A DNA stretch of 51,291 nt. Source: an uncultured Clostridia bacterium (GTDB taxonomy: Bacteria > Bacillota > Clostridia > Christensenellales > UBA1242). Both the position numbers and the translations under genes were made by a program. The DNA is taken from the NCBI GenBank assembly GCA_937907645.1, contig CALCWV010000065.1, positions 1-51,291 of the forward strand, written 5' to 3'. The notes under the pieces were generated by a model. The model did not search any database. It was given only the letters and a program-made list of their open reading frames with translations, and had not been told where the DNA came from. Numbering within the stretch: position 1 is the stretch's first letter; each line of letters starts with the position of its first letter. Below are positions 1 to 51,291 of the stretch, one piece after another.

Positions 1-95
1 AAAAACTTGCCACTGGCAACTTTTCTTAACGCGTCGCCCCCTCCGTCTCCACCAAGCAAAGATAAAAAGGACGTTAAAGTCCTTTTTTCTTTGCA

Positions 96-288
96 ATGAA
101 ATTGAACTTTACGGTTCAGTGATATTGCTACGCAATGCAATTCAACAAGTTGAATGAAATTTTTGCTGTCGCAAAAGTTAAGGCTTAATTTCATATCATT
201 ATGAGCGAAGCGAATAATATCATTGCGAATGAAACGAGTGATATCATTGACCAAGCGTCAATATCATTGGCGGAACGCCAATATCATT
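96..288. repeat. Tandem array of nine short, sequence-distinct hairpins punctuated by an AT-rich 8-mer
   Basis: ATATCATT starts at 193, 217, 241, 261 and 281 (spacing 24, 24, 20, 20). Degenerate forms ATGAAATT, GTGATATT, ATGCAATT and ATGAAATT start at 96, 119, 135 and 154. Hairpins include TGAAC/GTTCA (103-118), ATTGC/GCAAT (124-136), ATTCAAC/GTTGAAT (140-155), TTTTGC/GCAAAA (161-176), ATTAT..GCGAAGC..ATAAT (198-218), 219-242, ATTGAC/GTCAAT (246-262) and ATTGGCG/CGCCAAT (266-282). Confidence 0.6.
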
Positions 289-303
289 AAATGCAAAACA
301 AAT

Positions 304-322
304 AAGCCGAAAGGCTTTTTTT
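304..322 (+). terminator. Intrinsic terminator directly after the hairpin array
   Basis: AAGCC-GAAA-GGCTT stem-loop followed by a T-run. Confidence 0.6.
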
Positions 323-456
323 GTTTTGGCGGAGCCTTCCACACAGACATGCCTACTTGGCTAAAACGTGTTTCAAAAATGGAAAAATTTTTTGTTGGTT
401 AATCAAATTTCCCGCAATATGCTGGGTTTTTGAGTAAAAAAAAGTGGGGAGGAAAG

Positions 457-488
457 AAAAAACACATCAGAAAAGTGATGTGTTTTTT
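457..488. terminator. Bidirectional intrinsic terminator downstream of the 154-aa gene
   Basis: Perfect 8-bp stem ACACATCA/TGATGTGT (462-469/476-483) flanked by an A-run and a T-run. Confidence 0.75.
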
Positions 489-509
489 GCTAGTTAAAGT
501 GTCAACTTA

Positions 510-974
510 TTATAAGTTTCTACATGTTGAACTGTTTCTATTAGTTAAAAATTCATTAATTAGATAAACTTTTGCAAGCTGTTTTGCGGTCATTGGATCT
601 TTCTCTAATTTAATAGCTTTGTCTTTCGCTTTTTCTAGTCCATACATTGCTGCAAGATATCCCATGTTGTATCCTAGGTCATTAACTTGCTTTGCCGCTT
701 TACGATTGTCAAGTGCAACTAAAACTGAATTTTCTAGTTCATACATTGCGCAAAGCATTCCAAGGTTATTATGTGTATTAGTTACAATTTCTCCAAGTTC
801 TGGAGATTCTTTTAATGAACTAGCAATTCTGCTGTCTAAATCTTTAATCTTTGCTTTATATATTGCGAACTCATTATCGCTAAGCTTGTCTGGATCATCA
901 AATTGATCGAGTTCAGTAATTTCTTGTAGATATTTATTAAATTGGTTGATAAGATTGTTTGAAAAGGTCTTCAT
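510..974 (-). CDS. Hypothetical protein with an internal duplicated NxLG..AMY.LE motif
   Basis: 154-aa ORF with a GGAGGAA RBS 7 nt upstream of the ATG and a terminator downstream. I recognise no family. Confidence 0.6.
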   Translation of the reverse strand: MKTFSNNLINQFNKYLQEITELDQFDDPDKLSDNEFAIYKAKIKDLDSRIASSLKESPELGEIVTNTHNNLGMLCAMYELENSVLVALDNRKAAKQVNDLGYNMGYLAAMYGLEKAKDKAIKLEKDPMTAKQLAKVYLINEFLTNRNSSTCRNL

Positions 975-1205
975 CTTTTGTTTCCTCCGCTTTTATAGTA
1001 ACACATACTTGAAAAAAAGTCAATATTGTTTTTGATTAAATGAGTGGAAGAGACTATTAAATTACTAAAAAAACAAGCATATAACCAGTTTTAAGTAAAA
1101 GTTTTAGCTTTTTTTCTCTTCATTAGTGAATTAGTCTTGACAAAACATTTATAAATGTTTATAATAAAAAAGTAAATAAACGAGTCGTTAAAAAGGAAGT
1201 GTACT

Positions 1206-2465
1206 ATGAGCACAATAATTCTTAATGTAATTATCATTTTGGGAATAATAATCGCTGGCGGATTTTTGATCTTCTTCGTTGGTGATCTTTTGATGTCAAT
1301 CATTGATCCAAATGGAGATGAGAGAAAGATTAAAGCTAAGAGAAAGAAGGATGTTGCAAAGTTCAAAGAAGATCTTAAAACTCTTTCACCTGAAGCTGCA
1401 GAGGAGGTTAAAAGAGAGCCGAAAGTTGCTCAAATTTTAGCTCTTGCAGAAGAGGATGAAAAGGCAGAAAAAGAGCAGAATGAAGAAAGTAAACCATCTC
1501 CTCAAAAACCTGTTTTTAAAGATGAAAAAACAGGGGCTATGTTTGAAGCTTATGAATTTGATGCTCCAGAGCAACCTGCAAAAGAGGAAAAGAAAGAGGA
1601 AGTTGTTTCACCTGTAGAAGAGGACGAAACAGATGAAGAAATCGAAACAGAAGATGAAAAGAGATTAAGAGAAGCTAGAGAAGCACTCGAAAGAAGAAAG
1701 GCTGAAATTCTTAGAAGACTTCAACTTTCACAAGAAGAGGACGAAGACGAAGAAGAGTCCGAAGAAGAAAAAGAAGAAGAGACCGAAGCTCCAGCAGTAG
1801 GGGAAACTAAGGAAGAGGGACCAGTTGTAGAAGAGCAAGCAGAAGAGACTGAGCCTAAAAATGAAGAGTCTGAAGACGTAATCGAGGAAGAAGTTGCTGA
1901 AGAGGAAACTCCTGTCGAGAAAGATCAACTTGTCGATATGAGAAAAGCTCTTGAAGAGGAAAAGCAAAGATATGCAACACTTATCAAAGAATTGCAAGCA
2001 AAGAGCAAACAACAAGAAGAGGATGCAAAAGTTGCTCCAGTAGGATCAAAAGCTGATTATGTTAAACGTTTGGAAGAGAAGGAAAAAGCTCTTCATGAAA
2101 ATGAAAAAGAATTAAGAGCTTGCAACAAAGAATATAAGCCACTTGTTAAAGTCAAGAATAACCTTGAAAGAGAAGAAAACAAACTTAGAATCAAAGAAAC
2201 TCAAGTTGCTAAACAAAAAGTCGCTCTCTACAAAGTTGACAATTATGCCGATATCGATTCAGAAAAGGCAAAGAAACTTTCAGAGGAGTTAGATCTTCTT
2301 GAGGGATTAAAATTATCAGTTCAACACTGCAGAGAAGTTATGGCTAGCAACAAAGATAGAATGCCTGTTCTTGAAAAAATGTCAGCTATTTTGACGAAGC
2401 AGAATGCAGAATTGAAAGCAGATATCGAAAACTTGAAACAAACAATTGATAAGTTTGAAGATTAA
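1206..2465 (+). CDS. N-terminally membrane-anchored, Glu/Lys-rich coiled-coil protein of unknown function
   Basis: 419-aa ORF with an AAGGAAG RBS. It has a hydrophobic N-terminal helix followed by a long E/K-rich low-complexity and coiled-coil region. Confidence 0.7.
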   Translation: MSTIILNVIIILGIIIAGGFLIFFVGDLLMSIIDPNGDERKIKAKRKKDVAKFKEDLKTLSPEAAEEVKREPKVAQILALAEEDEKAEKEQNEESKPSPQKPVFKDEKTGAMFEAYEFDAPEQPAKEEKKEEVVSPVEEDETDEEIETEDEKRLREAREALERRKAEILRRLQLSQEEDEDEEESEEEKEEETEAPAVGETKEEGPVVEEQAEETEPKNEESEDVIEEEVAEEETPVEKDQLVDMRKALEEEKQRYATLIKELQAKSKQQEEDAKVAPVGSKADYVKRLEEKEKALHENEKELRACNKEYKPLVKVKNNLEREENKLRIKETQVAKQKVALYKVDNYADIDSEKAKKLSEELDLLEGLKLSVQHCREVMASNKDRMPVLEKMSAILTKQNAELKADIENLKQTIDKFED

Positions 2466-2476
2466 TAACTAAAAAA

Positions 2477-2502
2477 GCATATAGTTGTGTATATGCTTTT
2501 TT
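2477..2502 (+). terminator. Intrinsic terminator
   Basis: GCATATA/TATATGC stem followed by a T-run. Confidence 0.7.
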
Positions 2503-2564
2503 CAAGCTCAAATTTATTTTTATTTTTAGAGCATATGTGATAAAATAAATTATATGGAGGCAAT

Positions 2565-3467
2565 ATGTTTGACATTTTGATTATCGGAGGCGGGCCAGCT
2601 GGAATAACAGCAGCAATCTACGCAAAGAGAGCAAATAAAAATGTAGCAGTTATAGAAAAACTCGTTCCAGGCGGGCAAGTCGCACTTATTGGGGAGATTG
2701 AAAATTATCCGGGATTTGGAAAAATCAGTGGAGCCGCTTTGTCAATGGATTTTTACAAGCATGCAGGCTATCTTGGCGTTGAATTTATATATGACGAAGC
2801 TATGAAATTCAGCCTTCGCGGAAAAGTTAAGAAAGTTGAGTGTAAGAACAATACTTATGAGACTCGCGCTGTGATTTTTGCTCTTGGGTCAACTTCAAAA
2901 GAACTCAATGTTGAAGGTGAAAAAAGATTATTCGGCAAGGGCGTGAGCTATTGTGCAATGTGCGACGGAAACTTCTATAAAGGACAGGATGTTGCAGTTG
3001 TAGGATCTGGCGACTCAGCCGTTTCGAACGCAATGTATCTTTCTTCCTTGTGTAAGAATGTTCATCTATTTATGAAAGAAAGAACGAAATTAAATGTATA
3101 TAAAGAGGAAAACTTAAAAAATATAAAAAATCTCATAATCCACAAGGGGGTTAGAATAACAAAGATTGACGGAAAAGATAGAGTGAGAGGCTTGGAATAC
3201 ATTGAGGGAGAAAAAACAAAGAAGTGCAAAGTCGAAGGCGTATTTGTTGCGGTGGGGAGAGTTCCTGACACTGCTATGCTTAAGGGAAAAATAAAGCTTG
3301 ACGAGAAGGGATATATCCTTACAACTGACAATGTAAAAACAAGCGCAAACGGAGTCTTCGCGTGCGGCGACATCGTTAGCGGCTCTTTAAAGCAAATAGT
3401 TGTAGCAAGTGGAATGGGCGCGTTAGCCGCCACAGAAGCGATAAAGTATATTGCAGAGAATAACTAA
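2565..3467 (+). CDS. trxB: Thioredoxin-disulfide reductase
   Basis: GGGPAG FAD-binding motif at the N-terminus, redox-active CAMC motif, and a second GSGDSA dinucleotide motif. GGAGG RBS. Confidence 0.9.
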   Translation: MFDILIIGGGPAGITAAIYAKRANKNVAVIEKLVPGGQVALIGEIENYPGFGKISGAALSMDFYKHAGYLGVEFIYDEAMKFSLRGKVKKVECKNNTYETRAVIFALGSTSKELNVEGEKRLFGKGVSYCAMCDGNFYKGQDVAVVGSGDSAVSNAMYLSSLCKNVHLFMKERTKLNVYKEENLKNIKNLIIHKGVRITKIDGKDRVRGLEYIEGEKTKKCKVEGVFVAVGRVPDTAMLKGKIKLDEKGYILTTDNVKTSANGVFACGDIVSGSLKQIVVASGMGALAATEAIKYIAENN

Positions 3468-3480
3468 TCATAAAACAACA

Positions 3481-3506
3481 AAAAACGGGCAATACGCTCG
3501 TTTTTT
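3481..3506. terminator. Bidirectional terminator between the convergent trxB and ung genes
   Basis: CGGGC/GCTCG stem flanked by an A-run and a T-run. Confidence 0.65.
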
Positions 3507-3522
3507 ATATATTTTTTTAGGT

Positions 3523-4179
3523 TTAATGCCAATCTATTTCAGTTTGATTGTTTTGTTTTAAAAAATCATTGCACTTCGAAAAATGTTTGCATCCGAAAAA
3601 GCCTCTATATGCAGAAAGGGGACTTGGATGCGGTGCTTTTAGTACTAAGTGCTGAGGTGCAATTCTATCTGCGAAAGCTTGTGCATTTGACCCCCAAAGA
3701 AGAAATACAAGAGGTTTTTCTCTTTTTGAAAGCAGGTCAATTATTCTGCCGGTTATTTCTTCCCAGCCATGTCCTCTGTGTGAGTTAGCTTGCCCGCGTC
3801 TTACAGTCAATGTTGTATTTAATAGGAGAACTCCTTGTTTTGCCCAGCGAGTTAGATCCCCACTTTTTTCACATTTAATTCCAAGGTCACTTTCAATCTC
3901 CTTATAGATGTTTACAAGAGAAGGAGGGATTGCCGTGTTCCCTTGAACGGAGAAGGCAAGTCCGTGGGCTTGCCCTGGTTCATGATATGGGTCTTGTCCA
4001 ATGATCACGACCTTAACTTCGTCAAAAGGGACAGCATTAAGAGCGGAGAAAATGTTTTCCTCGCTAGGATAGATGGTATAGCGGGAGTTTTCATCTGCTA
4101 AAAATTCTTGTAGTTTTTTGAATGAGTCACTTTCAAAATCTTTTTTGAGAAGCTCATACCAGCTCTTTCTTATCTTCAT
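3523..4179 (-). CDS. ung: Uracil-DNA glycosylase
   Basis: GQDPYH catalytic motif and HPSPLS motif. The ORF track starts at GTG 4188, but ATG 4179 has an AAGGTG RBS 6 nt upstream. Confidence 0.9.
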   Translation of the reverse strand: MKIRKSWYELLKKDFESDSFKKLQEFLADENSRYTIYPSEENIFSALNAVPFDEVKVVIIGQDPYHEPGQAHGLAFSVQGNTAIPPSLVNIYKEIESDLGIKCEKSGDLTRWAKQGVLLLNTTLTVRRGQANSHRGHGWEEITGRIIDLLSKREKPLVFLLWGSNAQAFADRIAPQHLVLKAPHPSPLSAYRGFFGCKHFSKCNDFLKQNNQTEIDWH

Positions 4180-4258
4180 ATGTAACACCTTTTTTCTGCA
4201 AATATTTTAACATAAATGCTTGTAAAAGTAAACATTTTGTTTTGTGTTTTTTTTATGA

Positions 4259-5593
<1,335 letters not shown>

Positions 5594-5599
5594 AAACGC

Positions 5600-5628
5600 T
5601 TGACAAATTAGAAAATAAAAAGTAAAAT
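5600..5628 (+). promoter_or_regulatory. Sigma-A-type promoter of the tyrS leader
   Basis: TTGACA (5600-5605), 17-nt spacer, TAAAAT (5623-5628). Confidence 0.7.
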
Positions 5629-5634
5629 ATTCAC

Positions 5635-5847
5635 ATAATCAGAATGGCGGAATAAGAATAGTAGGTTATTTTAGGCTACAGAGAGTTGTCGGGAGGTGTG
5701 AGACAAACGAAAAAATAATTGAAATTACACTTGTTTCAAGTTTTGCGTTTGCACACGAAAGTGCTCAATAAGGTGTCGAAAGACATAAATTTAGGTGGTA
5801 CCACGAACACACGCTTCGTCCTAAAAATAGGCAAAGCGTGTTTTTTA
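5635..5847 (+). promoter_or_regulatory. T-box riboswitch leader, tyrosine-specific
   Basis: AGAGAG box near 5684. UAC specifier followed by A in GAAAUUACAC. T-box core AGGTGGTACCACG at 5793-5805. Terminator ACACACGCTT/AAGCGTGT plus T-run at 5807-5847. The leader sits immediately upstream of tyrS. Confidence 0.85.
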
Positions 5848-5860
5848 TAGGAGGAATAAA

Positions 5861-7102
5861 ATGACTGACAAAAATCTATACAAAGTTTTAAAAGAAAGAG
5901 GCCTTTTATATCAATGTACTGATGAGAAAGCTCTTCAAGAAAGATTGGAAAGTGGCGAGCCTTTAGTTTTGTATGAGGGAACAGATCCAACAGCTGACAG
6001 CTTGCATATAGGACACTGCGTTCCATATTGCATTTTGAGAAGATTTCAAAAAGCGGGACACAAGGTTATACTTTTAATGGGTGGAGCTACTGCATCAATC
6101 GGTGATCCTAGTGGAAAGTCAGAAATGAGAAAAATGCTCACAAAAGAGCAAATAGATCAAAACATTGAAAATATAAAGAAGACATTGAAAGTTTTCTTGG
6201 ATTTTGAGGGAGAAAACCCCGCAATTATTGTAAACAACAAAGATTGGTTCGATAAACTCACATATATCGATTTCATGAGGGATTTTGGAGTACATTTCAA
6301 TGTTAATAAAATGCTTTCAAGTGAAATCTATGACAACAGATTGGAAAGTGGCGGACTCACATTCTTCGAAATGGGATATATGCCAATGCAAGCCTACGAC
6401 TTCATTCACCTTAATAGAGAGTATGGCTGTACTCTTGAATATGGCGGAGGAGATCAGTGGGCAAATATCGTCGCTGGAGTTGAACTTCAGAGAAAATTAA
6501 ATTTTGTAAATGGAACAAATATCAGCTTAATCGGTGCAACAAACCCACTTCTTTTAACACCAGAAGGGAAAAAGATGGGAAAGACTGAAAGAGGAGCTAT
6601 TTGGATTGACAAAGATAAGATTTCTGCCTACGACTTCTATCAAGGAGTATATCAAACACCAGACGCGTGCGTTAAGATGATGTTCGCACTGTTTACAGAT
6701 CTTCCAATGGATGAAATTAACAGAATTATTGCTGAAGATATCGTTAAAGCCAAGAAGAGATTGTCATTTGAAATTACTAAATTTGTAAGAGGGGAAGAGG
6801 ACGCAACCTTAGCAGAAAAGATGTCTGAAAACTTATTCACGCATGGCGGAGATGATGCGCCTGAGTTTGTTATCTCAAAAGATGAGTTTGCTGGCGGAAG
6901 AAATATCTGCGACCTTCTTGTTATTACAAAACTTTGCTCTTCAAAGAGTGAAGCAAGACGTATGATTGAAGGCGGAGGAGTGACAGCTGGAGGCAACAAG
7001 GTGACAAACTTCGCACAAGTTATATCAGAAGCAGATCTTGAAAATAGCTCAATCCTTTTGAAAAAAGGGAAGAAGAACTTTATTAAAGTGGTTGTAAAAT
7101 AA
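5861..7102 (+). CDS. tyrS: Tyrosine--tRNA ligase
   Basis: HIGH motif (SLHIGH), KMGKT (KMSKS-class) motif, and a C-terminal S4-like domain. Confidence 0.93.
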   Translation: MTDKNLYKVLKERGLLYQCTDEKALQERLESGEPLVLYEGTDPTADSLHIGHCVPYCILRRFQKAGHKVILLMGGATASIGDPSGKSEMRKMLTKEQIDQNIENIKKTLKVFLDFEGENPAIIVNNKDWFDKLTYIDFMRDFGVHFNVNKMLSSEIYDNRLESGGLTFFEMGYMPMQAYDFIHLNREYGCTLEYGGGDQWANIVAGVELQRKLNFVNGTNISLIGATNPLLLTPEGKKMGKTERGAIWIDKDKISAYDFYQGVYQTPDACVKMMFALFTDLPMDEINRIIAEDIVKAKKRLSFEITKFVRGEEDATLAEKMSENLFTHGGDDAPEFVISKDEFAGGRNICDLLVITKLCSSKSEARRMIEGGGVTAGGNKVTNFAQVISEADLENSSILLKKGKKNFIKVVVK

Positions 7103-7452
7103 TGTTTGCAAAAGAAAACGAGTATATCGAAAAAAAGTCCAAATTCTATGGCTTTCTCATAACTGAAGCTACAGAAGAGAAAATCAAAGAAGGCTTGGAG
7201 CTACTAAGAAAGGAATACAAAAAAGCAACACATATTTGTTATGCTTATAGTATTTCATCGCCTTTCAGTGAAAAAGCTGTAGATGACGGAGAACCTTCTG
7301 GCACTGCAGGAAGACCAATTTTATCTGTCATACAAAAAACTAAAAGCAAGGATGTGTGCGTTTTCATAGTTCGCTACTTCGGAGGGATAAAACTTGGAGC
7401 TGGGGGGTTAGTTAGGGCGTACACAAAAGTCGCTTCCGCTTTACTAAATTGA
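7102..7452 (+). CDS. IMPACT/YigZ-family (UPF0029) protein with the N-terminal domain only
   Basis: GEPSGTAG and RYFGGIKLGAGGLVRAY motifs. It is 116 aa, and the ATG overlaps the tyrS stop codon. The ORF ends 3 nt before the M1 repeat. Confidence 0.75.
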   Translation: MFAKENEYIEKKSKFYGFLITEATEEKIKEGLELLRKEYKKATHICYAYSISSPFSEKAVDDGEPSGTAGRPILSVIQKTKSKDVCVFIVRYFGGIKLGAGGLVRAYTKVASALLN

Positions 7453-7455
7453 CAG

Positions 7456-7647
7456 GCTAGCGCGCCCTTATGGGCTTGCTTAGCATACCCGCATAAAGAA
7501 ATTCTTTTTCAGCCTTTTGTCCTTTTAAGAACCACAATGAGGAACCTCTATTGGGAACCTTAAAATGCCAAAATCCAAGAAAAATATTTTCCTTTCTGCT
7601 GCCATATTACATTGAAAGAAGATAATCTTGAAATTATCTTTTTTTTC
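7456..7647 (+). ncRNA. Candidate structured RNA module M1 (copy B) with its own intrinsic terminator
   Basis: Collinear with 31325-31479 (+) and 31853-32006 (-), with compensatory changes in at least four helices. Terminator AAGATAAT/ATTATCTT plus T-run at 7619-7647. Confidence 0.45.
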
Positions 7648-7769
7648 TAAAATATTTATCAAAGGCCGACCGTCGAGCCTCGCTCTGCTTTCTTTTTTGG
7701 CTAGTACATTCTAAATTATTAATTTAAAATCATTGAGTTTAAATAATCTAGTTAAATGTAATTTTTTAT

Positions 7770-7798
7770 TTTACAAAAAAAGGTTGGAATGATATAAT
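7770..7798 (+). promoter_or_regulatory. Extended -10 promoter of recX, predicting a leaderless mRNA
   Basis: TTTACA, 17-nt spacer ending in TGA, TATAAT (7793-7798). The A of the recX ATG (7805) is exactly 7 nt after the -10 box and there is no SD. Confidence 0.6.
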
Positions 7799-7804
7799 AT
7801 ATTT

Positions 7805-8437
7805 ATGATAATAACAGAAATCAAAAAAATTGGGAAGGGGAATAGATACTCGTTATATATTGACGAGGAGTTCGTTGGTGCGTTTGAAGCGGAAATCCTT
7901 GCAAAGAATAAACTCAAAACAGGACAGGAACTTTCACATGACGAGTTGCAGAGATTAAAGATTGAAAATGGAGATTATGCCTCATTCGATAGAGCTCTGT
8001 CAGTATTAGAAAAGAGCATGAAAACAGAAAAAGGTATTCGTGACTTCCTTATGCAAAAAGGTTATCCGGAGGAGTGCATCGATCGATCTGTTGAGAAACT
8101 CAAAGAGTATGGATACATCAATGACGAATTTTTTGCAGAAAGTTACATTAAGACATACTCATTTAGTAAGGGAAAGAAAAAAATTAAGTATGAGCTTATA
8201 TCTAAGGGCGTGGACAAGCGGATTATAGATGAAAAGCTTGCAGACCTTATTGAAGAAGATGAGGAAATTGAATCCTGCAAGAGGCTAGCTAAAAAGTACT
8301 TAAAAAACAAGGTCATTGATGAGAAAACAAGGAATAAACTTTCAAATCACCTTGTAAGCAAAGGCTTTGGATATGATGTAATTTCAAAGGTTGTAAGGGA
8401 AGTCATAAAGGAGGCTGAAGATGAGAGTTGGGATTGA
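7805..8437 (+). CDS. recX: Recombination regulator RecX
   Basis: 210 aa with a RecX-like three-repeat helical architecture (RALSVLE..., FL..KGY..., L..KGF). Confidence 0.8.
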   Translation: MIITEIKKIGKGNRYSLYIDEEFVGAFEAEILAKNKLKTGQELSHDELQRLKIENGDYASFDRALSVLEKSMKTEKGIRDFLMQKGYPEECIDRSVEKLKEYGYINDEFFAESYIKTYSFSKGKKKIKYELISKGVDKRIIDEKLADLIEEDEEIESCKRLAKKYLKNKVIDEKTRNKLSNHLVSKGFGYDVISKVVREVIKEAEDESWD

Positions 8438-8783
8438 TACGATTGAGCTTGAAAGAGTCTCTATAGAGGACAAGTTTATAAAAAGGATAGCTTGCGAAAG
8501 GGAAGAAAAGTATATTAGAAACTATAAATGTGAAAATGGACTAAGACAAAGAACTGCTGCGCTTTGGTGTGTAAAAGAGGCCGTTATGAAGGCCCTTGGT
8601 CTTGGGAAAGATAGCGGCGTCACAATGAAAGAAATTGAGCTTATGCATGAAGAGTCAGGTCGTCCATACGTGAAACTAAGTGGAGTAGCACAAAAAAAAT
8701 TCGAAGAAATAGGGTGCAGCGAAATTGAAATTTCTCTTTCTCACAGCGAAACAATTGCCACGGCAATATGTATTTGTAAGTAA
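8421..8783 (+). CDS. acpS: Holo-[acyl-carrier-protein] synthase
   Basis: GIDTIELERV N-terminus, W.VKEAV.KALG motif, and SLSHS near the C-terminus. GGAGG RBS. It overlaps the recX 3' end. Confidence 0.88.
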   Translation: MRVGIDTIELERVSIEDKFIKRIACEREEKYIRNYKCENGLRQRTAALWCVKEAVMKALGLGKDSGVTMKEIELMHEESGRPYVKLSGVAQKKFEEIGCSEIEISLSHSETIATAICICK

Positions 8784-8840
8784 AAAAATATAAAAGTTAG
8801 CTAATTTTTCTAAAAAATTAAAAAAATATAGAAAAAATAG

Positions 8841-8869
8841 TTGACTTTTATTTTTTATTATGATAAATT
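8841..8869 (+). promoter_or_regulatory. Putative promoter of helD
   Basis: TTGACT, 17-nt spacer ending in TGA, TAAATT. This implies a ~170-nt leader. Confidence 0.4.
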
Positions 8870-9043
8870 TGTTGAACATAGCCTTGCAAGAAGGTAATTT
8901 AAAATCATTTATGCTTTGACAATTTTAGGCTGAAAGTCATATCCCCCACACGGGAGGAATAGGCTTTTTTTGCATTTTCCGACGATTTGGGGTGACGCTG
9001 CGTAAGCATTGACATACAAAAACTAAGAAAAGGAGGTGTAGTA

Positions 9044-11149
9044 TTGTCAAAAGAAGAAGCGCTCAAGTATGAGCAGGAGCAATATCCGATAATTAAAAGA
9101 CAATTAGAAGATAATCATAAAGAAGTTTTGCGACTTTATGAGATTGCTTGGAAAAGCTGGGACAGAGATCCCGAAAACCACGACGGTGCGCCGAGTGGAA
9201 TCATGGAAATGTATGAGGAGCTGATTCGAAATTACAATCGAAATCAGGATGCACCATACTTCGCGAGGATCATCTTTCAAGAAGATGACAGCGATGAGGT
9301 GACAGATGTATATATCGGAAAGATAGGATATGTCGACCTAAAGAGCACGAAGCTGATTGACTGGAGAGCTCCGATAGCGGATTTATATTATAACGCACCG
9401 CTAGGCAAAGCTTCATATGAAACTTCGATGTTCTATGAAAACCCTCTCATTGATTTAAAGAAGAGGATCGACGGAACGCTGTCACTAAAAAGACAGATCA
9501 GAATTGAGGACAACAAAGTCCTAGAGTTATATGACTTTCAAAACACTGTTTCAACAGACGAATTTCTAAAGCCATATCTAACAGAATCGGCAGATAATCG
9601 ACTAAAGAACATTGTTTCGACTATCCAGCAGGAGCAAAACGAGATTATAAGATTCCCGCTCAACAAAAACACAATTGTGCAGGGAGTTGCGGGATCAGGA
9701 AAGACAACAGTTGCGTTGCATAGACTTTCGTACTTAATGTACAACTACAAAAAATACATTAAAGCGAAGGATTTTATGATAATCTCGCCAAATCAGGTCT
9801 TTATGAGCTACATCTCAAATCTACTAATTGACCTCGATGCCGATCAAGCCTACAGCTACAGCTTGGAAAACATTTTCAAAGAATACACGAAAATAAGAAG
9901 GAATGTACTTGCAAAGCATGAACAGTATGAAAAACTTGAGGAGAGAAGAGTAAATCCCGACTACTTAAGGTTCAAAGGCTCAAAGGAGTTTATAGAAGTA
10001 ATTGATTCCTATCTTGAGGACCTATATAAAGACATCTTCTGCAAAGATCTGAAGATTGAAGGAATAAAAGTCCTTGGCAAAGAGCAAATGTACGATTACT
10101 TCAAGGCAGTTCGACTGAAATGGCTATATCCTTCGTTCGACGCGTGGGTTGGAAAAGTAGTCTTCGACATGAAGATAAACACAGAGCTCACAGATAAGAT
10201 AGAACAGAATTTAAAAGATGAGGATGTTCCGTTTGCCACAAGGCTTTTCATAATGAGAACTCTGCAAAGGCAAGGACTATCGAAGTACTTAAGAAAGTTC
10301 ATGCCAAGTGGACTGACACCTCTGAAGCTATATGTGAACCTCCTAAAACATATAGAAAAATACACGAATTACAAGTGGAGTGTCACGCTCAAAGAGGAAA
10401 CACTTGAAAACTTAAACAGAGGAGTGATTTCTTATGAGGACATGTTCCCGCTAATATATTTACAATACAAATTAGAAGATATAAGAGAATATGACAATAT
10501 AAAACACGTCTTTATCGATGAAGCACAGGACAATTCCTACTTTGCTTACTACGTTTTAAGACAGATATTCCCAAATGCCTATTTCTCAATCTTCGGCGAC
10601 CTCGCGCAAGGATTATACTCCTATCAATCAATAGATAGCTGGGATGAAATAGCTGGCATCTTCGAGAACTCGTCGCAGCTTCCACTCAACAAGAGCTACA
10701 GAACGTCGATAGAAATTATGGAAGAGGCGAATAAGACATTGGAAAAACTTGGAATGACCAAAGCAAGCAATGTTGTAAGACACGGCGAAGAGGTCGAAAG
10801 AAGAAAGGGAATTCCAAGAGATGTAGTGCTTCAGGAAATAAAAGAGATGCGAGAAAAAGGATACAAGACGATAGCAGTTATCTGCAAGGATAAGCGTGAG
10901 CTTGCGAGAGCAAGTATGCTCCTCAGTGATTGCAACCTTCAAATTCTCGACGAAAAGAACTCCAACTACGATGAATTACAAGTTGTACTTCTCACAGTGC
11001 AAACGGCGAAGGGACTCGAGTTCGACGGAGTGATAATCTTCGACGAAGATAGTTTCGACGACAGCGAAAAGCTTGATTTAAAACAGCTGTTTGTTGCAAA
11101 GACAAGAGCTTTGCACAAGCTTTATCTAAACGCAGTAAGCGTCAATTGA
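9044..11149 (+). CDS. helD: HelD-type UvrD-like helicase (helicase IV / RNAP recycling ATPase)
   Basis: N-terminal YFARIIF...DWRAPIADLYY signature. Walker A GVAGSGKTT, FIDEAQD, SYRTS and TAKGLEFDGVII motifs. TTG start behind an AAGGAGG RBS. Confidence 0.8.
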   Translation: MSKEEALKYEQEQYPIIKRQLEDNHKEVLRLYEIAWKSWDRDPENHDGAPSGIMEMYEELIRNYNRNQDAPYFARIIFQEDDSDEVTDVYIGKIGYVDLKSTKLIDWRAPIADLYYNAPLGKASYETSMFYENPLIDLKKRIDGTLSLKRQIRIEDNKVLELYDFQNTVSTDEFLKPYLTESADNRLKNIVSTIQQEQNEIIRFPLNKNTIVQGVAGSGKTTVALHRLSYLMYNYKKYIKAKDFMIISPNQVFMSYISNLLIDLDADQAYSYSLENIFKEYTKIRRNVLAKHEQYEKLEERRVNPDYLRFKGSKEFIEVIDSYLEDLYKDIFCKDLKIEGIKVLGKEQMYDYFKAVRLKWLYPSFDAWVGKVVFDMKINTELTDKIEQNLKDEDVPFATRLFIMRTLQRQGLSKYLRKFMPSGLTPLKLYVNLLKHIEKYTNYKWSVTLKEETLENLNRGVISYEDMFPLIYLQYKLEDIREYDNIKHVFIDEAQDNSYFAYYVLRQIFPNAYFSIFGDLAQGLYSYQSIDSWDEIAGIFENSSQLPLNKSYRTSIEIMEEANKTLEKLGMTKASNVVRHGEEVERRKGIPRDVVLQEIKEMREKGYKTIAVICKDKRELARASMLLSDCNLQILDEKNSNYDELQVVLLTVQTAKGLEFDGVIIFDEDSFDDSEKLDLKQLFVAKTRALHKLYLNAVSVN

Positions 11150-11305
11150 CACCGGTACGCCGCAAGTCTCGACTTGAAGACTATCAAATATCCTTCGTAT
11201 TACGAATATATTACTTTCGTTCATAAAATAACCAACGAAAAGTGTCAATGGCTGCCCGTGGAAGAAGTTATTATTTTATTTATATCAAGCGAAGTTAGTA
11301 CAAAT

Positions 11306-11432
11306 AAAAAAGGATAGTACATGGACTATCCTAAATCGCAGCTATATGCCAGCAGAAAGGTTAAAGCTGATGCAGCCTGAGGTTTCGTGCGGCAAATTGT
11401 TTTATTTGAAAAATTGGATGAAATGCAAGGCT
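11306..11432 (-). ncRNA. Shortened variant of module M1 (copy D) with terminator
   Basis: The minus strand reads GCCTTGC...CCGCACGAAA...TTCTGCTGGCATAT followed by terminator AGGATAGT/ACTATCCT plus T-run (11306-11332). It lies 3' of rplL in the same orientation. Confidence 0.35.
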
Positions 11433-11434
11433 CA

Positions 11435-11488
11435 CTGTTCAGCACAGGCAGGAGTTTAGCTCTCTAAATGACTGTCTGGGCTGAACAG
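11435..11488 (+). repeat. H-module hairpin with tandem GA/GA internal loop
   Basis: CTGTTCAGC-a-CAGGCAG-GA-GTTTAG-ctct-CTAAAT-GA-CTGTCTG-g-GCTGAACAG. Related copies are at 31559-31598, 32056-32095 and, inverted, 31291-31320. Confidence 0.6.
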
Positions 11489-11534
11489 TAGCAAACGCAG
11501 CAGTTCGCCAATTTTTCAAATAAAAAAACAAAAA

Positions 11535-11560
11535 GCAAGGAAGAGATCCTTGCTTTTTTT
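11535..11560. terminator. Terminator downstream of rplL
   Basis: GCAAGGA/TCCTTGC stem flanked by an A-run and a T-run. Confidence 0.75.
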
Positions 11561-11591
11561 GAAACACAAATTATTATTAGTAAAATTTAAA

Positions 11592-11963
11592 TTATTTAAG
11601 TTCAACAACAGCGCCAGCTTCTTTAAGCTTAGCTTCCATTTCTTTAGCTTCTTTTGTAGGAACAGCTTCTTTAACTGTCTTAGGTGCTCCATCAACAAGA
11701 GCTTTAGCTTCTCCAAGTCCAAGACCTGTGATTTCTCTAACGATTTTGATAACAGCAATTTTGTTTGCTCCAACTTCCTTAAGAACAACGTTAAATTCTG
11801 ATTTTTCTTCTGCAGCGGCAGCAGCTCCTGCAGCAGGTCCAGCAACAACTGTAGCAGCAGCAGCTGAAACTCCAAATTTTTCTTCAATAGCTTTAACAAC
11901 TTCGTTTAATTCAACGACTGTCATGTTTTCGATTTCTTCTAAGAATTTTTCTTTATCAAACAT
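11592..11963 (-). CDS. rplL: 50S ribosomal protein L7/L12
   Basis: [19 protein letters not shown], an Ala-rich hinge, and [15 protein letters not shown] 11963 sits 8 nt after GGAGG, whereas the ORF track starts at 11978. Confidence 0.92.
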
Positions 11964-12023
11964 TTTTTTATCCTCCATTTGATTGTTTTTTTAATTTTTT
12001 TATTTCGTTTATTATTTTAATTA

Positions 12024-12512
12024 TTATGCTTTTGCTTTCGCAACTTGATCTAAGCATACTGCAAGTCCACGAACAGGGCTCTGTAGTAAGTATACAAGTT
12101 TTGTAAGAAGAACTTCTTTTGATGGGATGCTAGCAAGTGTTTTGATCATTTCTGCATCAACAACAGCTCCGTCAGTAACTCCACCTTTGATTTCCATCTT
12201 CTTTGTTTTTTCGATTGTGTCAGCAAGGATTTTGCAAGCTGAAACTTCATCGTTATAACTAAATGCAACAGCGTTTGTTCCTTCGAAAATGCTTTCGCAA
12301 CCTGTGTATCCAAGTTCGTTCAAAGCACGAAGAACAAGTCTGTTTTTGTAAACTTTGTAATCACAGCCATTCTTTCTGAACTCAGCACGCATTGCAGTAT
12401 CTTCTGCAACTGTTAAACCGCGATAATCCACAAAAGCAACTGTCTTTGCCTTAGAAATTTTATCTTTAATTTCTTCGACAACAACTTTCTTTGCTTCTAA
12501 ATTTGCACTCAT
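12024..12512 (-). CDS. rplJ: 50S ribosomal protein L10
   Basis: The L10-like sequence begins at MSANLEAKK. AAGGAGA RBS. The upstream 36 codons of the tracked ORF lie in the leader. Confidence 0.92.
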   Translation of the reverse strand: MSANLEAKKVVVEEIKDKISKAKTVAFVDYRGLTVAEDTAMRAEFRKNGCDYKVYKNRLVLRALNELGYTGCESIFEGTNAVAFSYNDEVSACKILADTIEKTKKMEIKGGVTDGAVVDAEMIKTLASIPSKEVLLTKLVYLLQSPVRGLAVCLDQVAKAKA

Positions 12513-12680
12513 CTTTGTCTCCTTTTTATAATTTTGTGTTTCAAGCAAAATAAAATCTCTACGCCATAAGGAAAGGCATAGAGATTGGAAGAATCTATAT
12601 ATACACCTTATCCTCGGCAAGTTTACGTTAGTAAGTTATGCTTTCGCACTTGCTGTCTATGGAAAGACTTTATTTTACGT
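12513..12680 (-). promoter_or_regulatory. rplJ 5' leader, probably the L10(L12)4 autoregulatory leader
   Basis: About 165-nt untranslated leader between a consensus promoter and rplJ. The assignment rests on position and known Firmicute biology. I did not verify the structure. Confidence 0.45.
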
Positions 12681-12685
12681 TGTTT

Positions 12686-12714
12686 ATTATATATAAAAAA
12701 TAGCGCCATGTCAA
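12686..12714 (-). promoter_or_regulatory. Consensus sigma-A promoter of rplJ-rplL
   Basis: On the minus strand: TTGACA (12714-12709), 17-nt spacer, TATAAT (12691-12686). Confidence 0.8.
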
Positions 12715-12781
12715 GTGATTTTGCGAAAAAATACAACAAATTTTTTAGAATTATGATATAATCGTTTAGGAGGATAAAAAT

Positions 12782-12985
12782 ATGTGTTTAGCTGAGTTTT
12801 CCAAGAATTTAAAATTAATGCTAAGTGAAAAGGGAATGAGTCAATCGGATCTTGCTAGGGCAATTGAAACGACGCCGACAGCTATTACATATTGGGTGAA
12901 TGGCGTAAAAGAGCCAACGCTAAGCAATATTTATAAGATAACAAAAGCACTCGATTGCACCTTTGAAGAATTGATTGAAAAATAG
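12782..12985 (+). CDS. XRE-family helix-turn-helix transcriptional regulator (67 aa)
   Basis: MSQSDLARAIETTPTAITYWVNG HTH motif. AGGAGG RBS. TGATATAAT extended -10 at 12754-12762. Confidence 0.8.
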   Translation: MCLAEFSKNLKLMLSEKGMSQSDLARAIETTPTAITYWVNGVKEPTLSNIYKITKALDCTFEELIEK

Positions 12986-13049
12986 ATGTATTAGATTGAC
13001 TTTTACAGATTAAAATGATAAACTGGGAGCATAATTTAAGGAGAAAATA

Positions 13050-15470
13050 ATGTCAGAGTTTAATTTTAAAGAAGTAGAAGCAAAATGGTGTAAATATTGG
13101 GAAGATAATAAGACTTTTAAGACAGATATAAGAGATTTTTCTAAACCTAAGTATTATGTTTTAGATATGTTCCCTTATCCTTCCGGACAAGGACTTCATA
13201 TCGGTCACCCAGAAGGATATACTGCGTCAGATATAGTTGCAAGAATGAAGAGGATGCAGGGATACAACGTTTTGCATCCAATGGGCTATGACAGTTTCGG
13301 GCTTCCTGCAGAGCAGTATGCTATTAAGACAGGAAATCACCCTGGAAAATTCACAGAGCAATGTATTGAAAATTTCACAAGACAGCTCAAAATGCTCGGC
13401 TTTTCATATGATTGGGATAGGATGATATCAACTTGCGATCCTTCATATTATAAGTGGACACAGTGGATTTTCAAACGTATGTATGAAGACGGACTCGCAA
13501 AATATAAAGACATGCCAGTTAACTGGTGCGAAGAACTAGGAACAGTTCTTTCAAACGATGAAATTATTGATGGAAAGAGTGAAAGAGGAGGCTTCCCAGT
13601 TGTAAGAAAGAACCTTAAACAATGGGCAATGGACACTCCAAGATATGCAGACAAACTATTGAAGGGACTAGATGGCTTAGACTGGCCTCAATCAACAGTT
13701 GAAATGCAAAAACACTGGATTGGCAGAAGCGAGGGTGTCGAAGTAGAGTTTAAGACAAACTTTGGACAAAAATTTAGAATTTTTACAACATGTATTGAAA
13801 CAATTTATGGAATTACATTCATGGTGCTTGCTCCAGAAAGCGATATTGTTTCAAGCATGAAATCTAAGATCAAAAACTGGACAGAAGTAAAAAAATATAT
13901 TGACGAAACGGCAAAGAAATCTGACCTTGAAAGAGGGGAATTAAATAAAGGAAAGACAGGAGTTAAGCTTGAAGGAATCAAAGCAATTAACCCTGTGAAT
14001 GGCAGAGAAGTCGATGTTTACATCGCTGACTTTGTCATCGCTTCCTATGGAACAGGCGCTGTTATGGCAGTTCCAACGCACGATCAGAGAGATTTTGAGT
14101 TTGCTCTCCAACACAACATTCCAATGATTCAAGTGATTGAAGGAAGAGATGTTTCAAAGTGTGCTTTTGAAAAGCAGGATTATCTTGGAAAAGGCTGCAA
14201 GCTCATGAATTCTGAGGAATTTACAGGCCTCACTGTTGAACAGGCAAAGGTTGCTATTACTGACAAGCTTGTTAAACTCGGAGTAGCAAAGAGAACAGTC
14301 AACTATAGACTTAGAGATTGGATCTTCGCTCGTCAGAGATATTGGGGAGAGCCAATTCCAGTTATACATATGGAAGATGGCACGATAAAACTTGTTGACG
14401 ACAAAGATCTTCCACTTATCCTTCCAGCTCTAGATGATTACAAAGCTAAAAACGGCAAGGCTCCTCTTGACAACAATCAAGATTGGGTCAACGTAACAAT
14501 TGACGGCATGAAAGGGAAGAGAGAAACAACAACAATGCCGGGCGCTGCTGCATCAAGCTGGTACTTCTTAAGATATATCGATCCAAATAACGACGAAACA
14601 TTCTGCGACTATGAACTTATGAAACACTGGATGCCAGTTGACCTATATATCGGCGGGGCAGAGCACGCAGTTGGACACTTGTTGTATTCAAGATTCTACA
14701 ATAATTATCTCTATGATAAAGGACTTGTTCCATATGCGGAGCCAGTTAAAAAATTAGTTCATCAAGGCATGATCCTTGGCGAAAACAACGAGAAAATGAG
14801 TAAGAGCAGAGGAAATGTCATTAATCCTGATGACATTGTAGCTGAATTTGGAGCAGACACACTCAGACTTTATGAAATGTTTATGGGTGCATTGCAAGAT
14901 GCAAAGCCTTGGAACACGAAGAACATAGACGGCTCAAAGCGTTTCTTGGACAGAGTTTGGAGATTATATAACGACGAAAACAAAATCCAAGACAAGCCAA
15001 ATGCAAACTTGGATAGAGTATATCATGAAACAGTTAAGAAGGTTACAACTGACTATGAAACTCTTAACTTCAACACAGCAATAAGCCAGATGATGATCTT
15101 TATCAATGCTGTATATAAAGAAGATGTATTCCCAAGAGAATATGCAGAAAACTTTATTAAACTTCTTAACCCAGTTGCACCATTTATCACAGAAGAGATT
15201 TGGTCAACAGTTTTGGGACATAAAGAATCAATCGCTTATGCAAAGTGGCCAACATATGACGAGAAGTATCTTGCTAGAGATAGCGTAGAAATGGCTATTC
15301 AAGTTAACAGCAAGATAATCACAAGAATGGACATCGGCACTACTTGGGATAATGCAAAAGTTCTTGAAGAAGTAAAGAAAAACGACAAAATTTCTTCTCT
15401 TCTTGCTGGAAAACAGATTGTAAAAGAAATTGTAGTTCCTGGAAGAATTGTGAACATCATTTGTAAATAA
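13050..15470 (+). CDS. leuS: Leucine--tRNA ligase
   Basis: HIGH motif (LHIGHPEGY), KMSKS motif, and a CP1 editing domain. 806 aa. Confidence 0.95.
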   Translation: MSEFNFKEVEAKWCKYWEDNKTFKTDIRDFSKPKYYVLDMFPYPSGQGLHIGHPEGYTASDIVARMKRMQGYNVLHPMGYDSFGLPAEQYAIKTGNHPGKFTEQCIENFTRQLKMLGFSYDWDRMISTCDPSYYKWTQWIFKRMYEDGLAKYKDMPVNWCEELGTVLSNDEIIDGKSERGGFPVVRKNLKQWAMDTPRYADKLLKGLDGLDWPQSTVEMQKHWIGRSEGVEVEFKTNFGQKFRIFTTCIETIYGITFMVLAPESDIVSSMKSKIKNWTEVKKYIDETAKKSDLERGELNKGKTGVKLEGIKAINPVNGREVDVYIADFVIASYGTGAVMAVPTHDQRDFEFALQHNIPMIQVIEGRDVSKCAFEKQDYLGKGCKLMNSEEFTGLTVEQAKVAITDKLVKLGVAKRTVNYRLRDWIFARQRYWGEPIPVIHMEDGTIKLVDDKDLPLILPALDDYKAKNGKAPLDNNQDWVNVTIDGMKGKRETTTMPGAAASSWYFLRYIDPNNDETFCDYELMKHWMPVDLYIGGAEHAVGHLLYSRFYNNYLYDKGLVPYAEPVKKLVHQGMILGENNEKMSKSRGNVINPDDIVAEFGADTLRLYEMFMGALQDAKPWNTKNIDGSKRFLDRVWRLYNDENKIQDKPNANLDRVYHETVKKVTTDYETLNFNTAISQMMIFINAVYKEDVFPREYAENFIKLLNPVAPFITEEIWSTVLGHKESIAYAKWPTYDEKYLARDSVEMAIQVNSKIITRMDIGTTWDNAKVLEEVKKNDKISSLLAGKQIVKEIVVPGRIVNIICK

Positions 15471-15476
15471 AGAGAG

Positions 15477-15506
15477 CATCCTACTTTTATAGTAGGGTGT
15501 TTTTTT
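15477..15506 (+). terminator. Intrinsic terminator of leuS
   Basis: 9-bp stem CATCCTACT/AGTAGGGTG followed by a T-run. Confidence 0.8.
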
Positions 15507-15694
15507 AGAAATAGCAGTCCCAAGTATTTTGTTTATCTGAAAAAAACGAAGATATAGCTTTCTTTTTAAAGGCCTATACACAAATATTCTTTTTGTATAA
15601 CGGACATATTTTCGAGGATTTTTGAATATTATGTAATAATATGCAAAATTTGTAACAATATTTATAAAAATGTATAATTATGCATAATAAATGG

Positions 15695-15723
15695 TTGACA
15701 ATGGGAGAAATGTGTGTTATAAT
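15695..15723 (+). promoter_or_regulatory. Consensus sigma-A promoter
   Basis: TTGACA, 17-nt spacer ending in TGT, TATAAT. Confidence 0.75.
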
Positions 15724-15750
15724 ATCTGTGAATTTTAGAGGAATAATTAA

Positions 15751-16707
15751 ATGAAGTTTAAAAAACTCAGATATAATATAATTGTAGTAGGTTTAATCGC
15801 AATAGTATCCTGTTGCGTTGCTTTTCCGTTAATTGTAGGCGGAGGAAATTCGACTAACCAAGGTCAGATTGATGACCCAGGGATTGAAGATCCAATTGAT
15901 GACCCAATCGACGATCCAATTGACCCAGAAGATCCAGATGATAGCGACGACGAAGATGAAGACGACGGATTTGAATATTATAAAGCTATTGATCTTATTG
16001 ATTATTCAGTTAAGCTATTGTATAGCGGGAAAGGATATAGCAGCACATATACACAAACTTGCTTGAATACAGCAGATGCTGTTGGTGCTAAGATTACAGT
16101 CCCTCAGTACAGTAAAGGGAAGATCACAAGAAGCGGAAACAAATCTTTACAAGAAACTTATCTATGGAGCACTTATTCAGAAATTGGAGCAGATCAAACA
16201 CAAAATTTCTTCCAATTCTACTACACAGATAAAGACAATGATAAATTTATTGATGGTTCAACAGCAAATTACAATAAAGACGCAATGACCTATGATGCAT
16301 CATCTTTACAATATAACGAGATGTCATATGCCGATGGAATGAATAAGTGGTTAGTTCTTTATGGCGATAGCTTTCCAGTTAAGACAACAAAAAAAGATAC
16401 AATTTATTCTGACAAAACATCTGGAAATTACAGAGAAATTAAGGTTATCTATGATGTAAAGAATCTTTCAAAAAATGTTAAAGAATTTTTTGGATCAACT
16501 GGCCAGATGACAGATATCAATTACACTGGATTAGAAATGGTCTATAAGATTAATATCAAAACTGGAAAGATGTACTCAGTGACAAGAATAGAGAAGTTGA
16601 GCGGGAAGGCAGCTGGATTTAATGCAGTAACCTCATGTACAACAAAGCAAACATTCACAAGTGTTGACAAAGAACAAGACATCAAAGTCCCAGGAAGAAA
16701 TGCTTAA
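15751..16707 (+). CDS. Secreted or membrane-anchored hypothetical protein with an acidic DPIDDPID repeat linker
   Basis: 318 aa with a GAGGAA RBS. It has an N-terminal hydrophobic segment followed by a D/P/E-rich tract. Confidence 0.7.
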   Translation: MKFKKLRYNIIVVGLIAIVSCCVAFPLIVGGGNSTNQGQIDDPGIEDPIDDPIDDPIDPEDPDDSDDEDEDDGFEYYKAIDLIDYSVKLLYSGKGYSSTYTQTCLNTADAVGAKITVPQYSKGKITRSGNKSLQETYLWSTYSEIGADQTQNFFQFYYTDKDNDKFIDGSTANYNKDAMTYDASSLQYNEMSYADGMNKWLVLYGDSFPVKTTKKDTIYSDKTSGNYREIKVIYDVKNLSKNVKEFFGSTGQMTDINYTGLEMVYKINIKTGKMYSVTRIEKLSGKAAGFNAVTSCTTKQTFTSVDKEQDIKVPGRNA

Positions 16708-16718
16708 TGAAAAATAAA

Positions 16719-16746
16719 AAGAGGTTTTAAATTGCCTCTTTTTTCT
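16719..16746 (+). terminator. Intrinsic terminator
   Basis: AAGAGG/CCTCTT stem followed by a T-run. Confidence 0.65.
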
Positions 16747-16876
16747 TTGTCTTATCTGCTTTTTGTTTAGCATTATTTTTTTGTTAGAAAATAGAAAAGG
16801 GAAGAAGAGAAGTAGAATAGAAATTTTGATTAAGAAAAGTTTTCATAAACACAGATTTTTTATCTTTTAATCAAAT

Positions 16877-16906
16877 AAAAAAACTCAATCTGAGATTGAG
16901 CTTTTA
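16877..16906. terminator. Terminator downstream of the minus-strand membrane protein gene
   Basis: CTCAATC/GATTGAG stem flanked by an A-run and a T-run. Confidence 0.7.
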
Positions 16907-16916
16907 TTTTTTTAAA

Positions 16917-17945
16917 TTAATTCTTTGATCCGTTTTCTAATTGACCAAGGATTTCGTTCAATGATTTGATAAAATCTGATTCTTCTTCAGCTGGAGTTTC
17001 TTTCTTTTCTTCAGCAGCTGGTTTAGCTTTAACTTCTGTAGCTTCAGCTTCTTTGTTCTTTGGTTTTCTGCCTCTTTTCTTTGGAGCAGGTTTAACTTCT
17101 TCAACAACTGGAGCAGCTTCTTCAGCCTTTGGCTCTTCTTTAACTTCTTCTACAACAACTTCTGCTTCTACAACAGGTTCTTCAGCTGGAGTTTTTACAG
17201 CAGCTTCCTCAACTGGAGCTTTAACTGGAGCTTCAACTGGAGCTTCTTCATGTTTTCCCGTTTCAACTGTGTTTGTGTTTTCTTTTACTAATTCAGCAAT
17301 GATGTCATCAAAAGTAACTTGCTTTTCGTTTTGCTCTTCTACAGGTGCAGCTGCTTCTTCAGTAGTTTCTTCTGTTGCTTCTGTAGCAACTTCCTCTGTT
17401 GTTTCTTCAGCTGTTTCAGGAGCAACTTCTTCTGCAACTTCTTTTTTTTCTTCAACAACTTCTTGCGCAGGTGTTTCAGCTACTTCTTCAACTTTTTCTT
17501 CAGCTGGCTCTTCGATAACGTCATCGATGATCCCTTTTAAATTAGATAAATCTTCTTCAACTTTTGCAAGGTCTTCAACTAATTCTTCCTTGCTTTTTTC
17601 ATCTTCTTTAACAGCCTTTCTTTCAGCTCTCTTTGGAGATGTTTCGATTGCTTTTGCTACAAAGTATACAATTGCAACAACTGCAGCTGCAACAACCATT
17701 GAGATGATGATTGCCAAAGCTTCTTCGTTGGCAAAAGTTTTTGTGATGCTGAGTCCAGCAAGTAACCACATTGCTAATGCAACAAAAGGTAATGCTCCAA
17801 GGCAAGTGAATTTGCCCCAAGCGTTTTTCAAGGTATCTTTCTTATAGATTACAAAGAAGATTCCTGCTACTGCTAAAACTGTGAAAGTAATAGCCAAAAT
17901 TAAAGATGTAAGTGTTAATGAACTTAATTGATTGAAATCTATCAT
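16917..17945 (-). CDS. Membrane protein (three predicted TM helices) with a long E/A/V/K-rich low-complexity tail
   Basis: ATG 17945 follows GGAGGAAGAAAAA, whereas the tracked ORF starts at 17981. The large antisense ORF is a low-complexity artefact. Confidence 0.7.
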   Translation of the reverse strand: MIDFNQLSSLTLTSLILAITFTVLAVAGIFFVIYKKDTLKNAWGKFTCLGALPFVALAMWLLAGLSITKTFANEEALAIIISMVVAAAVVAIVYFVAKAIETSPKRAERKAVKEDEKSKEELVEDLAKVEEDLSNLKGIIDDVIEEPAEEKVEEVAETPAQEVVEEKKEVAEEVAPETAEETTEEVATEATEETTEEAAAPVEEQNEKQVTFDDIIAELVKENTNTVETGKHEEAPVEAPVKAPVEEAAVKTPAEEPVVEAEVVVEEVKEEPKAEEAAPVVEEVKPAPKKRGRKPKNKEAEATEVKAKPAAEEKKETPAEEESDFIKSLNEILGQLENGSKN

Positions 17946-18048
17946 TTTTTCTTCCTCCATACTCTGCCGATATTCTATCATACTTGATTTATTTTGTCAA
18001 TATCAAAATGCAAAAAAAACGATATTTTATTTTGAAAAAAAATTTTTT

Positions 18049-18057
18049 TGATATATA
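18049..18057 (+). promoter_or_regulatory. Extended -10 element (TGATATATA) 7 nt upstream of the ATG
   Basis: TG at 18049-18050 and TATATA at 18052-18057. The ATG A is at 18064. There is no SD and no good -35. Confidence 0.4.
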
Positions 18058-18063
18058 CTATAT

Positions 18064-18957
18064 ATGAAAATGAAAGACAAAAAGTGGATTAAAATATTGT
18101 TAGCGGTTTTGCTTGGGACAATTACTGTCGTGAGCATTGTTTTGATGTGCGTTTTGAATCTTAAAGACTCATCTCCAGATGAAGTTAAGATAAGCGTTGA
18201 AAACGGGCATGTTACATTTTCTACAACTCAAGCTTCAAAGGGATATGGCTATACATTCAAATTTAAAGAGGGTGGAACGGAATATTACATTAAATCCGAC
18301 CAAAATCTCCTAGAATATGATGAGAGCGTAATTAGTGTTGGGGTAGAAGTCGGGAAGACCTATATGGTTTCTGTAGCAGTTAACGGAGAACTTGAGGGTG
18401 GAAATAGCTTTTATTCAAAAGAAGTGGAATGGAAAGCAGTTAAGTATCTCGCAGCTCCACAGGTGAAGATTGAGAATGGAATACTTACATGGGATAAAAT
18501 TAATGACGCAGAATTTTATGAAATCTGTTATAGCCATAAAGACGAAATACTTAAAGTAAGAACGACGGAAACGACTTACGCATTGGATAAACTAACTGGG
18601 GGATTAAGCGAAATATTTGTTTTTGCTGGTTCGTCTAACGAGAATTATCTCACAAGTATAAGTTCCAATAAGTTAAAAGATGTAACGATTGTGCATGAAA
18701 TTCTTCCTATTATAACAATGAACTTTACAAAATCAACTGCAACTTTGACAATTACAGTACAAGACTTATTTAATTGTTTCAAGCTGTATTTGGGAGAGAA
18801 AGCATATACAATAACACAATTTGAGGTTAGCGGAAGAAGAATAACTTGCAATATCGACTATGTATATAACGGGGAGACAAAAATAGGCGTTAGACCACTT
18901 CCAAGCGATATATATAATAAGTATACGGGAAAAGTAACATATATTGACGTGATTTAG
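18064..18957 (+). CDS. Membrane-anchored hypothetical protein, probably with extracellular beta-sandwich repeats
   Basis: 297 aa with an N-terminal TM helix and repeated ENG.(V/L)T(F/W) segments. Confidence 0.65.
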   Translation: MKMKDKKWIKILLAVLLGTITVVSIVLMCVLNLKDSSPDEVKISVENGHVTFSTTQASKGYGYTFKFKEGGTEYYIKSDQNLLEYDESVISVGVEVGKTYMVSVAVNGELEGGNSFYSKEVEWKAVKYLAAPQVKIENGILTWDKINDAEFYEICYSHKDEILKVRTTETTYALDKLTGGLSEIFVFAGSSNENYLTSISSNKLKDVTIVHEILPIITMNFTKSTATLTITVQDLFNCFKLYLGEKAYTITQFEVSGRRITCNIDYVYNGETKIGVRPLPSDIYNKYTGKVTYIDVI

Positions 18958-18958
18958 T

Positions 18959-18987
18959 GGATAATTAAAAATAAAATAAACATACTA
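18959..18987 (+). promoter_or_regulatory. Possible forespore sigma-G-type promoter of the ger operon
   Basis: GGATA, 17-nt spacer, CATACTA, compared with the sigma-G consensus GHATR..CATXHTA recalled from memory. Confidence 0.35.
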
Positions 18988-19002
18988 CGAAAAAGAGGTA
19001 GT

Positions 19003-20427
19003 ATGTTTTTTGATGTAGAAAAGAAAATTGAAGAGATAAAGAAGAAACTACATAACAGTCAGGACGTAGCTTCTCGCATTTTTGATAAAAATGGTCAAAA
19101 AATAGGGATGATTTTCATAAAAAGTATGACAAATGAAACTCTTTTTAGCGATAACATCTATAAGCCAATCAAGGAATATGAGGGAGAAATTACTGCCGAA
19201 AAATTAGTAAATAGAATTATAATCAACAATGTTGTTGAAGAAATAAAAGAAAAGGATGTTTTATCTAAAGTATTAAACGGCAACGTCGTGATTTTGCTTG
19301 GAAATGAAAATAAATTTGTCAGTGCTGACATAGAAGAGTTTATCATGCGTATGCCGACAGAACCTCCGACATCTCCTGTTATCAGAGGTCCTAGAGAGGG
19401 CTTTACAGAGGATATTAAGACAAATATTACATTACTTAGAAGGCGTTTTTACTCCGAAAAGCTTGTTATGAAGGATTTTACAGTTGGGAGATATTCTCAA
19501 ACAAAAGTCTGTGTCACATATCTTGACGGTGTTGCAAGCAAGGACGTTGTCAGTGAAATAGAGAAAAAGCTGAAAAAGATTGACATAGATGGAGTTATCG
19601 ACGCCTATTACATAGGAAAATATTTAGAACACTATCCAAAATCTTTATTTAAACAGATTGGAAACGCCGAAAAGCCGGATATTGTGGCAGCTAAAATTTT
19701 GGAGGGCAGAGTTGCGATACTTGTAGACGGCTCACCAATTGTTTTGACACTTCCATTTATTTTCTTTGAGGATATGCAAAACAGCAATGACTATTATACA
19801 AGCAACCACTATGCGACTTACATAAGAATAATCCGTTTGTTTGGGTATATTCTTTCAGTTGTGGCATCGGGAGCATATTTGGCGCTTAGGCTTTTTCATT
19901 ACAACGTTATTCCAACAAAGTTTTTGATTACAATTGCGGATACAACGCAGGCGATCCCATTTACGCCCTTTATTGAGATTTTGTTTATAACCTTGCTGTT
20001 TCAAATTTTGTACGAGGTCAGTTTGCGTCTTCCAAGCTACTTAGGTCTTGCAACATCTATTGTGGGGGCTCTAATTTTAGGAGATACCGGTGTTAATGCT
20101 GGCCTTATCTCACCTCCGGGAGTTATTGTGATAGCACTGTCAAAAATTGCAGTCTACACATTGCCCGAGCAGGCACCTCAAATTACAATTTTGCAGGTTC
20201 TTTTCATTTTTCTAGGTGGATGTTTTGGACTATATGGCGTTGTTGCGGGAATTTTCTATCTTGTAAACTATTTAAACAGAATAGATTCCTATGGTGCTCC
20301 ATATCTTGCTCCATATAGCCCAAGAGTAGAGGCGGATTTAAAAGATGCAATGATAAAAAAATCACTTGTAGAAATGAAACATCGACCGATGTCGTTTGAT
20401 ATTAAAAATAAGACGAGGCAGAAATGA
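19003..20427 (+). CDS. Spore germination protein, GerA/GerKA (A subunit) family
   Basis: 474 aa with the GerA-family soluble N-terminal domain and C-terminal TM helices. It is the first gene of an A-B-C operon with ATGA start/stop overlaps. Confidence 0.85.
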   Translation: MFFDVEKKIEEIKKKLHNSQDVASRIFDKNGQKIGMIFIKSMTNETLFSDNIYKPIKEYEGEITAEKLVNRIIINNVVEEIKEKDVLSKVLNGNVVILLGNENKFVSADIEEFIMRMPTEPPTSPVIRGPREGFTEDIKTNITLLRRRFYSEKLVMKDFTVGRYSQTKVCVTYLDGVASKDVVSEIEKKLKKIDIDGVIDAYYIGKYLEHYPKSLFKQIGNAEKPDIVAAKILEGRVAILVDGSPIVLTLPFIFFEDMQNSNDYYTSNHYATYIRIIRLFGYILSVVASGAYLALRLFHYNVIPTKFLITIADTTQAIPFTPFIEILFITLLFQILYEVSLRLPSYLGLATSIVGALILGDTGVNAGLISPPGVIVIALSKIAVYTLPEQAPQITILQVLFIFLGGCFGLYGVVAGIFYLVNYLNRIDSYGAPYLAPYSPRVEADLKDAMIKKSLVEMKHRPMSFDIKNKTRQK

Positions 20428-21506
20428 AAGATTGTATAACTACTAGACAAACAGCAATTATTGCGAGTATTGTAATTTTTGCAAATAAAATACTGGCTCT
20501 TCCTTCCTTGCTTTTTCAATATGCTAGGGGGGATGCTTTATTAGTTTTTCTTACGATGTTCTGCCTCGATATAGCAGTACTTTTCATCTTTTTTGCGCTT
20601 AAAAATAGATATAGAAATGAAAGTTTTTTTGAAATTCTTTCACATAAGCTCACAAAGCCGATTGCAATTTTGATATACATCGTGCTTTTAGTCTATTTCT
20701 TCTTAGAACTTTTGCTAAATTTTAATGTCACTGGTGTGTATTTTAAAAATCAGATTTATCATAACGATGAAAAACTTATTTTTATGGTTATCAGTATTTC
20801 AATTTTTGCAATCGTTATTTCTGGAGGATTTAAAGGACTTGCAAGGACATTTGAATTTTTCTATTATCCAATTATTTTAGGATGCCTCATTTGTCTTCTT
20901 ATTTCCTTCTTTAATTTCAATGAACCACTCATTCTTTTTGATACAAGTTTTCACAACTATTTCACAGCGTGTTACAAGTATTTGTTCTCGTTTGGAGACA
21001 TCTTAATTTTGTTTTTAATCATGGATAAAATCAAGTACGATGACAAGTCAAAAAAAACAATTTTGCTTTATGTTTTATCGACCATGGGAATAATACTTTT
21101 TGGAACATTCATATTTCTTTCGCTGTTCCCAAACACAGGATTTTTGCATTCAAATTCTATTTCAGATATTATTCTTCTTTCGCCAGAAATTTTTAGCATC
21201 GGAAGACTAGATATTATAGCTGTTACAACGGTCATGTTTTTGACGTTATGTCAAGGTTGTATTTATGGGTATATGCTTTGCGATTTGGTTAAAAAATTAA
21301 TCCCAAAGGCACCACTTAAACTTAGTATATTTATTGTTAGTGTAGTCTTTTTAACTCTCTATGCAACTGTCTTTAAAACTATTGATATAGTAATTTTTTC
21401 CGCTACTACTTGGGGGATATACATGGCGCTATTTTTACAATATATTCTTCCTATAATTTGCACGATTTTCTTAATTGGAAAACGTAAAAAGGAGGAGAGT
21501 TCATGA
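20424..21506 (+). CDS. Spore germination protein, GerAB-type permease (B subunit, APC superfamily)
   Basis: 360 aa, polytopic membrane protein, translationally coupled to its neighbours. Confidence 0.8.
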   Translation: MKDCITTRQTAIIASIVIFANKILALPSLLFQYARGDALLVFLTMFCLDIAVLFIFFALKNRYRNESFFEILSHKLTKPIAILIYIVLLVYFFLELLLNFNVTGVYFKNQIYHNDEKLIFMVISISIFAIVISGGFKGLARTFEFFYYPIILGCLICLLISFFNFNEPLILFDTSFHNYFTACYKYLFSFGDILILFLIMDKIKYDDKSKKTILLYVLSTMGIILFGTFIFLSLFPNTGFLHSNSISDIILLSPEIFSIGRLDIIAVTTVMFLTLCQGCIYGYMLCDLVKKLIPKAPLKLSIFIVSVVFLTLYATVFKTIDIVIFSATTWGIYMALFLQYILPIICTIFLIGKRKKEESS

Positions 21507-22684
21507 AAAGATTTTTATCAAAAATCAAGCCATATTCCGTGTTTTTGTTATTTTTCATTGCAGTTTTAATGTTCTTTCCAGAGAATTTATCTAAGTCTGC
21601 AGAGAGCGACAGAAATGCAATCATAACAACAGTTGGCGTTGATAAAGTTGATGATAAATTTTCTGTTACGTTCCTATCTTTTACCCCCACCGCAAGCAAG
21701 GAGTTTGTTGAGGTCTATGACGTTGTTAGCGAGGAAGCAGATAGTCTCAGCGAGGCACTTAGAAAAATGGAATTGAGCCTTGGAAAAGTTGTTGAATTTT
21801 ATCACACAGAAAACCTTCTAATAGGCAGCGAAGCGCAGGATGATATTGTTGAAATTTTAGACTATTTTGTGAAGGAAAAAACTCTTGCTTTTAGCTCCGT
21901 TCTTGTGGGCACAGAAGGGAGTGCAAAAGAGTTTTTAACAAAGGTTCACGAGAAGAACGAAAATCCAAGCAATGTTATTACTGAGCTAATGATTTACGAT
22001 TCAAAATATATCTATTTTAACAAGCCTACAATCGAGGTGTTTTTCAGCGGATATTATAGCGATATGAAAAGCTCGTTCATTGGAACATTACAGCTTAATG
22101 AAGAGGAGGCTTCGCAGGAAAATCAGCAGGGTGGCGGAGACTCCGAAAGCGAGTCTAAAACGAGCAGAAAGATTATTAAAAACACAGGTGAAATTAGACT
22201 GTTTAAAGATGGCCAAATGGTGTATAAGATGACACCTCAAGAAGTAACTGGGTTAAACTGGTTTCAAAAAAATATCACAGAGGGATATATTAAAACACAG
22301 CAAGATGGAAAAGTCAAAGTCTATCATATGGACAACAAGAGTATCAATCAAAAAGTGACAATGGAAGATAATCAGCCAATATATAAGCTGAATTTAGTAG
22401 TCAATATCGACAAGCAGGAATTGGATGACGGAAAAGAAAAACACATTGAAGTAAATAAACTTTCAAATGAGGAAAAAGAGTTAATCAAAGAAAGTATTAA
22501 AAGCGAAATAAAAAGCTCGATTGATAGGATAGTTGAATATAAAGTTGACGTGATAGATTTATACGACAAATTTTACAGAGATGAGCGTAGAAAATTCAAA
22601 AAGTTTTTAGATACGCTTCAAAATAAGGACGATTTTTTGGAAAAAGTGATTTTTGATATACAAATCGACTTATTAGGCGACTAA
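21503..22684 (+). CDS. Ger(x)C-family germination protein (C subunit)
   Basis: 393 aa with an N-terminal hydrophobic segment followed by AIITTVGVDK. Its position is third in the ger operon. There is no lipobox cysteine. Confidence 0.75.
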   Translation: MKRFLSKIKPYSVFLLFFIAVLMFFPENLSKSAESDRNAIITTVGVDKVDDKFSVTFLSFTPTASKEFVEVYDVVSEEADSLSEALRKMELSLGKVVEFYHTENLLIGSEAQDDIVEILDYFVKEKTLAFSSVLVGTEGSAKEFLTKVHEKNENPSNVITELMIYDSKYIYFNKPTIEVFFSGYYSDMKSSFIGTLQLNEEEASQENQQGGGDSESESKTSRKIIKNTGEIRLFKDGQMVYKMTPQEVTGLNWFQKNITEGYIKTQQDGKVKVYHMDNKSINQKVTMEDNQPIYKLNLVVNIDKQELDDGKEKHIEVNKLSNEEKELIKESIKSEIKSSIDRIVEYKVDVIDLYDKFYRDERRKFKKFLDTLQNKDDFLEKVIFDIQIDLLGD

Positions 22685-22712
22685 AAAACACAAAAATATA
22701 CCTCTTAATTTG

Positions 22713-22741
22713 TTGCAAGTATTTTTAAATTGTGATAAAAT
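22713..22741 (+). promoter_or_regulatory. Putative promoter of ftsH
   Basis: TTGCAA, 17-nt spacer ending in TGA, TAAAAT. Confidence 0.55.
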
Positions 22742-22840
22742 AACGATGTATTAAGACTTATTATATACATATATTTTCTATTTTGAACTCATAGAATAAA
22801 ATATTGAAGTATAATAAAACAGATTTAGGAGGTTATTGTT

Positions 22841-25060
22841 TTGGAAGAGAACAAAAATAAATTTAAGTTTTCGTACATCATTGTGCTTGTACTTGCTATC
22901 TTGCTTATTTGCCTACTTTTCGTGGATACTACAAGCCCAGGAATGCGAATTGACAAGAGCGATTTCTCAGCGTTAGTTGCTGGAACTTATGATAATCCAA
23001 ATACAGAAGAGGTTGAAACTCAAAAGGCCGTGAAAGTTTATTTCAAAAATGGATATGCATATGTTTTAATTGAAGACTCAAAGAATGAAAAGAAATTCCC
23101 AAATGTTTCAGATTATTACTTTGAATACACAACAGCAGAAGAACTTATCGCTTTGGAAAATCAACTTGAAGAAGCAAACATCTCATATGACGTTGCAAAT
23201 GTAAGAACATCTTGGGTGAGAGAATATCTCCCAATGATTATCTTCACACTAATTACTTTCGCTGCGTTGTACTTCATGATTAGAGCAATGGCTGGCGGAA
23301 ATAAGAGTGCAATGTCATTCGGAAAGAGCAAAGGAAGATTGACAAATGCCACAAAAGTTAAGTTTGATGATATTGCTGGAGCTGACGAAGAAAAAGCTGA
23401 ATTACAAGAAATTGTTGAATTTTTGAAGAATCCAAAGAAATTCACTGCTTTGGGAGCAAGAATCCCTAAGGGAGTTTTACTTGTAGGCCAACCAGGAACA
23501 GGAAAGACATTGCTTGCAAAAGCTGTAGCCGGCGAAAGCAACGTTCCATTTATCTCAATCAGCGGATCAGACTTCGTTGAAATGTTCGTCGGAGTTGGTG
23601 CTTCAAGAGTAAGAGATTTATTTGAACAAGCAAAGAAGAGCAAGCCATGTATTGTATTTATCGACGAAATCGACGCAGTTGGTCGTCAAAGAGGTGCTGG
23701 GCTTGGCGGAGGAAATGACGAGAGAGAGCAAACTCTTAATCAATTGCTTGTAGAAATGGACGGATTTGAACCTAACGAGGGAATAATCGTGCTCGCAGCA
23801 ACAAATAGAAGTGACGTTTTAGACCCAGCTCTTCTTAGACCAGGCAGATTCGACAGACAAATCTATGTTCATGTTCCAGATGTCAAGGGAAGAGAAGGAA
23901 TTTTGAGGATTCACGCTAGGAACAAGCCTTTGGATGAAAGCGTAGACTTTAAGACACTTGCAAGACTTACAACAGGATTTACAGGTGCAGATATTGAAAA
24001 TATGCTTAATGAATCAGCAATCTTAGCAGCACGTGAGGGAAGACCAAAGATTACTATGACCGATATTACAGAAGGAATCAACAAAGTAATCATGGGACCT
24101 CAAAAGAAGAGTAGACTTGTTACTCCAGCTGAGAGAAAACTGACTGCTTATCACGAATCAGGACATGCAATCCTTGGAAAAATGCTTGAAAACTGCGAAG
24201 AAGTTCAAGAAGTTTCAATTATTCCAAGAGGAAGCGCTGGTGGATACACATTATCTCGTCCAGAAAACGACAACAACTATGTAACATATGGCAAATTGAT
24301 GGATGAAATTGCAATGTGCATGGGTGGAAGAATCGCTGAAGAGCTTATCTTGAAAGATATAACAACAGGGGCTTCAAGTGATATCCAACATGCAACAAGC
24401 ATGGCTCACAAAATGGTGTTTGATTGGGGAATGAGCCAAAAACTTGGATTTATTTCTCTAGATAGTGACAGCCAAGTCTTCATTGGAAGAGATTATCAAA
24501 CAAGAAATGCTTTCTCAGAAAGAATCATTGCAGATGCAGACCAAGAAGTTCGTTCAATCCTTGCTCAAAACTACAAGAGAGCAAAGGCAATTTTACAGGA
24601 CAATATGAAATTGTTACACGAAATGGCTGGATTGCTTCTTGAAAGAGAGACAATTTACAAAGAAGAGATTGATATGCTTATTGCTGGAAAGTCTAAAGAT
24701 GAGATAATCGCATATCTAACTGAAAAAGAAAAGACTCAAAAAGAGAAAGAGGCAAAAGCTATTGAGGAAAACAAGCAAAAAGAAGAACTTTTCGCCTTAA
24801 GAAATAAGGTCCTTGAAGGACAAAGACTCCTTGATGCAAAGATTATCACTAAGGAAGAATATGAGCTCCTTATCAATGAATTAAACCTCAAAGAAAAAGA
24901 AATTATGGCAAGAAACAAAGTTAAAACGGAAACAAAAGCAGACGAAAAGCAAGTAGCTGAGGTTAAGGAAGAGAAAAAAGAAGAGCAAAAAACTAAGAGA
25001 GTGAGAAAACCAAAAGAAAAGAAAGAAGGAGAGGATGCAAATGACGGAAAAAATAATTGA
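22841..25060 (+). CDS. ftsH: ATP-dependent zinc metalloprotease FtsH with a long K/E-rich C-terminal extension
   Basis: Walker A GQPGTGKT, second region of homology, and HESGHA zinc motif. TTG start 8 nt after GGAGG. Confidence 0.93.
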
Positions 25061-25667
25061 AAAAACATACGCTGAACAAATTGCAGAGAAGAATAAGAGA
25101 AAAAAGATAATTATTTCTTCCATTTCTCTTGGAATTGTATTCTTAATTGCTTTGGCAATTATACTCATGGCGTGTATTACTGTTGATTTAAGACCAACAG
25201 TTGTAAACAATCCAACAAGTTTCTACTTTAACAGTTCATCATCAATTCAATATGAAAAAAATGATGAAGAATATGGTCAGTTCATGAGTGAGTTTGACAA
25301 TGCATTTAAAGTATCAGTTTTGACTGGATTATTCTCAAACAACTTGCAAGACTATGAAATTATTGAGGACAAAAGTGTAACAAGTTTGCCTTCAGAAGTT
25401 ACTTCTGGAAACTATGTAACATTCCTTTTCAAAGAGAATCCTGTTACATTAGTTAAAAAGGACGGAAAGACATATTACTCAATTTATAACTCAAACAATT
25501 CAATTAATTTTACTCAAGTAACATTTGCTCTTTCAAGCGAAAATAAAATACAGGACATGTCTATGTATCTAAGATACACAGAAGGTTCAAGAAATTATTA
25601 CGCACAAGTAAAATTAAAGGGAAATACCTACAAATTGAACGAGTTTTACACAAACTTAGATAAGTAA
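25035..25667 (+). CDS. Membrane-anchored hypothetical protein
   Basis: 210 aa, overlapping the ftsH 3' end. An alternative ATG at 25041 is better spaced from the GGAGAGG RBS. Confidence 0.6.
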
Positions 25668-25675
25668 ATTGAACG

Positions 25676-25708
25676 AAAAAAAATAACGGAAATCCCGTTA
25701 TTTTTTTT
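25676..25708. terminator. Bidirectional terminator between convergent genes
   Basis: TAACGG/CCGTTA stem flanked by an A-run and a T-run. Confidence 0.75.
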
Positions 25709-25720
25709 GTTTTTTATTCT

Positions 25721-28210
25721 TTATTTTTTGTTTTCTAAATCCTCAGTTTTTTCTACTTCTTCTTTTAAGCTACCTTGAACATCTTCTGTTTCTGTTTTAG
25801 AGCTTTCTTGCAAGGCTTTTGTCTCGACAGCTTTGACTTTTTCTTTATTTTTTCTTATAAGGAAGAGAATAAGTTCATAGAGAACTATCACAACAATTAC
25901 GCCAGCTAGAATCGAGCCGAATGTAATCCAAACTAGGGGATCAAATACGCTCATTTGAGAAATTGTTGCAACGCCGAACATTTCAGGGAGCAATAGAATT
26001 GATCCGCAGATTAGTCCGCCGGATAATGCTACGATTATGCCTCTGTACCATGTCATTGGGATGCAGAGCCAAATTAAATTTAAGAAAGCAACGAAAGTAA
26101 TTGTGAATACTTGGAGCGTTTCAGCCTCAATCATAGTTGTAGACGAAAGCGCGAACATTGAGATTAAGACACCAATGAACATCACAGCCATTCGAGGAAT
26201 GGACTTTTTGAGAACTTGCGGAATGAAATTTCCTTGAATAAGCTTCGTGTTCGGTTCAAATGTTAGCAGGAATGATGGAATTCCAATTACAAATAATTCA
26301 ACTAGGAATAGGTTCTTTGGTTGGAATGGATAGCTTCTATTGAGTATGAGTGTAGCCACACAAAGAAGGATTGTAAATAGAGTCTTCATAAGGAAGAGTG
26401 TAGAAGATTTCTGCACGTTGTTGATAACTTGTCTGCCTTCCTTAACAACGGCTGGAAGTGAGGCAAAATTTGAGTCCAAAAGTACAAGCTTTGATATGTT
26501 TCTAGCTACTTCGCTTCCTTCAGCCATAGCGATAGAGCAGTCTGCTTCTTTCAATGCTAGTGTGTCATTAACACCGTCGCCGGTCATGGCAACTACGTGT
26601 CCACGTTTTTTCAAAGTCTTAACTAAAACATATTTTTGTTCAGGTGAAACTCTTCCAAAAACTGTGTATTTTTCAGCTAATTTTTCAACATCTTCAAGAC
26701 TTACATCCTCGAGAGAAATATACTTATCGTAGCCTTCAACGTCCACTCTTTGAGCAATTTTCGATACAGTTAGTGGATCGTCTCCGGAGATAATTTTAAT
26801 TGCAACGTTGTTTTTCTTGAACCAGTCGATTGTGCCCTTTGCCTCTTCGCGGATGTGGTCTTCGATTACTATAAAGGCAAGAAGTTCTTCCGATTTTGGC
26901 CCGTCTTTCTCATTGTATTTGCTTGATGATTCGGTAACTGCAAGCACGCGATATCCGTCTTGCATTTTTTGATTAAGAATCTCTTTTTGCTCCTTGCTCA
27001 TTTTTGCATTGACGAAAGTTGGAGCTCCAAGATAATAGGTTTTTCCATTTGTAAAGCTCGTTACAGAGAACTTTCTAGCAGATGAGAACTCTACAACATT
27101 GTCAACCTTTAAATTTTGTGCTGTTGCAAACTGTTTTATGAGAGCAGCAGAGGTTAAATTTGAGGAATTTTGTGCTGAATTTATATTTGCGATAATGTTT
27201 GAAACTTCTTCATCGCTCTTCTTAGAAAGGTTTATAAATTCATTGACATTCATTGTTCCGTCAGTAATTGTCCCAGTCTTGTCCAAACATAAAACATCTG
27301 TTCTTGCCAGCATTTCAATTGAATAGATATCCTTGACAAGGGTTTTCTTTTTGGCAAGCTTGACAACTCCGACAGATAGTGCAATAGTGATAAGAAGGAA
27401 CATTCCAGCAGGGATCATTCCTGTGATAGCTCCGCTAGTTTGTGTTACAACAGTTGTGACGTCGTAGCTCGCAAACCACTCTTTGACAGCTGTTGCGACT
27501 CCAAGTGGAATCATTGCAATTCCGATGTATTTTATTAGCTTGTTTAAGTCCTTGAAAAGGTTAGATTTTGGTGCTTTAAATTGCTTTGCTTTTGAAGCGA
27601 GTGTTTGGATGTAGTTATCTTTTCCAACCTTGTCCACACGAGCATAGCATTTTCCTGAAATAAGGAAGCTTCCTGAAAATAGGTTTGCGTTTTTGCTCTT
27701 TTTTACGGGAACAGACTCTCCTGTGAGCAAACTTTCATTTACTTCAACATTTCCTTTCAAAATAATACAGTCAGCTGGGATTTGATCCCCATTTTCTAAA
27801 ATCAAAATGTCGTCCAAAACAATGTCATCTGGAGTAGTGCATATTTGCTCTGAATTTCTTATTATTTTAACAGTTTGAGCTGTCTCCATGGATAGCTTTT
27901 CAACTGTTCGTTTAGCTTTAATTTCCTGAACAATAGCGATTGTTGTATTGAGAACAATGACGATTAAGAATAGTAAGTTTTGATAAGCTTTCACACATAG
28001 AAGAGCGATGGCAATCACAGCCCAAATAAGGTTAAAATATGTGAAAATATTTTTTGCAAAAATTGAAAGATACGTCTTTGAGGATTTTATCTTTGAATTG
28101 TTCGTCAATTGATGTTCTTTTCTTTCGTTTACTTGCTCATTCGATAATCCTTGCTCAGCTTCGGGGGAATATCGCACAATTTCAACGGTAATATTCTTTT
28201 TCCTAGTCAT
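25721..28210 (-). CDS. Cation-translocating P-type ATPase (P2-like, Ca2+/Mg2+ class)
   Basis: DKTGTITDG phosphorylation motif, TGES actuator motif, and GDGVNDTLALKEAD hinge. 829 aa. GGAG RBS. Confidence 0.9.
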   Translation of the reverse strand: MTRKKNITVEIVRYSPEAEQGLSNEQVNERKEHQLTNNSKIKSSKTYLSIFAKNIFTYFNLIWAVIAIALLCVKAYQNLLFLIVIVLNTTIAIVQEIKAKRTVEKLSMETAQTVKIIRNSEQICTTPDDIVLDDILILENGDQIPADCIILKGNVEVNESLLTGESVPVKKSKNANLFSGSFLISGKCYARVDKVGKDNYIQTLASKAKQFKAPKSNLFKDLNKLIKYIGIAMIPLGVATAVKEWFASYDVTTVVTQTSGAITGMIPAGMFLLITIALSVGVVKLAKKKTLVKDIYSIEMLARTDVLCLDKTGTITDGTMNVNEFINLSKKSDEEVSNIIANINSAQNSSNLTSAALIKQFATAQNLKVDNVVEFSSARKFSVTSFTNGKTYYLGAPTFVNAKMSKEQKEILNQKMQDGYRVLAVTESSSKYNEKDGPKSEELLAFIVIEDHIREEAKGTIDWFKKNNVAIKIISGDDPLTVSKIAQRVDVEGYDKYISLEDVSLEDVEKLAEKYTVFGRVSPEQKYVLVKTLKKRGHVVAMTGDGVNDTLALKEADCSIAMAEGSEVARNISKLVLLDSNFASLPAVVKEGRQVINNVQKSSTLFLMKTLFTILLCVATLILNRSYPFQPKNLFLVELFVIGIPSFLLTFEPNTKLIQGNFIPQVLKKSIPRMAVMFIGVLISMFALSSTTMIEAETLQVFTITFVAFLNLIWLCIPMTWYRGIIVALSGGLICGSILLLPEMFGVATISQMSVFDPLVWITFGSILAGVIVVIVLYELILFLIRKNKEKVKAVETKALQESSKTETEDVQGSLKEEVEKTEDLENKK

Positions 28211-28337
28211 TTTTTCTCCAAAATTTCGATTTAACTCGTCTTTGTAATTATAGAATAAATGGACATTATTGTCAAATAAATAATATTACATATTAAATAA
28301 AAAATATTATATAAAATCAAAATTAATAAATAAAAAG

Positions 28338-28366
28338 TTGACAACGAAAGCAAAATAGTCTATGCT
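28338..28366 (+). promoter_or_regulatory. Promoter of cca, predicting a leaderless mRNA
   Basis: TTGACA, 17-nt spacer, TATGCT (28361-28366). The ATG A at 28373 is exactly 7 nt after the -10 box and there is no SD. Confidence 0.55.
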
Positions 28367-28372
28367 ATAAAC

Positions 28373-29614
28373 ATGAACGAGATTGAAAAGTTACAGTTAC
28401 CAAAGCATTTGGAGGAGTTAGCTGGTAGATTGCCAGCTGATTTATATGTTGTCGGCGGAAAGGTGAGAAACCACCTTATGAATATCGACAATGATGATAT
28501 AGATTTATGTTCAGCGCTTACCCTTGATGAGCTTGAAAAGTATTTTGAGGGGACAGAATATGAGCTTAAGTTTAAAAACTCTAGCTTGGGAACAGCAAAG
28601 ATTTTGTGTAACGGGAAGTCTTTTGACTATGCCACTCTTCGCAGAGAAGTTTACGATGCTGGAGGAAAAAGACAGCCAAGGACAGTTGAATTTATAGATT
28701 CTATCGAAGAGGACGCCCTAAGAAGAGATTTTAGCGTTAACGCAATTTATTACAACATTAAAACAGAGCAGTTCTTTGATTTTTGCAATGGAATAAGAGA
28801 TATATCGAAAAGGACAATCAGATGTGTCAAAAATCCAAATGAAGTGCTTGCAGATGACGGAATAAGAATTTTGAGAATGGTGAGAATTGCTGCCGAGCTC
28901 AACTTTAAAATCAGCAAAGATACGTTTAACGCTGCAGTCAAAAATATTTCAAACCTTGCAAATATTTCAGGCGTTAGCATTTCAAGAGAGCTAATCAAAA
29001 TTTGTGATTCTTCTTTTGTGGGAGTTTGCGATAAAAACGCATATCTGAAAGCTATTAAGACCTTGAATAAACTTAGAGCATGGAAATTCTTTGGTGTAAG
29101 GTTTGAAAAATTAAGACCAAACATGGTTAAGAAAGAAATTACAAAATATTTGGGTCTTTTAATTGATGTAATTGACGCAGAAAAGCCAGCAAGCATATCA
29201 TATTTCTTAAACAAAGTGCTTGATCAGTTGCAAATCAACAAGAAGAAAAAGGAAGAAATTGTAAACATCATTTCTGGATACTACGATGCATTAAATAGGA
29301 TACCAAACAAGTTATATTTCTCAAAATACTTTGATAATTTCGAGCGTATTTTGGAAATTTTGAATTTAAAATCAAAGGGACTTGCTGCAAGATACAACTT
29401 TTTCTACAAATACATAATTTCACACAAAGTTGTTGTAAGAATTGCAGATTTAAAAATATCTTATAGAGATATCGCAAACAATTTCCCAAGTCTTCCAAAA
29501 AAGAGTTATGATGTTGTTTTAAATATGGTGCTAAGTGATATATTTGAAGGGAAATATAGCAATGACAAAGAAACAATTCTGAAAGAAATTGAAAAGAAAA
29601 TGAAGTATTATTGA
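28373..29614 (+). CDS. cca: CCA-adding enzyme / class II tRNA nucleotidyltransferase
   Basis: VVGGKVRN...DIDL head-domain motif and RRDFSVNA motif. Confidence 0.8.
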   Translation: MNEIEKLQLPKHLEELAGRLPADLYVVGGKVRNHLMNIDNDDIDLCSALTLDELEKYFEGTEYELKFKNSSLGTAKILCNGKSFDYATLRREVYDAGGKRQPRTVEFIDSIEEDALRRDFSVNAIYYNIKTEQFFDFCNGIRDISKRTIRCVKNPNEVLADDGIRILRMVRIAAELNFKISKDTFNAAVKNISNLANISGVSISRELIKICDSSFVGVCDKNAYLKAIKTLNKLRAWKFFGVRFEKLRPNMVKKEITKYLGLLIDVIDAEKPASISYFLNKVLDQLQINKKKKEEIVNIISGYYDALNRIPNKLYFSKYFDNFERILEILNLKSKGLAARYNFFYKYIISHKVVVRIADLKISYRDIANNFPSLPKKSYDVVLNMVLSDIFEGKYSNDKETILKEIEKKMKYY

Positions 29615-29718
29615 GAAATAATGCTTCTTTTTTTATTCTTCAAAAGAGGCAACACCATTTCGCTAGTAAAATTACATATTTTTCTTCTTTTTTCGCATAA
29701 TAAGTTCGAGGTTAAGAT

Positions 29719-31257
29719 ATGAAAGAAGAAGAAAAAACTAAAAAGAAAAAAGGTAAAAAGAGCGTGGTGCTCTGGCTATTTGGAGTGGGCGTTTTTTCTG
29801 TGGCAACGTTACTTGTTAGTCAATTTGCATTTATTGATAATTTTAATTCAAACAAAACGTTTATGGATAACACCACGATAAATGGAATTGACGTTTCAGG
29901 ACTGACAGAAAGGCAGGCCGAGAACGTTGTGGCATACAATCTGCTTAATGTGCGAGATGAGATATCTTTGAATTTAAGTTATAAAGACAAGAATTGGACT
30001 TTTGCAGGCTCTGATTTTGAAATAGCAACAGATATTGATAAAAAAGTGCATGAAGCAATTGAGTATGGTCAGTCAGGAAACTTTTTTGAGAAAAGAAAGA
30101 TAAAAAACAAAGTAAAAAAAGAAGGGCTTGCCTTCAATGTGTCATATAAATCGGTGCTTGGTGGCATCGAAAGTAAAATAGATGATGTCGTGGCAGAAAT
30201 TGAACAGGATAGCGCGCCGGCGGAGGTTGTTTTCAATCCTGACAGCGAACAAAAGTTTGATCTAATTCCAGCAAAAAATGATATAAAAGTTGACAAGGAA
30301 AAGCTTATCCAAGAGATTGATGAGCAGTTAGCGACAAGCAAAACTGCGCAAGTAGAAATCCCAACGACGGAGCTAGTCACGGAGGTTGATAAAGAGGCAA
30401 TTTTATCTAAGCTTGGACTAAGAAGCAAATTTTCAACTAATTATTCAAAGTCAACAAACAACAGAAAAAACAATGTTAAGCGTGCGCTTAGTAGTTTCAA
30501 TGGAATGGTTGTTGCACCAGGGCAAAAAGTTTCTTTCAACGAAACGACTGGCCCAAGGACGGAAGAAAATGGATTTAAAAAAGCAAACATTATCTTAAAT
30601 GGGGCGTACGTGGAAGGCGTAGGCGGGGGAGTGTGCCAAGCATCAACGACGCTTTACAACGCACTGCTTCTTTCAGGAATTGACGTTGTTGAAGCATCTC
30701 ATCATTCACTTCCAGCATCTTATGTGCCTCTTTCGCTAGACGCCATGGTTTCGGAAGGAGTTTCTGACATGGTGTTTGTAAACAATATGGATAGCCCAAT
30801 TTACATCAAAACATATGGAACGGACACTGAAATCATAGTTGAAATTTATGGGAACAAACTTGCGGACGGCGAGGAAATTAGAACTCGCGCAGAACTTGTG
30901 AAAATCCTGCCACACAATGGGGATAAAATTGTTCCAGACACGAACGAAGAATATTCAAACTACATCGTTTATAAGGGTGAGTACTATCGTGTTAAGTATC
31001 CTCAAGAAGGCTACGAATCCAAAGCCTACGTTCAATATTTGAAAGATGGTGAGCTCCTTAGTGAAAAAGAAGTGCGTCATGACTTTTACTATCCTCAAGA
31101 AGGAATAATTATGGAAGGGACTGAAGAAGTTTCCGAAGGAATAACTCTTCCAGAAAATAAAGTAAAATTCATTCCACCTCAAATAGTGACGGAAGCTGAG
31201 ACGATGAATGTGAGGAAGAGGGTTGAAAAAAACAACCCCCCAATGTATAATCCATAA
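29719..31257 (+). CDS. VanW-family protein, membrane-anchored
   Basis: N-terminal TM helix and the VanW core GGGVCQASTTLYNA. 512 aa. Confidence 0.85.
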   Translation: MKEEEKTKKKKGKKSVVLWLFGVGVFSVATLLVSQFAFIDNFNSNKTFMDNTTINGIDVSGLTERQAENVVAYNLLNVRDEISLNLSYKDKNWTFAGSDFEIATDIDKKVHEAIEYGQSGNFFEKRKIKNKVKKEGLAFNVSYKSVLGGIESKIDDVVAEIEQDSAPAEVVFNPDSEQKFDLIPAKNDIKVDKEKLIQEIDEQLATSKTAQVEIPTTELVTEVDKEAILSKLGLRSKFSTNYSKSTNNRKNNVKRALSSFNGMVVAPGQKVSFNETTGPRTEENGFKKANIILNGAYVEGVGGGVCQASTTLYNALLLSGIDVVEASHHSLPASYVPLSLDAMVSEGVSDMVFVNNMDSPIYIKTYGTDTEIIVEIYGNKLADGEEIRTRAELVKILPHNGDKIVPDTNEEYSNYIVYKGEYYRVKYPQEGYESKAYVQYLKDGELLSEKEVRHDFYYPQEGIIMEGTEEVSEGITLPENKVKFIPPQIVTEAETMNVRKRVEKNNPPMYNP

Positions 31258-31261
31258 AAGC

Positions 31262-31320
31262 TTCGCTATGCGTTGTTTACTGCTGTCTATCCCAGACAGT
31301 CATTTACGGGGTTGTAAACT
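31262..31320 (-). repeat. Inverted, 3'-truncated copy of the H/X module
   Basis: 31291-31320 is the exact reverse complement of 32067-32096. On the plus strand it ends in GTAAACTTTTT and could terminate the vanW-family gene. Confidence 0.6.
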
Positions 31321-31324
31321 TTTT

Positions 31325-31479
31325 GCTAGCGCGGGGCTAATGGCCCCTTGCTTCGCATAACCGCACAAATCAATTCTTTTTCAGTATTTTCTCTGTTTCA
31401 GAACCGCCGATGAGGAACCTCTATCGAGAACCTGAAACAAAGAAACTACAAGAAAAATCTCTTGATTTCTGCTGCCATA
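31325..31479 (+). ncRNA. Candidate structured RNA module M1 (copy E1)
   Basis: Collinear with 7456-7606 and with the reverse complement of 31853-32006. It lies 3' of the vanW-family gene in the same orientation. Confidence 0.45.
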
Positions 31480-31558
31480 TCTCTGCGATTGATTTTTATA
31501 AAAACACATATAAAAATTTTAGATAAAAAATCGAGTGAGTCACGAGGCTCGCTGTTCT

Positions 31559-31598
31559 CCTCTGGAATGAGTTTAGTTCTCTAAATGATTTTCAGAGG
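31559..31598 (+). repeat. H-module hairpin
   Basis: CCTCTGGAA-tGA-GTTTAG-ttct-CTAAAT-GA-TTTTCAGAGG, followed by a GTGAATCGC...TTTTTTTCTAAAAT tail like that at 32100-32138. Confidence 0.55.
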
Positions 31599-31655
31599 GG
31601 GACAGCAGAAACAATGTGAATCGCTTAATTTTTTTCTAAAATCAGGCTCTGCAGT

Positions 31656-31699
31656 CAGTTCAGGCAGGCGCATAGTGACCTATGTAACTGTCTGAACTG
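31656..31699. repeat. Long hairpin sharing the CAGGCAG/CTGTCTG stem of the H module
   Basis: 12-bp stem CAGTTCAGGCAG/CTGTCTGAACTG enclosing the inner hairpin CATAG/CTATG. Confidence 0.55.
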
Positions 31700-31731
31700 A
31701 ATGCTAGAAACAAAGCTATGCAAACTTTTGA

Positions 31732-31785
31732 GGCTCGCGCTAGTTATTTTAATTTTAGAAAAAAAAGGCGAGTCGCTAGGCTCGG
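31732..31785 (+). repeat. 54-bp perfect direct repeat, copy 1
   Basis: Identical to 31995-32048 (GGCTCGCGCTAGTTATTTTAATTTTAGAAAAAAAAGGCGAGTCGCTAGGCTCGG). Confidence 0.85.
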
Positions 31786-31811
31786 TGCTTTTAAATTGAA
31801 TGTATTTTAAA

Positions 31812-32006
31812 CAAAAAAAGGATAATACGAAAATTATCCTTTTTCATAGAATTATGACAGCAGAAATCAAAAGATTTTTCTTGTAGTTTCTTTGTTTCAG
31901 GTTCCCGGTAGAGTTCACTCATCGGAGGTTCTGAAACGGAGAAAATACTGAAAAAGAATTGATTTATGCGGCGATAAACTGAGCAAGAGCCATTGGCTCG
32001 CGCTAG
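31812..32006 (-). ncRNA. Candidate structured RNA module M1 (copy E2) with intrinsic terminator
   Basis: M1 body on the minus strand at 32006-31853, then terminator GGATAAT/ATTATCC (31820-31839) plus a U-run. It lies 3' of tuf in the same orientation, with no strong terminator in between. Confidence 0.45.
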
Positions 32007-32048
32007 TTATTTTAATTTTAGAAAAAAAAGGCGAGTCGCTAGGCTCGG
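31995..32048 (+). repeat. 54-bp perfect direct repeat, copy 2
   Basis: Identical to 31732-31785. Its first 12 nt are the 5' end of M1 copy E2. Confidence 0.85.
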
Positions 32049-32055
32049 CATTTCT

Positions 32056-32137
32056 CCCAGGCAGGAGTTTACAACCCCGTAAATGACTGTCTGGGAAAAG
32101 TGACAGAAACGACGCGAATCGCTTTCTTTTTCTAAAA
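32056..32137 (+). repeat. H/X module (hairpin plus GCGAATCGC..TTTTTCTAAAAT tail) abutting the tuf stop codon
   Basis: CCCAGGCAG-GA-GTTTAC-aacccc-GTAAAT-GA-CTGTCTGGG at 32056-32095. Confidence 0.6.
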
Positions 32138-33340
32138 TTATTCGATGATTGTTGAAACAACACCTGATCCAACTGTTCTTCCGCCTTCACGGATAGCGAA
32201 ACGAAGTCCTTCTTCGATAGCAATTGGTGTGATAAGAGTGATTTCCATCTTAACGTTATCACCAGGCATAACCATTTCAACGCCTTTCTCTAATTCGATT
32301 GTTCCAGTAACGTCTGTTGTTCTGAAGTAGAATTGTGGTCTATATCCATTAAAGAATGGTGTGTGACGTCCACCCTCTTCTTTCTTCAATACGTAAACTT
32401 GAGCAGTGAATTTTGTGTGTGGGTGAATTGAACCTGGTTTGCAAAGAACTTGTCCTCTTTCGATATCTGTTCTTTGAATTCCTCTAAGAAGAAGACCTAC
32501 GTTATCTCCGGCTCTAGCTTCGTCAAGAAGTTTTCTAAACATTTCTACACCAGTAATAACTGTTTGTCTTTGTGTTCCCATACCAACGATTTCAACTGTA
32601 TCGTTCATACGAACAACACCTCTTTCTACTCTACCAGTTGCAACTGTTCCACGACCTGTGATTGTGAAAACGTCTTCGATTGGCATTAAGAAAGGTTTGT
32701 CTGTATCTCTCTTTGGAGCTGGGATATAGTTGTCAACAGCGTCAAGTAATTCCCAAATACAGTTAAGGTCTGGGCTGTTTACATCTCCTCTGTCGCAAGC
32801 TTCGTTAGCTTTAAGAGCTGATCCCTTAATAATAGGTGTCTTGTCACCAGGGAATCCGTATTCTGTAAGAAGGTCTCTAACTTCCATTTCTACAAGTTCA
32901 AGTAATTCAGGATCGTCTACTTGATCAACCTTGTTCAAGAATACAACGATATATGGAACACCAACCTGTCTAGCAAGAAGGATGTGTTCTCTTGTTTGAG
33001 GCATTGGTCCATCAGTAGCAGCAACTACTAAGATAGCTCCGTCCATTTGAGCAGCTCCAGTAATCATGTTCTTAACGTAGTCAGCGTGTCCTGGGCAGTC
33101 AACGTGAGCATAGTGACGTTTAGCTGTTTGATATTCAACGTGAGCTGTGTTAATTGTGATTCCTCTAGCTTTCTCTTCTGGTGCCTTATCGATTTCATCA
33201 TATTTCATAGCGTCAGCTAATCCTTTCATAGCTGAAGCACGGCAGATAGCAGCTGTTAATGTTGTTTTACCATGGTCTACGTGTCCAATAGTACCAATGT
33301 TAACGTGTTCTTTGCTTCTGTCAAATTGTTCTTTTGCCAT
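32138..33340 (-). CDS. tuf: Elongation factor Tu
   Basis: [14 protein letters not shown] and NKVD GTPase motifs. 400 aa. Confidence 0.97.
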
Positions 33341-33375
33341 TTTTTAAAAATCTCCTTTTTTAGTTTTACTCTTGT

Positions 33376-33403
33376 ATTTTAGCATACTTTTTTAATTTTT
33401 CAA
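33376..33403 (-). promoter_or_regulatory. Putative internal promoter for tuf
   Basis: On the minus strand: TTGAAA, 16-nt spacer ending in TGC, TAAAAT. Confidence 0.45.
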
Positions 33404-33472
33404 AGTGATTTAACACACTTTTTCAAAAATTATTTTTCCAAGAGAGGGTTGCCCCTCCCCGGTCAAATACAA

Positions 33473-35551
33473 TTAGTCTTTTTTAGCTCTTTCGCCTTTA
33501 ACTTTTTCAGCGATTGAGCGAGGAACTTCTTGATATTTAAGAGGTTCCATAACATATGTTCCTCTTCCTTGTGTTTGTGAACGAAGGTCAGTTGCATATC
33601 CGAACATTTCAGCAAGTGGAACTTCAGCGTTAACGATTTGAACTCCGTTAGCAGACTCGTTTCCTGTAAGTACACCACGACGAGATGTTAAGTTACCCAT
33701 AACTGTTCCAAGGTAGTCGTCAGGAACTTCTACTGAAACTTTCATAATAGGTTCGAGTAGTACTGGATCAGCGAGCTTGCAAGCGTTCTGGAATGCCATA
33801 GATCCGGCAATCTTAAATGCCATTTCAGATGAGTCTACTTCGTGGTATGATCCGTCAGTAACTGTTACTCTAAAGTCAACTGTCTCGTATCCTGCTACAA
33901 CACCATTCTTTCTAGCTTCATCAATTCCGTTGTTAACAGGTTGAATATATTCTTTTGGAATAGATCCACCAACTGTCTTATCAACGAATTCATATCCGCT
34001 ACCAGCTGGCAATGGTTCCATATCGATCACGCAGTGACCATATTGTCCCTTACCACCAGACTGACGAATGAATTTACCTTCAACGTTCTTAACAGCTTTC
34101 TTGATTGTTTCTCTGTAAGAAACTTGAGGTTGTCCGATATTAGCTTCTACTTTGAATTCTCTAAGTAATCTATCTACGATAATTTCAAGGTGAAGTTCTC
34201 CCATTCCTGCAATAAGAGTTTGACCTGTTTCTTGGTTTGTTGAAACTCTGAATGAAGGGTCTTCTCTCATAAGTTTTGCAAGTGCGAGAGCCATTTTTTC
34301 TTGCATATCCTTTGTTTTTGGTTCGATAGCAAGTTGGATAACAGGTTCTGGGAAGTCCATGCTTTCCAATTGGATAGGATGTTTTTCATCACAAAGAGTG
34401 TGGCCTGTGATTGTATCCTTAAGTCCAACGATAGCTGCGATATCTCCAGCTCCTACTTCTGTAATTTCTTGACGTGTGTTAGCGTGCATACGAATAAGAC
34501 GTCCAACACGTTCTGTTTTTCCGTTTACTGAGTTGTAAACGTATGTTCCAGCTTTGAGTACACCACTGTATACACGGAAGAATGTTAATCCTCCTACGAA
34601 TGGGTCTGTCATAATCTTGAATGCAAGACCAGCAAATGGAGCATCTTCGCTTGGAGCTCTTGTTTCTGTTTCACCAGTTTCAGGGTTAATTCCTGTGATA
34701 TGATCGATATCAAGTGGTGATGGTAAATATTCTACCATAGCATCCAAAAGCATTTGAACACCTTTGTTCTTATAAGATGATCCGCAAAGAACAGGTGTAA
34801 GAGCTTTAGAAATTGTTGCTTTCCTAATAGCTTTCTTTAATTCGTCGATTGAGATTTCCTCTCCTTCAAAATATCTTTCTAAAAGAGCATCGTCTGTTTC
34901 AACGATTTTTTCTACCATTTCATCATGAAGTTGTTGTGCTTTATCTTTAAATTCTGCAGGGATATCAGTAATTTCAATAACTTGTCCCATATCATCTTTG
35001 TAAACTTCAGCCTTCATTGTGAGCAAGTCGATAATTCCTCTGAATGTATCAGCTTCTCCGATAGGCATTTGAATAGCAAGAGCCTTTGTCTTTAATCTCT
35101 TTTCAATTGATTCTACGCAAGCGAAGAAGTCAGCTGCGTCTCTATCCATTTTGTTTACGTAAATAATTACAGGAACTTTGTATTTTGTAGCTTGACGCCA
35201 AACTGTTTCAGTTTGAGGTTGTACCTTATCACGAGCACTAAGTACAAGAACAGCACCATCAAGAACCTTTAGTGAACGCTCAACTTCTACTGTGAAGTCT
35301 ACGTGTCCTGGGGTATCAATGATGTTAATCTTATGACCTTTCCATGTACAAGTTGTACAAGCAGAAGTAATTGTGATACCTCTTTCTTGTTCTTGAGCCA
35401 TCCAGTCCATTGTTGCACTACCGTCGTGAACTTCACCGATTTTATGTGTTTTACCAGTGTAGAACAAAATTCTTTCAGTAGTTGTTGTCTTTCCAGCATC
35501 AATGTGGGCCATAATACCAACGTTTCTAGTTAGTCTAAGGTCGTTAGCCAT
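33473..35551 (-). CDS. fusA: Elongation factor G
   Basis: [17 protein letters not shown] and NKMD motifs. 692 aa. Confidence 0.97.
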
Positions 35552-35642
35552 AATTTTCTCCTTTCTAGATAAATTTCTTTATCGTAATTTTAATCTTTTT
35601 TTTATTTTTTTAATCAAACATTAAGCATATTGCTTGTTTTGA

Positions 35643-36116
35643 TTACCATTTAAAGTGAGCGAAAGCCTTGTTAGCTTCAGCCATTCTGTGTAATTCATCA
35701 CGTCTCTTAATTGATGCTCCAGTTTCGTTTGATGCGTCGATAATTTCAGCTGCAAGCTTAGCTTCCATTCCACGTTCACCACTTCTCTTTCTTGCGAAAG
35801 CTACTAACCAACGGATAGCAAGTGTTTGACGACGTTCTGGACGAATTTCCATAGGTACTTGGTAGTTAGCACCACCAACTCTTCTTCCCTTTGTTTCAAG
35901 AACAGGTTTTACGTTTTCGAGAGCTTTGTTGAAAACTTCGATAGCTTCCATTCCTGTTTTTTTGTTGATAATGTCAAATGCATTATAAACGATCTTTTGA
36001 GCAATTCCTTTCTTACCATCTAACATAACTTGGTTGATAAGTTTTGTTACTGTTTCACTCTTATAAATTGGATCAGGAAGAACAGGTTTCTTAACCGCAC
36101 TATTTCTTCTTGGCAT
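35643..36116 (-). CDS. rpsG: 30S ribosomal protein S7
   Basis: MPRR...DPIY N-terminus and KAFAHFKW C-terminus. Confidence 0.95.
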
Positions 36117-36242
36117 ATTATTTTATTCTCCTCTTAATTATCAGCTTTGTTGCACTGATAAGATTTTTAAATTTTCAAAATCAATTCATATGTGCATAAA
36201 TTGATGTGTAGTCTAAGTTGTTTTTAACTCTGAGCTTAACTA

Positions 36243-36275
36243 GAATTCACGACAGGAATTTAATTCCATAATCCC
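36243..36275 (-). promoter_or_regulatory. Stem/internal-loop motif, copy 1, in the rpsL-rpsG spacer
   Basis: The minus strand reads GGAUU-AU-GGAAU-uaa-AUUCC-UGUCGUG-AAUUC. Confidence 0.4.
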
Positions 36276-36338
36276 GCCAAACTCATTAAGTTAGTTTATA
36301 TTAACTCATTTTCATTCGAGCTCTATAGTACAAGACGC

Positions 36339-36373
36339 GGATTTCACGACAGGAGCTACTTACTCCATAATCC
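36339..36373 (-). promoter_or_regulatory. Stem/internal-loop motif, copy 2, in the rpsL-rpsG spacer
   Basis: The minus strand reads GGAUU-AU-GGAG-uaaguag-CUCC-UGUCGUGA-AAUCC. The internal loop is the same as in copy 1, while the apical and basal stems differ but stay paired. Confidence 0.4.
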
Positions 36374-36542
36374 AGTCTTATTCAATAATTCAACAGAGTG
36401 GTCATTAGACGAGGCAAACGAGTAAGTTTTGCAAGGCGCATACATAGACGTATGTAACTAAAAAACTTGCGATGTTTAACAATGTCTAAGGGCTGCTATG
36501 TTGGATTATTTCTGACACAGCTATGTGCCCGCTATAATGAGT

Positions 36543-36917
36543 TTATTTCTTAGGGCGCTTAGCACCATACTTAGATCTAGACTGCTTTCTCTTTGCAACA
36601 CCAGCTGTATCAAGTGTTCCTCTGATAATGTGGTATCTTACACCAGGCAAGTCCTTAATTCTTCCGCCACGTACAAGAACTACGCTGTGTTCTTGAAGGT
36701 TGTGTCCTTCTCCTGGAATGTAGCAAGTTCCTTCTGTCCCGTTTGAAAGTTTAACTCTGGCAACTTTACGTAAAGCTGAGTTAGGTTTTTTAGGCGTAGC
36801 TGTTCTAACTGACAAGCATACTCCTCTCTTTTGAGGACATTCATCGAGCAATGGAGCTTTAGATTTGTCATCAAATGTTTTTCTTCCTTGACGAACTAAT
36901 TGGTTAATTGTAGGCAT
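36543..36917 (-). CDS. rpsL: 30S ribosomal protein S12
   Basis: [10 protein letters not shown]-terminus and [10 protein letters not shown] motif. ATG 36917 follows an AAGGAAG RBS, whereas the tracked ORF starts at 36941. Confidence 0.95.
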
Positions 36918-37212
36918 TTTATACTTCCTTTTAATCAGCACATGCTGAGATTTTTTTGCAAAACGTATCGACTAATGTTTTGACCTATACAACAAAAAAT
37001 ACTCTAAGTTGCATAGGGTTTTGTTTTCTGTCTTAAATTCCTAATGGGCGAGCCCATATAAATTCACTTTCATTAAACATGAACAACACGATTTTCGAAC
37101 AAAATTTCAAAAACTCCGCAAGTATGCGAATCGGTGTAACACAAGCATGCCACCTGCTGTTTGTTTATGCTCCTAAAAGCAATATGTCCACGACAACCGA
37201 ACATACGCGTTT

Positions 37213-37241
37213 ATTATATATAAAATAAAACTTCTTGTCAA
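37213..37241 (-). promoter_or_regulatory. Consensus sigma-A promoter of the str operon
   Basis: On the minus strand: TTGACA (37241-37236), 17-nt spacer, TATAAT (37218-37213). The -35 box lies inside the terminator hairpin CTTCTTG/CAAGAAG of the upstream gene. Confidence 0.8.
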
Positions 37242-37317
37242 GGTTTTTATTTCCTTTTCAAGAAGTTTTTTATTATCTCCCCTATATATGCCCTAACTTG
37301 TGTGCCCACGAGTTTGA

Positions 37318-38010
37318 TTACAATTTGATATTTTCGTTACTAAGAGTTGTATCATATTCAGCAGAGCGAACTATATTTTCTAAAATTTCAGCAGATGAAA
37401 GTTCACTGAGAGCAAATTTACGATCAATTTCAGAAGCATTTGGATATTCTAAAACAGAGTAAGCTTTTACTCTAGTGCAATCAACATAGCTCATTACAAA
37501 TTCGCCATACGAATCATAGAAAGGTTTTTCATTATATTTTCCAGTAAACTTTGTTCCAAGGTTTTGTGAAACGATTGAATACTCAATTAATGGTGAACGT
37601 CCCTTTACAACGTCGTCATGAGCTTCTTTGATCCATCTCTTTTGAGCTGTAACAACTTGGTCTTTTGTGCTATTAAGAAGAGTTGCAATCTCTTCAATGC
37701 TTCTTCTTTGCCCATCAAGGAATCCATATGAAAGAACTATACACATTCCAGAAAAATCATCCTTTCTTGATAAGTAATTGAGAACTACTCTCTTGATATC
37801 CTCTTTCATGATATATTCATCTTCGTCAAAGCCGTTTTCGTCTTCAATATCGTCAACTCTGTTTGAAATTTGAACTGAATCTGGCAAAGAATCCATTCCA
37901 AATGCTTCCATTGTGCAAATTGGCAATATAGTGTTTTCATTATCCATCATATATTCTTCTTCGACTTCTAACTCTTTTAATTTTCTTTTAAGTTGTGGTA
38001 CTGGTATCAT
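37318..38010 (-). CDS. Sigma-70 region-4-like HTH protein with an acidic N-terminus and an unknown C-terminal domain
   Basis: Residues ~75-130 (VLNYLSRKD...VLSYGFLDGQRRSIEEIATLLNSTKDQVVTAQKRWIKEA) match the sigma70_r4 pattern. I see no region 2. AAGGAAG RBS. Confidence 0.65.
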   Translation of the reverse strand: MIPVPQLKRKLKELEVEEEYMMDNENTILPICTMEAFGMDSLPDSVQISNRVDDIEDENGFDEDEYIMKEDIKRVVLNYLSRKDDFSGMCIVLSYGFLDGQRRSIEEIATLLNSTKDQVVTAQKRWIKEAHDDVVKGRSPLIEYSIVSQNLGTKFTGKYNEKPFYDSYGEFVMSYVDCTRVKAYSVLEYPNASEIDRKFALSELSSAEILENIVRSAEYDTTLSNENIKL

Positions 38011-38068
38011 TTTTATATCTTCCTTTTATCTTTGTTTTCTCTTATTTTAACCGATAAAAGGATGCTTG

Positions 38069-40030
38069 TCAATACTGTTTCAGAATTTCCTTTAATTCTT
38101 TTTCTTCAATTATTCTAACGCCAAATGCTTTAGCCTTTGTGAGCTTTGAACCGGGGTCAGCTCCAACAATTAGGAAGTCTGTTTTTGGGGAAACAGAAGA
38201 TGCAACATTCCCCCCAAGTTCCATTATTTTGTCCGACATTCCTTCTCTGCTGTAACCCTCAATTTTTCCAGTAATAACAACTTTTTTACCTGTAAAAATC
38301 GTTTCTATTTGCGGTTTCTTTTCTGGATAGATAATTTCTACACCCGCATCAAATAAACACAGAATTTCGGCGATATTGTTGTCATTTGCAAAGAATTCAA
38401 GTATATTTCTCGTGATTACATCTCCAATATCTACAATTTGATTGAGTCTGCGATATCTTGCGTGAATTAAGTCGTCGATGCTTTCAAAATTCTTTGATAA
38501 ATCTCTTGCCGTCTTGATTCCAACTTCCAAGATTCCAAGAGAGAAGATAAATCTAAAAAATTCAACTTTCTTTGACTTTTGAATAGCATTAATTAGGTTT
38601 TCTGCTCTTAATTCTCCAAATCTATCAAGTTTAAGTAAATCGTCTTTTTCTAGCTTATAAAACATAGAAACGTCGCATATGCCGAGTTTTTCATATAAAA
38701 GCTCAATTGTTTTTTCTGAGAGTCCGTCAATATTCATTCCATCTCTTGATGCAAAATGTGTAAGCCTTTGAACAACTTGATCTTTGCAATCATAGAAATT
38801 TGGACAGAATATGAGTGGTCCTTTTTTCACAAGTTCACTTCCACAGCATGGGCAGGTCTTTGGCTCAACAATTGGCTTAGCATTCTTGCCCTCTTCAGCA
38901 AGCCCCAAAATTTCTGGGATGACTTCATTACTTCTTCTGATAAAAACACGGCTACCGATTGAAACTTTCTTTCTTTCGATATCTTCAATGTTATTTAATG
39001 TTGCTCTTTTGATAATAGCCCCTGCTAGTTCAATAGGTTCAACTTCTGCAATTGGAGTAATTTTTCCCGTTCGACCAACTTGCCAAACGACGTTATTCAA
39101 AGTGGTTGTGAGCTCCTGCGCTTCAAACTTATATGCTATAGCCCATTTTGGAAATTTATTTGTATATCCGACAGTGGCACGCTCTTTGACGTTGTTCATT
39201 TTTAAGACCATTCCGTCAATCATGATATCAAGTTTGCCCTTGATTTTGTCTATTCTCTCAATTTCCTTTTCTGCTTCTTCAATTGTGGAAAAAGTTTTGA
39301 AATAGTCCCCAACATTAAAACCATTTTCCTTTAGGAAATTGTGCATTTCTATCTGCGAGTTAAATTCCTTTCCATCGCACTTAAGAATTGAGTAGCAGAA
39401 GAAATCTAATCTCCTTTTTGCCGTTTCCTTTGGGTCTAAATTTCTAATAGCTCCAGCAACTCCATTTCTTGCATTTTTAAGAGGTTCTTTTGCCTTTTCG
39501 TTATATTTTTTCAGAGCGCTTTGCGTCATCATTCCTTCGCCTTGAACAATGAGCTTTCCTTTGAATGGAATTTCAAGCGGCAAGGATCTTATAGTCTTAA
39601 CTTGAGCGGTGACATCCTCTCCGACCATTCCATTCCCTCTTGTTGTTGCGGATTTATATTTTCCATCCTCATATTCTATAACTAATTGCAATCCATCAAA
39701 CTTATATTCCAATGTAAATATCGTATCTGGTGCATATTCCTTCATATCGTGAATCCACTTATCTAATTCTTCAGTCGATCTAACCTTGTTTAAACTATAC
39801 AGTCTGACTTCATGGACCTTCTTTTTAAATCCGGATAAAACATCTCCCCCAACTCTTTGCGTTGGAGAATTTGGAAGAACTAAATTAAGCTCTTTCTCTA
39901 AATCTACAAGTTCATAATAGAGTTTATCATATTCGACATCGGATATGGTTGGGTTGTCTAATTCATAGTAGTTTCTATTGTGAATTTCAATCTCTTTTAT
40001 GAGCTCTTCCATTCTCTTTCTTTTATCCAT
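38069..40030 (-). CDS. ligA: NAD-dependent DNA ligase
   Basis: KFDG adenylation motif (EYKFDGL), four-Cys zinc finger (CPCCGS...CPN..C), HhH region and C-terminal BRCT. Confidence 0.95.
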   Translation of the reverse strand: MDKRKRMEELIKEIEIHNRNYYELDNPTISDVEYDKLYYELVDLEKELNLVLPNSPTQRVGGDVLSGFKKKVHEVRLYSLNKVRSTEELDKWIHDMKEYAPDTIFTLEYKFDGLQLVIEYEDGKYKSATTRGNGMVGEDVTAQVKTIRSLPLEIPFKGKLIVQGEGMMTQSALKKYNEKAKEPLKNARNGVAGAIRNLDPKETAKRRLDFFCYSILKCDGKEFNSQIEMHNFLKENGFNVGDYFKTFSTIEEAEKEIERIDKIKGKLDIMIDGMVLKMNNVKERATVGYTNKFPKWAIAYKFEAQELTTTLNNVVWQVGRTGKITPIAEVEPIELAGAIIKRATLNNIEDIERKKVSIGSRVFIRRSNEVIPEILGLAEEGKNAKPIVEPKTCPCCGSELVKKGPLIFCPNFYDCKDQVVQRLTHFASRDGMNIDGLSEKTIELLYEKLGICDVSMFYKLEKDDLLKLDRFGELRAENLINAIQKSKKVEFFRFIFSLGILEVGIKTARDLSKNFESIDDLIHARYRRLNQIVDIGDVITRNILEFFANDNNIAEILCLFDAGVEIIYPEKKPQIETIFTGKKVVITGKIEGYSREGMSDKIMELGGNVASSVSPKTDFLIVGADPGSKLTKAKAFGVRIIEEKELKEILKQY

Positions 40031-40040
40031 ATTTTCTCCT

Positions 40041-42194
40041 TTAATCTATTATCTCCAATGGAGCTAATTCTAGCATTAAACTTTTAATTCCAAAGCCTTC
40101 AAATTCGATATCAGCAACTAGCCCGTCGCTGGTTATATCCCTTATGACTCCTTCGTCATATTTAGGATGACGCACTCTCTGTCCTACTTTGTAAATTGAA
40201 ACGTCTTTTTTAGACTTTTCTTCCTTTTCCACTGCATTTGTTCTAAATAGCCCCATCATTGAGGTTCTAGGTATGAAAGTTTCAGTCGCTTGCTGTTTTA
40301 TTTTTTCTTTTTTCACAAGTCCAAGCTCTTTTATAAATCTACTTGGAAGTTCAAATCTCGTTTGACCGTAAATATATCTTTTCCCGCAATATGTCACATA
40401 TAAACGTTCTTCGGCACGTGTGACAGCAACGTACATAAGACGCCTTTCTTCTTCCAAATCGGCATTCTTTCCGAGCGCCCTTGCACCAGGGAAAATTCCC
40501 TCTTCAGCTCCCACAACGAAAACTACTTTAAACTCCAAGCCTTTGACAGCGTGAACAGTTGCAATTGTGACAGATCCTTCTTCTCCAACGTTGTCCGTGT
40601 CAGCAATAAGCGTGATGCTCTCAAGATAATCGGATAGTGTTGCATTTTCATTTTTATCCTCAAACTCTTTCACTGATGCAACAAAACTGTCTATGTTCAT
40701 AAGCTTGTCGAGCTCTTCATTTAATTTAGGATTAAAAGCAGATCTTATATCAAATCCTGTTAAAACTTTTTTAACAAACTCTGTTAATCCAAGCGTATTC
40801 TGCATTTCCTTTAAATTATTGTAGGTGTCAATGAAAAGTTGAAGTTTTTTATAAAGAGCACTTTCGCTTTTCATGTCGTCAGAAAGTATCGTTTCAAGCA
40901 GTCTTCTATTTCCCGCAATATACTTTATTTTTCCGACTCCGCCGTCACCAATCCCCCTTCTTGGGAAGTTGATTATTCTCTCCAAAGACACATCATCCTT
41001 TGGATTTACAAATAGCCTCAAATATGCTATTACATTTTTAATTTCTGACCTTTCAAAAAACTTAAATCCGCCATAAATTTTATGAGCTATATTATAGCTT
41101 AGCAAGGATTCTTCAAAACTTCGAGAAAGAGCGTTAACTCTCATGAGAATCGCAAAGTCGTTTGGCTTATATCCCTTACCCATAAGCTGAACTATCATTC
41201 TAGCAACATAGTCTGCTTCATCCCTCTCGTCGTAAGCTGGATAAAGCACTGGCACTTCGCCCGCACTCTTCTCTGTCCAAAGTCTTTTCTCAAGTCTAGT
41301 GGTGTTATTTTTAATCAAACAATTTGCTAAATTCAATATATCCGGAGTGCTTCTGTAATTTCTCTCAAGCTTAAATATTTTCACATCATTAAAATCTCTT
41401 TTGAAGTTGAAGATGTTTTTGAAATTAGCTCCTCTCCAAGAATAAATACACTGATCCTCATCTCCAACTGCAAATATGTTCTTATGCACACTTGCAAGCT
41501 GTTTTAATAATTCATATTGCACGATATTAGTGTCTTGAAACTCGTCCACAAGAATATATTTAAATCTGTTTGCATAGTAACTTAAAACTTCGGGATGAGT
41601 TTTAAAAAGTGTGTAAGTTTTGATAAGCAGATCATCAAAGTCAAGCGCATTGTTGGCTTTCAAAATTTCCTCATATCTTCTCATAGCTTTTAAGATAGTT
41701 TCAAACTCTTCATCCTCTTCATTGCTTGCATATTCTTCCAAAGATAAAATTCCGTTCTTCCAGTTGGAAAGGTGCATCGACAAGCTCTTTTTGATCTTAT
41801 CGTCATCTTCTCCAAGTTCCGCCAAAACATCTTTTTTCACCTTATCGGAGTCAGTCTCTGAATAAATTGAAAAAGCTGGATTATAGCCCATTTTGTCTAT
41901 ATCTCTTCTAAGTATTCTCGCGCACATTGCGTGAAATGTGGAAATCCAAATATCCTCAGCTCCCGTTGTCATATTGCTAATTCTTTCCTTCATTTCATTT
42001 GTAGCTTTGTTTGTAAAAGTAATTGCAAGAATGTTGTATGGGCTGACGCCTTTTTCCATAATATACACAATTCTGTGTGTCAAAAGTCTAGTTTTTCCGC
42101 TTCCGGCTCCAGCCGTAACTAAAACAGCTCCTTCAGTCTGCAAAAGGGGCTTCATTTGCTCTTCATTCAATGTTGATAAATCATAACTACTCAT
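40041..42194 (-). CDS. pcrA: ATP-dependent DNA helicase PcrA
   Basis: Walker A AGAGSGKT, DEFQDT, YRST and VHAVKGLEF motifs. It is followed directly by ligA. Confidence 0.93.
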   Translation of the reverse strand: MSSYDLSTLNEEQMKPLLQTEGAVLVTAGAGSGKTRLLTHRIVYIMEKGVSPYNILAITFTNKATNEMKERISNMTTGAEDIWISTFHAMCARILRRDIDKMGYNPAFSIYSETDSDKVKKDVLAELGEDDDKIKKSLSMHLSNWKNGILSLEEYASNEEDEEFETILKAMRRYEEILKANNALDFDDLLIKTYTLFKTHPEVLSYYANRFKYILVDEFQDTNIVQYELLKQLASVHKNIFAVGDEDQCIYSWRGANFKNIFNFKRDFNDVKIFKLERNYRSTPDILNLANCLIKNNTTRLEKRLWTEKSAGEVPVLYPAYDERDEADYVARMIVQLMGKGYKPNDFAILMRVNALSRSFEESLLSYNIAHKIYGGFKFFERSEIKNVIAYLRLFVNPKDDVSLERIINFPRRGIGDGGVGKIKYIAGNRRLLETILSDDMKSESALYKKLQLFIDTYNNLKEMQNTLGLTEFVKKVLTGFDIRSAFNPKLNEELDKLMNIDSFVASVKEFEDKNENATLSDYLESITLIADTDNVGEEGSVTIATVHAVKGLEFKVVFVVGAEEGIFPGARALGKNADLEEERRLMYVAVTRAEERLYVTYCGKRYIYGQTRFELPSRFIKELGLVKKEKIKQQATETFIPRTSMMGLFRTNAVEKEEKSKKDVSIYKVGQRVRHPKYDEGVIRDITSDGLVADIEFEGFGIKSLMLELAPLEIID

Positions 42195-42200
42195 GTATTT

Positions 42201-42229
42201 ATTTTAACATATTAAAAAAAAATAGTAAA
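42201..42229 (-). promoter_or_regulatory. Extended -10 promoter of pcrA, predicting a leaderless mRNA
   Basis: On the minus strand: TTTACT, 17-nt spacer ending in TGT, TAAAAT (42206-42201). The ATG A at 42194 is exactly 7 nt after the -10 box and there is no SD. Confidence 0.5.
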
Positions 42230-42258
42230 TCATAATTACTACTTTCTTTATGTAAATT

Positions 42259-42597
42259 TTAACTTAAAGCCCTTATCTTCTCCTTGTTTCCGTCTAGCTT
42301 TTTTCTAAACTTAGCATATTTCTCAATAGTGTCCAAGAGATATTTTTCCCTGCTTTGTGGATTAAGTTTTAAAAAGTATTCATTGTCCATTAATTTGCTA
42401 AATGGATTAAGTAAATCCTCCTCCCCAAGTGAATTTGCCCTATCGTTAAATTCGATGTCATCATTAGATATGATTTTGAATTTAACATTTGCAGCGTAAA
42501 CATTCTTTTTATCCTTGTTTAGTCCCGCTGTGTTATCTCTATTGATAAGCCTATTTCTCGCTCTTACAGCTAATCTTTTTAAAACTTGATTCCCCAT
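42259..42597 (-). CDS. Hypothetical protein (112 aa, basic)
   Basis: ORF with an AAGGAGA RBS. I recognise no family. Confidence 0.6.
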   Translation of the reverse strand: MGNQVLKRLAVRARNRLINRDNTAGLNKDKKNVYAANVKFKIISNDDIEFNDRANSLGEEDLLNPFSKLMDNEYFLKLNPQSREKYLLDTIEKYAKFRKKLDGNKEKIRALS

Positions 42598-42928
42598 ATT
42601 TTCTCCTTTTTCTGTTCTATTTGAACGTTATAAAAAGTGTACAAAATAAAAGGGATTTATCAAAACGATATCGCCCTAGAAAAATGTCGAAAAGGATCTA
42701 TAAATGGAGGGTGAAAGAAAGCTCGTTACTTTTTCTAGTTTTTATTGCAAAAATCACTCGTTTTATTAATTTTTTCGAATAAAAAAATTGAAAAATATTT
42801 TATTGCTAACTGTTAATATTTTTAATAAATAAAACATATTTGCAAAATAATTAAATTTAATATTAAATAAAACCTCCATATACCGAATTTTTAATTAAAA
42901 GTGCAAAAAATAGCTATTTGTTTTAAAT

Positions 42929-42956
42929 AAAAAAAACGAGCATACGCCCGTTTTTT
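42929..42956 (-). terminator. Intrinsic terminator of the U32 peptidase gene
   Basis: ACGGGC/GCTCGT-type stem immediately after the stop codon, flanked by an A-run and a T-run. The stem is nearly the same as that of the 3481-3506 terminator. Confidence 0.7.
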
Positions 42957-42958
42957 AA

Positions 42959-44146
42959 TTATCTTCTTAAAATATCTCCTGGATGTAAAATAAGCCCGTT
43001 AGCTTTAAATGAAACAACTTGTTTTGCGACATTTGCAACACTTATGCTTTCGCCGTTTTCATTTCTGAGATCCTCAACAACAATTCTTTTCTTGAAAACA
43101 TCGCTGTTTGGGCTTAACACTTCAAGCTCCGCACCGACCTTGAAATTATTTCGCTGTTCAACGATTAATCTATCGGCCTTGCATCCAAGCACAACTCCGA
43201 CAAACTCACTTGTTTGAACAGGCATTGAGTCTTCCAAAAATTCCTTGTCGTCTGCTCCAAACATAAAGCCCGTTGTGTATCTTCTGTGACTTGTTTTTTC
43301 AAGCTCCGTGATAATATCTTCACTTGGTGCACTAGGAAGCATATCGATAGCTTTTCTGTATGCATTTACAACAGTTGCAACGTAGTAAGCAGATTTCATT
43401 CTTCCCTCAATCTTTAAACTGTCAACTCCCGCATCTTTGAGCTCTTGGAGATGTCTAACTAAATTCATATCTTTTGAGTTGAAAATATATGTTCCACGTT
43501 CGTCCTCTTGAACTTCGTTTTCATTCTCTCTTGAAACTTCCCTAATCATGTATTTCCAGCGGCAGCATTGCACGCACTCGCCGTGATTTGCGTCCCTTCC
43601 TGTGAGGTAGTTTGAAAGAAGACAGCGGCCTGAATATGAGATACACATTGCGCCATGAACAAACGCCTCGATCTCAACTTTTGGATCTAAATTTTTGCGA
43701 ATATTTTTAATTTGCTCAATAGTGAGCTCTCTCGCTAAAACGATTCTCTTCACTCCCATGTCGGCAAAGAACTTAGCAGACATTGAATTGATTACATTTG
43801 CTTGTGTGCTAACATGAACATCTAAGCTTGGAGCATTCTGACGAATGTAGTAAATGAGCCCGATATCCGCAACGATAACGCCGTCTACTTTCGCATCCTG
43901 CAAAACTTTCAAATATTCGTCAAGCCCAACAAAGTCTTCATCTTTTGCAATAATATTTATTGTCACGTAAACTTTCTTCCCCAAAGAGTGTGCTTCTGTG
44001 CAAGCAGATTTAATTTCTTCGTTGGAAAAATTGCCCGCAAAAGCTCTTAGTCCGAAAGTTTTGCCAGCCAAATAAACGGCGTCCGCACCATAATACATCG
44101 CCATTTTAAATTTTTCATAGTTTCCAGCAGGTGCCAATAATTCCAT
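42959..44146 (-). CDS. Peptidase U32 family protein
   Basis: MELLAPAGN N-terminus and the U32 core E.FVHGAMC.SYSGRC.LS. 395 aa. Confidence 0.88.
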   Translation of the reverse strand: MELLAPAGNYEKFKMAMYYGADAVYLAGKTFGLRAFAGNFSNEEIKSACTEAHSLGKKVYVTINIIAKDEDFVGLDEYLKVLQDAKVDGVIVADIGLIYYIRQNAPSLDVHVSTQANVINSMSAKFFADMGVKRIVLARELTIEQIKNIRKNLDPKVEIEAFVHGAMCISYSGRCLLSNYLTGRDANHGECVQCCRWKYMIREVSRENENEVQEDERGTYIFNSKDMNLVRHLQELKDAGVDSLKIEGRMKSAYYVATVVNAYRKAIDMLPSAPSEDIITELEKTSHRRYTTGFMFGADDKEFLEDSMPVQTSEFVGVVLGCKADRLIVEQRNNFKVGAELEVLSPNSDVFKKRIVVEDLRNENGESISVANVAKQVVSFKANGLILHPGDILRR

Positions 44147-44155
44147 ATTTTTCTC

Positions 44156-45214
44156 CTATAAATCTACATTAGGTTTTGCTGTTAAATCAAGTTCGGCAAA
44201 TCCTTTTTTGTCCTTCGCATAATAGTAAGCAGCAGAGCCAATCATTGCAGCATTGTCCGTGCAGTACTTAAGCACTGGATAATAAATTTCTATTCCCTCT
44301 TTCTTGCATCTCTCATCAAGTTTTGCTCTAAGCATAGAGTTCGCTCCAACGCCGCCAGCAATAACAATCTTTTTAAGGCCAGAAAGAAGTGCTGCTTTGA
44401 TAACTTTATCGCAGAGCTCGTCCGTCACACACTCTTCAAAGCTCCTTGCAACGTCCGCCTTTGAATATTCCTCTTTCTTTTGATCCTTATTGTGGATATA
44501 GTTGATAACAGATGTCTTAATTCCACTAAAACTGAAGTTCAAGCTCTTGTGAAGTGAGTTTGAAACGATAAATTTAATGTTATTTTCTCCCTCTTTTGCG
44601 AGCTTGTCAATTTCAGGTCCACCCGGATAAGGTAATCCCAAAACTCTTGCGACTTTATCAAAGCACTCCCCAACTGCGTCGTCAACTGTCGTGCCAAGAA
44701 GTTTTTGTTTGTTGTAGTCACTAATTTTGAGGATTGCGGTGTGTCCACCGCTAACCATGAGGCAGATGAAAGGCGGATTCAACTCTTTGTGCGAAATATA
44801 GTTTGCCGAAATATGCCCGTGAATGTGACTAACTGCAATGAGTGGAAGCTGAAGTGAATATGCCAGTCCTTTTGCAAAGTTAACTCCAACAAGGAGTGCA
44901 CCCATAAGTCCAGCGCCATATGTCACAGCAATAGCATCAAGATCCTCCGCCTTCATATGTGCTTCTTCAAGAGCTTCTAAGTAAAGATTTGAAATTGCTG
45001 TGATATGATTTCTTGAAGCAACTTCTGGGACAACTCCACCGAATCTTCTGTGAATCTCAATTTGAGAGGAAACTTTGTTCGCTAAAACTTCTCTTCCATT
45101 TTTAACAATGGCGATCGCCGTTTCATCGCAGGAAGACTCAATTGACAAAATAACGACGTCTTTTTTGCGTCTTAAATTATCAAATTTCTCTTTTGCAATT
45201 TTAATATATGACAT
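44156..45214 (-). CDS. tsaD: tRNA N6-adenosine threonylcarbamoyltransferase TsaD
   Basis: SIESSCDETA, HIHGH and GGVGAN motifs. GGAGG RBS. Confidence 0.92.
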   Translation of the reverse strand: MSYIKIAKEKFDNLRRKKDVVILSIESSCDETAIAIVKNGREVLANKVSSQIEIHRRFGGVVPEVASRNHITAISNLYLEALEEAHMKAEDLDAIAVTYGAGLMGALLVGVNFAKGLAYSLQLPLIAVSHIHGHISANYISHKELNPPFICLMVSGGHTAILKISDYNKQKLLGTTVDDAVGECFDKVARVLGLPYPGGPEIDKLAKEGENNIKFIVSNSLHKSLNFSFSGIKTSVINYIHNKDQKKEEYSKADVARSFEECVTDELCDKVIKAALLSGLKKIVIAGGVGANSMLRAKLDERCKKEGIEIYYPVLKYCTDNAAMIGSAAYYYAKDKKGFAELDLTAKPNVDL

Positions 45215-45222
45215 ATTTCCTC

Positions 45223-46318
45223 CTATGAAGATTTTCTTAAGTAATCGTTTATGAAAGGTTGGATATCGCCGTCCATAACTGCCTGAACATTGCTAGTTTC
45301 ATAGCCCGTTCTGTGGTCTTTGACAAGAGTGTAAGGACAGAAAACATAGGATCTTATCTGGCTGCCCCATTCTATCTTCTTAATCTCTCCCTTGATGTTT
45401 GCAAGTTTTTCCATTTCTTCCGCTTCTTGCTTTTCAACTAGCTTTGAATACAGCATCTTCATCGCCGTTTCCCTGTTTTGAATCTGAGATCTCTCAGTCT
45501 GGCAAGAAACTACAATTCCTGTTGGAACGTGTGTGATTCTTATAGCTGACTCAGTTTTGTTTACGTGCTGTCCGCCCGCTCCACTTGACCTATATGTGTC
45601 AACCTTCAAGTCCTCAGGACGGATTTGAATTTCCGGTGCTTCATCAATCTCTGGCATAACTTCAACACTTGCAAAGCTTGTGTGTCTGCGTGAGTTTGCA
45701 TCAAAAGGTGAAATTCTAACAAGTCTGTGAACGCCCTTTTCAGCTTTCAAAAATCCATATGCGTTTTCACCTGAAATGAGGAAGGTTATATTCTTAATTC
45801 CAGCGTCATCTCCCGGCAAAATATCAAGGACTTTAAAGTCAAAACCCTCTTTGTTGGCATACATTGTATACATTCTCGTGAGCATATCTGCCCAGTCTTG
45901 AGCTTCTGTTCCACCTGCCCCTGCGTGAATGTTTACAATCGCATTGTTATTGTCATACTTGCCCTTAAGCAAAGTCTGAATTTTAATCTCTTCCATTTTT
46001 GCTGTCAAATCAACAATTCTTGTTTTTAAATCCTCATACATCTCATCTTCGCCCATTTCGCAAAACTCAATGAGTGTATCAATATCCCCAAATTCATTTT
46101 CTAAGTTTTTAACAAGCTCAATTTTCCCTTCCGCTTGCTTGTATTTTTTTCCAATTTCACTGACTCTCGCCTGATCGCTGTAAAAGTCAGGTTCTGCCTG
46201 CAATTTTTTATACTCCTCTAATTTTTCTTTGCAACCTTCTGGGTCAAAGACACTCCTTTATAAATGTAAAGTCGTTTTTCAAATTCTTAACTTGTTCTTT
46301 CTCAATATCTACTATCAT
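45223..46318 (-). CDS. prfB: Peptide chain release factor 2, expressed through a programmed +1 frameshift
   Basis: Frame 0 is ATG 46318...CTT TGA (46249-46244), 25 codons. The +1 frame from GAC (46245) joins the 326-aa tracked ORF. SPF and GGQ motifs are present. Confidence 0.9.
46243..46258 (-). promoter_or_regulatory. RF2 autoregulatory +1 frameshift site
   Basis: The minus strand reads AAGGAG-TGT-CTT-TGA-C, which has an internal SD-like AGGAG 3 nt before the CUU UGA C slippery/stop context. Confidence 0.9.
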
Positions 46319-46341
46319 ATCTTCTCCTATAATCGTTTACT

Positions 46342-46370
46342 ATTATACAAATTTTATTCGTCAAAGTCAA
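46342..46370 (-). promoter_or_regulatory. Consensus extended -10 promoter of prfB
   Basis: On the minus strand: TTGACT, 17-nt spacer ending in TG, TATAAT. Confidence 0.75.
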
Positions 46371-46451
46371 CTTGTTTTCTCCCGTCGCAAGTTTTTGATT
46401 TAAATTATTTCAAGCTTTCAATCCCCCACCCTTATTCAAACAAAAAAGTGA

Positions 46452-46491
46452 GAAAAAACATATTGACCTAGAAAAGTCAATATGTTTTTTA
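46452..46491. terminator. Terminator downstream of the giant surface protein gene
   Basis: Perfect 11-bp stem AACATATTGAC/GTCAATATGTT flanked by an A-run and a T-run. Confidence 0.8.
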
Positions 46492-46505
46492 GTCGGGGCT
46501 ATTAT

Positions 46506-49500
46506 TTATGCCCAGTGGATCCATAAATCATCCAAATAGATCCATTCTCCATTTGCATCAGTTATTTGCTGTCCGTTCCATTTTAAATTTTTCTCCAAAT
46601 AATGCTCAGAAGAGTCCCATCGATGAATATTCGTTTCACCGCCGCTGCTTGTTGCGTTTATGTGGTAAGAAGAATCTTTTCCAGTTGGTGATTGTAGAGG
46701 AACTTTGTTTCCATATGAAACCGTCTGATAAATAGCAAAATTTGTAAAGCTTATAAATTGATTTTTACTCCAATTGGTATATGCAGTTAATGCATGATAA
46801 CTATTTGGATTTAAGTTTGAGTCATATTTAAATTCGAAGGTCATACTAACCTTTGTCAGACTAGAACTTAATGTTACCGTCTTATTAGGCCTCTCATACT
46901 TTGATGTGCTTGGGTTAAACATCTCTCCTGCCTCAAATTCTAATGTAACTGTTTTCCCAGGCGTTCCAGTAACATCAAACTCCAGGGTATATTCTTGATT
47001 TTGAAGCATATAATTTTGTAAATTTTGAATAATTGGTCCCGATTGATCTGCCGTCCCCAAACTTGTCCATCTCGCGACTGCGCCTGAATTTTCAATTGTC
47101 CATGTCTTATCTTTATCTTCATTATAAGAATGTAGAAGTAGCGAATTATCTCCTTCGTTGAACTTATACTGGCCATAAAGTCCAAGCACACCAAGTTTAA
47201 AAGTACGTCGTTGAAGTTTAAGCGTCAATGTCAAATTGGCATCTTGTGGATAATGCTCAAAATATTGTACCAAATAATAGAATCCATTTACTAAGTAAGA
47301 GAGAGGATTTCCTTTTTCATCAGTATAACCAGATTCATATTTTCCTCCTATCGGATTTTCCCCCCAGTATCCTACAAGTGAATAACCTGTTGGAGGCGTA
47401 GGCATCGTTATTCTAGTTATTTGATTTGTACAAGCCGCATTCGAATAGAGTTTATTAACACCTCTTCTTAAATAAATAGTTGATGTCCCTCCTGAAGCCC
47501 CATTTTTATCAAGATTTACAGTTACAACATTTCCAACCCATTTTGCTGATAGAGTTTTATCCGATGCAAGGTATTTATAAACATAATCATATTTCACTGT
47601 TCCGGATGATGAAGTTGTTCCAGCTGTGAATGAACCAGTTCCGGCATTTGTATAGAAAGTTCCACTAGTTAAATCAAATAATCCAATTACTCCGTCTGAA
47701 TTTCTTTTTACAGGAATATAATCACGAATCAAAGTACGGTTCTTCCAAACCTTAAAAGCATATAGTTTCATTTTCGAGAAATTATCTGGATTACCTGCTC
47801 GATTATCTGCAAATATTGATAAAGAAGAATTAGATTGTCTTGTAATAGTAGTCGTGATATTATAATCATATGTTGCTGGTCCGCGAATACTAAACTTTTT
47901 TTCTAGTCCATCCAGCGTAATACTTGTTCTTCCTGTAGTCGCTGAAACAGTAGATGCCGTCCAATTTCCTATGCCATCTTTATAAGCAAAAGCCCATTTT
48001 GCATCTCCATTTATATATACCCCAAATGATACATTATTTGAAGTATCTGTGTCAAATGTATGTCCAAAAGGTCGTTGTTGACGAGTCGTTACATCTGTAT
48101 ATTGGAAATCTGCAAACACCTTAATGTCGCTTGTAGTATAAACTCCGGTATCAATATATTGAGTTCCCGTAGATTGAATATAGTCAAGTATCGTATATCC
48201 ATCTATGTTTCCATACCAGCCATTGAATGTATAACCCGTTCTTGTTGGCGTTGGAAGAGTTTCATAGAAAGCTCCATAAGTATATTTTCTTGAAGAAGGA
48301 GAAACACTTCCCCCATTTGCATTAAATGTTGCAGTGTATGTTATTGGAGTCCAATCAGAGTAAATATTTACATTACCTGCATGAATCCAATTCCCTTTTG
48401 CATCCGTATATCCACTAACATTATTTTTCACATTTCCGCTTCCATCGGTTAATTGACTTCCATTTAAACACCAACCCTTGAAACTAAATCCCGCTAACGT
48501 AGGAGTAGAAGGTATTTTTGTTTTGGAGCCATATGTTTGTGTAATTGAATTCAAAGTATTAAGCTTAATAAGTTGAATACTCACTTTACAATTTGTAAAT
48601 TTATATCCCCATTTTCCGTCAGAGTTGGCAGCTGAACCTTTCCAAATCCAGAAACTACAAGTTTCAATTTCTTGCTGATTTTGCTCTGAGATTGTTACAA
48701 CTCCTGAAATCCAAGTTTCACCAACTGCTGGTAATCTTCCAAGGCTTTGATAAACACGGGCACCAGACAAGTTAGTTCTATCTCCACGTTTAAATTCGAA
48801 TGCTAAACAAGCTCCCGTTCCCAATCTTTCAAACGATCCGTCGAGGGTACTTACTTTAAACGCATATCTCTCTCCAGCTTTAACTCTCAATCCACGTAGA
48901 AGGCCAATCGTAATATTTGCATTTGTCATTGAACCATTTAAAGTCATACTTGCTCCGTCTGAACTTGGAGTAATAGTTATACCTTCTTCTGTTCGTGCTG
49001 TATTTGACCATGTTCCTCCACCATTCAGAGGTTGATAATTATATACTGATGCTGTATATGTATTCGCCGTCCACTGAGGATAAACTGTTGTGTCTGAGGC
49101 TTTTACATATTTTCTATTTGAATCTGTATACCCAGAAAGTGTTTTAATCTTTCCGTCTGCTCCTATAAGCTGTGAACCGCCTGTTTCACTCGTATAATAT
49201 CCGTTGAATGTATAGCCCGTCTTGCTTACTATTGGATTGTTGTCGCAAATTTGATCGTATGTCGCCAATTTGGAAAGCCTGATATTTTTTACATATAGAA
49301 TGTCTCCAACTTCATAAGGGGCATCAAATGTTAACGATTTCCATTGAACATTTTTATCATATGTAAAATCTATCATTCTTGTCTCATAAGTTGTTGATAT
49401 ACTGATTTCTTTTATTAGATAATTTCCCGCCTCAATCCTCATATCTACTACGCTTAATTCTCTGCTCGATTTAATATCAACAGTTAAGCGATATCTTTCG

Positions 49501-51291
49501 CCGTTGACCATATATGGAGAAAAACCGTTAAAATAAACTCTTCCCTTTGGATAAGTTGTATCCACAGCTGTTATCTCCCACTTATATTCTCCCGACCCTG
49601 ATGTAGGCCTTGTAACCGTGCAACCATTTGTCTTTATTCTTGTCTGATTAGAGTATGCAGCAGGTAAAACTGGAAGAATTCCGTTATAAGTTATTGGATA
49701 TTCATTCGCAGTCCACTGTGCATAAAGATTTACAACCCCTCCATTCGTTGAAGTTAAGTTCTTTACGCTTGCTTGGTTAGCGTGTGCAACTGCTCCTGTT
49801 GCAGAGGTCGCCCAGCCTGCAAAAGTATAACCTGTTCTCGTAAAGGCATTTGCTGTTAAATTCTTCGCTGCGTCATATGTGTGGGTGGAATTATTCATTG
49901 TGCCCGCTCCACCATTGGCGTTGTATTTTACTTGATAGGTATTTGGTATCCAAAGGGCTTTGAGGGTTACACTTTCATTCTTGAAGTAGTATGTGTTTGA
50001 ATCCCCAAGTGCATCGTTATTGCTAAATACCTCCGTTGGTCTGATTCCGCTTGTGTTCAGCCATAGATAAGCACAGTTCTTTTCAGGAGTTTTTGGGCCT
50101 GGGATTCCTTCGCTCCACTTATTATAACATCCAAGTGCATAAAACCAACTTGTAATGCCAATTGATCCGTCGATAAATGTCGATGCGGATGAAGATTTGG
50201 CAATCCCCTGAAATGTTGTTGAACTTGTGTTTGAATTCCAATCAATATGAACAGCAGAATATCCTGTGACAGTCCCACTCGTCGCAGGGTTTGACGTCTG
50301 CTTCCACTGATTGTATTTAGTTCCTAAATGGTCATATTGAAGTAAGAATTCAAACGTAGTAAGGTTAAGTTTTGACATTGTGGAGAATTGTGCGTTCCTG
50401 TAAGTATCATTTCTGACCTTTGTCGCTAGATTGTCCGAAGATGAGAAAAGTTGTGTTCCAGAAAGATTGTTGTGATAAAGAATTTGCATCCATTCCTTGC
50501 TGTTTATCGTTTTTGTAGCGATCCACCCCGCGAACGTATATCCCGTTCTTGTCGGGTCGCTAATAGTTGTGGATGTCCCATAGTTTCCGCTAACCGAGGA
50601 ATTTGACGTAGATTCTTTATATTTTCCCCCATTTGGATTAATTGTCACTTTGTAGGTATTCGCCGTCCACTTTGCATAAAGGTTTACGACTGCGCCATTG
50701 GTTGCTGACAAGTTCTTTACGCTTGCCTCGTCATTATGTACTTTATTTCCTGACGCGGATGTCGCCCAACCTGCAAAGGTGTAGCCTGTCCTTGTGAACG
50801 TGTTTTTCGTTAATTTCTTCGCTACATCATATGTGTGAGATGAGTTCGCCATTGAGCCAGATCCGCCGTTAGCATTGTATTTTACTTGATAGCTAATTGC
50901 CGTCCATTTCGCATAGAGGGTTTTATTTCCTGTTGTTTGATACATGTTATTAATACATGTTCCGCTTGCATCTACATATTGTGTTCCAGATCCACCTGTT
51001 GATGTGAAATATCCTTTAAAGGTGTATCCTGTTCTAGTCGGAACAGTGATCTTGTAATTAGCAAGTCCAGAGGTACAAGCTTCATTTGTATAATAATAGT
51101 AAGGTGATGACTGCTCATATTTATACCAAATATTAGTCGTTCCTCCCGTTCCACTCTGCTTGTCAAATGTTACTTTGTAAACATTTGGCGACCACTGTGC
51201 ATAAATTGTATGATCCTTCGTAGAACTTACAACAGCTGTGTCTTTAACCTGTGTTCCACCACTCATTGCTGTAAACCATCCTTTAAACGTA
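46506..51291 (-). CDS. Giant modular surface/adhesin-like protein with Listeria-Bacteroides (Flg_new) repeats, partial with the 5' end outside the window
   Basis: The frame stays open to the window edge (TFKGWFTAMSGG...). It has many copies of the TRTGYTF.GW......(L/V)YA.WT repeat, interleaved with unrelated beta-rich ~150-250-aa domains. Confidence 0.85.
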   Translation of the reverse strand, partial: TFKGWFTAMSGGTQVKDTAVVSSTKDHTIYAQWSPNVYKVTFDKQSGTGGTTNIWYKYEQSSPYYYYTNEACTSGLANYKITVPTRTGYTFKGYFTSTGGSGTQYVDASGTCINNMYQTTGNKTLYAKWTAISYQVKYNANGGSGSMANSSHTYDVAKKLTKNTFTRTGYTFAGWATSASGNKVHNDEASVKNLSATNGAVVNLYAKWTANTYKVTINPNGGKYKESTSNSSVSGNYGTSTTISDPTRTGYTFAGWIATKTINSKEWMQILYHNNLSGTQLFSSSDNLATKVRNDTYRNAQFSTMSKLNLTTFEFLLQYDHLGTKYNQWKQTSNPATSGTVTGYSAVHIDWNSNTSSTTFQGIAKSSSASTFIDGSIGITSWFYALGCYNKWSEGIPGPKTPEKNCAYLWLNTSGIRPTEVFSNNDALGDSNTYYFKNESVTLKALWIPNTYQVKYNANGGAGTMNNSTHTYDAAKNLTANAFTRTGYTFAGWATSATGAVAHANQASVKNLTSTNGGVVNLYAQWTANEYPITYNGILPVLPAAYSNQTRIKTNGCTVTRPTSGSGEYKWEITAVDTTYPKGRVYFNGFSPYMVNGERYRLTVDIKSSRELSVVDMRIEAGNYLIKEISISTTYETRMIDFTYDKNVQWKSLTFDAPYEVGDILYVKNIRLSKLATYDQICDNNPIVSKTGYTFNGYYTSETGGSQLIGADGKIKTLSGYTDSNRKYVKASDTTVYPQWTANTYTASVYNYQPLNGGGTWSNTARTEEGITITPSSDGASMTLNGSMTNANITIGLLRGLRVKAGERYAFKVSTLDGSFERLGTGACLAFEFKRGDRTNLSGARVYQSLGRLPAVGETWISGVVTISEQNQQEIETCSFWIWKGSAANSDGKWGYKFTNCKVSIQLIKLNTLNSITQTYGSKTKIPSTPTLAGFSFKGWCLNGSQLTDGSGNVKNNVSGYTDAKGNWIHAGNVNIYSDWTPITYTATFNANGGSVSPSSRKYTYGAFYETLPTPTRTGYTFNGWYGNIDGYTILDYIQSTGTQYIDTGVYTTSDIKVFADFQYTDVTTRQQRPFGHTFDTDTSNNVSFGVYINGDAKWAFAYKDGIGNWTASTVSATTGRTSITLDGLEKKFSIRGPATYDYNITTTITRQSNSSLSIFADNRAGNPDNFSKMKLYAFKVWKNRTLIRDYIPVKRNSDGVIGLFDLTSGTFYTNAGTGSFTAGTTSSSGTVKYDYVYKYLASDKTLSAKWVGNVVTVNLDKNGASGGTSTIYLRRGVNKLYSNAACTNQITRITMPTPPTGYSLVGYWGENPIGGKYESGYTDEKGNPLSYLVNGFYYLVQYFEHYPQDANLTLTLKLQRRTFKLGVLGLYGQYKFNEGDNSLLLHSYNEDKDKTWTIENSGAVARWTSLGTADQSGPIIQNLQNYMLQNQEYTLEFDVTGTPGKTVTLEFEAGEMFNPSTSKYERPNKTVTLSSSLTKVSMTFEFKYDSNLNPNSYHALTAYTNWSKNQFISFTNFAIYQTVSYGNKVPLQSPTGKDSSYHINATSSGGETNIHRWDSSEHYLEKNLKWNGQQITDANGEWIYLDDLWIHWA

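Follow-up and report, generated by a model that had tools for sequence, protein, structure and literature searches.

A protein-gene-less copy of the Gut-1 hairpin-array element inserted behind the tmRNA gene of an uncultured Clostridia bacterium

A short array of hairpins at the left end of a Clostridia contig is an inserted copy of the Gut-1 (RF01706) hairpin-array element that carries no protein gene. It occupies positions 55–294 of the analyzed stretch of 51,291 nucleotides (contig CALCWV010000065.1), which is referred to as the window throughout. We consider it somewhat better than an even bet (probability about 0.55) that this segment is a gene-less copy of a horizontally spreading non-coding module whose two divergent halves act as folded single strands. 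An earlier sequence-only reading had described an array of nine hairpins separated by an AT-rich 8-mer between two terminators. The array is real, as that reading observed, while its interpretation overall is partly supported by the data presented here.

Layout of the array and match to Gut-1

Positions 1–37 of the window form the right end of a separate multi-copy element, here called “E”, and lie outside the array. They are followed by the last 17 nt of tmRNA on the plus strand (38–54, CCCCTCCGTCTCCACCA) and then by the whole 240-nt insertion, consisting of a long hairpin, two half-arrays and a right junction (alignment A2). The long hairpin (LH1, 56–94, GCAAAGAtAAAAAGGAC gttaaa GTCCTTTTTtCTTTGC; “hairpin 0” of the element) is terminator-like as judged from its sequence: one arm of the stem is an A-tract and the other a T-tract, so LH1 could be used as a terminator from both directions. 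The proximal half (94–165, plus strand) contains the linkers ATGAAAT (96–102), GTGATAT (119–125), ATGCAAT (135–141) and ATGAAAT (154–160) and the hairpins tgaac/gttca (103–118), tgc-tac-gca (126–134) and tcaac-aa-gttga (142–153). A fourth hairpin (161–176, ttttgc-tgtc-gcaaaa) is kept in the related copies L136 and, as reverse complement, L216 and L198. The centre (177–199) comprises GTTAAGG, a degenerate repeat of the hairpin-1 3’ arm and the first reversed linkers, ATTTCAT (188–194) and ATATCAT (193–199). In the arm copy GCTTA is found in place of the expected GTTCA, with 10 of 12 positions matching and 2 mismatches; the centres of L136 and L216 have an intact GGTTCA-ATTTCAT. It is here, at about 177–199, that the two halves of opposite polarity meet. 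The distal half (193–287, minus strand) contains five reversed linkers starting at 193, 217, 241, 261 and 281, where ATATCAT on the plus strand reads ATGATAT on the minus strand. The hairpins of this half are tat-GAGCGAAGCGA-ata (200–216, with the loop GAGCGAAGCGA), a poor one at 224–237, tgac-caagc-gtca (248–260) and tggcg-gaa-cgcca (268–280). The right junction, TAAATGC (288–294), was located by comparison with L252, L296 and L262 and by alignment A2. The terminator that follows (294–328, CAAAACAAATAAGCC gaaa GGCTTTTTTTGTTTTG) is the host’s own ssrA terminator and lies outside the insert.

The 8-mer ATATCATT occurs at the five distal linker positions with exactly the phasing of 24/24/20/20 previously given for it. 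Elsewhere in the 51-kb window only 2 further copies were found on both strands, 3.9 being expected window-wide. The four upstream copies had been called degenerate; they are in fact the reverse-complement motif, namely the four proximal linkers listed above. Among the nine hairpins with differing stems seven are clear, but those at 177–187 and 224–237 are weak. Both flanking terminator-like hairpins exist, the second at 304–317, but the first spans 56–94 and is thus longer than the 66–90 originally proposed. Terminator-like sites were detected at 64–87 (minus strand) and 304–317 (both strands), and altogether 5 sites per 600 nt compare with 0.5 in shuffled sequences. Tandem Repeats Finder reported only a weak 20-nt repeat with 2.4 copies at 241–288.

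That the left half belongs to a known Rfam family was absent from the sequence-only reading. The Gut-1 covariance model matched 94–165 on the plus strand with 52.3 bits (E 1.5e-7), the curated gathering score being 50 bits, and the proximal half indeed shows three variable hairpins with (R)UGAAAU linkers. On the minus strand 256–327 scored 30.9 bits, which is under the threshold. In 14 Gut-1 matches elsewhere, it is likewise the half adjoining the long hairpin that, in two-half arrays, attains the threshold. Gut-1 was first reported from human-gut environmental sequences only and was rated “Y” in the RNA column of the published table (Weinberg et al. 2010, PMC2864571). No publications on Gut-1 after the 2010 report were found in the searchable literature. 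The window shares with Gut-1 the variable hairpins with their linkers, and the family likewise comes from gut metagenomes. However, the model and the paper cover one half of about 77 nt without function or context, whereas the unit in the window measures about 240 nt and further comprises a long terminator hairpin, a repeat of a hairpin arm at the centre and a second half with the polarity reversed.

Insertion at the 3’ end of the tmRNA gene

The insert is placed between the tmRNA CCA end and the native ssrA terminator, starts 1 nt past CCACCA and is co-directional with the gene. In its place alignment A2 has a single clean gap for L002 and for L004, bounded by CCACCA and AAAACAAA. At the syntenic site of three related contigs (L002, L003 and L004) the array is absent and the native terminator (294–328) directly follows the tmRNA on its 3’ side; positions 38–54 of the window are identical to the tmRNA 3’ end of all three. 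Within its own contig 38–54 is an att-like duplicate, whereas the real tmRNA of other strains ends in it: in runs X1 and X3 the genuine T-arm GGACGAGGGTTCAAA precedes 38–54, and the array stands behind the real tmRNA without E elements. In runs X2 and X3 the array is combined with a flank of the L004 type. These runs show 2 differences in 38–327 and about 43–64 in 329–860, where the flanks are about 12% divergent. Furthermore, individual units are shared by other arrays of the same samples. Gain and loss of the element between close strains follow from these comparisons. Absence from close relatives, combined with a lack of transcript and of protein binding, had been named as a finding that would speak against a function. 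The absence holds for the three contigs, but its cause is the mobility of an insertion which, wherever it occurs, is highly conserved, and not decay. Neither a target-site duplication nor a terminal inverted repeat nor a recombinase was detected for the element, no integrase was found near the array, and in alignment A2 there was neither a junction duplication longer than 1 nt nor a repeat of the tmRNA end to the right of the insert.

Extension of the sequence to the left, as suggested earlier, revealed tandem E1/E2 modules upstream of the window (L001). The contig thus extended carries tandem att-like duplicates of the tmRNA end and terminator with small E elements in between. Read depth is about 75 over positions 1–40 and about 7 over the rest, and 1–40 is joined to different sequences in other contigs. 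The upstream E repeat was considered as a tRNA, tmRNA or known RNA family and rejected, since ARAGORN and Rfam gave no match and its folds are unremarkable.

The neighbors of the array are genes for a 154-aa protein (510–974, weak ZnuA-like match, only three homologues) and a 419-aa protein without family match. Both genes also occur in the relatives without the array, and the 154-aa gene is unchanged there, which speaks against the functional tie to this neighbor that had been considered. No rep or par gene adjoins the array. GC skew is steady at +0.16 across 1–10 kb, and the nearest DnaA-box-like match to the array is at 3136. With neither a skew switch nor a DnaA-box cluster near the array, an origin or terminus was rejected, and with it the suggested proximity to ori or ter.

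Recurring architecture, tRNA ends and the PF05635 gene

The search for other arrays, also proposed in the sequence-only reading, yielded related arrays in gut Bacillota and in metagenomic loci. In the other gut Bacillota genomes they follow one recurring plan: a long terminator hairpin with A and T arms, four ATGAWAT-plus-hairpin units, a centre and four to five reversed units. The window shows the same succession (56–94, 96–176, 177–199 and 193–287), with an imperfect arm copy in the centre. In the family a GAAAAAG-stem-CTTTTTCA hairpin stands directly behind the tRNA CCA end; 10 arrays lie 34–56 nt behind a tRNA, and in 7 cases the long hairpin begins at an offset of -1 to +4 nt relative to the end of the tRNA. 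Upstream neighbors are co-directional in 22 cases and opposite in 4. Several genomes contain 3–5 copies, and two arrays are present in Butyrivibrio crossotus (L218, 3785–3861 and 5000–5080).

A gene of family PF05635 (23S-rRNA-IVP, Avd-like) adjoins the array in 8 genome loci; cassette proteins of this family are encoded, for instance, in L180, L296 and L198. We analyzed this association in a set of metagenomic PF05635 loci which was chosen by protein homology and is therefore independent of the hairpins. At least two reversed units were present on the upstream side of the gene in 45 of 64 loci and at least two forward units in 42 of 64; on the downstream side the counts were 2 of 78 and 1 of 78. 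A co-directional tRNA was located upstream of the gene in 37 of 53 loci, an opposite one in none. In complete cassettes an extended -10 promoter comes after the array, then a ribosome-binding site and finally a gene of about 115 aa encoding a PF05635 four-helix bundle, and the extended -10 box is present in 30 of 60 PF05635 loci compared to 7.6% of control windows. The element is linked both to tRNA and tmRNA ends and to IVP genes. The closest solved structure to the cassette protein is 2RLD, which was deposited with five chains, and the PF05635 family is said to resemble Avd, the accessory protein of diversity-generating retroelements (DGRs) (PMC10053308).

In the window copy the promoter, ribosome-binding site and PF05635 gene are missing behind the array, and tblastn found no IVP homologue in the 51-kb window. 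Its TAAATGC (288–294) resembles the “ttaataTGC” that in complete cassettes stands ahead of the protein gene’s -10 box; the window copy thus stops just short of that promoter. Since the insert ends at TAAATGC, is followed by the native terminator and is accompanied by no IVP homologue, it is a gene-less derivative and not a full member. Most likely the copy at ssrA is a selfish passenger, and its only likely local effect is that of an extra terminator for ssrA.

The 3’ ends of tmRNA genes are classical integration sites. The array could therefore be regarded as an arm-type binding region for an integrase or excisionase, left by an integrated island at the ssrA attachment site. The exact abutment of the array to the CCA end and the tandem att-like duplicates with their E elements agree with such an origin. 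Nevertheless, the array has no flanking direct repeat of the tmRNA end and no integrase nearby, and the arrays of X1 and X3 follow a real tmRNA without E elements. The module is moreover found behind many different tRNAs and also behind protein genes, and a downstream repeat of the tRNA end is absent in 34 of 36 tRNA-linked cassettes, the 2 exceptions being whole second tRNA-Gly genes. We therefore regard this origin as very improbable. No transposase family recurs near the arrays, and their vicinity showed neither a reverse transcriptase nor a template or variable repeat. Viral contigs gave more than 119 matches to three phased AATGAWAT copies, nearly all of which are plain tandem repeats in AT-rich giant-virus bins, and no convincing array was among them.

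Pairing, strand polarity and possible function

Folded as RNA, the plus strand of 91–325 reaches -65.9 kcal/mol (z = -4.2) and the minus strand -56.1 kcal/mol (z = -2.8). Across the family, 638 of 647 stem positions are Watson-Crick pairs although all stems differ (128 distinct hairpins), and G.U pairs are almost absent within stems. Spacers with at least 4 pairs account for 46 of 80 and 84 of 113 in the protein-selected set, but for 0.8% of shuffled spacers, an excess of palindromic spacers of about 100-fold. The earlier suggestion of selection on pairing rather than on sequence is borne out by these numbers. They also bear on the idea of a simple tandem repeat in decay, or of hairpins clustered by chance, without selected structure, with which the weak Tandem Repeats Finder result and the two poor hairpins out of nine would agree. 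Given an independently chosen set with such an excess, a threshold-level Rfam match, 2 changes in 290 nt of array against about 12% difference in the flanks and the same architecture across many taxa, we find this explanation scarcely credible.

Sequence conservation across the family is confined to the 7-mer RTGAWAT. The flanks vary, as in gcgt-ATGAAAT-acgc and ggcaa-ATGAAAT-tcgc, so the 11-bp CAAT-ATC-ATTG palindromes that had suggested an iteron, centromere or operator are not a family feature. A double-stranded array of this kind would bind a dimeric or oligomeric protein at two opposed groups of sites, with a spacing of about two turns of the helix. The spacing of 20–24 bp, the opposed grouping and the symmetric Watson-Crick palindromes of the stems would suit it, as would the place of the array in complete cassettes between a terminator and a downstream promoter, a typical operator position. 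It leaves unexplained, however, why variable spacers are kept palindromic, because double-strand binding needs no palindromic spacers, and it accounts neither for the polarity of the loops nor for the asymmetry of G.T and A.C mismatches described below. In addition there is no adjacent rep or par gene, the neighbors are the same in array-free relatives, and the array does not lie at a GC-skew switch. With only 7 nt constant and the spacers constrained to pair, membership in the iteron, centromere or operator classes was rejected, and we consider a double-stranded binding-site array in general improbable.

Read in motif orientation the family loops are of the form T..C, with zero reverse complements; on the other strand they therefore read GNA or GNNA. 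The GCGAAGC motif pointed out earlier in the window is an instance of the GNA-type loops that occur family-wide, and the C(GNA)G or GNNA form resembles that of GNA/GNRA-loop DNA hairpins. Interior stem mismatches in motif orientation are A.C in 14 cases and G.T in 3. Taken together, the polarity of the loops and that of the mismatches suggest that folding takes place on the strand not annotated by Rfam, with the halves diverging from the centre. In favor of the Rfam strand, 55 of 128 units begin their linker with G, which would permit a U.G closing pair on that strand and give a C.A mismatch on the other. At the centre, a second copy of the hairpin-1 3’ arm is present in 29 of 110 arrays compared to 7.0 expected (maximum 17 in 500 permutations). 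Only this outermost pairing, of linker 1 and the hairpin-1 arm with the centre, is supported. A ladder of four-way junctions was rejected, as the variable linker positions show no covariation in the antiparallel forward/reversed register.

In agreement with the earlier reading, the promoter scan of the window copy gave nothing above chance. A first scan of array centres with a 9-of-12 rule returned scattered matches. Promoter-like sites scoring at least 10 and directed toward the long hairpin were present in 15 of 98 arrays compared to 3 of 98 on the other strand and 2 of 98 in shuffles, a moderate enrichment of putative promoters on that strand; rightward promoters able to drive the distal half were not enriched in these 98 arrays. 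No window sequence was present in the RNA runs. Metatranscriptome contigs cover a related array and connect it with its upstream gene, but they give no direction and DNA may be present among them; some runs with related loci are probably DNA. Within complete cassettes the array is located between a strong terminator and the protein gene’s own downstream promoter and may thus be little transcribed.

We propose that the array functions as folded single strands and not as double-stranded protein sites. The GNA/GNNA loops and the G.T-compatible mismatches would set the folding strands, minus for the proximal and plus for the distal half, so that the halves diverge from the centre. Each half would run into an outward terminator, 87–64 on the minus strand and 304–317 on the plus strand. 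The products, two short divergent structured transcripts or equivalent displaced DNA strands, would offer 4–5 phased linker-plus-hairpin units as a multivalent platform. Its putative partner would most likely be the oligomeric Avd-like IVP protein of complete cassettes. Our best inference is that the element spreads horizontally as the structured-nucleic-acid arm of an IVP cassette.

A different possibility is a free-standing plus-strand sRNA of about 230 nt ending at the terminator 304–322, which would act as a CsrB-like multi-site decoy for an RNA-binding protein. It would be formed either as a 3’ trailer to the ssrA transcription unit or when transcription reads through the hairpin 56–94. 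The threshold-level Rfam match and the stronger fold on the plus strand, the position of the array within the ssrA unit between CCA end and native terminator, and the 22 to 4 co-directionality of the motif with the upstream gene or tRNA all fit this view. So do the possible U.G closing pair in 55 of 128 units, the RNA-derived contigs that include the upstream gene and the “Y” rating of Gut-1. On the other hand the array comes immediately behind a strong terminator hairpin and has no promoter, the loop polarity of the proximal half and the 14:3 mismatch polarity favor the other strand, and there is hardly any G.U inside the stems. In one continuous RNA the linkers would moreover be AUGAWAU and its complement AUWUCAU, and one protein that binds single strands cannot recognize the two of them. 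We therefore judge such an sRNA unlikely.

Many stem-loops presenting a repeated short motif are also known from CsrB and RsmZ. There, however, the motif (GGA) is presented in the loops, whereas in the window array it is the linker; the linkers of the two halves are complementary, and no promoter was found. With REP/BIME, REPIN, BOX and MITE sequences the element shares being short, gene-free, multi-copy, hairpin-forming and located at 3’ ends of transcription units, as well as alternating unit orientation, terminator capacity and presence/absence polymorphism. REP-type elements have one stem sequence per genome, whereas in Gut-1 arrays every stem is different and only the 7-nt linker is constant; furthermore neither a RAYT or transposase gene nor a target duplication or terminal inverted repeat was found. 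The RNA repeats of type III toxin-antitoxin systems were rejected, as the units differ in sequence and the recurring downstream gene is PF05635 and not of ToxN type. A likeness to Avd exists through the protein family only, the protein of complete cassettes being from an Avd-resembling family, but unlike in DGRs no reverse transcriptase, template or variable repeat accompanies the arrays. A further parallel is offered by the intervening sequences (IVS) of 23S rRNA, for which we relied on the family description and on PMC10053308: they too combine a small PF05635 four-helix-bundle gene with structured non-coding flanks in or at a stable-RNA gene. They are inserted inside 23S rRNA helices, whereas the cassettes of the present family lie behind tRNA and tmRNA genes; the non-coding part of an IVS is one long stem instead of an array of short hairpins in two halves, and the window copy has no protein gene.

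A bolder interpretation, which we hold to be quite doubtful, is that Gut-1 arrays and the PF05635 gene constitute an undescribed mobile cassette homing to tRNA and tmRNA 3’ ends. Homing would be exact and proceed without integrase, target duplication or tRNA-end repeat, and the hairpin arrays would serve for recognition or propagation. The intermediate of its spread might be RNA or ssDNA and make use of the tRNA CCA end, aided by the Avd-like protein in the role of a cofactor. If this were true, the Gut-1 RNA would be annotated on the wrong strand and represent one arm of the element.

For the window alone the practical conclusion is limited: what lies behind ssrA is an acquired passenger and not an origin, centromere or regulator of the neighboring genes. 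Gut-1, an orphan motif since 2010, obtains from this locus and the other genomes a full anatomy of about 240 nt with two opposed halves and a built-in terminator, a precise genomic address at tRNA and tmRNA gene 3’ ends, and a partner gene in the PF05635 Avd-like protein. It also points to a possible role for the widespread PF05635 family, in parallel to the presence of this family in 23S rRNA intervening sequences.

Polarity of the array and the Gut-1 family

The repeated 8-mer described in the sequence-only reading, ATATCATT, is located at positions 193, 217, 241, 261 and 281 of the window, and only two more copies occur elsewhere in the 51 kb. The hairpins with differing stems between the repeats were likewise seen in the sequence, and the terminator-like hairpins said to flank the array are present (5 such sites within 600 nt in a terminator scan vs 0.5 in shuffles). 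The four upstream copies that had been taken as degenerate instead show the motif in reverse-complemented form: ATGAAAT at 96, GTGATAT at 119, ATGCAAT at 135 and ATGAAAT at 154. The array therefore consists of two halves of opposite polarity, meeting at about 177–199. As RNA, region 91–325 folds better than shuffles on the plus strand (z = -4.2) and on the minus strand (z = -2.8). The hairpin that opens the distal half (200–216) has a conserved loop, GAGCGAAGCG(A/TG), which recurs in other arrays (loci L136, L202, L218); Butyrivibrio crossotus has it about 50 nt past single-half arrays. It is the sole hairpin in which the loop sequence rather than the stem is conserved.

Positions 94–165 (plus strand) match the Rfam family Gut-1 (RF01706) with 52.3 bits at a threshold of 50 bits, while 256–327 (minus strand) reaches 30.9 bits and stays under it. 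Judged by these scores, the known family accounts for one half of the array. In two-half arrays elsewhere the match at the Rfam threshold falls on the half adjoining the long hairpin. Gut-1 was reported in 2010 from human-gut sequence with 43 representatives, and neither function nor context was assigned; within the searchable literature we found nothing on it after 2010.

Insertion behind the tmRNA gene

The window is an entire contig, and the leftward extension proposed in the sequence-only reading could be made with a second contig, L001. In related contigs, where the 154-aa neighbour protein shows 76–79% identity to that of the window, the gene order secG-rnr-smpB-tmRNA-terminator-neighbour gene is kept and the terminator (counterpart at 304–322) lies directly 3' of the tmRNA. 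Alignment to these relatives leaves a single clean 240-nt gap, window 55–294, between CCACCA and AAAACAAA. Positions 38–54 are merely the last 17 nt of a tmRNA, preceded in the window's contig by small tandem "E" elements. In sequencing runs X1 and X3 the same array directly follows a genuine tmRNA T-arm. In X2 and X3 there are contigs whose flank is that of the array-less contig L004, yet they carry the array; they differ from the window at 2 positions in 38–327 and at about 43–64 in 329–860. The presence/absence polymorphism and the near-identity across diverged backgrounds indicate a recent horizontal spread. Single units are common to the window array and other arrays in the same samples. 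The insert is a gene-less, recently acquired copy of the Gut-1 family behind ssrA. No mobilising enzyme was found.

Left of the array (window 1–54; 5996–6626 of L001, reversed) we observed tandem modules. Their repeated unit of ~60 nt comprises the tmRNA 3' end, the terminator and GGCGGAGCC, and the repeats are separated by E1 (~125 nt) and by E2, a copy of E1 with a ~290-nt insert containing the Gut-1-like piece ACGCAATGCAATTGATGTGTCATATGAAATTCG. Depth over the end of E (window 1–40) is ~10x that of the remainder, and other contigs have this end joined to reverse-complemented tRNA fragments. E looks like a small multi-copy element targeting tRNA and tmRNA genes; it gave no match with ARAGORN or Rfam.

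Elsewhere in the window, GC skew is positive over 1–30 kb and negative over 35–50 kb, changing sign within 30000–35000. DnaA-box-like 9-mers with at most one mismatch number 23 (12.9 expected), and six of them cluster at 49075–51204. Positions 1206–2465 encode a 419-aa protein with an N-terminal hydrophobic segment, a very Glu/Lys-rich body with internal 12–18-nt repeats (1624–1788) and no Pfam match; the protein is conserved in the relatives. A ribosomal protein L10 leader is located at 12541–12680 (minus strand, 69.6 bits). Upstream of tyrS, relatives carry a T-box-like leader (5155–5342, minus strand, of the array-less contig L002) scoring 76.8 bits where the Rfam threshold is 93; the window counterpart likewise falls short of it.

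A cassette at tRNA ends with a PF05635 gene

We scanned species-representative genomes for the pattern; all counts are a sample among the matches listed, not a census. These came mostly from gut Clostridia, Christensenellaceae, Oscillospiraceae, Acutalibacteraceae and Bacilli, with two Akkermansia bins also among them. The array takes a GC-rich form in Akkermansia (Verrucomicrobiota) bins (L124, L176), which belong outside Bacillota; this is consistent with gut transfer between phyla. At least 36 hairpin-type arrays were retained, 15 of these 36 with both halves. The common plan opens with a long hairpin that has one A-rich and one T-rich arm (56–94 in the window) and ends 0–1 nt short of the first motif; four RTGAWAT-plus-hairpin units follow, then a centre and four to five reversed units. 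Individual hairpins are common to the window, L136 and L216 (reverse complement), and some genomes contain 3–5 copies. At one locus (L226 4983–5430, reverse complement) the stretch immediately 5' of a PF05635 gene contains 17 reversed units in which three hairpin types rotate in a fixed order. Ahead of these units stands TTGACA-17 nt-TATCAT, the first ATATCAT motif doubling as -10 box.

Among the arrays listed, ten are located 34–56 nt behind a tRNA gene, in seven cases the long hairpin begins -1 to +4 nt relative to the tRNA end, and the upstream neighbour is co-directional in 22 cases and opposite in 4. The reading of the array as integrase arms was rejected, since a repeat of the tRNA end was looked for downstream of the cassette and not found. 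At L310 and L268 two identical tRNA-Gly genes flank the cassette, one on each side, with a few hairpin units downstream too.

Clustering of nearby ORFs followed by Pfam identified a ~115-aa PF05635 (23S_rRNA_IVP) protein adjoining the arrays, at no fewer than 8 loci after tblastn. The parts invariably come in one order: an upstream gene or tRNA, then the long hairpin, the forward half, the centre and the reversed half, followed by a ribosome-binding site and the protein gene. For the reverse test we started from the protein (80 metagenomic loci, a sample among the matches listed) and restricted upstream unit counts to the 64 loci with at least 250 nt of upstream sequence: 45/64 had two or more reversed units, 42/64 two or more forward units and 33/64 both kinds. 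Downstream of the gene, reversed units were found in 2/78 and forward units in 1/78. A co-directional tRNA lies just upstream in 37 of 53 loci (13 different tRNA identities), an opposite-strand tRNA in none of the 53. In 30 of 60 distinct loci an extended -10 box lies between the array and the start codon (control 7.6%). The closest solved structure to the cassette protein is 2RLD, with five chains deposited, and a published analysis remarks on the resemblance of PF05635 to Avd, the DGR accessory protein. The window copy ends at TAAATGC, precisely where the -10 box follows in complete cassettes, and no homologue of the protein was found in the 51-kb window. The insert belongs to a family of cassettes linked both with tRNA/tmRNA ends and with PF05635 genes.

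Pairing constraint, folded strand and possible function

Stem positions are Watson-Crick in 638 of 647 cases across 128 distinct hairpins. In the protein-selected set, at least 4 pairs form from the spacer ends in 46/80 and 84/113 cases vs 0.8% of shuffled spacers. The hairpins are under strong pairing constraint. Read in motif orientation, loops are T-N-C or T-N-N-C (among them TTC 26, TGC 9, TAC 8, TTAC 7) and their reverse complements are absent (zero), a polarity replicated in the second, protein-selected hairpin set. The other strand therefore has C(GNA)G and GNNA loops, which are classic stable types. Interior single mismatches in motif orientation are A.C in 14 cases, G.T in 3 and other in 6, giving 14 wobble-compatible pairs on the other strand vs 3 on the motif strand. 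Loop and mismatch polarity both point to the strand opposite to Rfam's annotation, and would place the folded strand on minus in the proximal half and on plus in the distal half, the two running outward from the centre. Outward terminators face the right way for such strands (87–64, minus; 304–317, plus), and promoter-like sites toward the long hairpin are moderately enriched (15/98, compared with 3/98 for the opposite strand and 2/98 after shuffling). Evidence against this strand assignment is a G as first linker base in 55 of 128 units, which would allow a U.G closing pair on the Rfam strand only.

Immediately ahead of the first reversed linker, 29 of 110 arrays carry a second copy of the 3' arm of hairpin 1 (7.0 expected; at most 17 in any of 500 permutations). 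The repeated arms represent nine different sequences, and this long-range complement therefore covaries; in the window, the copy contains two mismatches. Family-wide, on the strand reading ATGAWAT, the linker often combines with the opening bases of the following hairpin into a string resembling an extended -10 (examples are TGATATAAT and TGAAATAAT), and the arrays therefore hold repeated -10 look-alikes.

The sequence-only reading had also compared the array to iterons or operators bound as double-stranded DNA, which fails specific tests; an origin or terminus reading was rejected on such tests as well. We propose that the array may work in folded, single-stranded form, as a pair of short divergent transcripts or as displaced DNA strands. 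Such strands would offer 4–5 phased units to an oligomeric partner, for which the Avd-like protein is the most plausible candidate. The window copy at the ssrA locus is probably a passenger.

Follow-up and report, generated by a model that had tools for sequence, protein, structure and literature searches.

Copies of a structured repeat, designated M1, occupy spacers between genes in the window (the whole stretch of DNA analysed here, 51,291 nucleotides). The spacer between the UPF0029/YigZ-N gene and recX measures 352 nt and is made up of M1, the hairpin module T, a remnant of the palindromic repeat Y and unique DNA; copy B of M1 begins there, 4 nt past the UPF0029/YigZ-N stop codon. A shortened element, mini-M1, lies downstream of rplL, which has its own terminator at 11558–11530 before the repeats. 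Copies E1 and E2 form an inverted pair at 31.3–32.1 kb, with E2 situated 132 nt downstream of tuf, past a GC hairpin and a T run. The repeats of the window are as follows.

7456–7611, + strand: M1 copy B, 160.6 bits with covariance model R1; GC hairpin at 7456–7484, then the long hairpin
7612–7650, + strand: T module of copy B, ttgaaagaAGATAATcttgaaATTATCT followed by T8
7668–7702, + strand: remnant of the 3' end of Y, GAGCCTCGCTCTGCTTTCTTTTTT
11306–11332, − strand: T module of mini-M1, AGGATAGTccatgtACTATCCT followed by T6
11333–11400, − strand: mini-M1, with the basal helix and the CTTTCTGCTGGCATAT end retained and the apex replaced
11404–11520: copy of the palindromic repeat P
31325–31484, + strand: M1 copy E1, 184.1 bits with R1; followed by the X linker, not by T
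31517–31640, + strand: palindromic repeat P, 124 nt, hairpin of −55 kcal/mol; travels with M1
31643–31725, − strand: palindromic repeat Y, the third family of the mosaic
31732–31785, + strand: 54-nt unit, 100% identical to 31995–32048
31811–31847, − strand: T module of copy E2, GGATAATtttcgtATTATCC followed by T7
31848–32007, − strand: M1 copy E2, 172.1 bits with R1
32017–32133: copy of P

Copies B, E1 and E2 are collinear, each about 155 nt long, and their mean column identity of 85% is far above chance. A preliminary description of this DNA had counted four collinear copies; these three are confirmed, and all the sequence-conserved blocks that it listed were found. The fourth, placed at 11333–11432 on the minus strand, is better described as a mini-variant, because the basal helix (GCCGCAC.GAAA / UUUC.UGCUGGC), the CTGCTGGCATAT end and the terminator are all that it shares with the full copies. 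It was detected neither by the nhmmer profile nor by R1.

Metagenome contigs were scanned with a pattern taken from the M1 3' block, which gave 16 loci, and a profile search of these loci yielded 15 additional distinct full-length copies together with fragments. The total of distinct full-length copies is therefore 18 (3 from the window and 15 from metagenomes, with R1 scores of 154–188 bits), a census that is biased, as is the apparent conservation of the 3' block, since the metagenome copies were selected by the 3'-block pattern. The exact M1 pattern gave a single chance match in 185,579 species' genomes (one genome for each species), in a coding region of a Treponema MAG, which indicates that the family is rare or that its source species lies outside this collection. 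Nothing resembling M1 was found in the phage, plasmid and viral collections searched. The expectation that M1 is absent from Rfam was borne out: cmscan against Rfam 15 returned no match at the gathering threshold, either for the window copies or for the 16 loci. At E ≤ 10 only microRNA-precursor models were reported, on both strands and with 20–30 bits against thresholds of 83–117; these sub-threshold matches are the generic signal of a long hairpin.

M1 folds into a GC hairpin of about 30 nt, followed by an imperfect hairpin of about 110–125 nt, with z-scores of −4.2 to −6.1 relative to dinucleotide shuffles. The stem variants that had been put forward as compensatory changes are all present, namely GGGGC/GCCCC, GCCC/GGGC and GAGCC/GGCTC in the 5' hairpin, CTGTTTCAG/CTGAAACA versus CTTTTAAG/CTTAAAA in the long stem, and CGAT/ATCG versus CAAT/ATTG in the inner stem. 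In alignment A5 of the 18 copies, which was fitted to the covariance model, so that the covariation counts come from a structure-fitted alignment, standard pairs make up 96.7% of 809 pair cells, and in 18 of the 45 pairs both partners have changed (74 cells in all). These values support the two-hairpin fold and the compensatory changes claimed for it. None of 500 column shuffles matched the observed values of pairing and double change, pairing fell to 37–53% when the partners were slid by 1–3 columns, and an independent RNAalifold run on the MAFFT alignment identified 14 compensated pairs. It should be noted that the number of independent events in the long hairpin is smaller than the cell count, because many of the changes split along two subfamilies.

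The two hairpins vary to different degrees, with column identities of 73% for the 5' hairpin and 91% for the long one. At least eight different apical stems occur in the 5' hairpin, nearly all of them fully complementary: the three named above and GGGTC/GACCC, GCGTT/AACGC, AGCC/GGCT, GTCC/GGAC and GAGC/GCTC. A coherent switch is seen in the outer stem as well, from GCTAGC...GCTTAGC to ACTGGC...GCCTAGT or GCTGAC...GTCTAGC. The GC hairpin thus consists of conserved flanks and a conserved mismatch around a hypervariable apical stem. The outer arms of the long hairpin, CATAACCGCACAAATCAA and TTGATTTCTGCTGCCATAT, form a degenerate inverted repeat ending in ...ATTTCTGCTGYCATAT, and the GC hairpin sits outside this inner inverted repeat. 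Three RGAACC boxes in the loops are conserved beyond neutral expectation; the copies are young (~90% identical).

Calculated folding energies do not single out the sense strand. In every one of the 18 copies the antisense RNA has the more stable fold (mean −57.5 versus −46.3 kcal/mol, a difference of about 11), and A.C mismatches of the sense strand are G.U pairs on the antisense strand. The G7.T25 wobble is invariant in 17 of the 18 copies; when it is set aside, the modelled pairs hold 11 G.U and 12 A.C cells, that is, there is no wobble strand bias. The 40 nt upstream of the M1 copies are heterogeneous and contain no shared promoter, and on this ground an independent sRNA gene was rejected. 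No promoter was found inside M1 either. A 5' leader or riboswitch of the downstream gene was also rejected, since E1 and E2 face convergent genes. A small open reading frame in M1 (ATGAGGAAC...) was considered as well and discarded; it runs for 37 codons in E1 and is stopped after 8 codons in the other subtype.

The position of M1 relative to genes was assessed by a simple census with crude ORF calls, in which the neighbours were checked with Pfam and 17 copies had a usable neighbour. Thirteen of the 17 point the same way as the gene 5' of them and four run antisense to it (L010, L011:3102, L022:3635 and L022:6245), so the statement that M1 is always co-oriented with its gene fails. The related statement that each copy lies directly downstream of a gene holds in part. 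Most copies are indeed 3' of a gene, and several begin 4–15 nt past a stop codon; rplL and tuf, however, are separated from their elements by terminator-like hairpins, and the junction between VanW and E1 was not reproduced. M1 adjoins housekeeping genes that are unrelated to one another, among them tuf, rplL, rplA, tsf, dnaK, dnaJ, dnaN, fhs, rnpA, prfA, tdk, pnp, nifU and genes of aminoacyl-tRNA synthetases. There was no transposase among the 35 proteins flanking M1 copies.

The T module, GGATART-N6-AYTATCC preceded by an A run and followed by T6–8, is a conserved repeat in its own right. Its 14 distinct occurrences are all attached 6–10 nt from the CTGYCATA end, and all are gene-distal. The hairpins AGATAAT/ATTATCT, GGATAAT/ATTATCC and GGATAGT/ACTATCC were found after three of the four window elements, as described previously, and the T module of copy B is a probable bidirectional intrinsic terminator, because its hairpin is flanked by A and T runs. 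A T module is carried at the 3' end by nine of the 18 copies, all nine of which are co-oriented with their gene, and three of the four antisense copies have an inverted 16-mer, ATATGACAGCAGAAAT, and an inverted T on their 5' side. As a result, T is gene-distal to M1 in 12 of 12 M1–T cases, whichever the orientation of M1. Because M1 always comes between the gene and T, it is probably co-transcribed as a 3'-UTR structure. Transcription of M1 within a 3' UTR, just ahead of a terminator, is plausible, and it fits the data without the need for one particular strand. The combination of features typical of SPRITE-like terminator repeats (a repeated hairpin with a T run near the 3' ends of coding sequences) is found in T only; the M1 body has no T run. 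The invariant G7.T25 pair and the 13:4 orientation bias could nevertheless be a trace of selection for the sense strand as RNA.

M1 is nested among at least two other families of long-hairpin repeats, P (~120 nt) and Y (~100 nt). Counting both strands, the M1 loci gave about 26 matches of P and 16 of Y; the sister species gave no match of either. The 54-nt unit at 31732–31785 opens with the reverse complement of the M1 5' end (GGCTCGCGCTAG) and represents an orphan M1 5' stub joined to a module of a GC hairpin and an A run. At one locus, a block of half a P, M1 and T is duplicated in tandem. A short inverted motif, ATATGRCAGCAGAAAT, recurs at the module borders, and T, with its hairpin and T run, is invariably attached at the 16-mer of the M1 3' end. 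A perfect inverted 16-mer lies 5' of only three of the 18 copies, and a clean pair of terminal inverted repeats (TIRs) is present in a minority. With all border offsets and k = 2–8, no consistent direct repeat was found that would qualify as a target-site duplication, and the TA flanks are inseparable from conserved element sequence; TAA precedes nine of 17 copies. A plain MITE, which the preliminary description had raised against its own proposal, was checked in this way, and no target-site duplication was found to support it.

Comparison of orthologous junctions indicates rapid turnover of these repeats. Six contigs come from species at ~80% nucleotide identity; in these the stop codon of UPF0029 touches or overlaps the start of recX (0–2 nt), and the empty junctions read gatgatATG, aaaaATGa and ttaaATG; a search of about 100 kb of sister-species sequence with R1 did not find M1. 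In a strain with 95% identity to the window, a Y element takes the place of M1 at the same junction, directly behind the same codon. The UPF0029 stop codon differs between this strain (TAG) and the window (TGA), which means that it comes from the inserted DNA. The dnaN–fhs–rnpA spacers of two close strains (L011 and L022), whose flanks are 93–99% identical, contain different M1 subtypes in opposite orientations and also differ in their companion modules. Presence/absence polymorphism at orthologous sites is therefore observed for M1, both at UPF0029|recX and between L011 and L022.

The repeats also coincide with breaks between assemblies. Contigs of several other assemblies end at or within repeat-filled spacers. 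An independent contig that is 99.9% identical to the window (ERZ27300227) departs from it at 31464, inside E1, and carries instead a mini-element (TIR-8nt-TIR) with T, then dUTPase on the same strand. The E1 junctions, including that with VanW, were not reproduced in the independent ERZ27300227 contigs. The inverted E1/E2 pair is the exact point at which the GC skew flips, the gene strand flips and the two assemblies disagree, and the window join at 31.3–32.1 kb may be chimeric or inverted.

Overall, these data indicate that M1 is probably a non-coding, non-autonomous interspersed repeat, one module of a lineage-specific palindromic mosaic set (M1, T, X, P and Y). It is likewise probable that the spread of this set through the intergenic DNA of an uncultured low-GC Firmicute lineage of the animal gut is recent and that its reshuffling continues. 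The genomic context is Firmicute-like (large SRP RNA, T-box, and GerA and CotH in relatives), and sample labels name the pig gut. Copies enter gene-distal spacers by insertion or recombination, in many cases within other repeats, and at one site a tightly coupled operon junction has been split by them. M1 would be transcribed together with the flanking gene, whichever way it points, as a long stem-loop of the 3' UTR immediately ahead of a terminator; there it would probably act as a generic barrier to 3'-exonucleases, a processing site or an aid to termination. Its pairing may be kept because the mobilising or recombination machinery recognises the hairpin; alternatively, template switching within the palindrome may copy one arm onto the other, or both transcribed orientations may need a stable stem. 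We infer that a strand-specific RNA function does not maintain the pairing of M1.

The earlier proposal of a new structured RNA family can be kept in so far as M1 is repeated, lies outside Rfam and has a covarying two-hairpin fold; the part that implied a dedicated strand-specific RNA is unsupported, in view of the four antisense copies and the better fold of the antisense strand. Among the three placements that had been suggested, an element targeting gene ends is closest to the evidence, and co-transcription as a 3' UTR is plausible.

The strong covariation of both hairpins speaks for a rival reading, in which M1 is a cis-acting domain of structured RNA or gives rise to an sRNA derived from the 3' UTR. 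Such an RNA would be transcribed with the upstream gene, end at T and have a sequence- and strand-specific function, for example protein sequestration through the three RGAACC/GGA loop motifs or regulated mRNA stability. The near-invariant G7.U25 pair (17 of 18 copies), the highly conserved apical loops, the 13 of 17 copies co-oriented with the 5' gene, the starts 4–15 nt past stop codons, the terminator directly after nine of 18 copies and the often highly expressed neighbours are all in line with it. We nevertheless regard this reading as doubtful: four of 17 copies are antisense, the antisense fold is the more stable one in 18 of 18, G.U pairs are no commoner than A.C, and a conserved promoter is absent. 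In addition, sister species with the same genes lack M1, close strains vary in its presence, subtype and orientation at one spacer, and two of the four window elements lie beyond another terminator-like hairpin. With low confidence we also consider a related reading, in which M1 and T form a self-propagating 3'-end cassette that brings a covariation-kept stem-loop and a bidirectional terminator to the ends of housekeeping genes. The targets would then be the highly expressed tuf, tsf, rplA, rplL, dnaK, prfA and fhs, and RNA-level selection on the stem-loop would favour insulation, stabilisation or the binding of proteins by the three RGAACC loops; alternatively, the unit would be moved by a hairpin-reading DNA enzyme of a kind undescribed in Firmicutes. 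Operons would be split, and new, possibly leaderless, promoters would be forced, as at recX.

The remaining alternatives concern DNA rather than RNA. As a special case of mobility, M1 could be the substrate of a single-stranded DNA transposase or recombinase that recognises hairpins (PATE-like, as in IS200/IS605, or REP/RAYT-like); the enzyme would read the DNA structure, thereby keeping the GC hairpin paired, and would make no target duplication. This would agree with a GC hairpin that is hypervariable yet complementary between conserved flanks and a conserved mismatch, and with the lack of target-site duplications, the TAA before nine of 17 copies, the absence of a strand-specific RNA signal and the rapid turnover. 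M1, however, has one GC hairpin, compared with one at each end in IS200/IS605, it carries GCTAGCG and not the REP tag GTAG or CGTC, and no Y1 transposase was found among the 35 flanking genes, which makes this mechanism quite unlikely. Service to the host at the DNA level, as in REP/BIME-like sites for nucleoid proteins or gyrase or as recombination hotspots, including the strand-switch point at 31–32 kb, would be consistent with the clustering of the repeats in mosaics and with the location of the inverted E1/E2 pair at the flip of GC skew and gene strand, where the two assemblies disagree; it is very unlikely, given that sister species manage without M1 and near-identical strains differ in its content. 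The inverted 16-mers around three copies and the opposite orientations at orthologous spacers bring to mind an invertible switch, but most copies carry one 16-mer only and no promoter was found inside M1. Moreover, a simple flip is excluded by the fact that the opposite copies are different M1 subtypes with different neighbouring modules, and we assign this model a negligible probability.

M1, understood as a module of an interspersed mosaic, enlarges the bacterial small interspersed repeats by a well-defined family with covariation support and by at least two companion families, and we found none described before in this uncultured lineage of animal-gut Firmicutes. It also carries a warning for the discovery of non-coding RNA, namely that strong compensatory change and a position 3' of genes are insufficient evidence of a strand-specific RNA function. 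Operons can be remodelled by these repeats, as in tyrS–UPF0029–recX, which has been split and given a terminator. They fragment assemblies and may underlie a chimeric join or an inversion inside the window. Because their turnover outpaces point substitutions, the repeats could serve as strain markers in the manner of BOX-PCR.

Several known systems share individual features with M1. REP sequences are GC-rich palindromes of 20–40 nt with a GTAG or CGTC tag and are linked to RAYT. M1 contains a 31-nt GC hairpin and shows the same clustering in mosaics, but the 5' flank of the hairpin is GCTAGCG or ACTGGCG, without GTAG or CGTC, and assignment to REP was rejected. Integron attC sites (e.g., VCR) were rejected as well, since the R''/R' core sites (RYYYAAC ... 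GTTRRRY) are not conserved in the alignment and the flanking genes are housekeeping genes. MITEs of the Correia/NEMIS and ERIC type are non-coding elements of 100–170 nt with a long imperfect palindrome, which are co-transcribed and can carry terminator or promoter activity. M1 resembles them in length, in being non-coding, in its long imperfect palindrome and in its probable co-transcription, and differs from them in that target-site duplication is absent and the TIRs are complete only in a minority of copies; a parent IS was not found among the 35 flanking proteins or in the phage, plasmid and viral collections.

The BIMEs of E. coli and the dRS3-bounded NIMEs of neisseriae are combinatorial mosaics of short palindromic modules in gene-distal spacers, for which roles in mRNA 3'-end stabilisation and in termination have been proposed. 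These roles are given in PMC3184786 too. The M1 set has the same mosaic grammar, with a short inverted motif at the module borders. Its modules, at 100–160 nt, are much longer and are AT-rich except for the GC hairpin, and no link of M1 to RAYT or a phage integrase is known, unlike in BIMEs and NIMEs.

[quoted passage not shown] Like M1, they are small, highly structured, modular in the case of BOX, and confined to one species group. Their sequences are unrelated to M1, which combines a structured body with a separable terminator module, and the turnover of M1 between close strains seems faster than is reported for BOX, RUP and SPRITE in PMC3049150.

The closest analogue of M1, judged by description, is bcr1 of the Bacillus cereus group, a transcribed, strain-variable element of about 155 bp with two independent stem-loops and compensatory changes (PMC3184786). 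The two are alike in size, two-stem-loop fold, compensatory changes, intergenic location, restriction to a single lineage and a distribution that is not conserved among close strains. They differ in that bcr1 is flanked by 5-bp direct repeats (PMC3184786), which M1 lacks, and in the modular make-up of M1, to which an attached terminator module and inverted 16-mers belong. No sequence relationship between them is evident, the exact-pattern scan of 185,579 species' genomes having given one chance match. M1 therefore belongs to a known kind of element, the small interspersed repeats, but to no named family.

The convergent VanW and tuf genes of the window are separated by an 880-nt repeat mosaic (31258-32137), with which the flip of GC skew and gene strand coincides exactly. 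In another assembly, a contig that shares 99.9% identity with the window (L006:7204-7930) departs from it at 31464 and runs on to dUTPase on the same strand; hence the window is either chimeric at the inverted pair of M1 copies, E1 and E2, or the record of a repeat-mediated inversion.

Two palindromic repeat families accompany the ~155-nt M1 repeat (window coordinates unless a locus is named):

11404-11520, 31517-31640 and 32017-32133, P repeat, a near-perfect palindrome of ~120 nt
31643-31725 (-), Y repeat, ~100 nt, with a remnant at 7668-7702 and also found at L022:3317-3416 in a metagenome locus

The P repeat, with a hairpin energy of -55 to -57 kcal/mol, ends in TTTTAGAAAAAAA or TTTGAAAAATTGG and has ~26 matches in M1-bearing loci (both strands counted) and none in the sister-species loci. 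The Y repeat (~16 matches, both strands counted) is terminator-like, since its terminus consists of GCAGAGCctcGCTCTGC and a T run.

M1 itself occurs in parts and in larger arrangements. A 54-nt unit, whose first bases are the M1 5' end in reverse complement (GGCTCGCGCTAG), is found in two places with 100% identity (31732-31785 and 31995-32048), one of them being an orphan stub without the M1 body. Downstream of prfA in another metagenome locus, L017:6127-6561 (-), a unit of P-half, M1 and the terminator module T is tandemly duplicated with a period of 276 nt. The loops of the M1 apical region (e.g., 31398-31435) hold three RGAACC boxes, AGAACC, GGAACC and RGAACC, which hardly vary among the 18 copies and are a possible motif for protein binding.

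At the UPF0029/recX junction, the 95%-identical strain carries a Y repeat in place of M1. The UPF0029 stop and the recX start overlap in the sister species. In the window, a promoter-like site, TTTACA-17-TGATATAAT (7770-7805), ends 7 nt upstream of the recX ATG, and this region lacks a Shine-Dalgarno sequence before the ATG, which makes the recX transcript a candidate leaderless mRNA.

The window also contains the following features:

46506-51266 (-), a Listeria-Bacteroides (Flg_new) repeat protein of 1586 aa
94-165 (+), Rfam match to Gut-1 RNA, 52.3 bits against a threshold of 50
12541-12680 (-), ribosomal protein L10 leader, 69.6 bits, upstream of rplJ-rplL

The internal DNA repeats of the Flg_new-repeat gene, e.g., 49704-49968 versus 50658-50922 (74% identical), are coding repeats with no relation to M1. 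Gut-1 is a gut-metagenome motif without known function.

Follow-up and report, generated by a model that had tools for sequence, protein, structure and literature searches.

The window, which is the whole 51,291-nucleotide stretch of DNA that was analysed, places the stop codons of vanW and tuf head to head across an 880-bp spacer (31258-32137). What this spacer is made of, and whether the two genes are truly neighbors, are the questions raised by this locus. The original prediction described an inverted mosaic of ten structured modules without an ORF, and read it either as a hotspot where repeats accumulate or as a long duplex region of convergent transcripts. The DNA comes from an uncultured gut bacterium that is Clostridia-like, forms spores and has a low GC content. 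Very likely, the spacer consists of small, non-coding interspersed repeats that form hairpins, belong to two lineage-specific families, named H and M1, and are nested in a cluster; the vanW-tuf join is probably an inversion variant or a chimera.

The repeat content was verified first at the level of the spacer itself. Repeat modules make up ~97% of 31258-32137, and the longest ORF in the spacer is ≤45 aa; a coding role was rejected. The short ORF on the minus strand of M1 was rejected as well; it spans 10 aa in both M1a and M1b, against 22-35 aa in a further subfamily, and is not conserved. The repeats of the ten-module map are genuine, but the ten modules reduce to the two families. Of H there are three copies that are full-length or nearly so, a truncated copy and a fragment of 36 nt; M1 has two copies in opposite orientations. 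The features of the spacer, and the further copies found in the window, are as follows.

31256-31321, minus strand: truncated H, covering H-model positions 53-115 including the apical hairpin (nhmmer, inverted repeat with H3, alignment A2); the outer end runs into the vanW stop codon (31255-31257)
31321-31599, no strand: vanW-to-tuf bridging stretch, missing from both same-strain contigs of the other assembly; the switch zone begins at 31600
31325-31479, plus strand: M1a, a GC hairpin (31325-31350) and a long imperfect hairpin, without its own terminator tail
31480-31514, plus strand: tail A, an AT-rich linker between M1a and H2
31515-31642, plus strand: H2, a complete H palindrome with tips AATTTTAGATAAAAAA...TTTTTTTCTAAAAT; MFE -57.7 kcal/mol, z -9.3
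31644-31729, plus strand: hp, an H-family variant with another apical loop and without the outer A/T stem; fold z -5.3
31732-31785, no strand: 54-bp repeat, copy 1, made up of the M1 5' end (minus; 12 nt), TTATTT and the initial 36 nt of H; a duplicate of the M1b/H3 junction
31812-31845, minus strand: tail B of M1b, a small AT-rich intrinsic-terminator hairpin with T-runs on both strands
31853-32006, minus strand: M1b, 86% identical to M1a and in the same direction as tuf
31995-32048, no strand: 54-bp repeat, copy 2, the native junction between the 5' ends of M1b and H3
32013-32140, plus strand: H3, a complete H palindrome; MFE -59.8, z -8.8; the tuf stop codon, read on the minus strand, takes up its final three bases (32138-32140)
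7456-7654, plus strand: M1c with terminator tail, directly 3' of the stop codon of a UPF0029-family gene
7664-7698: partial H 3' end, after M1c
11397-11528, plus strand: solo complete H, between a helicase gene and rplL

Several modules of the earlier map were merged. The hairpin described as CGAG..CTCG and the H with its tail are not separate, and both lie within the single 128-nt palindrome H2 (31515-31642). The plus-strand X/H module is the 3' portion of the complete element H3, and the inverted X/H is the truncated H at 31256-31321. The hairpin with a 12-bp stem, placed at 31656-31699 and recovered at 31651-31704, belongs to the H-family variant hp; the H and hp models match each other's copies in profile searches. 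The exact reverse complement between the two ends of the spacer was confirmed as a 31-nt perfect inverted repeat (31290-31320 / 32066-32096). Similarly, the inverted M1 pair (31326-31479 against 32006-31853) is 85.9% identical over 156 nt, and the 54-bp sequence is an exact direct repeat. The bidirectional terminator was found as the AT-rich hairpin at 31812-31845 (-11.1 kcal/mol), which a simple terminator scan misses because the scan demands ≥3 G-C pairs. The proposed punctuation motif does recur, but it is not a separate motif; it is the terminal inverted repeat of H and, at 7641, the terminator tail of M1. The window contains 10 occurrences of TTTTTNCTAAAAT, where 4.2 would be expected, and a count of 10 was reached in 0 of 100 shuffles. 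The inverted arms of ~220 bp are present, corrected to one gene-H-M1 module in two head-to-head copies, the left of which has lost ~50 nt.

Compared with shuffled sequence, all of the hairpins fold far better, with z-scores of -5.3 to -9.3. When the spacer was searched with Rfam covariance models, no match was obtained at the gathering threshold; at E≤10 the matches were all sub-threshold and mostly to microRNA-precursor models, which respond to any long hairpin. No tRNA gene was found in the window, no match was found in plasmid and phage collections, and scans of viral contigs with the H core and the M1 apex gave 0 matches.

H is a full palindrome of 120-130 nt composed of an A-run, covarying GC-rich stems with conserved internal loops between them, a conserved apical hairpin, and a T-run. 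The stable stem-loop with its T-rich tract is found on both strands, each with an A-run, a GC-rich stem and a T-run, and the shape resembles a giant bidirectional terminator. Alignment A3 of H contains 34 pairs, with 93.8% of cells paired and double compensatory changes in 23 pairs. On 4 of 5 measures, 0 of 500 shuffles matched the observed value (13 of 500 did so for further pair types), and slid controls were 36-50% paired. Beside the covarying stems, invariant G.U pairs, a tandem G.A loop and the internal-loop motifs AGGCTCG and CAGnAAAC are conserved. The ends of H are inverted repeats, most commonly ATTTTAGA...TCTAAAAT; many copies differ and covary, for example AATAAGAC/GTCTTATT and ATCAAGCT/AGCTTGAT. 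Such covarying rather than conserved tips are atypical of transposase-mobilised MITEs.

M1 measures ~155 nt (~155-200 nt). A GC hairpin and a long hairpin make it up; a small intrinsic terminator is optional but frequent, and M1 has no terminal inverted repeats. Compensatory changes were counted in 14-15 of 49 pairs. In tail B a small hairpin precedes T7-8, and this tail is also located 3' of M1c (7620-7645) and of M1 copies at loci L024, L027 and L034.

The idea of a module family would fail if the modules were confined to this spacer, and they are not. Besides the copies at 7456-7654 and 11397-11528 of the window, a pattern scan for the H core identified 18 metagenome loci, and nhmmer detected ~45 copies of the H family and 17 of M1 across 16 loci of other metagenomes; this census is biased, as the loci were picked for having an H core. 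A scan of a genome collection with the M1 pattern gave 10 single matches in unrelated taxa, which BLAST identified as chance matches. Recurrence in the independent samples ERZ808286, Ga0256404, ERZ27241654 and ERZ1311622 excludes the modules as assembly artefacts. Among 62 elements, 55 lie ≤100 nt from another element. H is nested within M1 at an identical site in L018, L019 and L033, and M1 5' ends adjoin truncated H or M1 copies. The composite of M1, tail A and H recurs elsewhere as a unit (L030, 88%; L017, 82%; L021, 82%). Locus L030 carries a ~540-bp tandem duplication of the hp-H2 block; long identical blocks of this kind therefore exist within a single genome.

The same sites were compared in relatives. 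In five other samples (six loci, L035-L040, EF-Tu 94-96% identical), the tuf spacer is ~100 bp long with a plain terminator and contains neither H nor M1, and 116 kb of relatives' DNA yielded one H match and zero M1 matches. These short spacers support accumulation by insertion, and the 880-bp spacer is not carried as one conserved block by related genomes. The hotspot half of the original prediction is thus supported, with dispersed families at this site and plain spacers in relatives. The elements are dispersed, clustered, nested, set against stop codons in fixed orientation, and missing at the same sites of relatives. Between tuf and dut, a housekeeping spacer has expanded nine-fold, from ~100 bp to 902 bp. 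A relative at 98% carries a different H subtype 3' of tuf, and a strain with a 97% identical VanW has an additional H-type element of ~100 nt 3' of vanW. Only two VanW matches have named sources, both at 54-55% identity: 'Candidatus Caccovivens sp.' and an 'Acetobacter sp.' MAG that is itself doubtful.

The adjacency of vanW and tuf is doubtful, as judged from the assemblies compared. In an independent assembly of the same strain, tuf is joined to dut, and a vanW contig ends at the edge of the bridging stretch. L001 is 100% identical to the window and ends exactly at 31320. L015 matches the window at 100% identity between 37340 and 31600; further on, H2 has 3 mismatches, and the sequences then part, with L015 continuing as a truncated M1, a terminator and dut. 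Only window positions 31321-31599 bridge the spacer and vanW. In relatives (five samples, six loci) tuf is likewise followed by dUTPase/LRR/SepF genes. The vanW gene of relatives is followed by a tRNA gene rather than tuf. GC skew runs unbroken through tuf and the genes downstream of it in L015, L035 and L036; at the window junction it changes sign. The premise of a native convergent pair is contradicted by the same-strain assembly, the synteny of relatives and this skew flip, and on the sequences compared the native neighbor of tuf is the dUTPase gene.

These data make it very unlikely that the contig is correct, with vanW and tuf as true convergent neighbors and the spacer as a functional unit whose overlapping transcripts form a long RNA duplex or a mutual attenuator. 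Such a unit would agree with the inverted copies in the two arms and with the hairpin bearing T-runs on both strands between them; the cumulative GC-skew peak at the junction would fit a replication terminus too, and assemblers break at repeats more often than they join across them. However, each arm is a module seen at unrelated genes too, and every H and M1 tail is terminator-like, which would block a long overlap. The vanW-tuf join is probably a repeat-mediated rearrangement or an assembly error. Most likely, the join at 31321-31599 reflects either repeat-mediated inversion or chimeric assembly through near-identical H2/hp blocks; in principle, a minor subpopulation could have the arrangement of the window contig. 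The observation that the spacer is far longer than two terminators need is true, but the region may be two joined 3' regions. H and M1 repeats break or mis-join metagenome assemblies of this lineage, and the vanW-tuf junction is unfit for inference of synteny, operons or a replication terminus without read support.

Under the preferred reading of a nested repeat cluster, each flanking gene would bear one 3' module (stop codon, H, M1), which the contig places head to head; the inverted-mosaic appearance would arise because the same 3' module at each gene is joined in this way. H and M1 may have spread by a non-autonomous mechanism, either transposition or recombination. They may have been tolerated, or co-opted as terminators and 3'-end hairpins, and would have accumulated where insertion does no harm, which is 3' of genes and within earlier copies. 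From their shape and position, we infer that H and M1 may function as terminators or stabilisers.

By description, the closest analogues appear to be the pneumococcal BOX/RUP/SPRITE clusters. BOX, RUP and SPRITE are short, non-coding, hairpin-forming repeats of low-GC Gram-positive bacteria whose orientation mirrors the coding strand (Croucher et al. 2011, PMC3049150). They are clustered, inserted into each other, and enriched downstream of CDS (PMC3049150; PMC10969869). H and M1 are similarly short, non-coding, hairpin-forming and modular, are located at gene 3' ends, and have an orientation that tracks the gene, although the host here is an uncultured Clostridia-like lineage. SPRITE resembles a Rho-independent terminator near CDS 3' ends with an 18-bp stem (PMC3049150). 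H and the M1 tail are likewise terminator-like near CDS 3' ends; unlike SPRITE, H is a much longer full palindrome, its tips covary instead of being conserved terminal inverted repeats, and its antisense strand folds better. H and M1 would thus be new families of an already known type of bacterial repeat, and with them nested terminator-like clusters of the BOX/RUP/SPRITE type are extended to an uncultured lineage of gut Clostridia. Annotators could mask the elements with HMMs or covariance models built for the two families.

The Correia, ERIC and RPE MITEs are 100-170 nt long, with inverted termini, no ORF and multiple intergenic copies, and bacterial MITEs can provide stop codons, terminators and RNA-processing sites with orientation-dependent effects (PMC10969869, PMC2229807). 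H (120-130 nt) and M1 (~155-200 nt) are comparable non-coding elements, with ~62 copies in 16 loci in addition to the window copies. In contrast to MITEs, the terminal repeats of H vary in compensatory fashion between copies, and no target-site duplication was readable around any of 25 full-length H copies whose flanks were available, or at the sites where H lies within M1, set against intact M1. No transposase partner or parent IS emerged from the handful of window ORFs checked against Pfam. E. coli BIMEs/REP also combine palindromic units and linker motifs as a mosaic at gene 3' ends, and roles in termination and mRNA stabilisation have been proposed for them, as for H and M1. REP elements carry a GTAG or CGTC tag (PMC3733652). 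H and M1, at 120-155 nt, are three to five times longer than REP (20-40 nt), and no GTAG/CGTC tag was found at element or stem boundaries in alignment A3, so membership in REP/REPIN was rejected.

Integron attC sites, such as the ~125-nt Vibrio cholerae repeats, are imperfect palindromes located right after an ORF in fixed orientation, with strand-specific folding. H has a similar length, is an imperfect palindrome after an ORF in fixed orientation, and keeps structure over sequence. However, H has no R''/R' core sites or cassette array and flanks housekeeping genes. Membership in attC was rejected, with ends of the form ATTTTAG...CTAAAAT, with tuf, vanW, fhs and other housekeeping genes as neighbors, and with no array.

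The orientation of H was analyzed relative to stop codons. Stop-adjacent H has one orientation in 20 of 21 copies (~16 of 17 independent loci), in a sample of loci fetched for an H core. The distance from stop codon to H is -2 to +46 nt, and the stop codons of tuf, vanW, L030 fhs and the gene upstream of fhs are located at or within H tips. Folding favors the strand antisense to the gene in all 19 H copies compared, by a mean of 12 kcal/mol, and in all 10 M1 copies, by a mean of 10 kcal/mol. The hairpins in the mRNA sense are thus the weaker strand, a feature not predicted by a simple function as mRNA 3' hairpins. In L021, H copies away from stop codons occur in both orientations, and the stop-adjacent ones follow the gene; a replication-oriented bias was rejected on these grounds as the source of the orientation lock. 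Cytosine deamination was rejected as the source of the strand asymmetry by reasoning only, as it predicts the opposite sign. The result is a clean puzzle: the orientation is fixed at stop codons, yet the stable fold is on the antisense strand, a feature that is unexplained.

Two strand-specific readings address this puzzle. In one, the functional strands would be H(+) and M1(-), transcribed into small structured RNAs in antisense to the upstream gene's 3' end and forming a multi-copy family of sRNA or antisense-RNA genes. The consistent antisense folding and the invariant G.U pairs, tandem G.A loop and internal-loop motifs of H agree with it, and in the arrangement gene-H(-)-M1(+)-terminator both well-folding strands are antisense and downstream of a two-way T-run hairpin. 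However, a scan and inspection gave no convincing promoter upstream of M1(-) or H(+), no Rfam family matches, and many copies are truncated, nested or fused, as selfish DNA would be. Palindromes can also acquire 'compensatory' changes via intrastrand repair with no need for RNA selection, and G.T and tandem G.A pairs are stable in single-stranded DNA too. Such an RNA family is considered quite unlikely.

The other reading takes H as a strand-specific single-stranded DNA substrate of a recombinase or transposase, like integron attC, REP/RAYT or IS200/IS605 ends. It would explain the fixed orientation, the conservation of structure instead of sequence, and the strand asymmetry. Stem sequences that vary around conserved structure and unpaired motifs, strongly asymmetric folding, the locked position immediately 3' of the stop codon, and one H insertion site within M1 in three different copies are consistent with it, and an undetected target-site duplication is expected of IS200/IS605-type insertion. 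Nevertheless, alignment A3 lacks both the attC core sites (RYYYAAC / GTTRRRY) and the REP tag, the elements flank housekeeping genes instead of forming cassette arrays, the stretches examined, in which a minority of ORFs were screened, showed no integrase or RAYT gene, and the L021 copies away from stop codons lie in both orientations. We regard such a substrate as highly improbable.

More generally, it is unlikely, but deserves mention, that H and M1 are mobile 3'-end modules active as the gene-antisense strand, either as structured antisense RNA or as a folded single-stranded DNA recombinase substrate. A strand-specific functional system would account for the orientation lock, the invariant G.U and tandem G.A pairs, the conserved loops among covarying stems, and the reuse of the apical hairpin. 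The 40-nt apical hairpin of H was also found within a different palindromic element of another organism.

The 880-bp spacer between vanW and tuf was found to consist mainly of two hairpin repeat families, H and M1, which together with their linkers cover about 97% of its length. The original prediction described ten structured repeat modules arranged as an inverted mosaic without an ORF. All of the listed repeats were recovered in the spacer, and the longest ORF is at most 45 aa. The ten modules are real, but alignments and profile searches reduce them to H and M1 plus linkers. The features are listed below.

29719..31257 (+): VanW-domain gene (Pfam VanW and PG_binding_4), left flank of the spacer
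31256-31321: truncated inverted H, overlapping the stop codon of vanW
31290-31320 and 32066-32096: perfect inverted repeat of 31 nt
31326-31479 versus 32006-31853: inverted pair of about 155 nt (M1a and M1b), 85.9% identity
31515-31642: H2, spacer copy of H
31644-31729: hp, H variant with another apical loop, previously described as a 12-bp-stem hairpin
31651-31704: hairpin
31732-31785 and 31995-32048: exact direct repeat of 54 bp, the first with a 36-nt 5' fragment of H inside it
31812-31845: AT-rich terminator hairpin
32013-32140: H3, its final three bases being the tuf stop codon
32138..33340 (-): tuf, right flank of the spacer
7456-7654: M1c plus terminator, directly 3' of a stop codon, with a partial H next
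11397-11528: solo H elsewhere in the window

The 54-bp repeat is an additional copy of the M1b/H3 junction. The spacer looks like an inverted mosaic because the 3' ends of vanW and tuf have a module in common (stop, H, M1), whose two copies meet head to head. The spacer hairpins are more stable than shuffled sequence, with fold z-scores of -5.3 to -9.3. The recurrent "punctuation" motif TTTTTNCTAAAAT was also confirmed, with 10 occurrences in the window versus 4.2 expected and none of 100 shuffles reaching 10. The initial observation was correct and careful.

H is a full palindrome of 120-130 nt. Its tips are usually ATTTTAGAnAAAAAA ... TTTTTTnTCTAAAAT, followed inward by a GC-rich stem of 10-12 bp and a conserved asymmetric internal loop (AGGCTCG in the 5' arm, CAGnAAAC in the 3' arm). 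A third stem then leads to the apical hairpin, CAGGCAGGAGTTTA-loop-TAAATGACTGTCTGG or near variants, which is also conserved. M1 has a sharp start at CTAGCGCG, where it forms a small GC hairpin, continues as an imperfect hairpin of about 115 nt with the very conserved apex GAACC-CCGATGAGGAACCTCTATCGG-GAACC, and ends at ...TTTCTGCTGYCATA. Two alternative tails follow: tail A is AT-rich and runs into H, as at M1a (31325-31479), and tail B is a small predicted intrinsic terminator, as at M1b (31853-32006) with the hairpin 31812-31845.

Covariation in H was measured by aligning 19 full copies. From these, RNAalifold gave 34 pairs, with double compensatory changes in 23 and extending to the tips, to be read in the light that palindrome arms can homogenise without selection. 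Paired cells amounted to 93.8% versus 75% in shuffles (0/500 as high as observed), and to 36-50% when partners were slid by 1-3 columns. The internal-loop motifs, three G.U pairs and one G.A-containing loop of H are invariant or almost so. In M1, compensatory changes were found in 14-15 of 49 pairs. Judged from these alignments, the conservation of H and M1 seems more like that of a structure than that of a classical transposase-bound terminal repeat. A short ORF on M1(-), for example at 31476-31444 and 31855-31887, starts ATGGCAGCAG/ATGACAGCAG. In M1a and M1b it codes for the 10-aa MAAEIKRFFL, and in another M1 subfamily it runs to 22-35 aa; it is not conserved among M1 copies and has no clear Shine-Dalgarno sequence.

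An H-core pattern scan returned 18 metagenome loci. Profile searches of the pattern-scan loci and of loci fetched via proteins yielded, across 16 loci, about 45 copies of the H family and 17 of M1, and 55 of the 62 elements lie within 100 nt of another, in a census biased towards loci picked for having the H core. Clusters like that of the window also stand beside other housekeeping genes, for example on either side of fhs, the formate-tetrahydrofolate ligase gene, in locus L030. Composite units recur (M1-tail A-H; H-M1-terminator), H sits at the identical position inside three M1 copies (L018, L019, L033), and M1 5' ends adjoin truncated H or M1 copies. In L030, hp-H2 blocks of about 240 nt are duplicated almost identically within one genome; 3364-3601 versus 3904-4141 is a tandem duplication of about 540 bp of this block upstream of fhs. 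The spacer matched no Rfam family, and no plasmid, phage or viral contig. An AT-rich 80-nt palindrome at 8781-8860, between ORFs 8421..8783 and 9044..11149 (8770-8870, -24.6 kcal/mol), matched none of the H, M1 or hp models. It has weak BLAST similarity in L021 and L031 (80-88% over about 40-50 nt) and may be a third repeat type.

In relatives with 94-96% EF-Tu identity (six loci from five other samples), tuf is followed by co-directional dUTPase, VTT, LRR_5, SepF and LspA genes across a spacer of about 100 bp with a simple terminator, from which H and M1 are absent. The relatives' DNA (116 kb) contained one H match and zero M1 matches. H and M1 therefore expanded in the lineage of the window, and the tuf 3' spacer was enlarged by insertion. 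In a 98% relative (L034), the elements after tuf begin with an H from a different subtype, then M1 and a terminator, and go on with H and M1 again. At the 3' side of vanW, a 97% strain carries a full, not truncated, H and an extra H-type element of about 100 nt. Two 82% relatives have there, before a tRNA gene, a hairpin that resembles H by eye but gave no nhmmer match and a plain terminator, respectively. The proposal of a module family accumulating by insertion holds: the modules are not unique to this locus, and the spacer is not conserved as one block.

H copies lying no more than 60 nt from an ORF stop have a single orientation in 20 of 21 cases, or about 16 of 17 independent loci. The stop codon is often at or within the H tip: GAA TAA/TTTTAG at tuf, TTT TAG at fhs in L030 (TAG at 5894-5896) and TAA at vanW. 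The predicted mRNA strand at stop-adjacent H is H(-). The strand opposite the gene's mRNA folds better in all 19 H copies (mean 12 kcal/mol) and all 10 M1 copies (mean 10 kcal/mol). The 40-nt apical hairpin of H (CCCAGGCAGGAGTTTA..TAAATGACTGTCTGGG) recurs in another organism (ERZ779888 and related samples) inside a different palindrome of about 150 nt with tips TTTAACGGCAAA. There, A and T runs flank it in the manner of a simple bidirectional terminator, and it lies 39-46 nt 3' of a stop codon, oriented to the upstream gene as for H.

L016 5590-5629: 40-nt apical hairpin
L020 3746-3786 and 3924-3964: 40-nt apical hairpin
L022, L023, L025, L026: also with this hairpin

In a 96%-EF-Tu relative (L040), a single H-family element in the usual orientation (525-631) lies between tuf (757) and the gene upstream of it, a cut ORF that ends at 514 and corresponds to fusA in the relatives, inside a normally single operon.

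H and M1 are new repeat families of an already described kind. Among described systems, the pneumococcal BOX/RUP/SPRITE repeats come closest; E. coli BIMEs and the broader class of bacterial MITEs are also close. BOX, RUP and SPRITE form clusters and insert into each other. Their orientation follows that of the coding strand, they are enriched 3' of CDS, and SPRITE resembles a terminator (PMC3049150; PMC10969869). The elements here are terminator-like in predicted shape and in position. Like MITEs, they are small, non-coding and multi-copy with inverted ends; the H tips covary. No target-site duplication was found at the repeats, and the elements have neither REP tags nor attC core sites. The data show that the elements are dispersed, clustered and nested, lie next to stop codons in a fixed orientation, have conserved hairpins and are missing from the corresponding sites in relatives. 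H and M1 would have spread non-autonomously, by some enzyme or by recombination. They would persist via transcription termination or 3'-end protection, or at least be harmless there. New copies would preferentially land beside or within old ones, creating hotspots, and the near-identical blocks would then favour rearrangements and assembly errors.

The vanW-tuf adjacency itself is doubtful. It was compared with ENA sample ERZ27300227, which holds a different assembly of the same strain. There, contig k119_50880 (L001) matches the window at 100% identity and stops precisely at 31320. Contig k119_51999 (L015) matches it at 100% from 37340 down to 31600; three substitutions within H2 follow, and at about 31511 the contig departs from the window and continues with a truncated M1, a terminator and then dut, the dUTPase gene. 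Because L001 ends at 31320 and the identity of L015 ends at 31600, only 31321-31599 joins the vanW and tuf sides. The three substitutions show that there are two distinct copies of H2. The tuf-dut order of L015 agrees with all relatives. GC skew is continuous over tuf and downstream genes in L015, L035 and L036, and changes sign exactly at the window spacer. Over 30000-34000, the cumulative GC skew has its maximum exactly at the spacer, with positive skew on the left side and negative skew on the right; either a replication terminus or two leading strands joined head to head would fit this pattern. The join most likely reflects an assembly path that crossed from one H2/hp block to another, or else a genuine inversion between two such blocks that part of the population carries. 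The break of L001 at the last base before M1a would fit a fork in that sample, from which two different continuations lead on. We lean towards the view that the main native arrangement is a different one from this vanW-tuf junction. The originally proposed hotspot stands, and the convergent-transcript duplex does not. The locus is of moderate interest, mainly for the puzzle of orientation and strand asymmetry and for the warning about this junction.

Other features were observed in the window. A Gut-1 RNA hit (RF01706, 52.3 bits versus a gathering score of 50) lies at 94-165 (+), just after a terminator-like palindrome at 56-94. An ordinary ribosomal protein L10 leader (RF00557, 69.6 bits) is upstream of rplJ-rplL at 12541-12680 (-). 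In a 58-nt palindrome at 29679-29736 (29670-29745, -17.4 kcal/mol), the 5' leader of vanW pairs with the opening codons of the gene, which starts at 29719; the predicted fold could mask the ribosome-binding site. A 265-nt direct repeat of 74% identity (49704-49968 and 50658-50922) lies within a 1586-aa ORF (46506..51266, -), and its relatives were found in L017 at 6356-7102.
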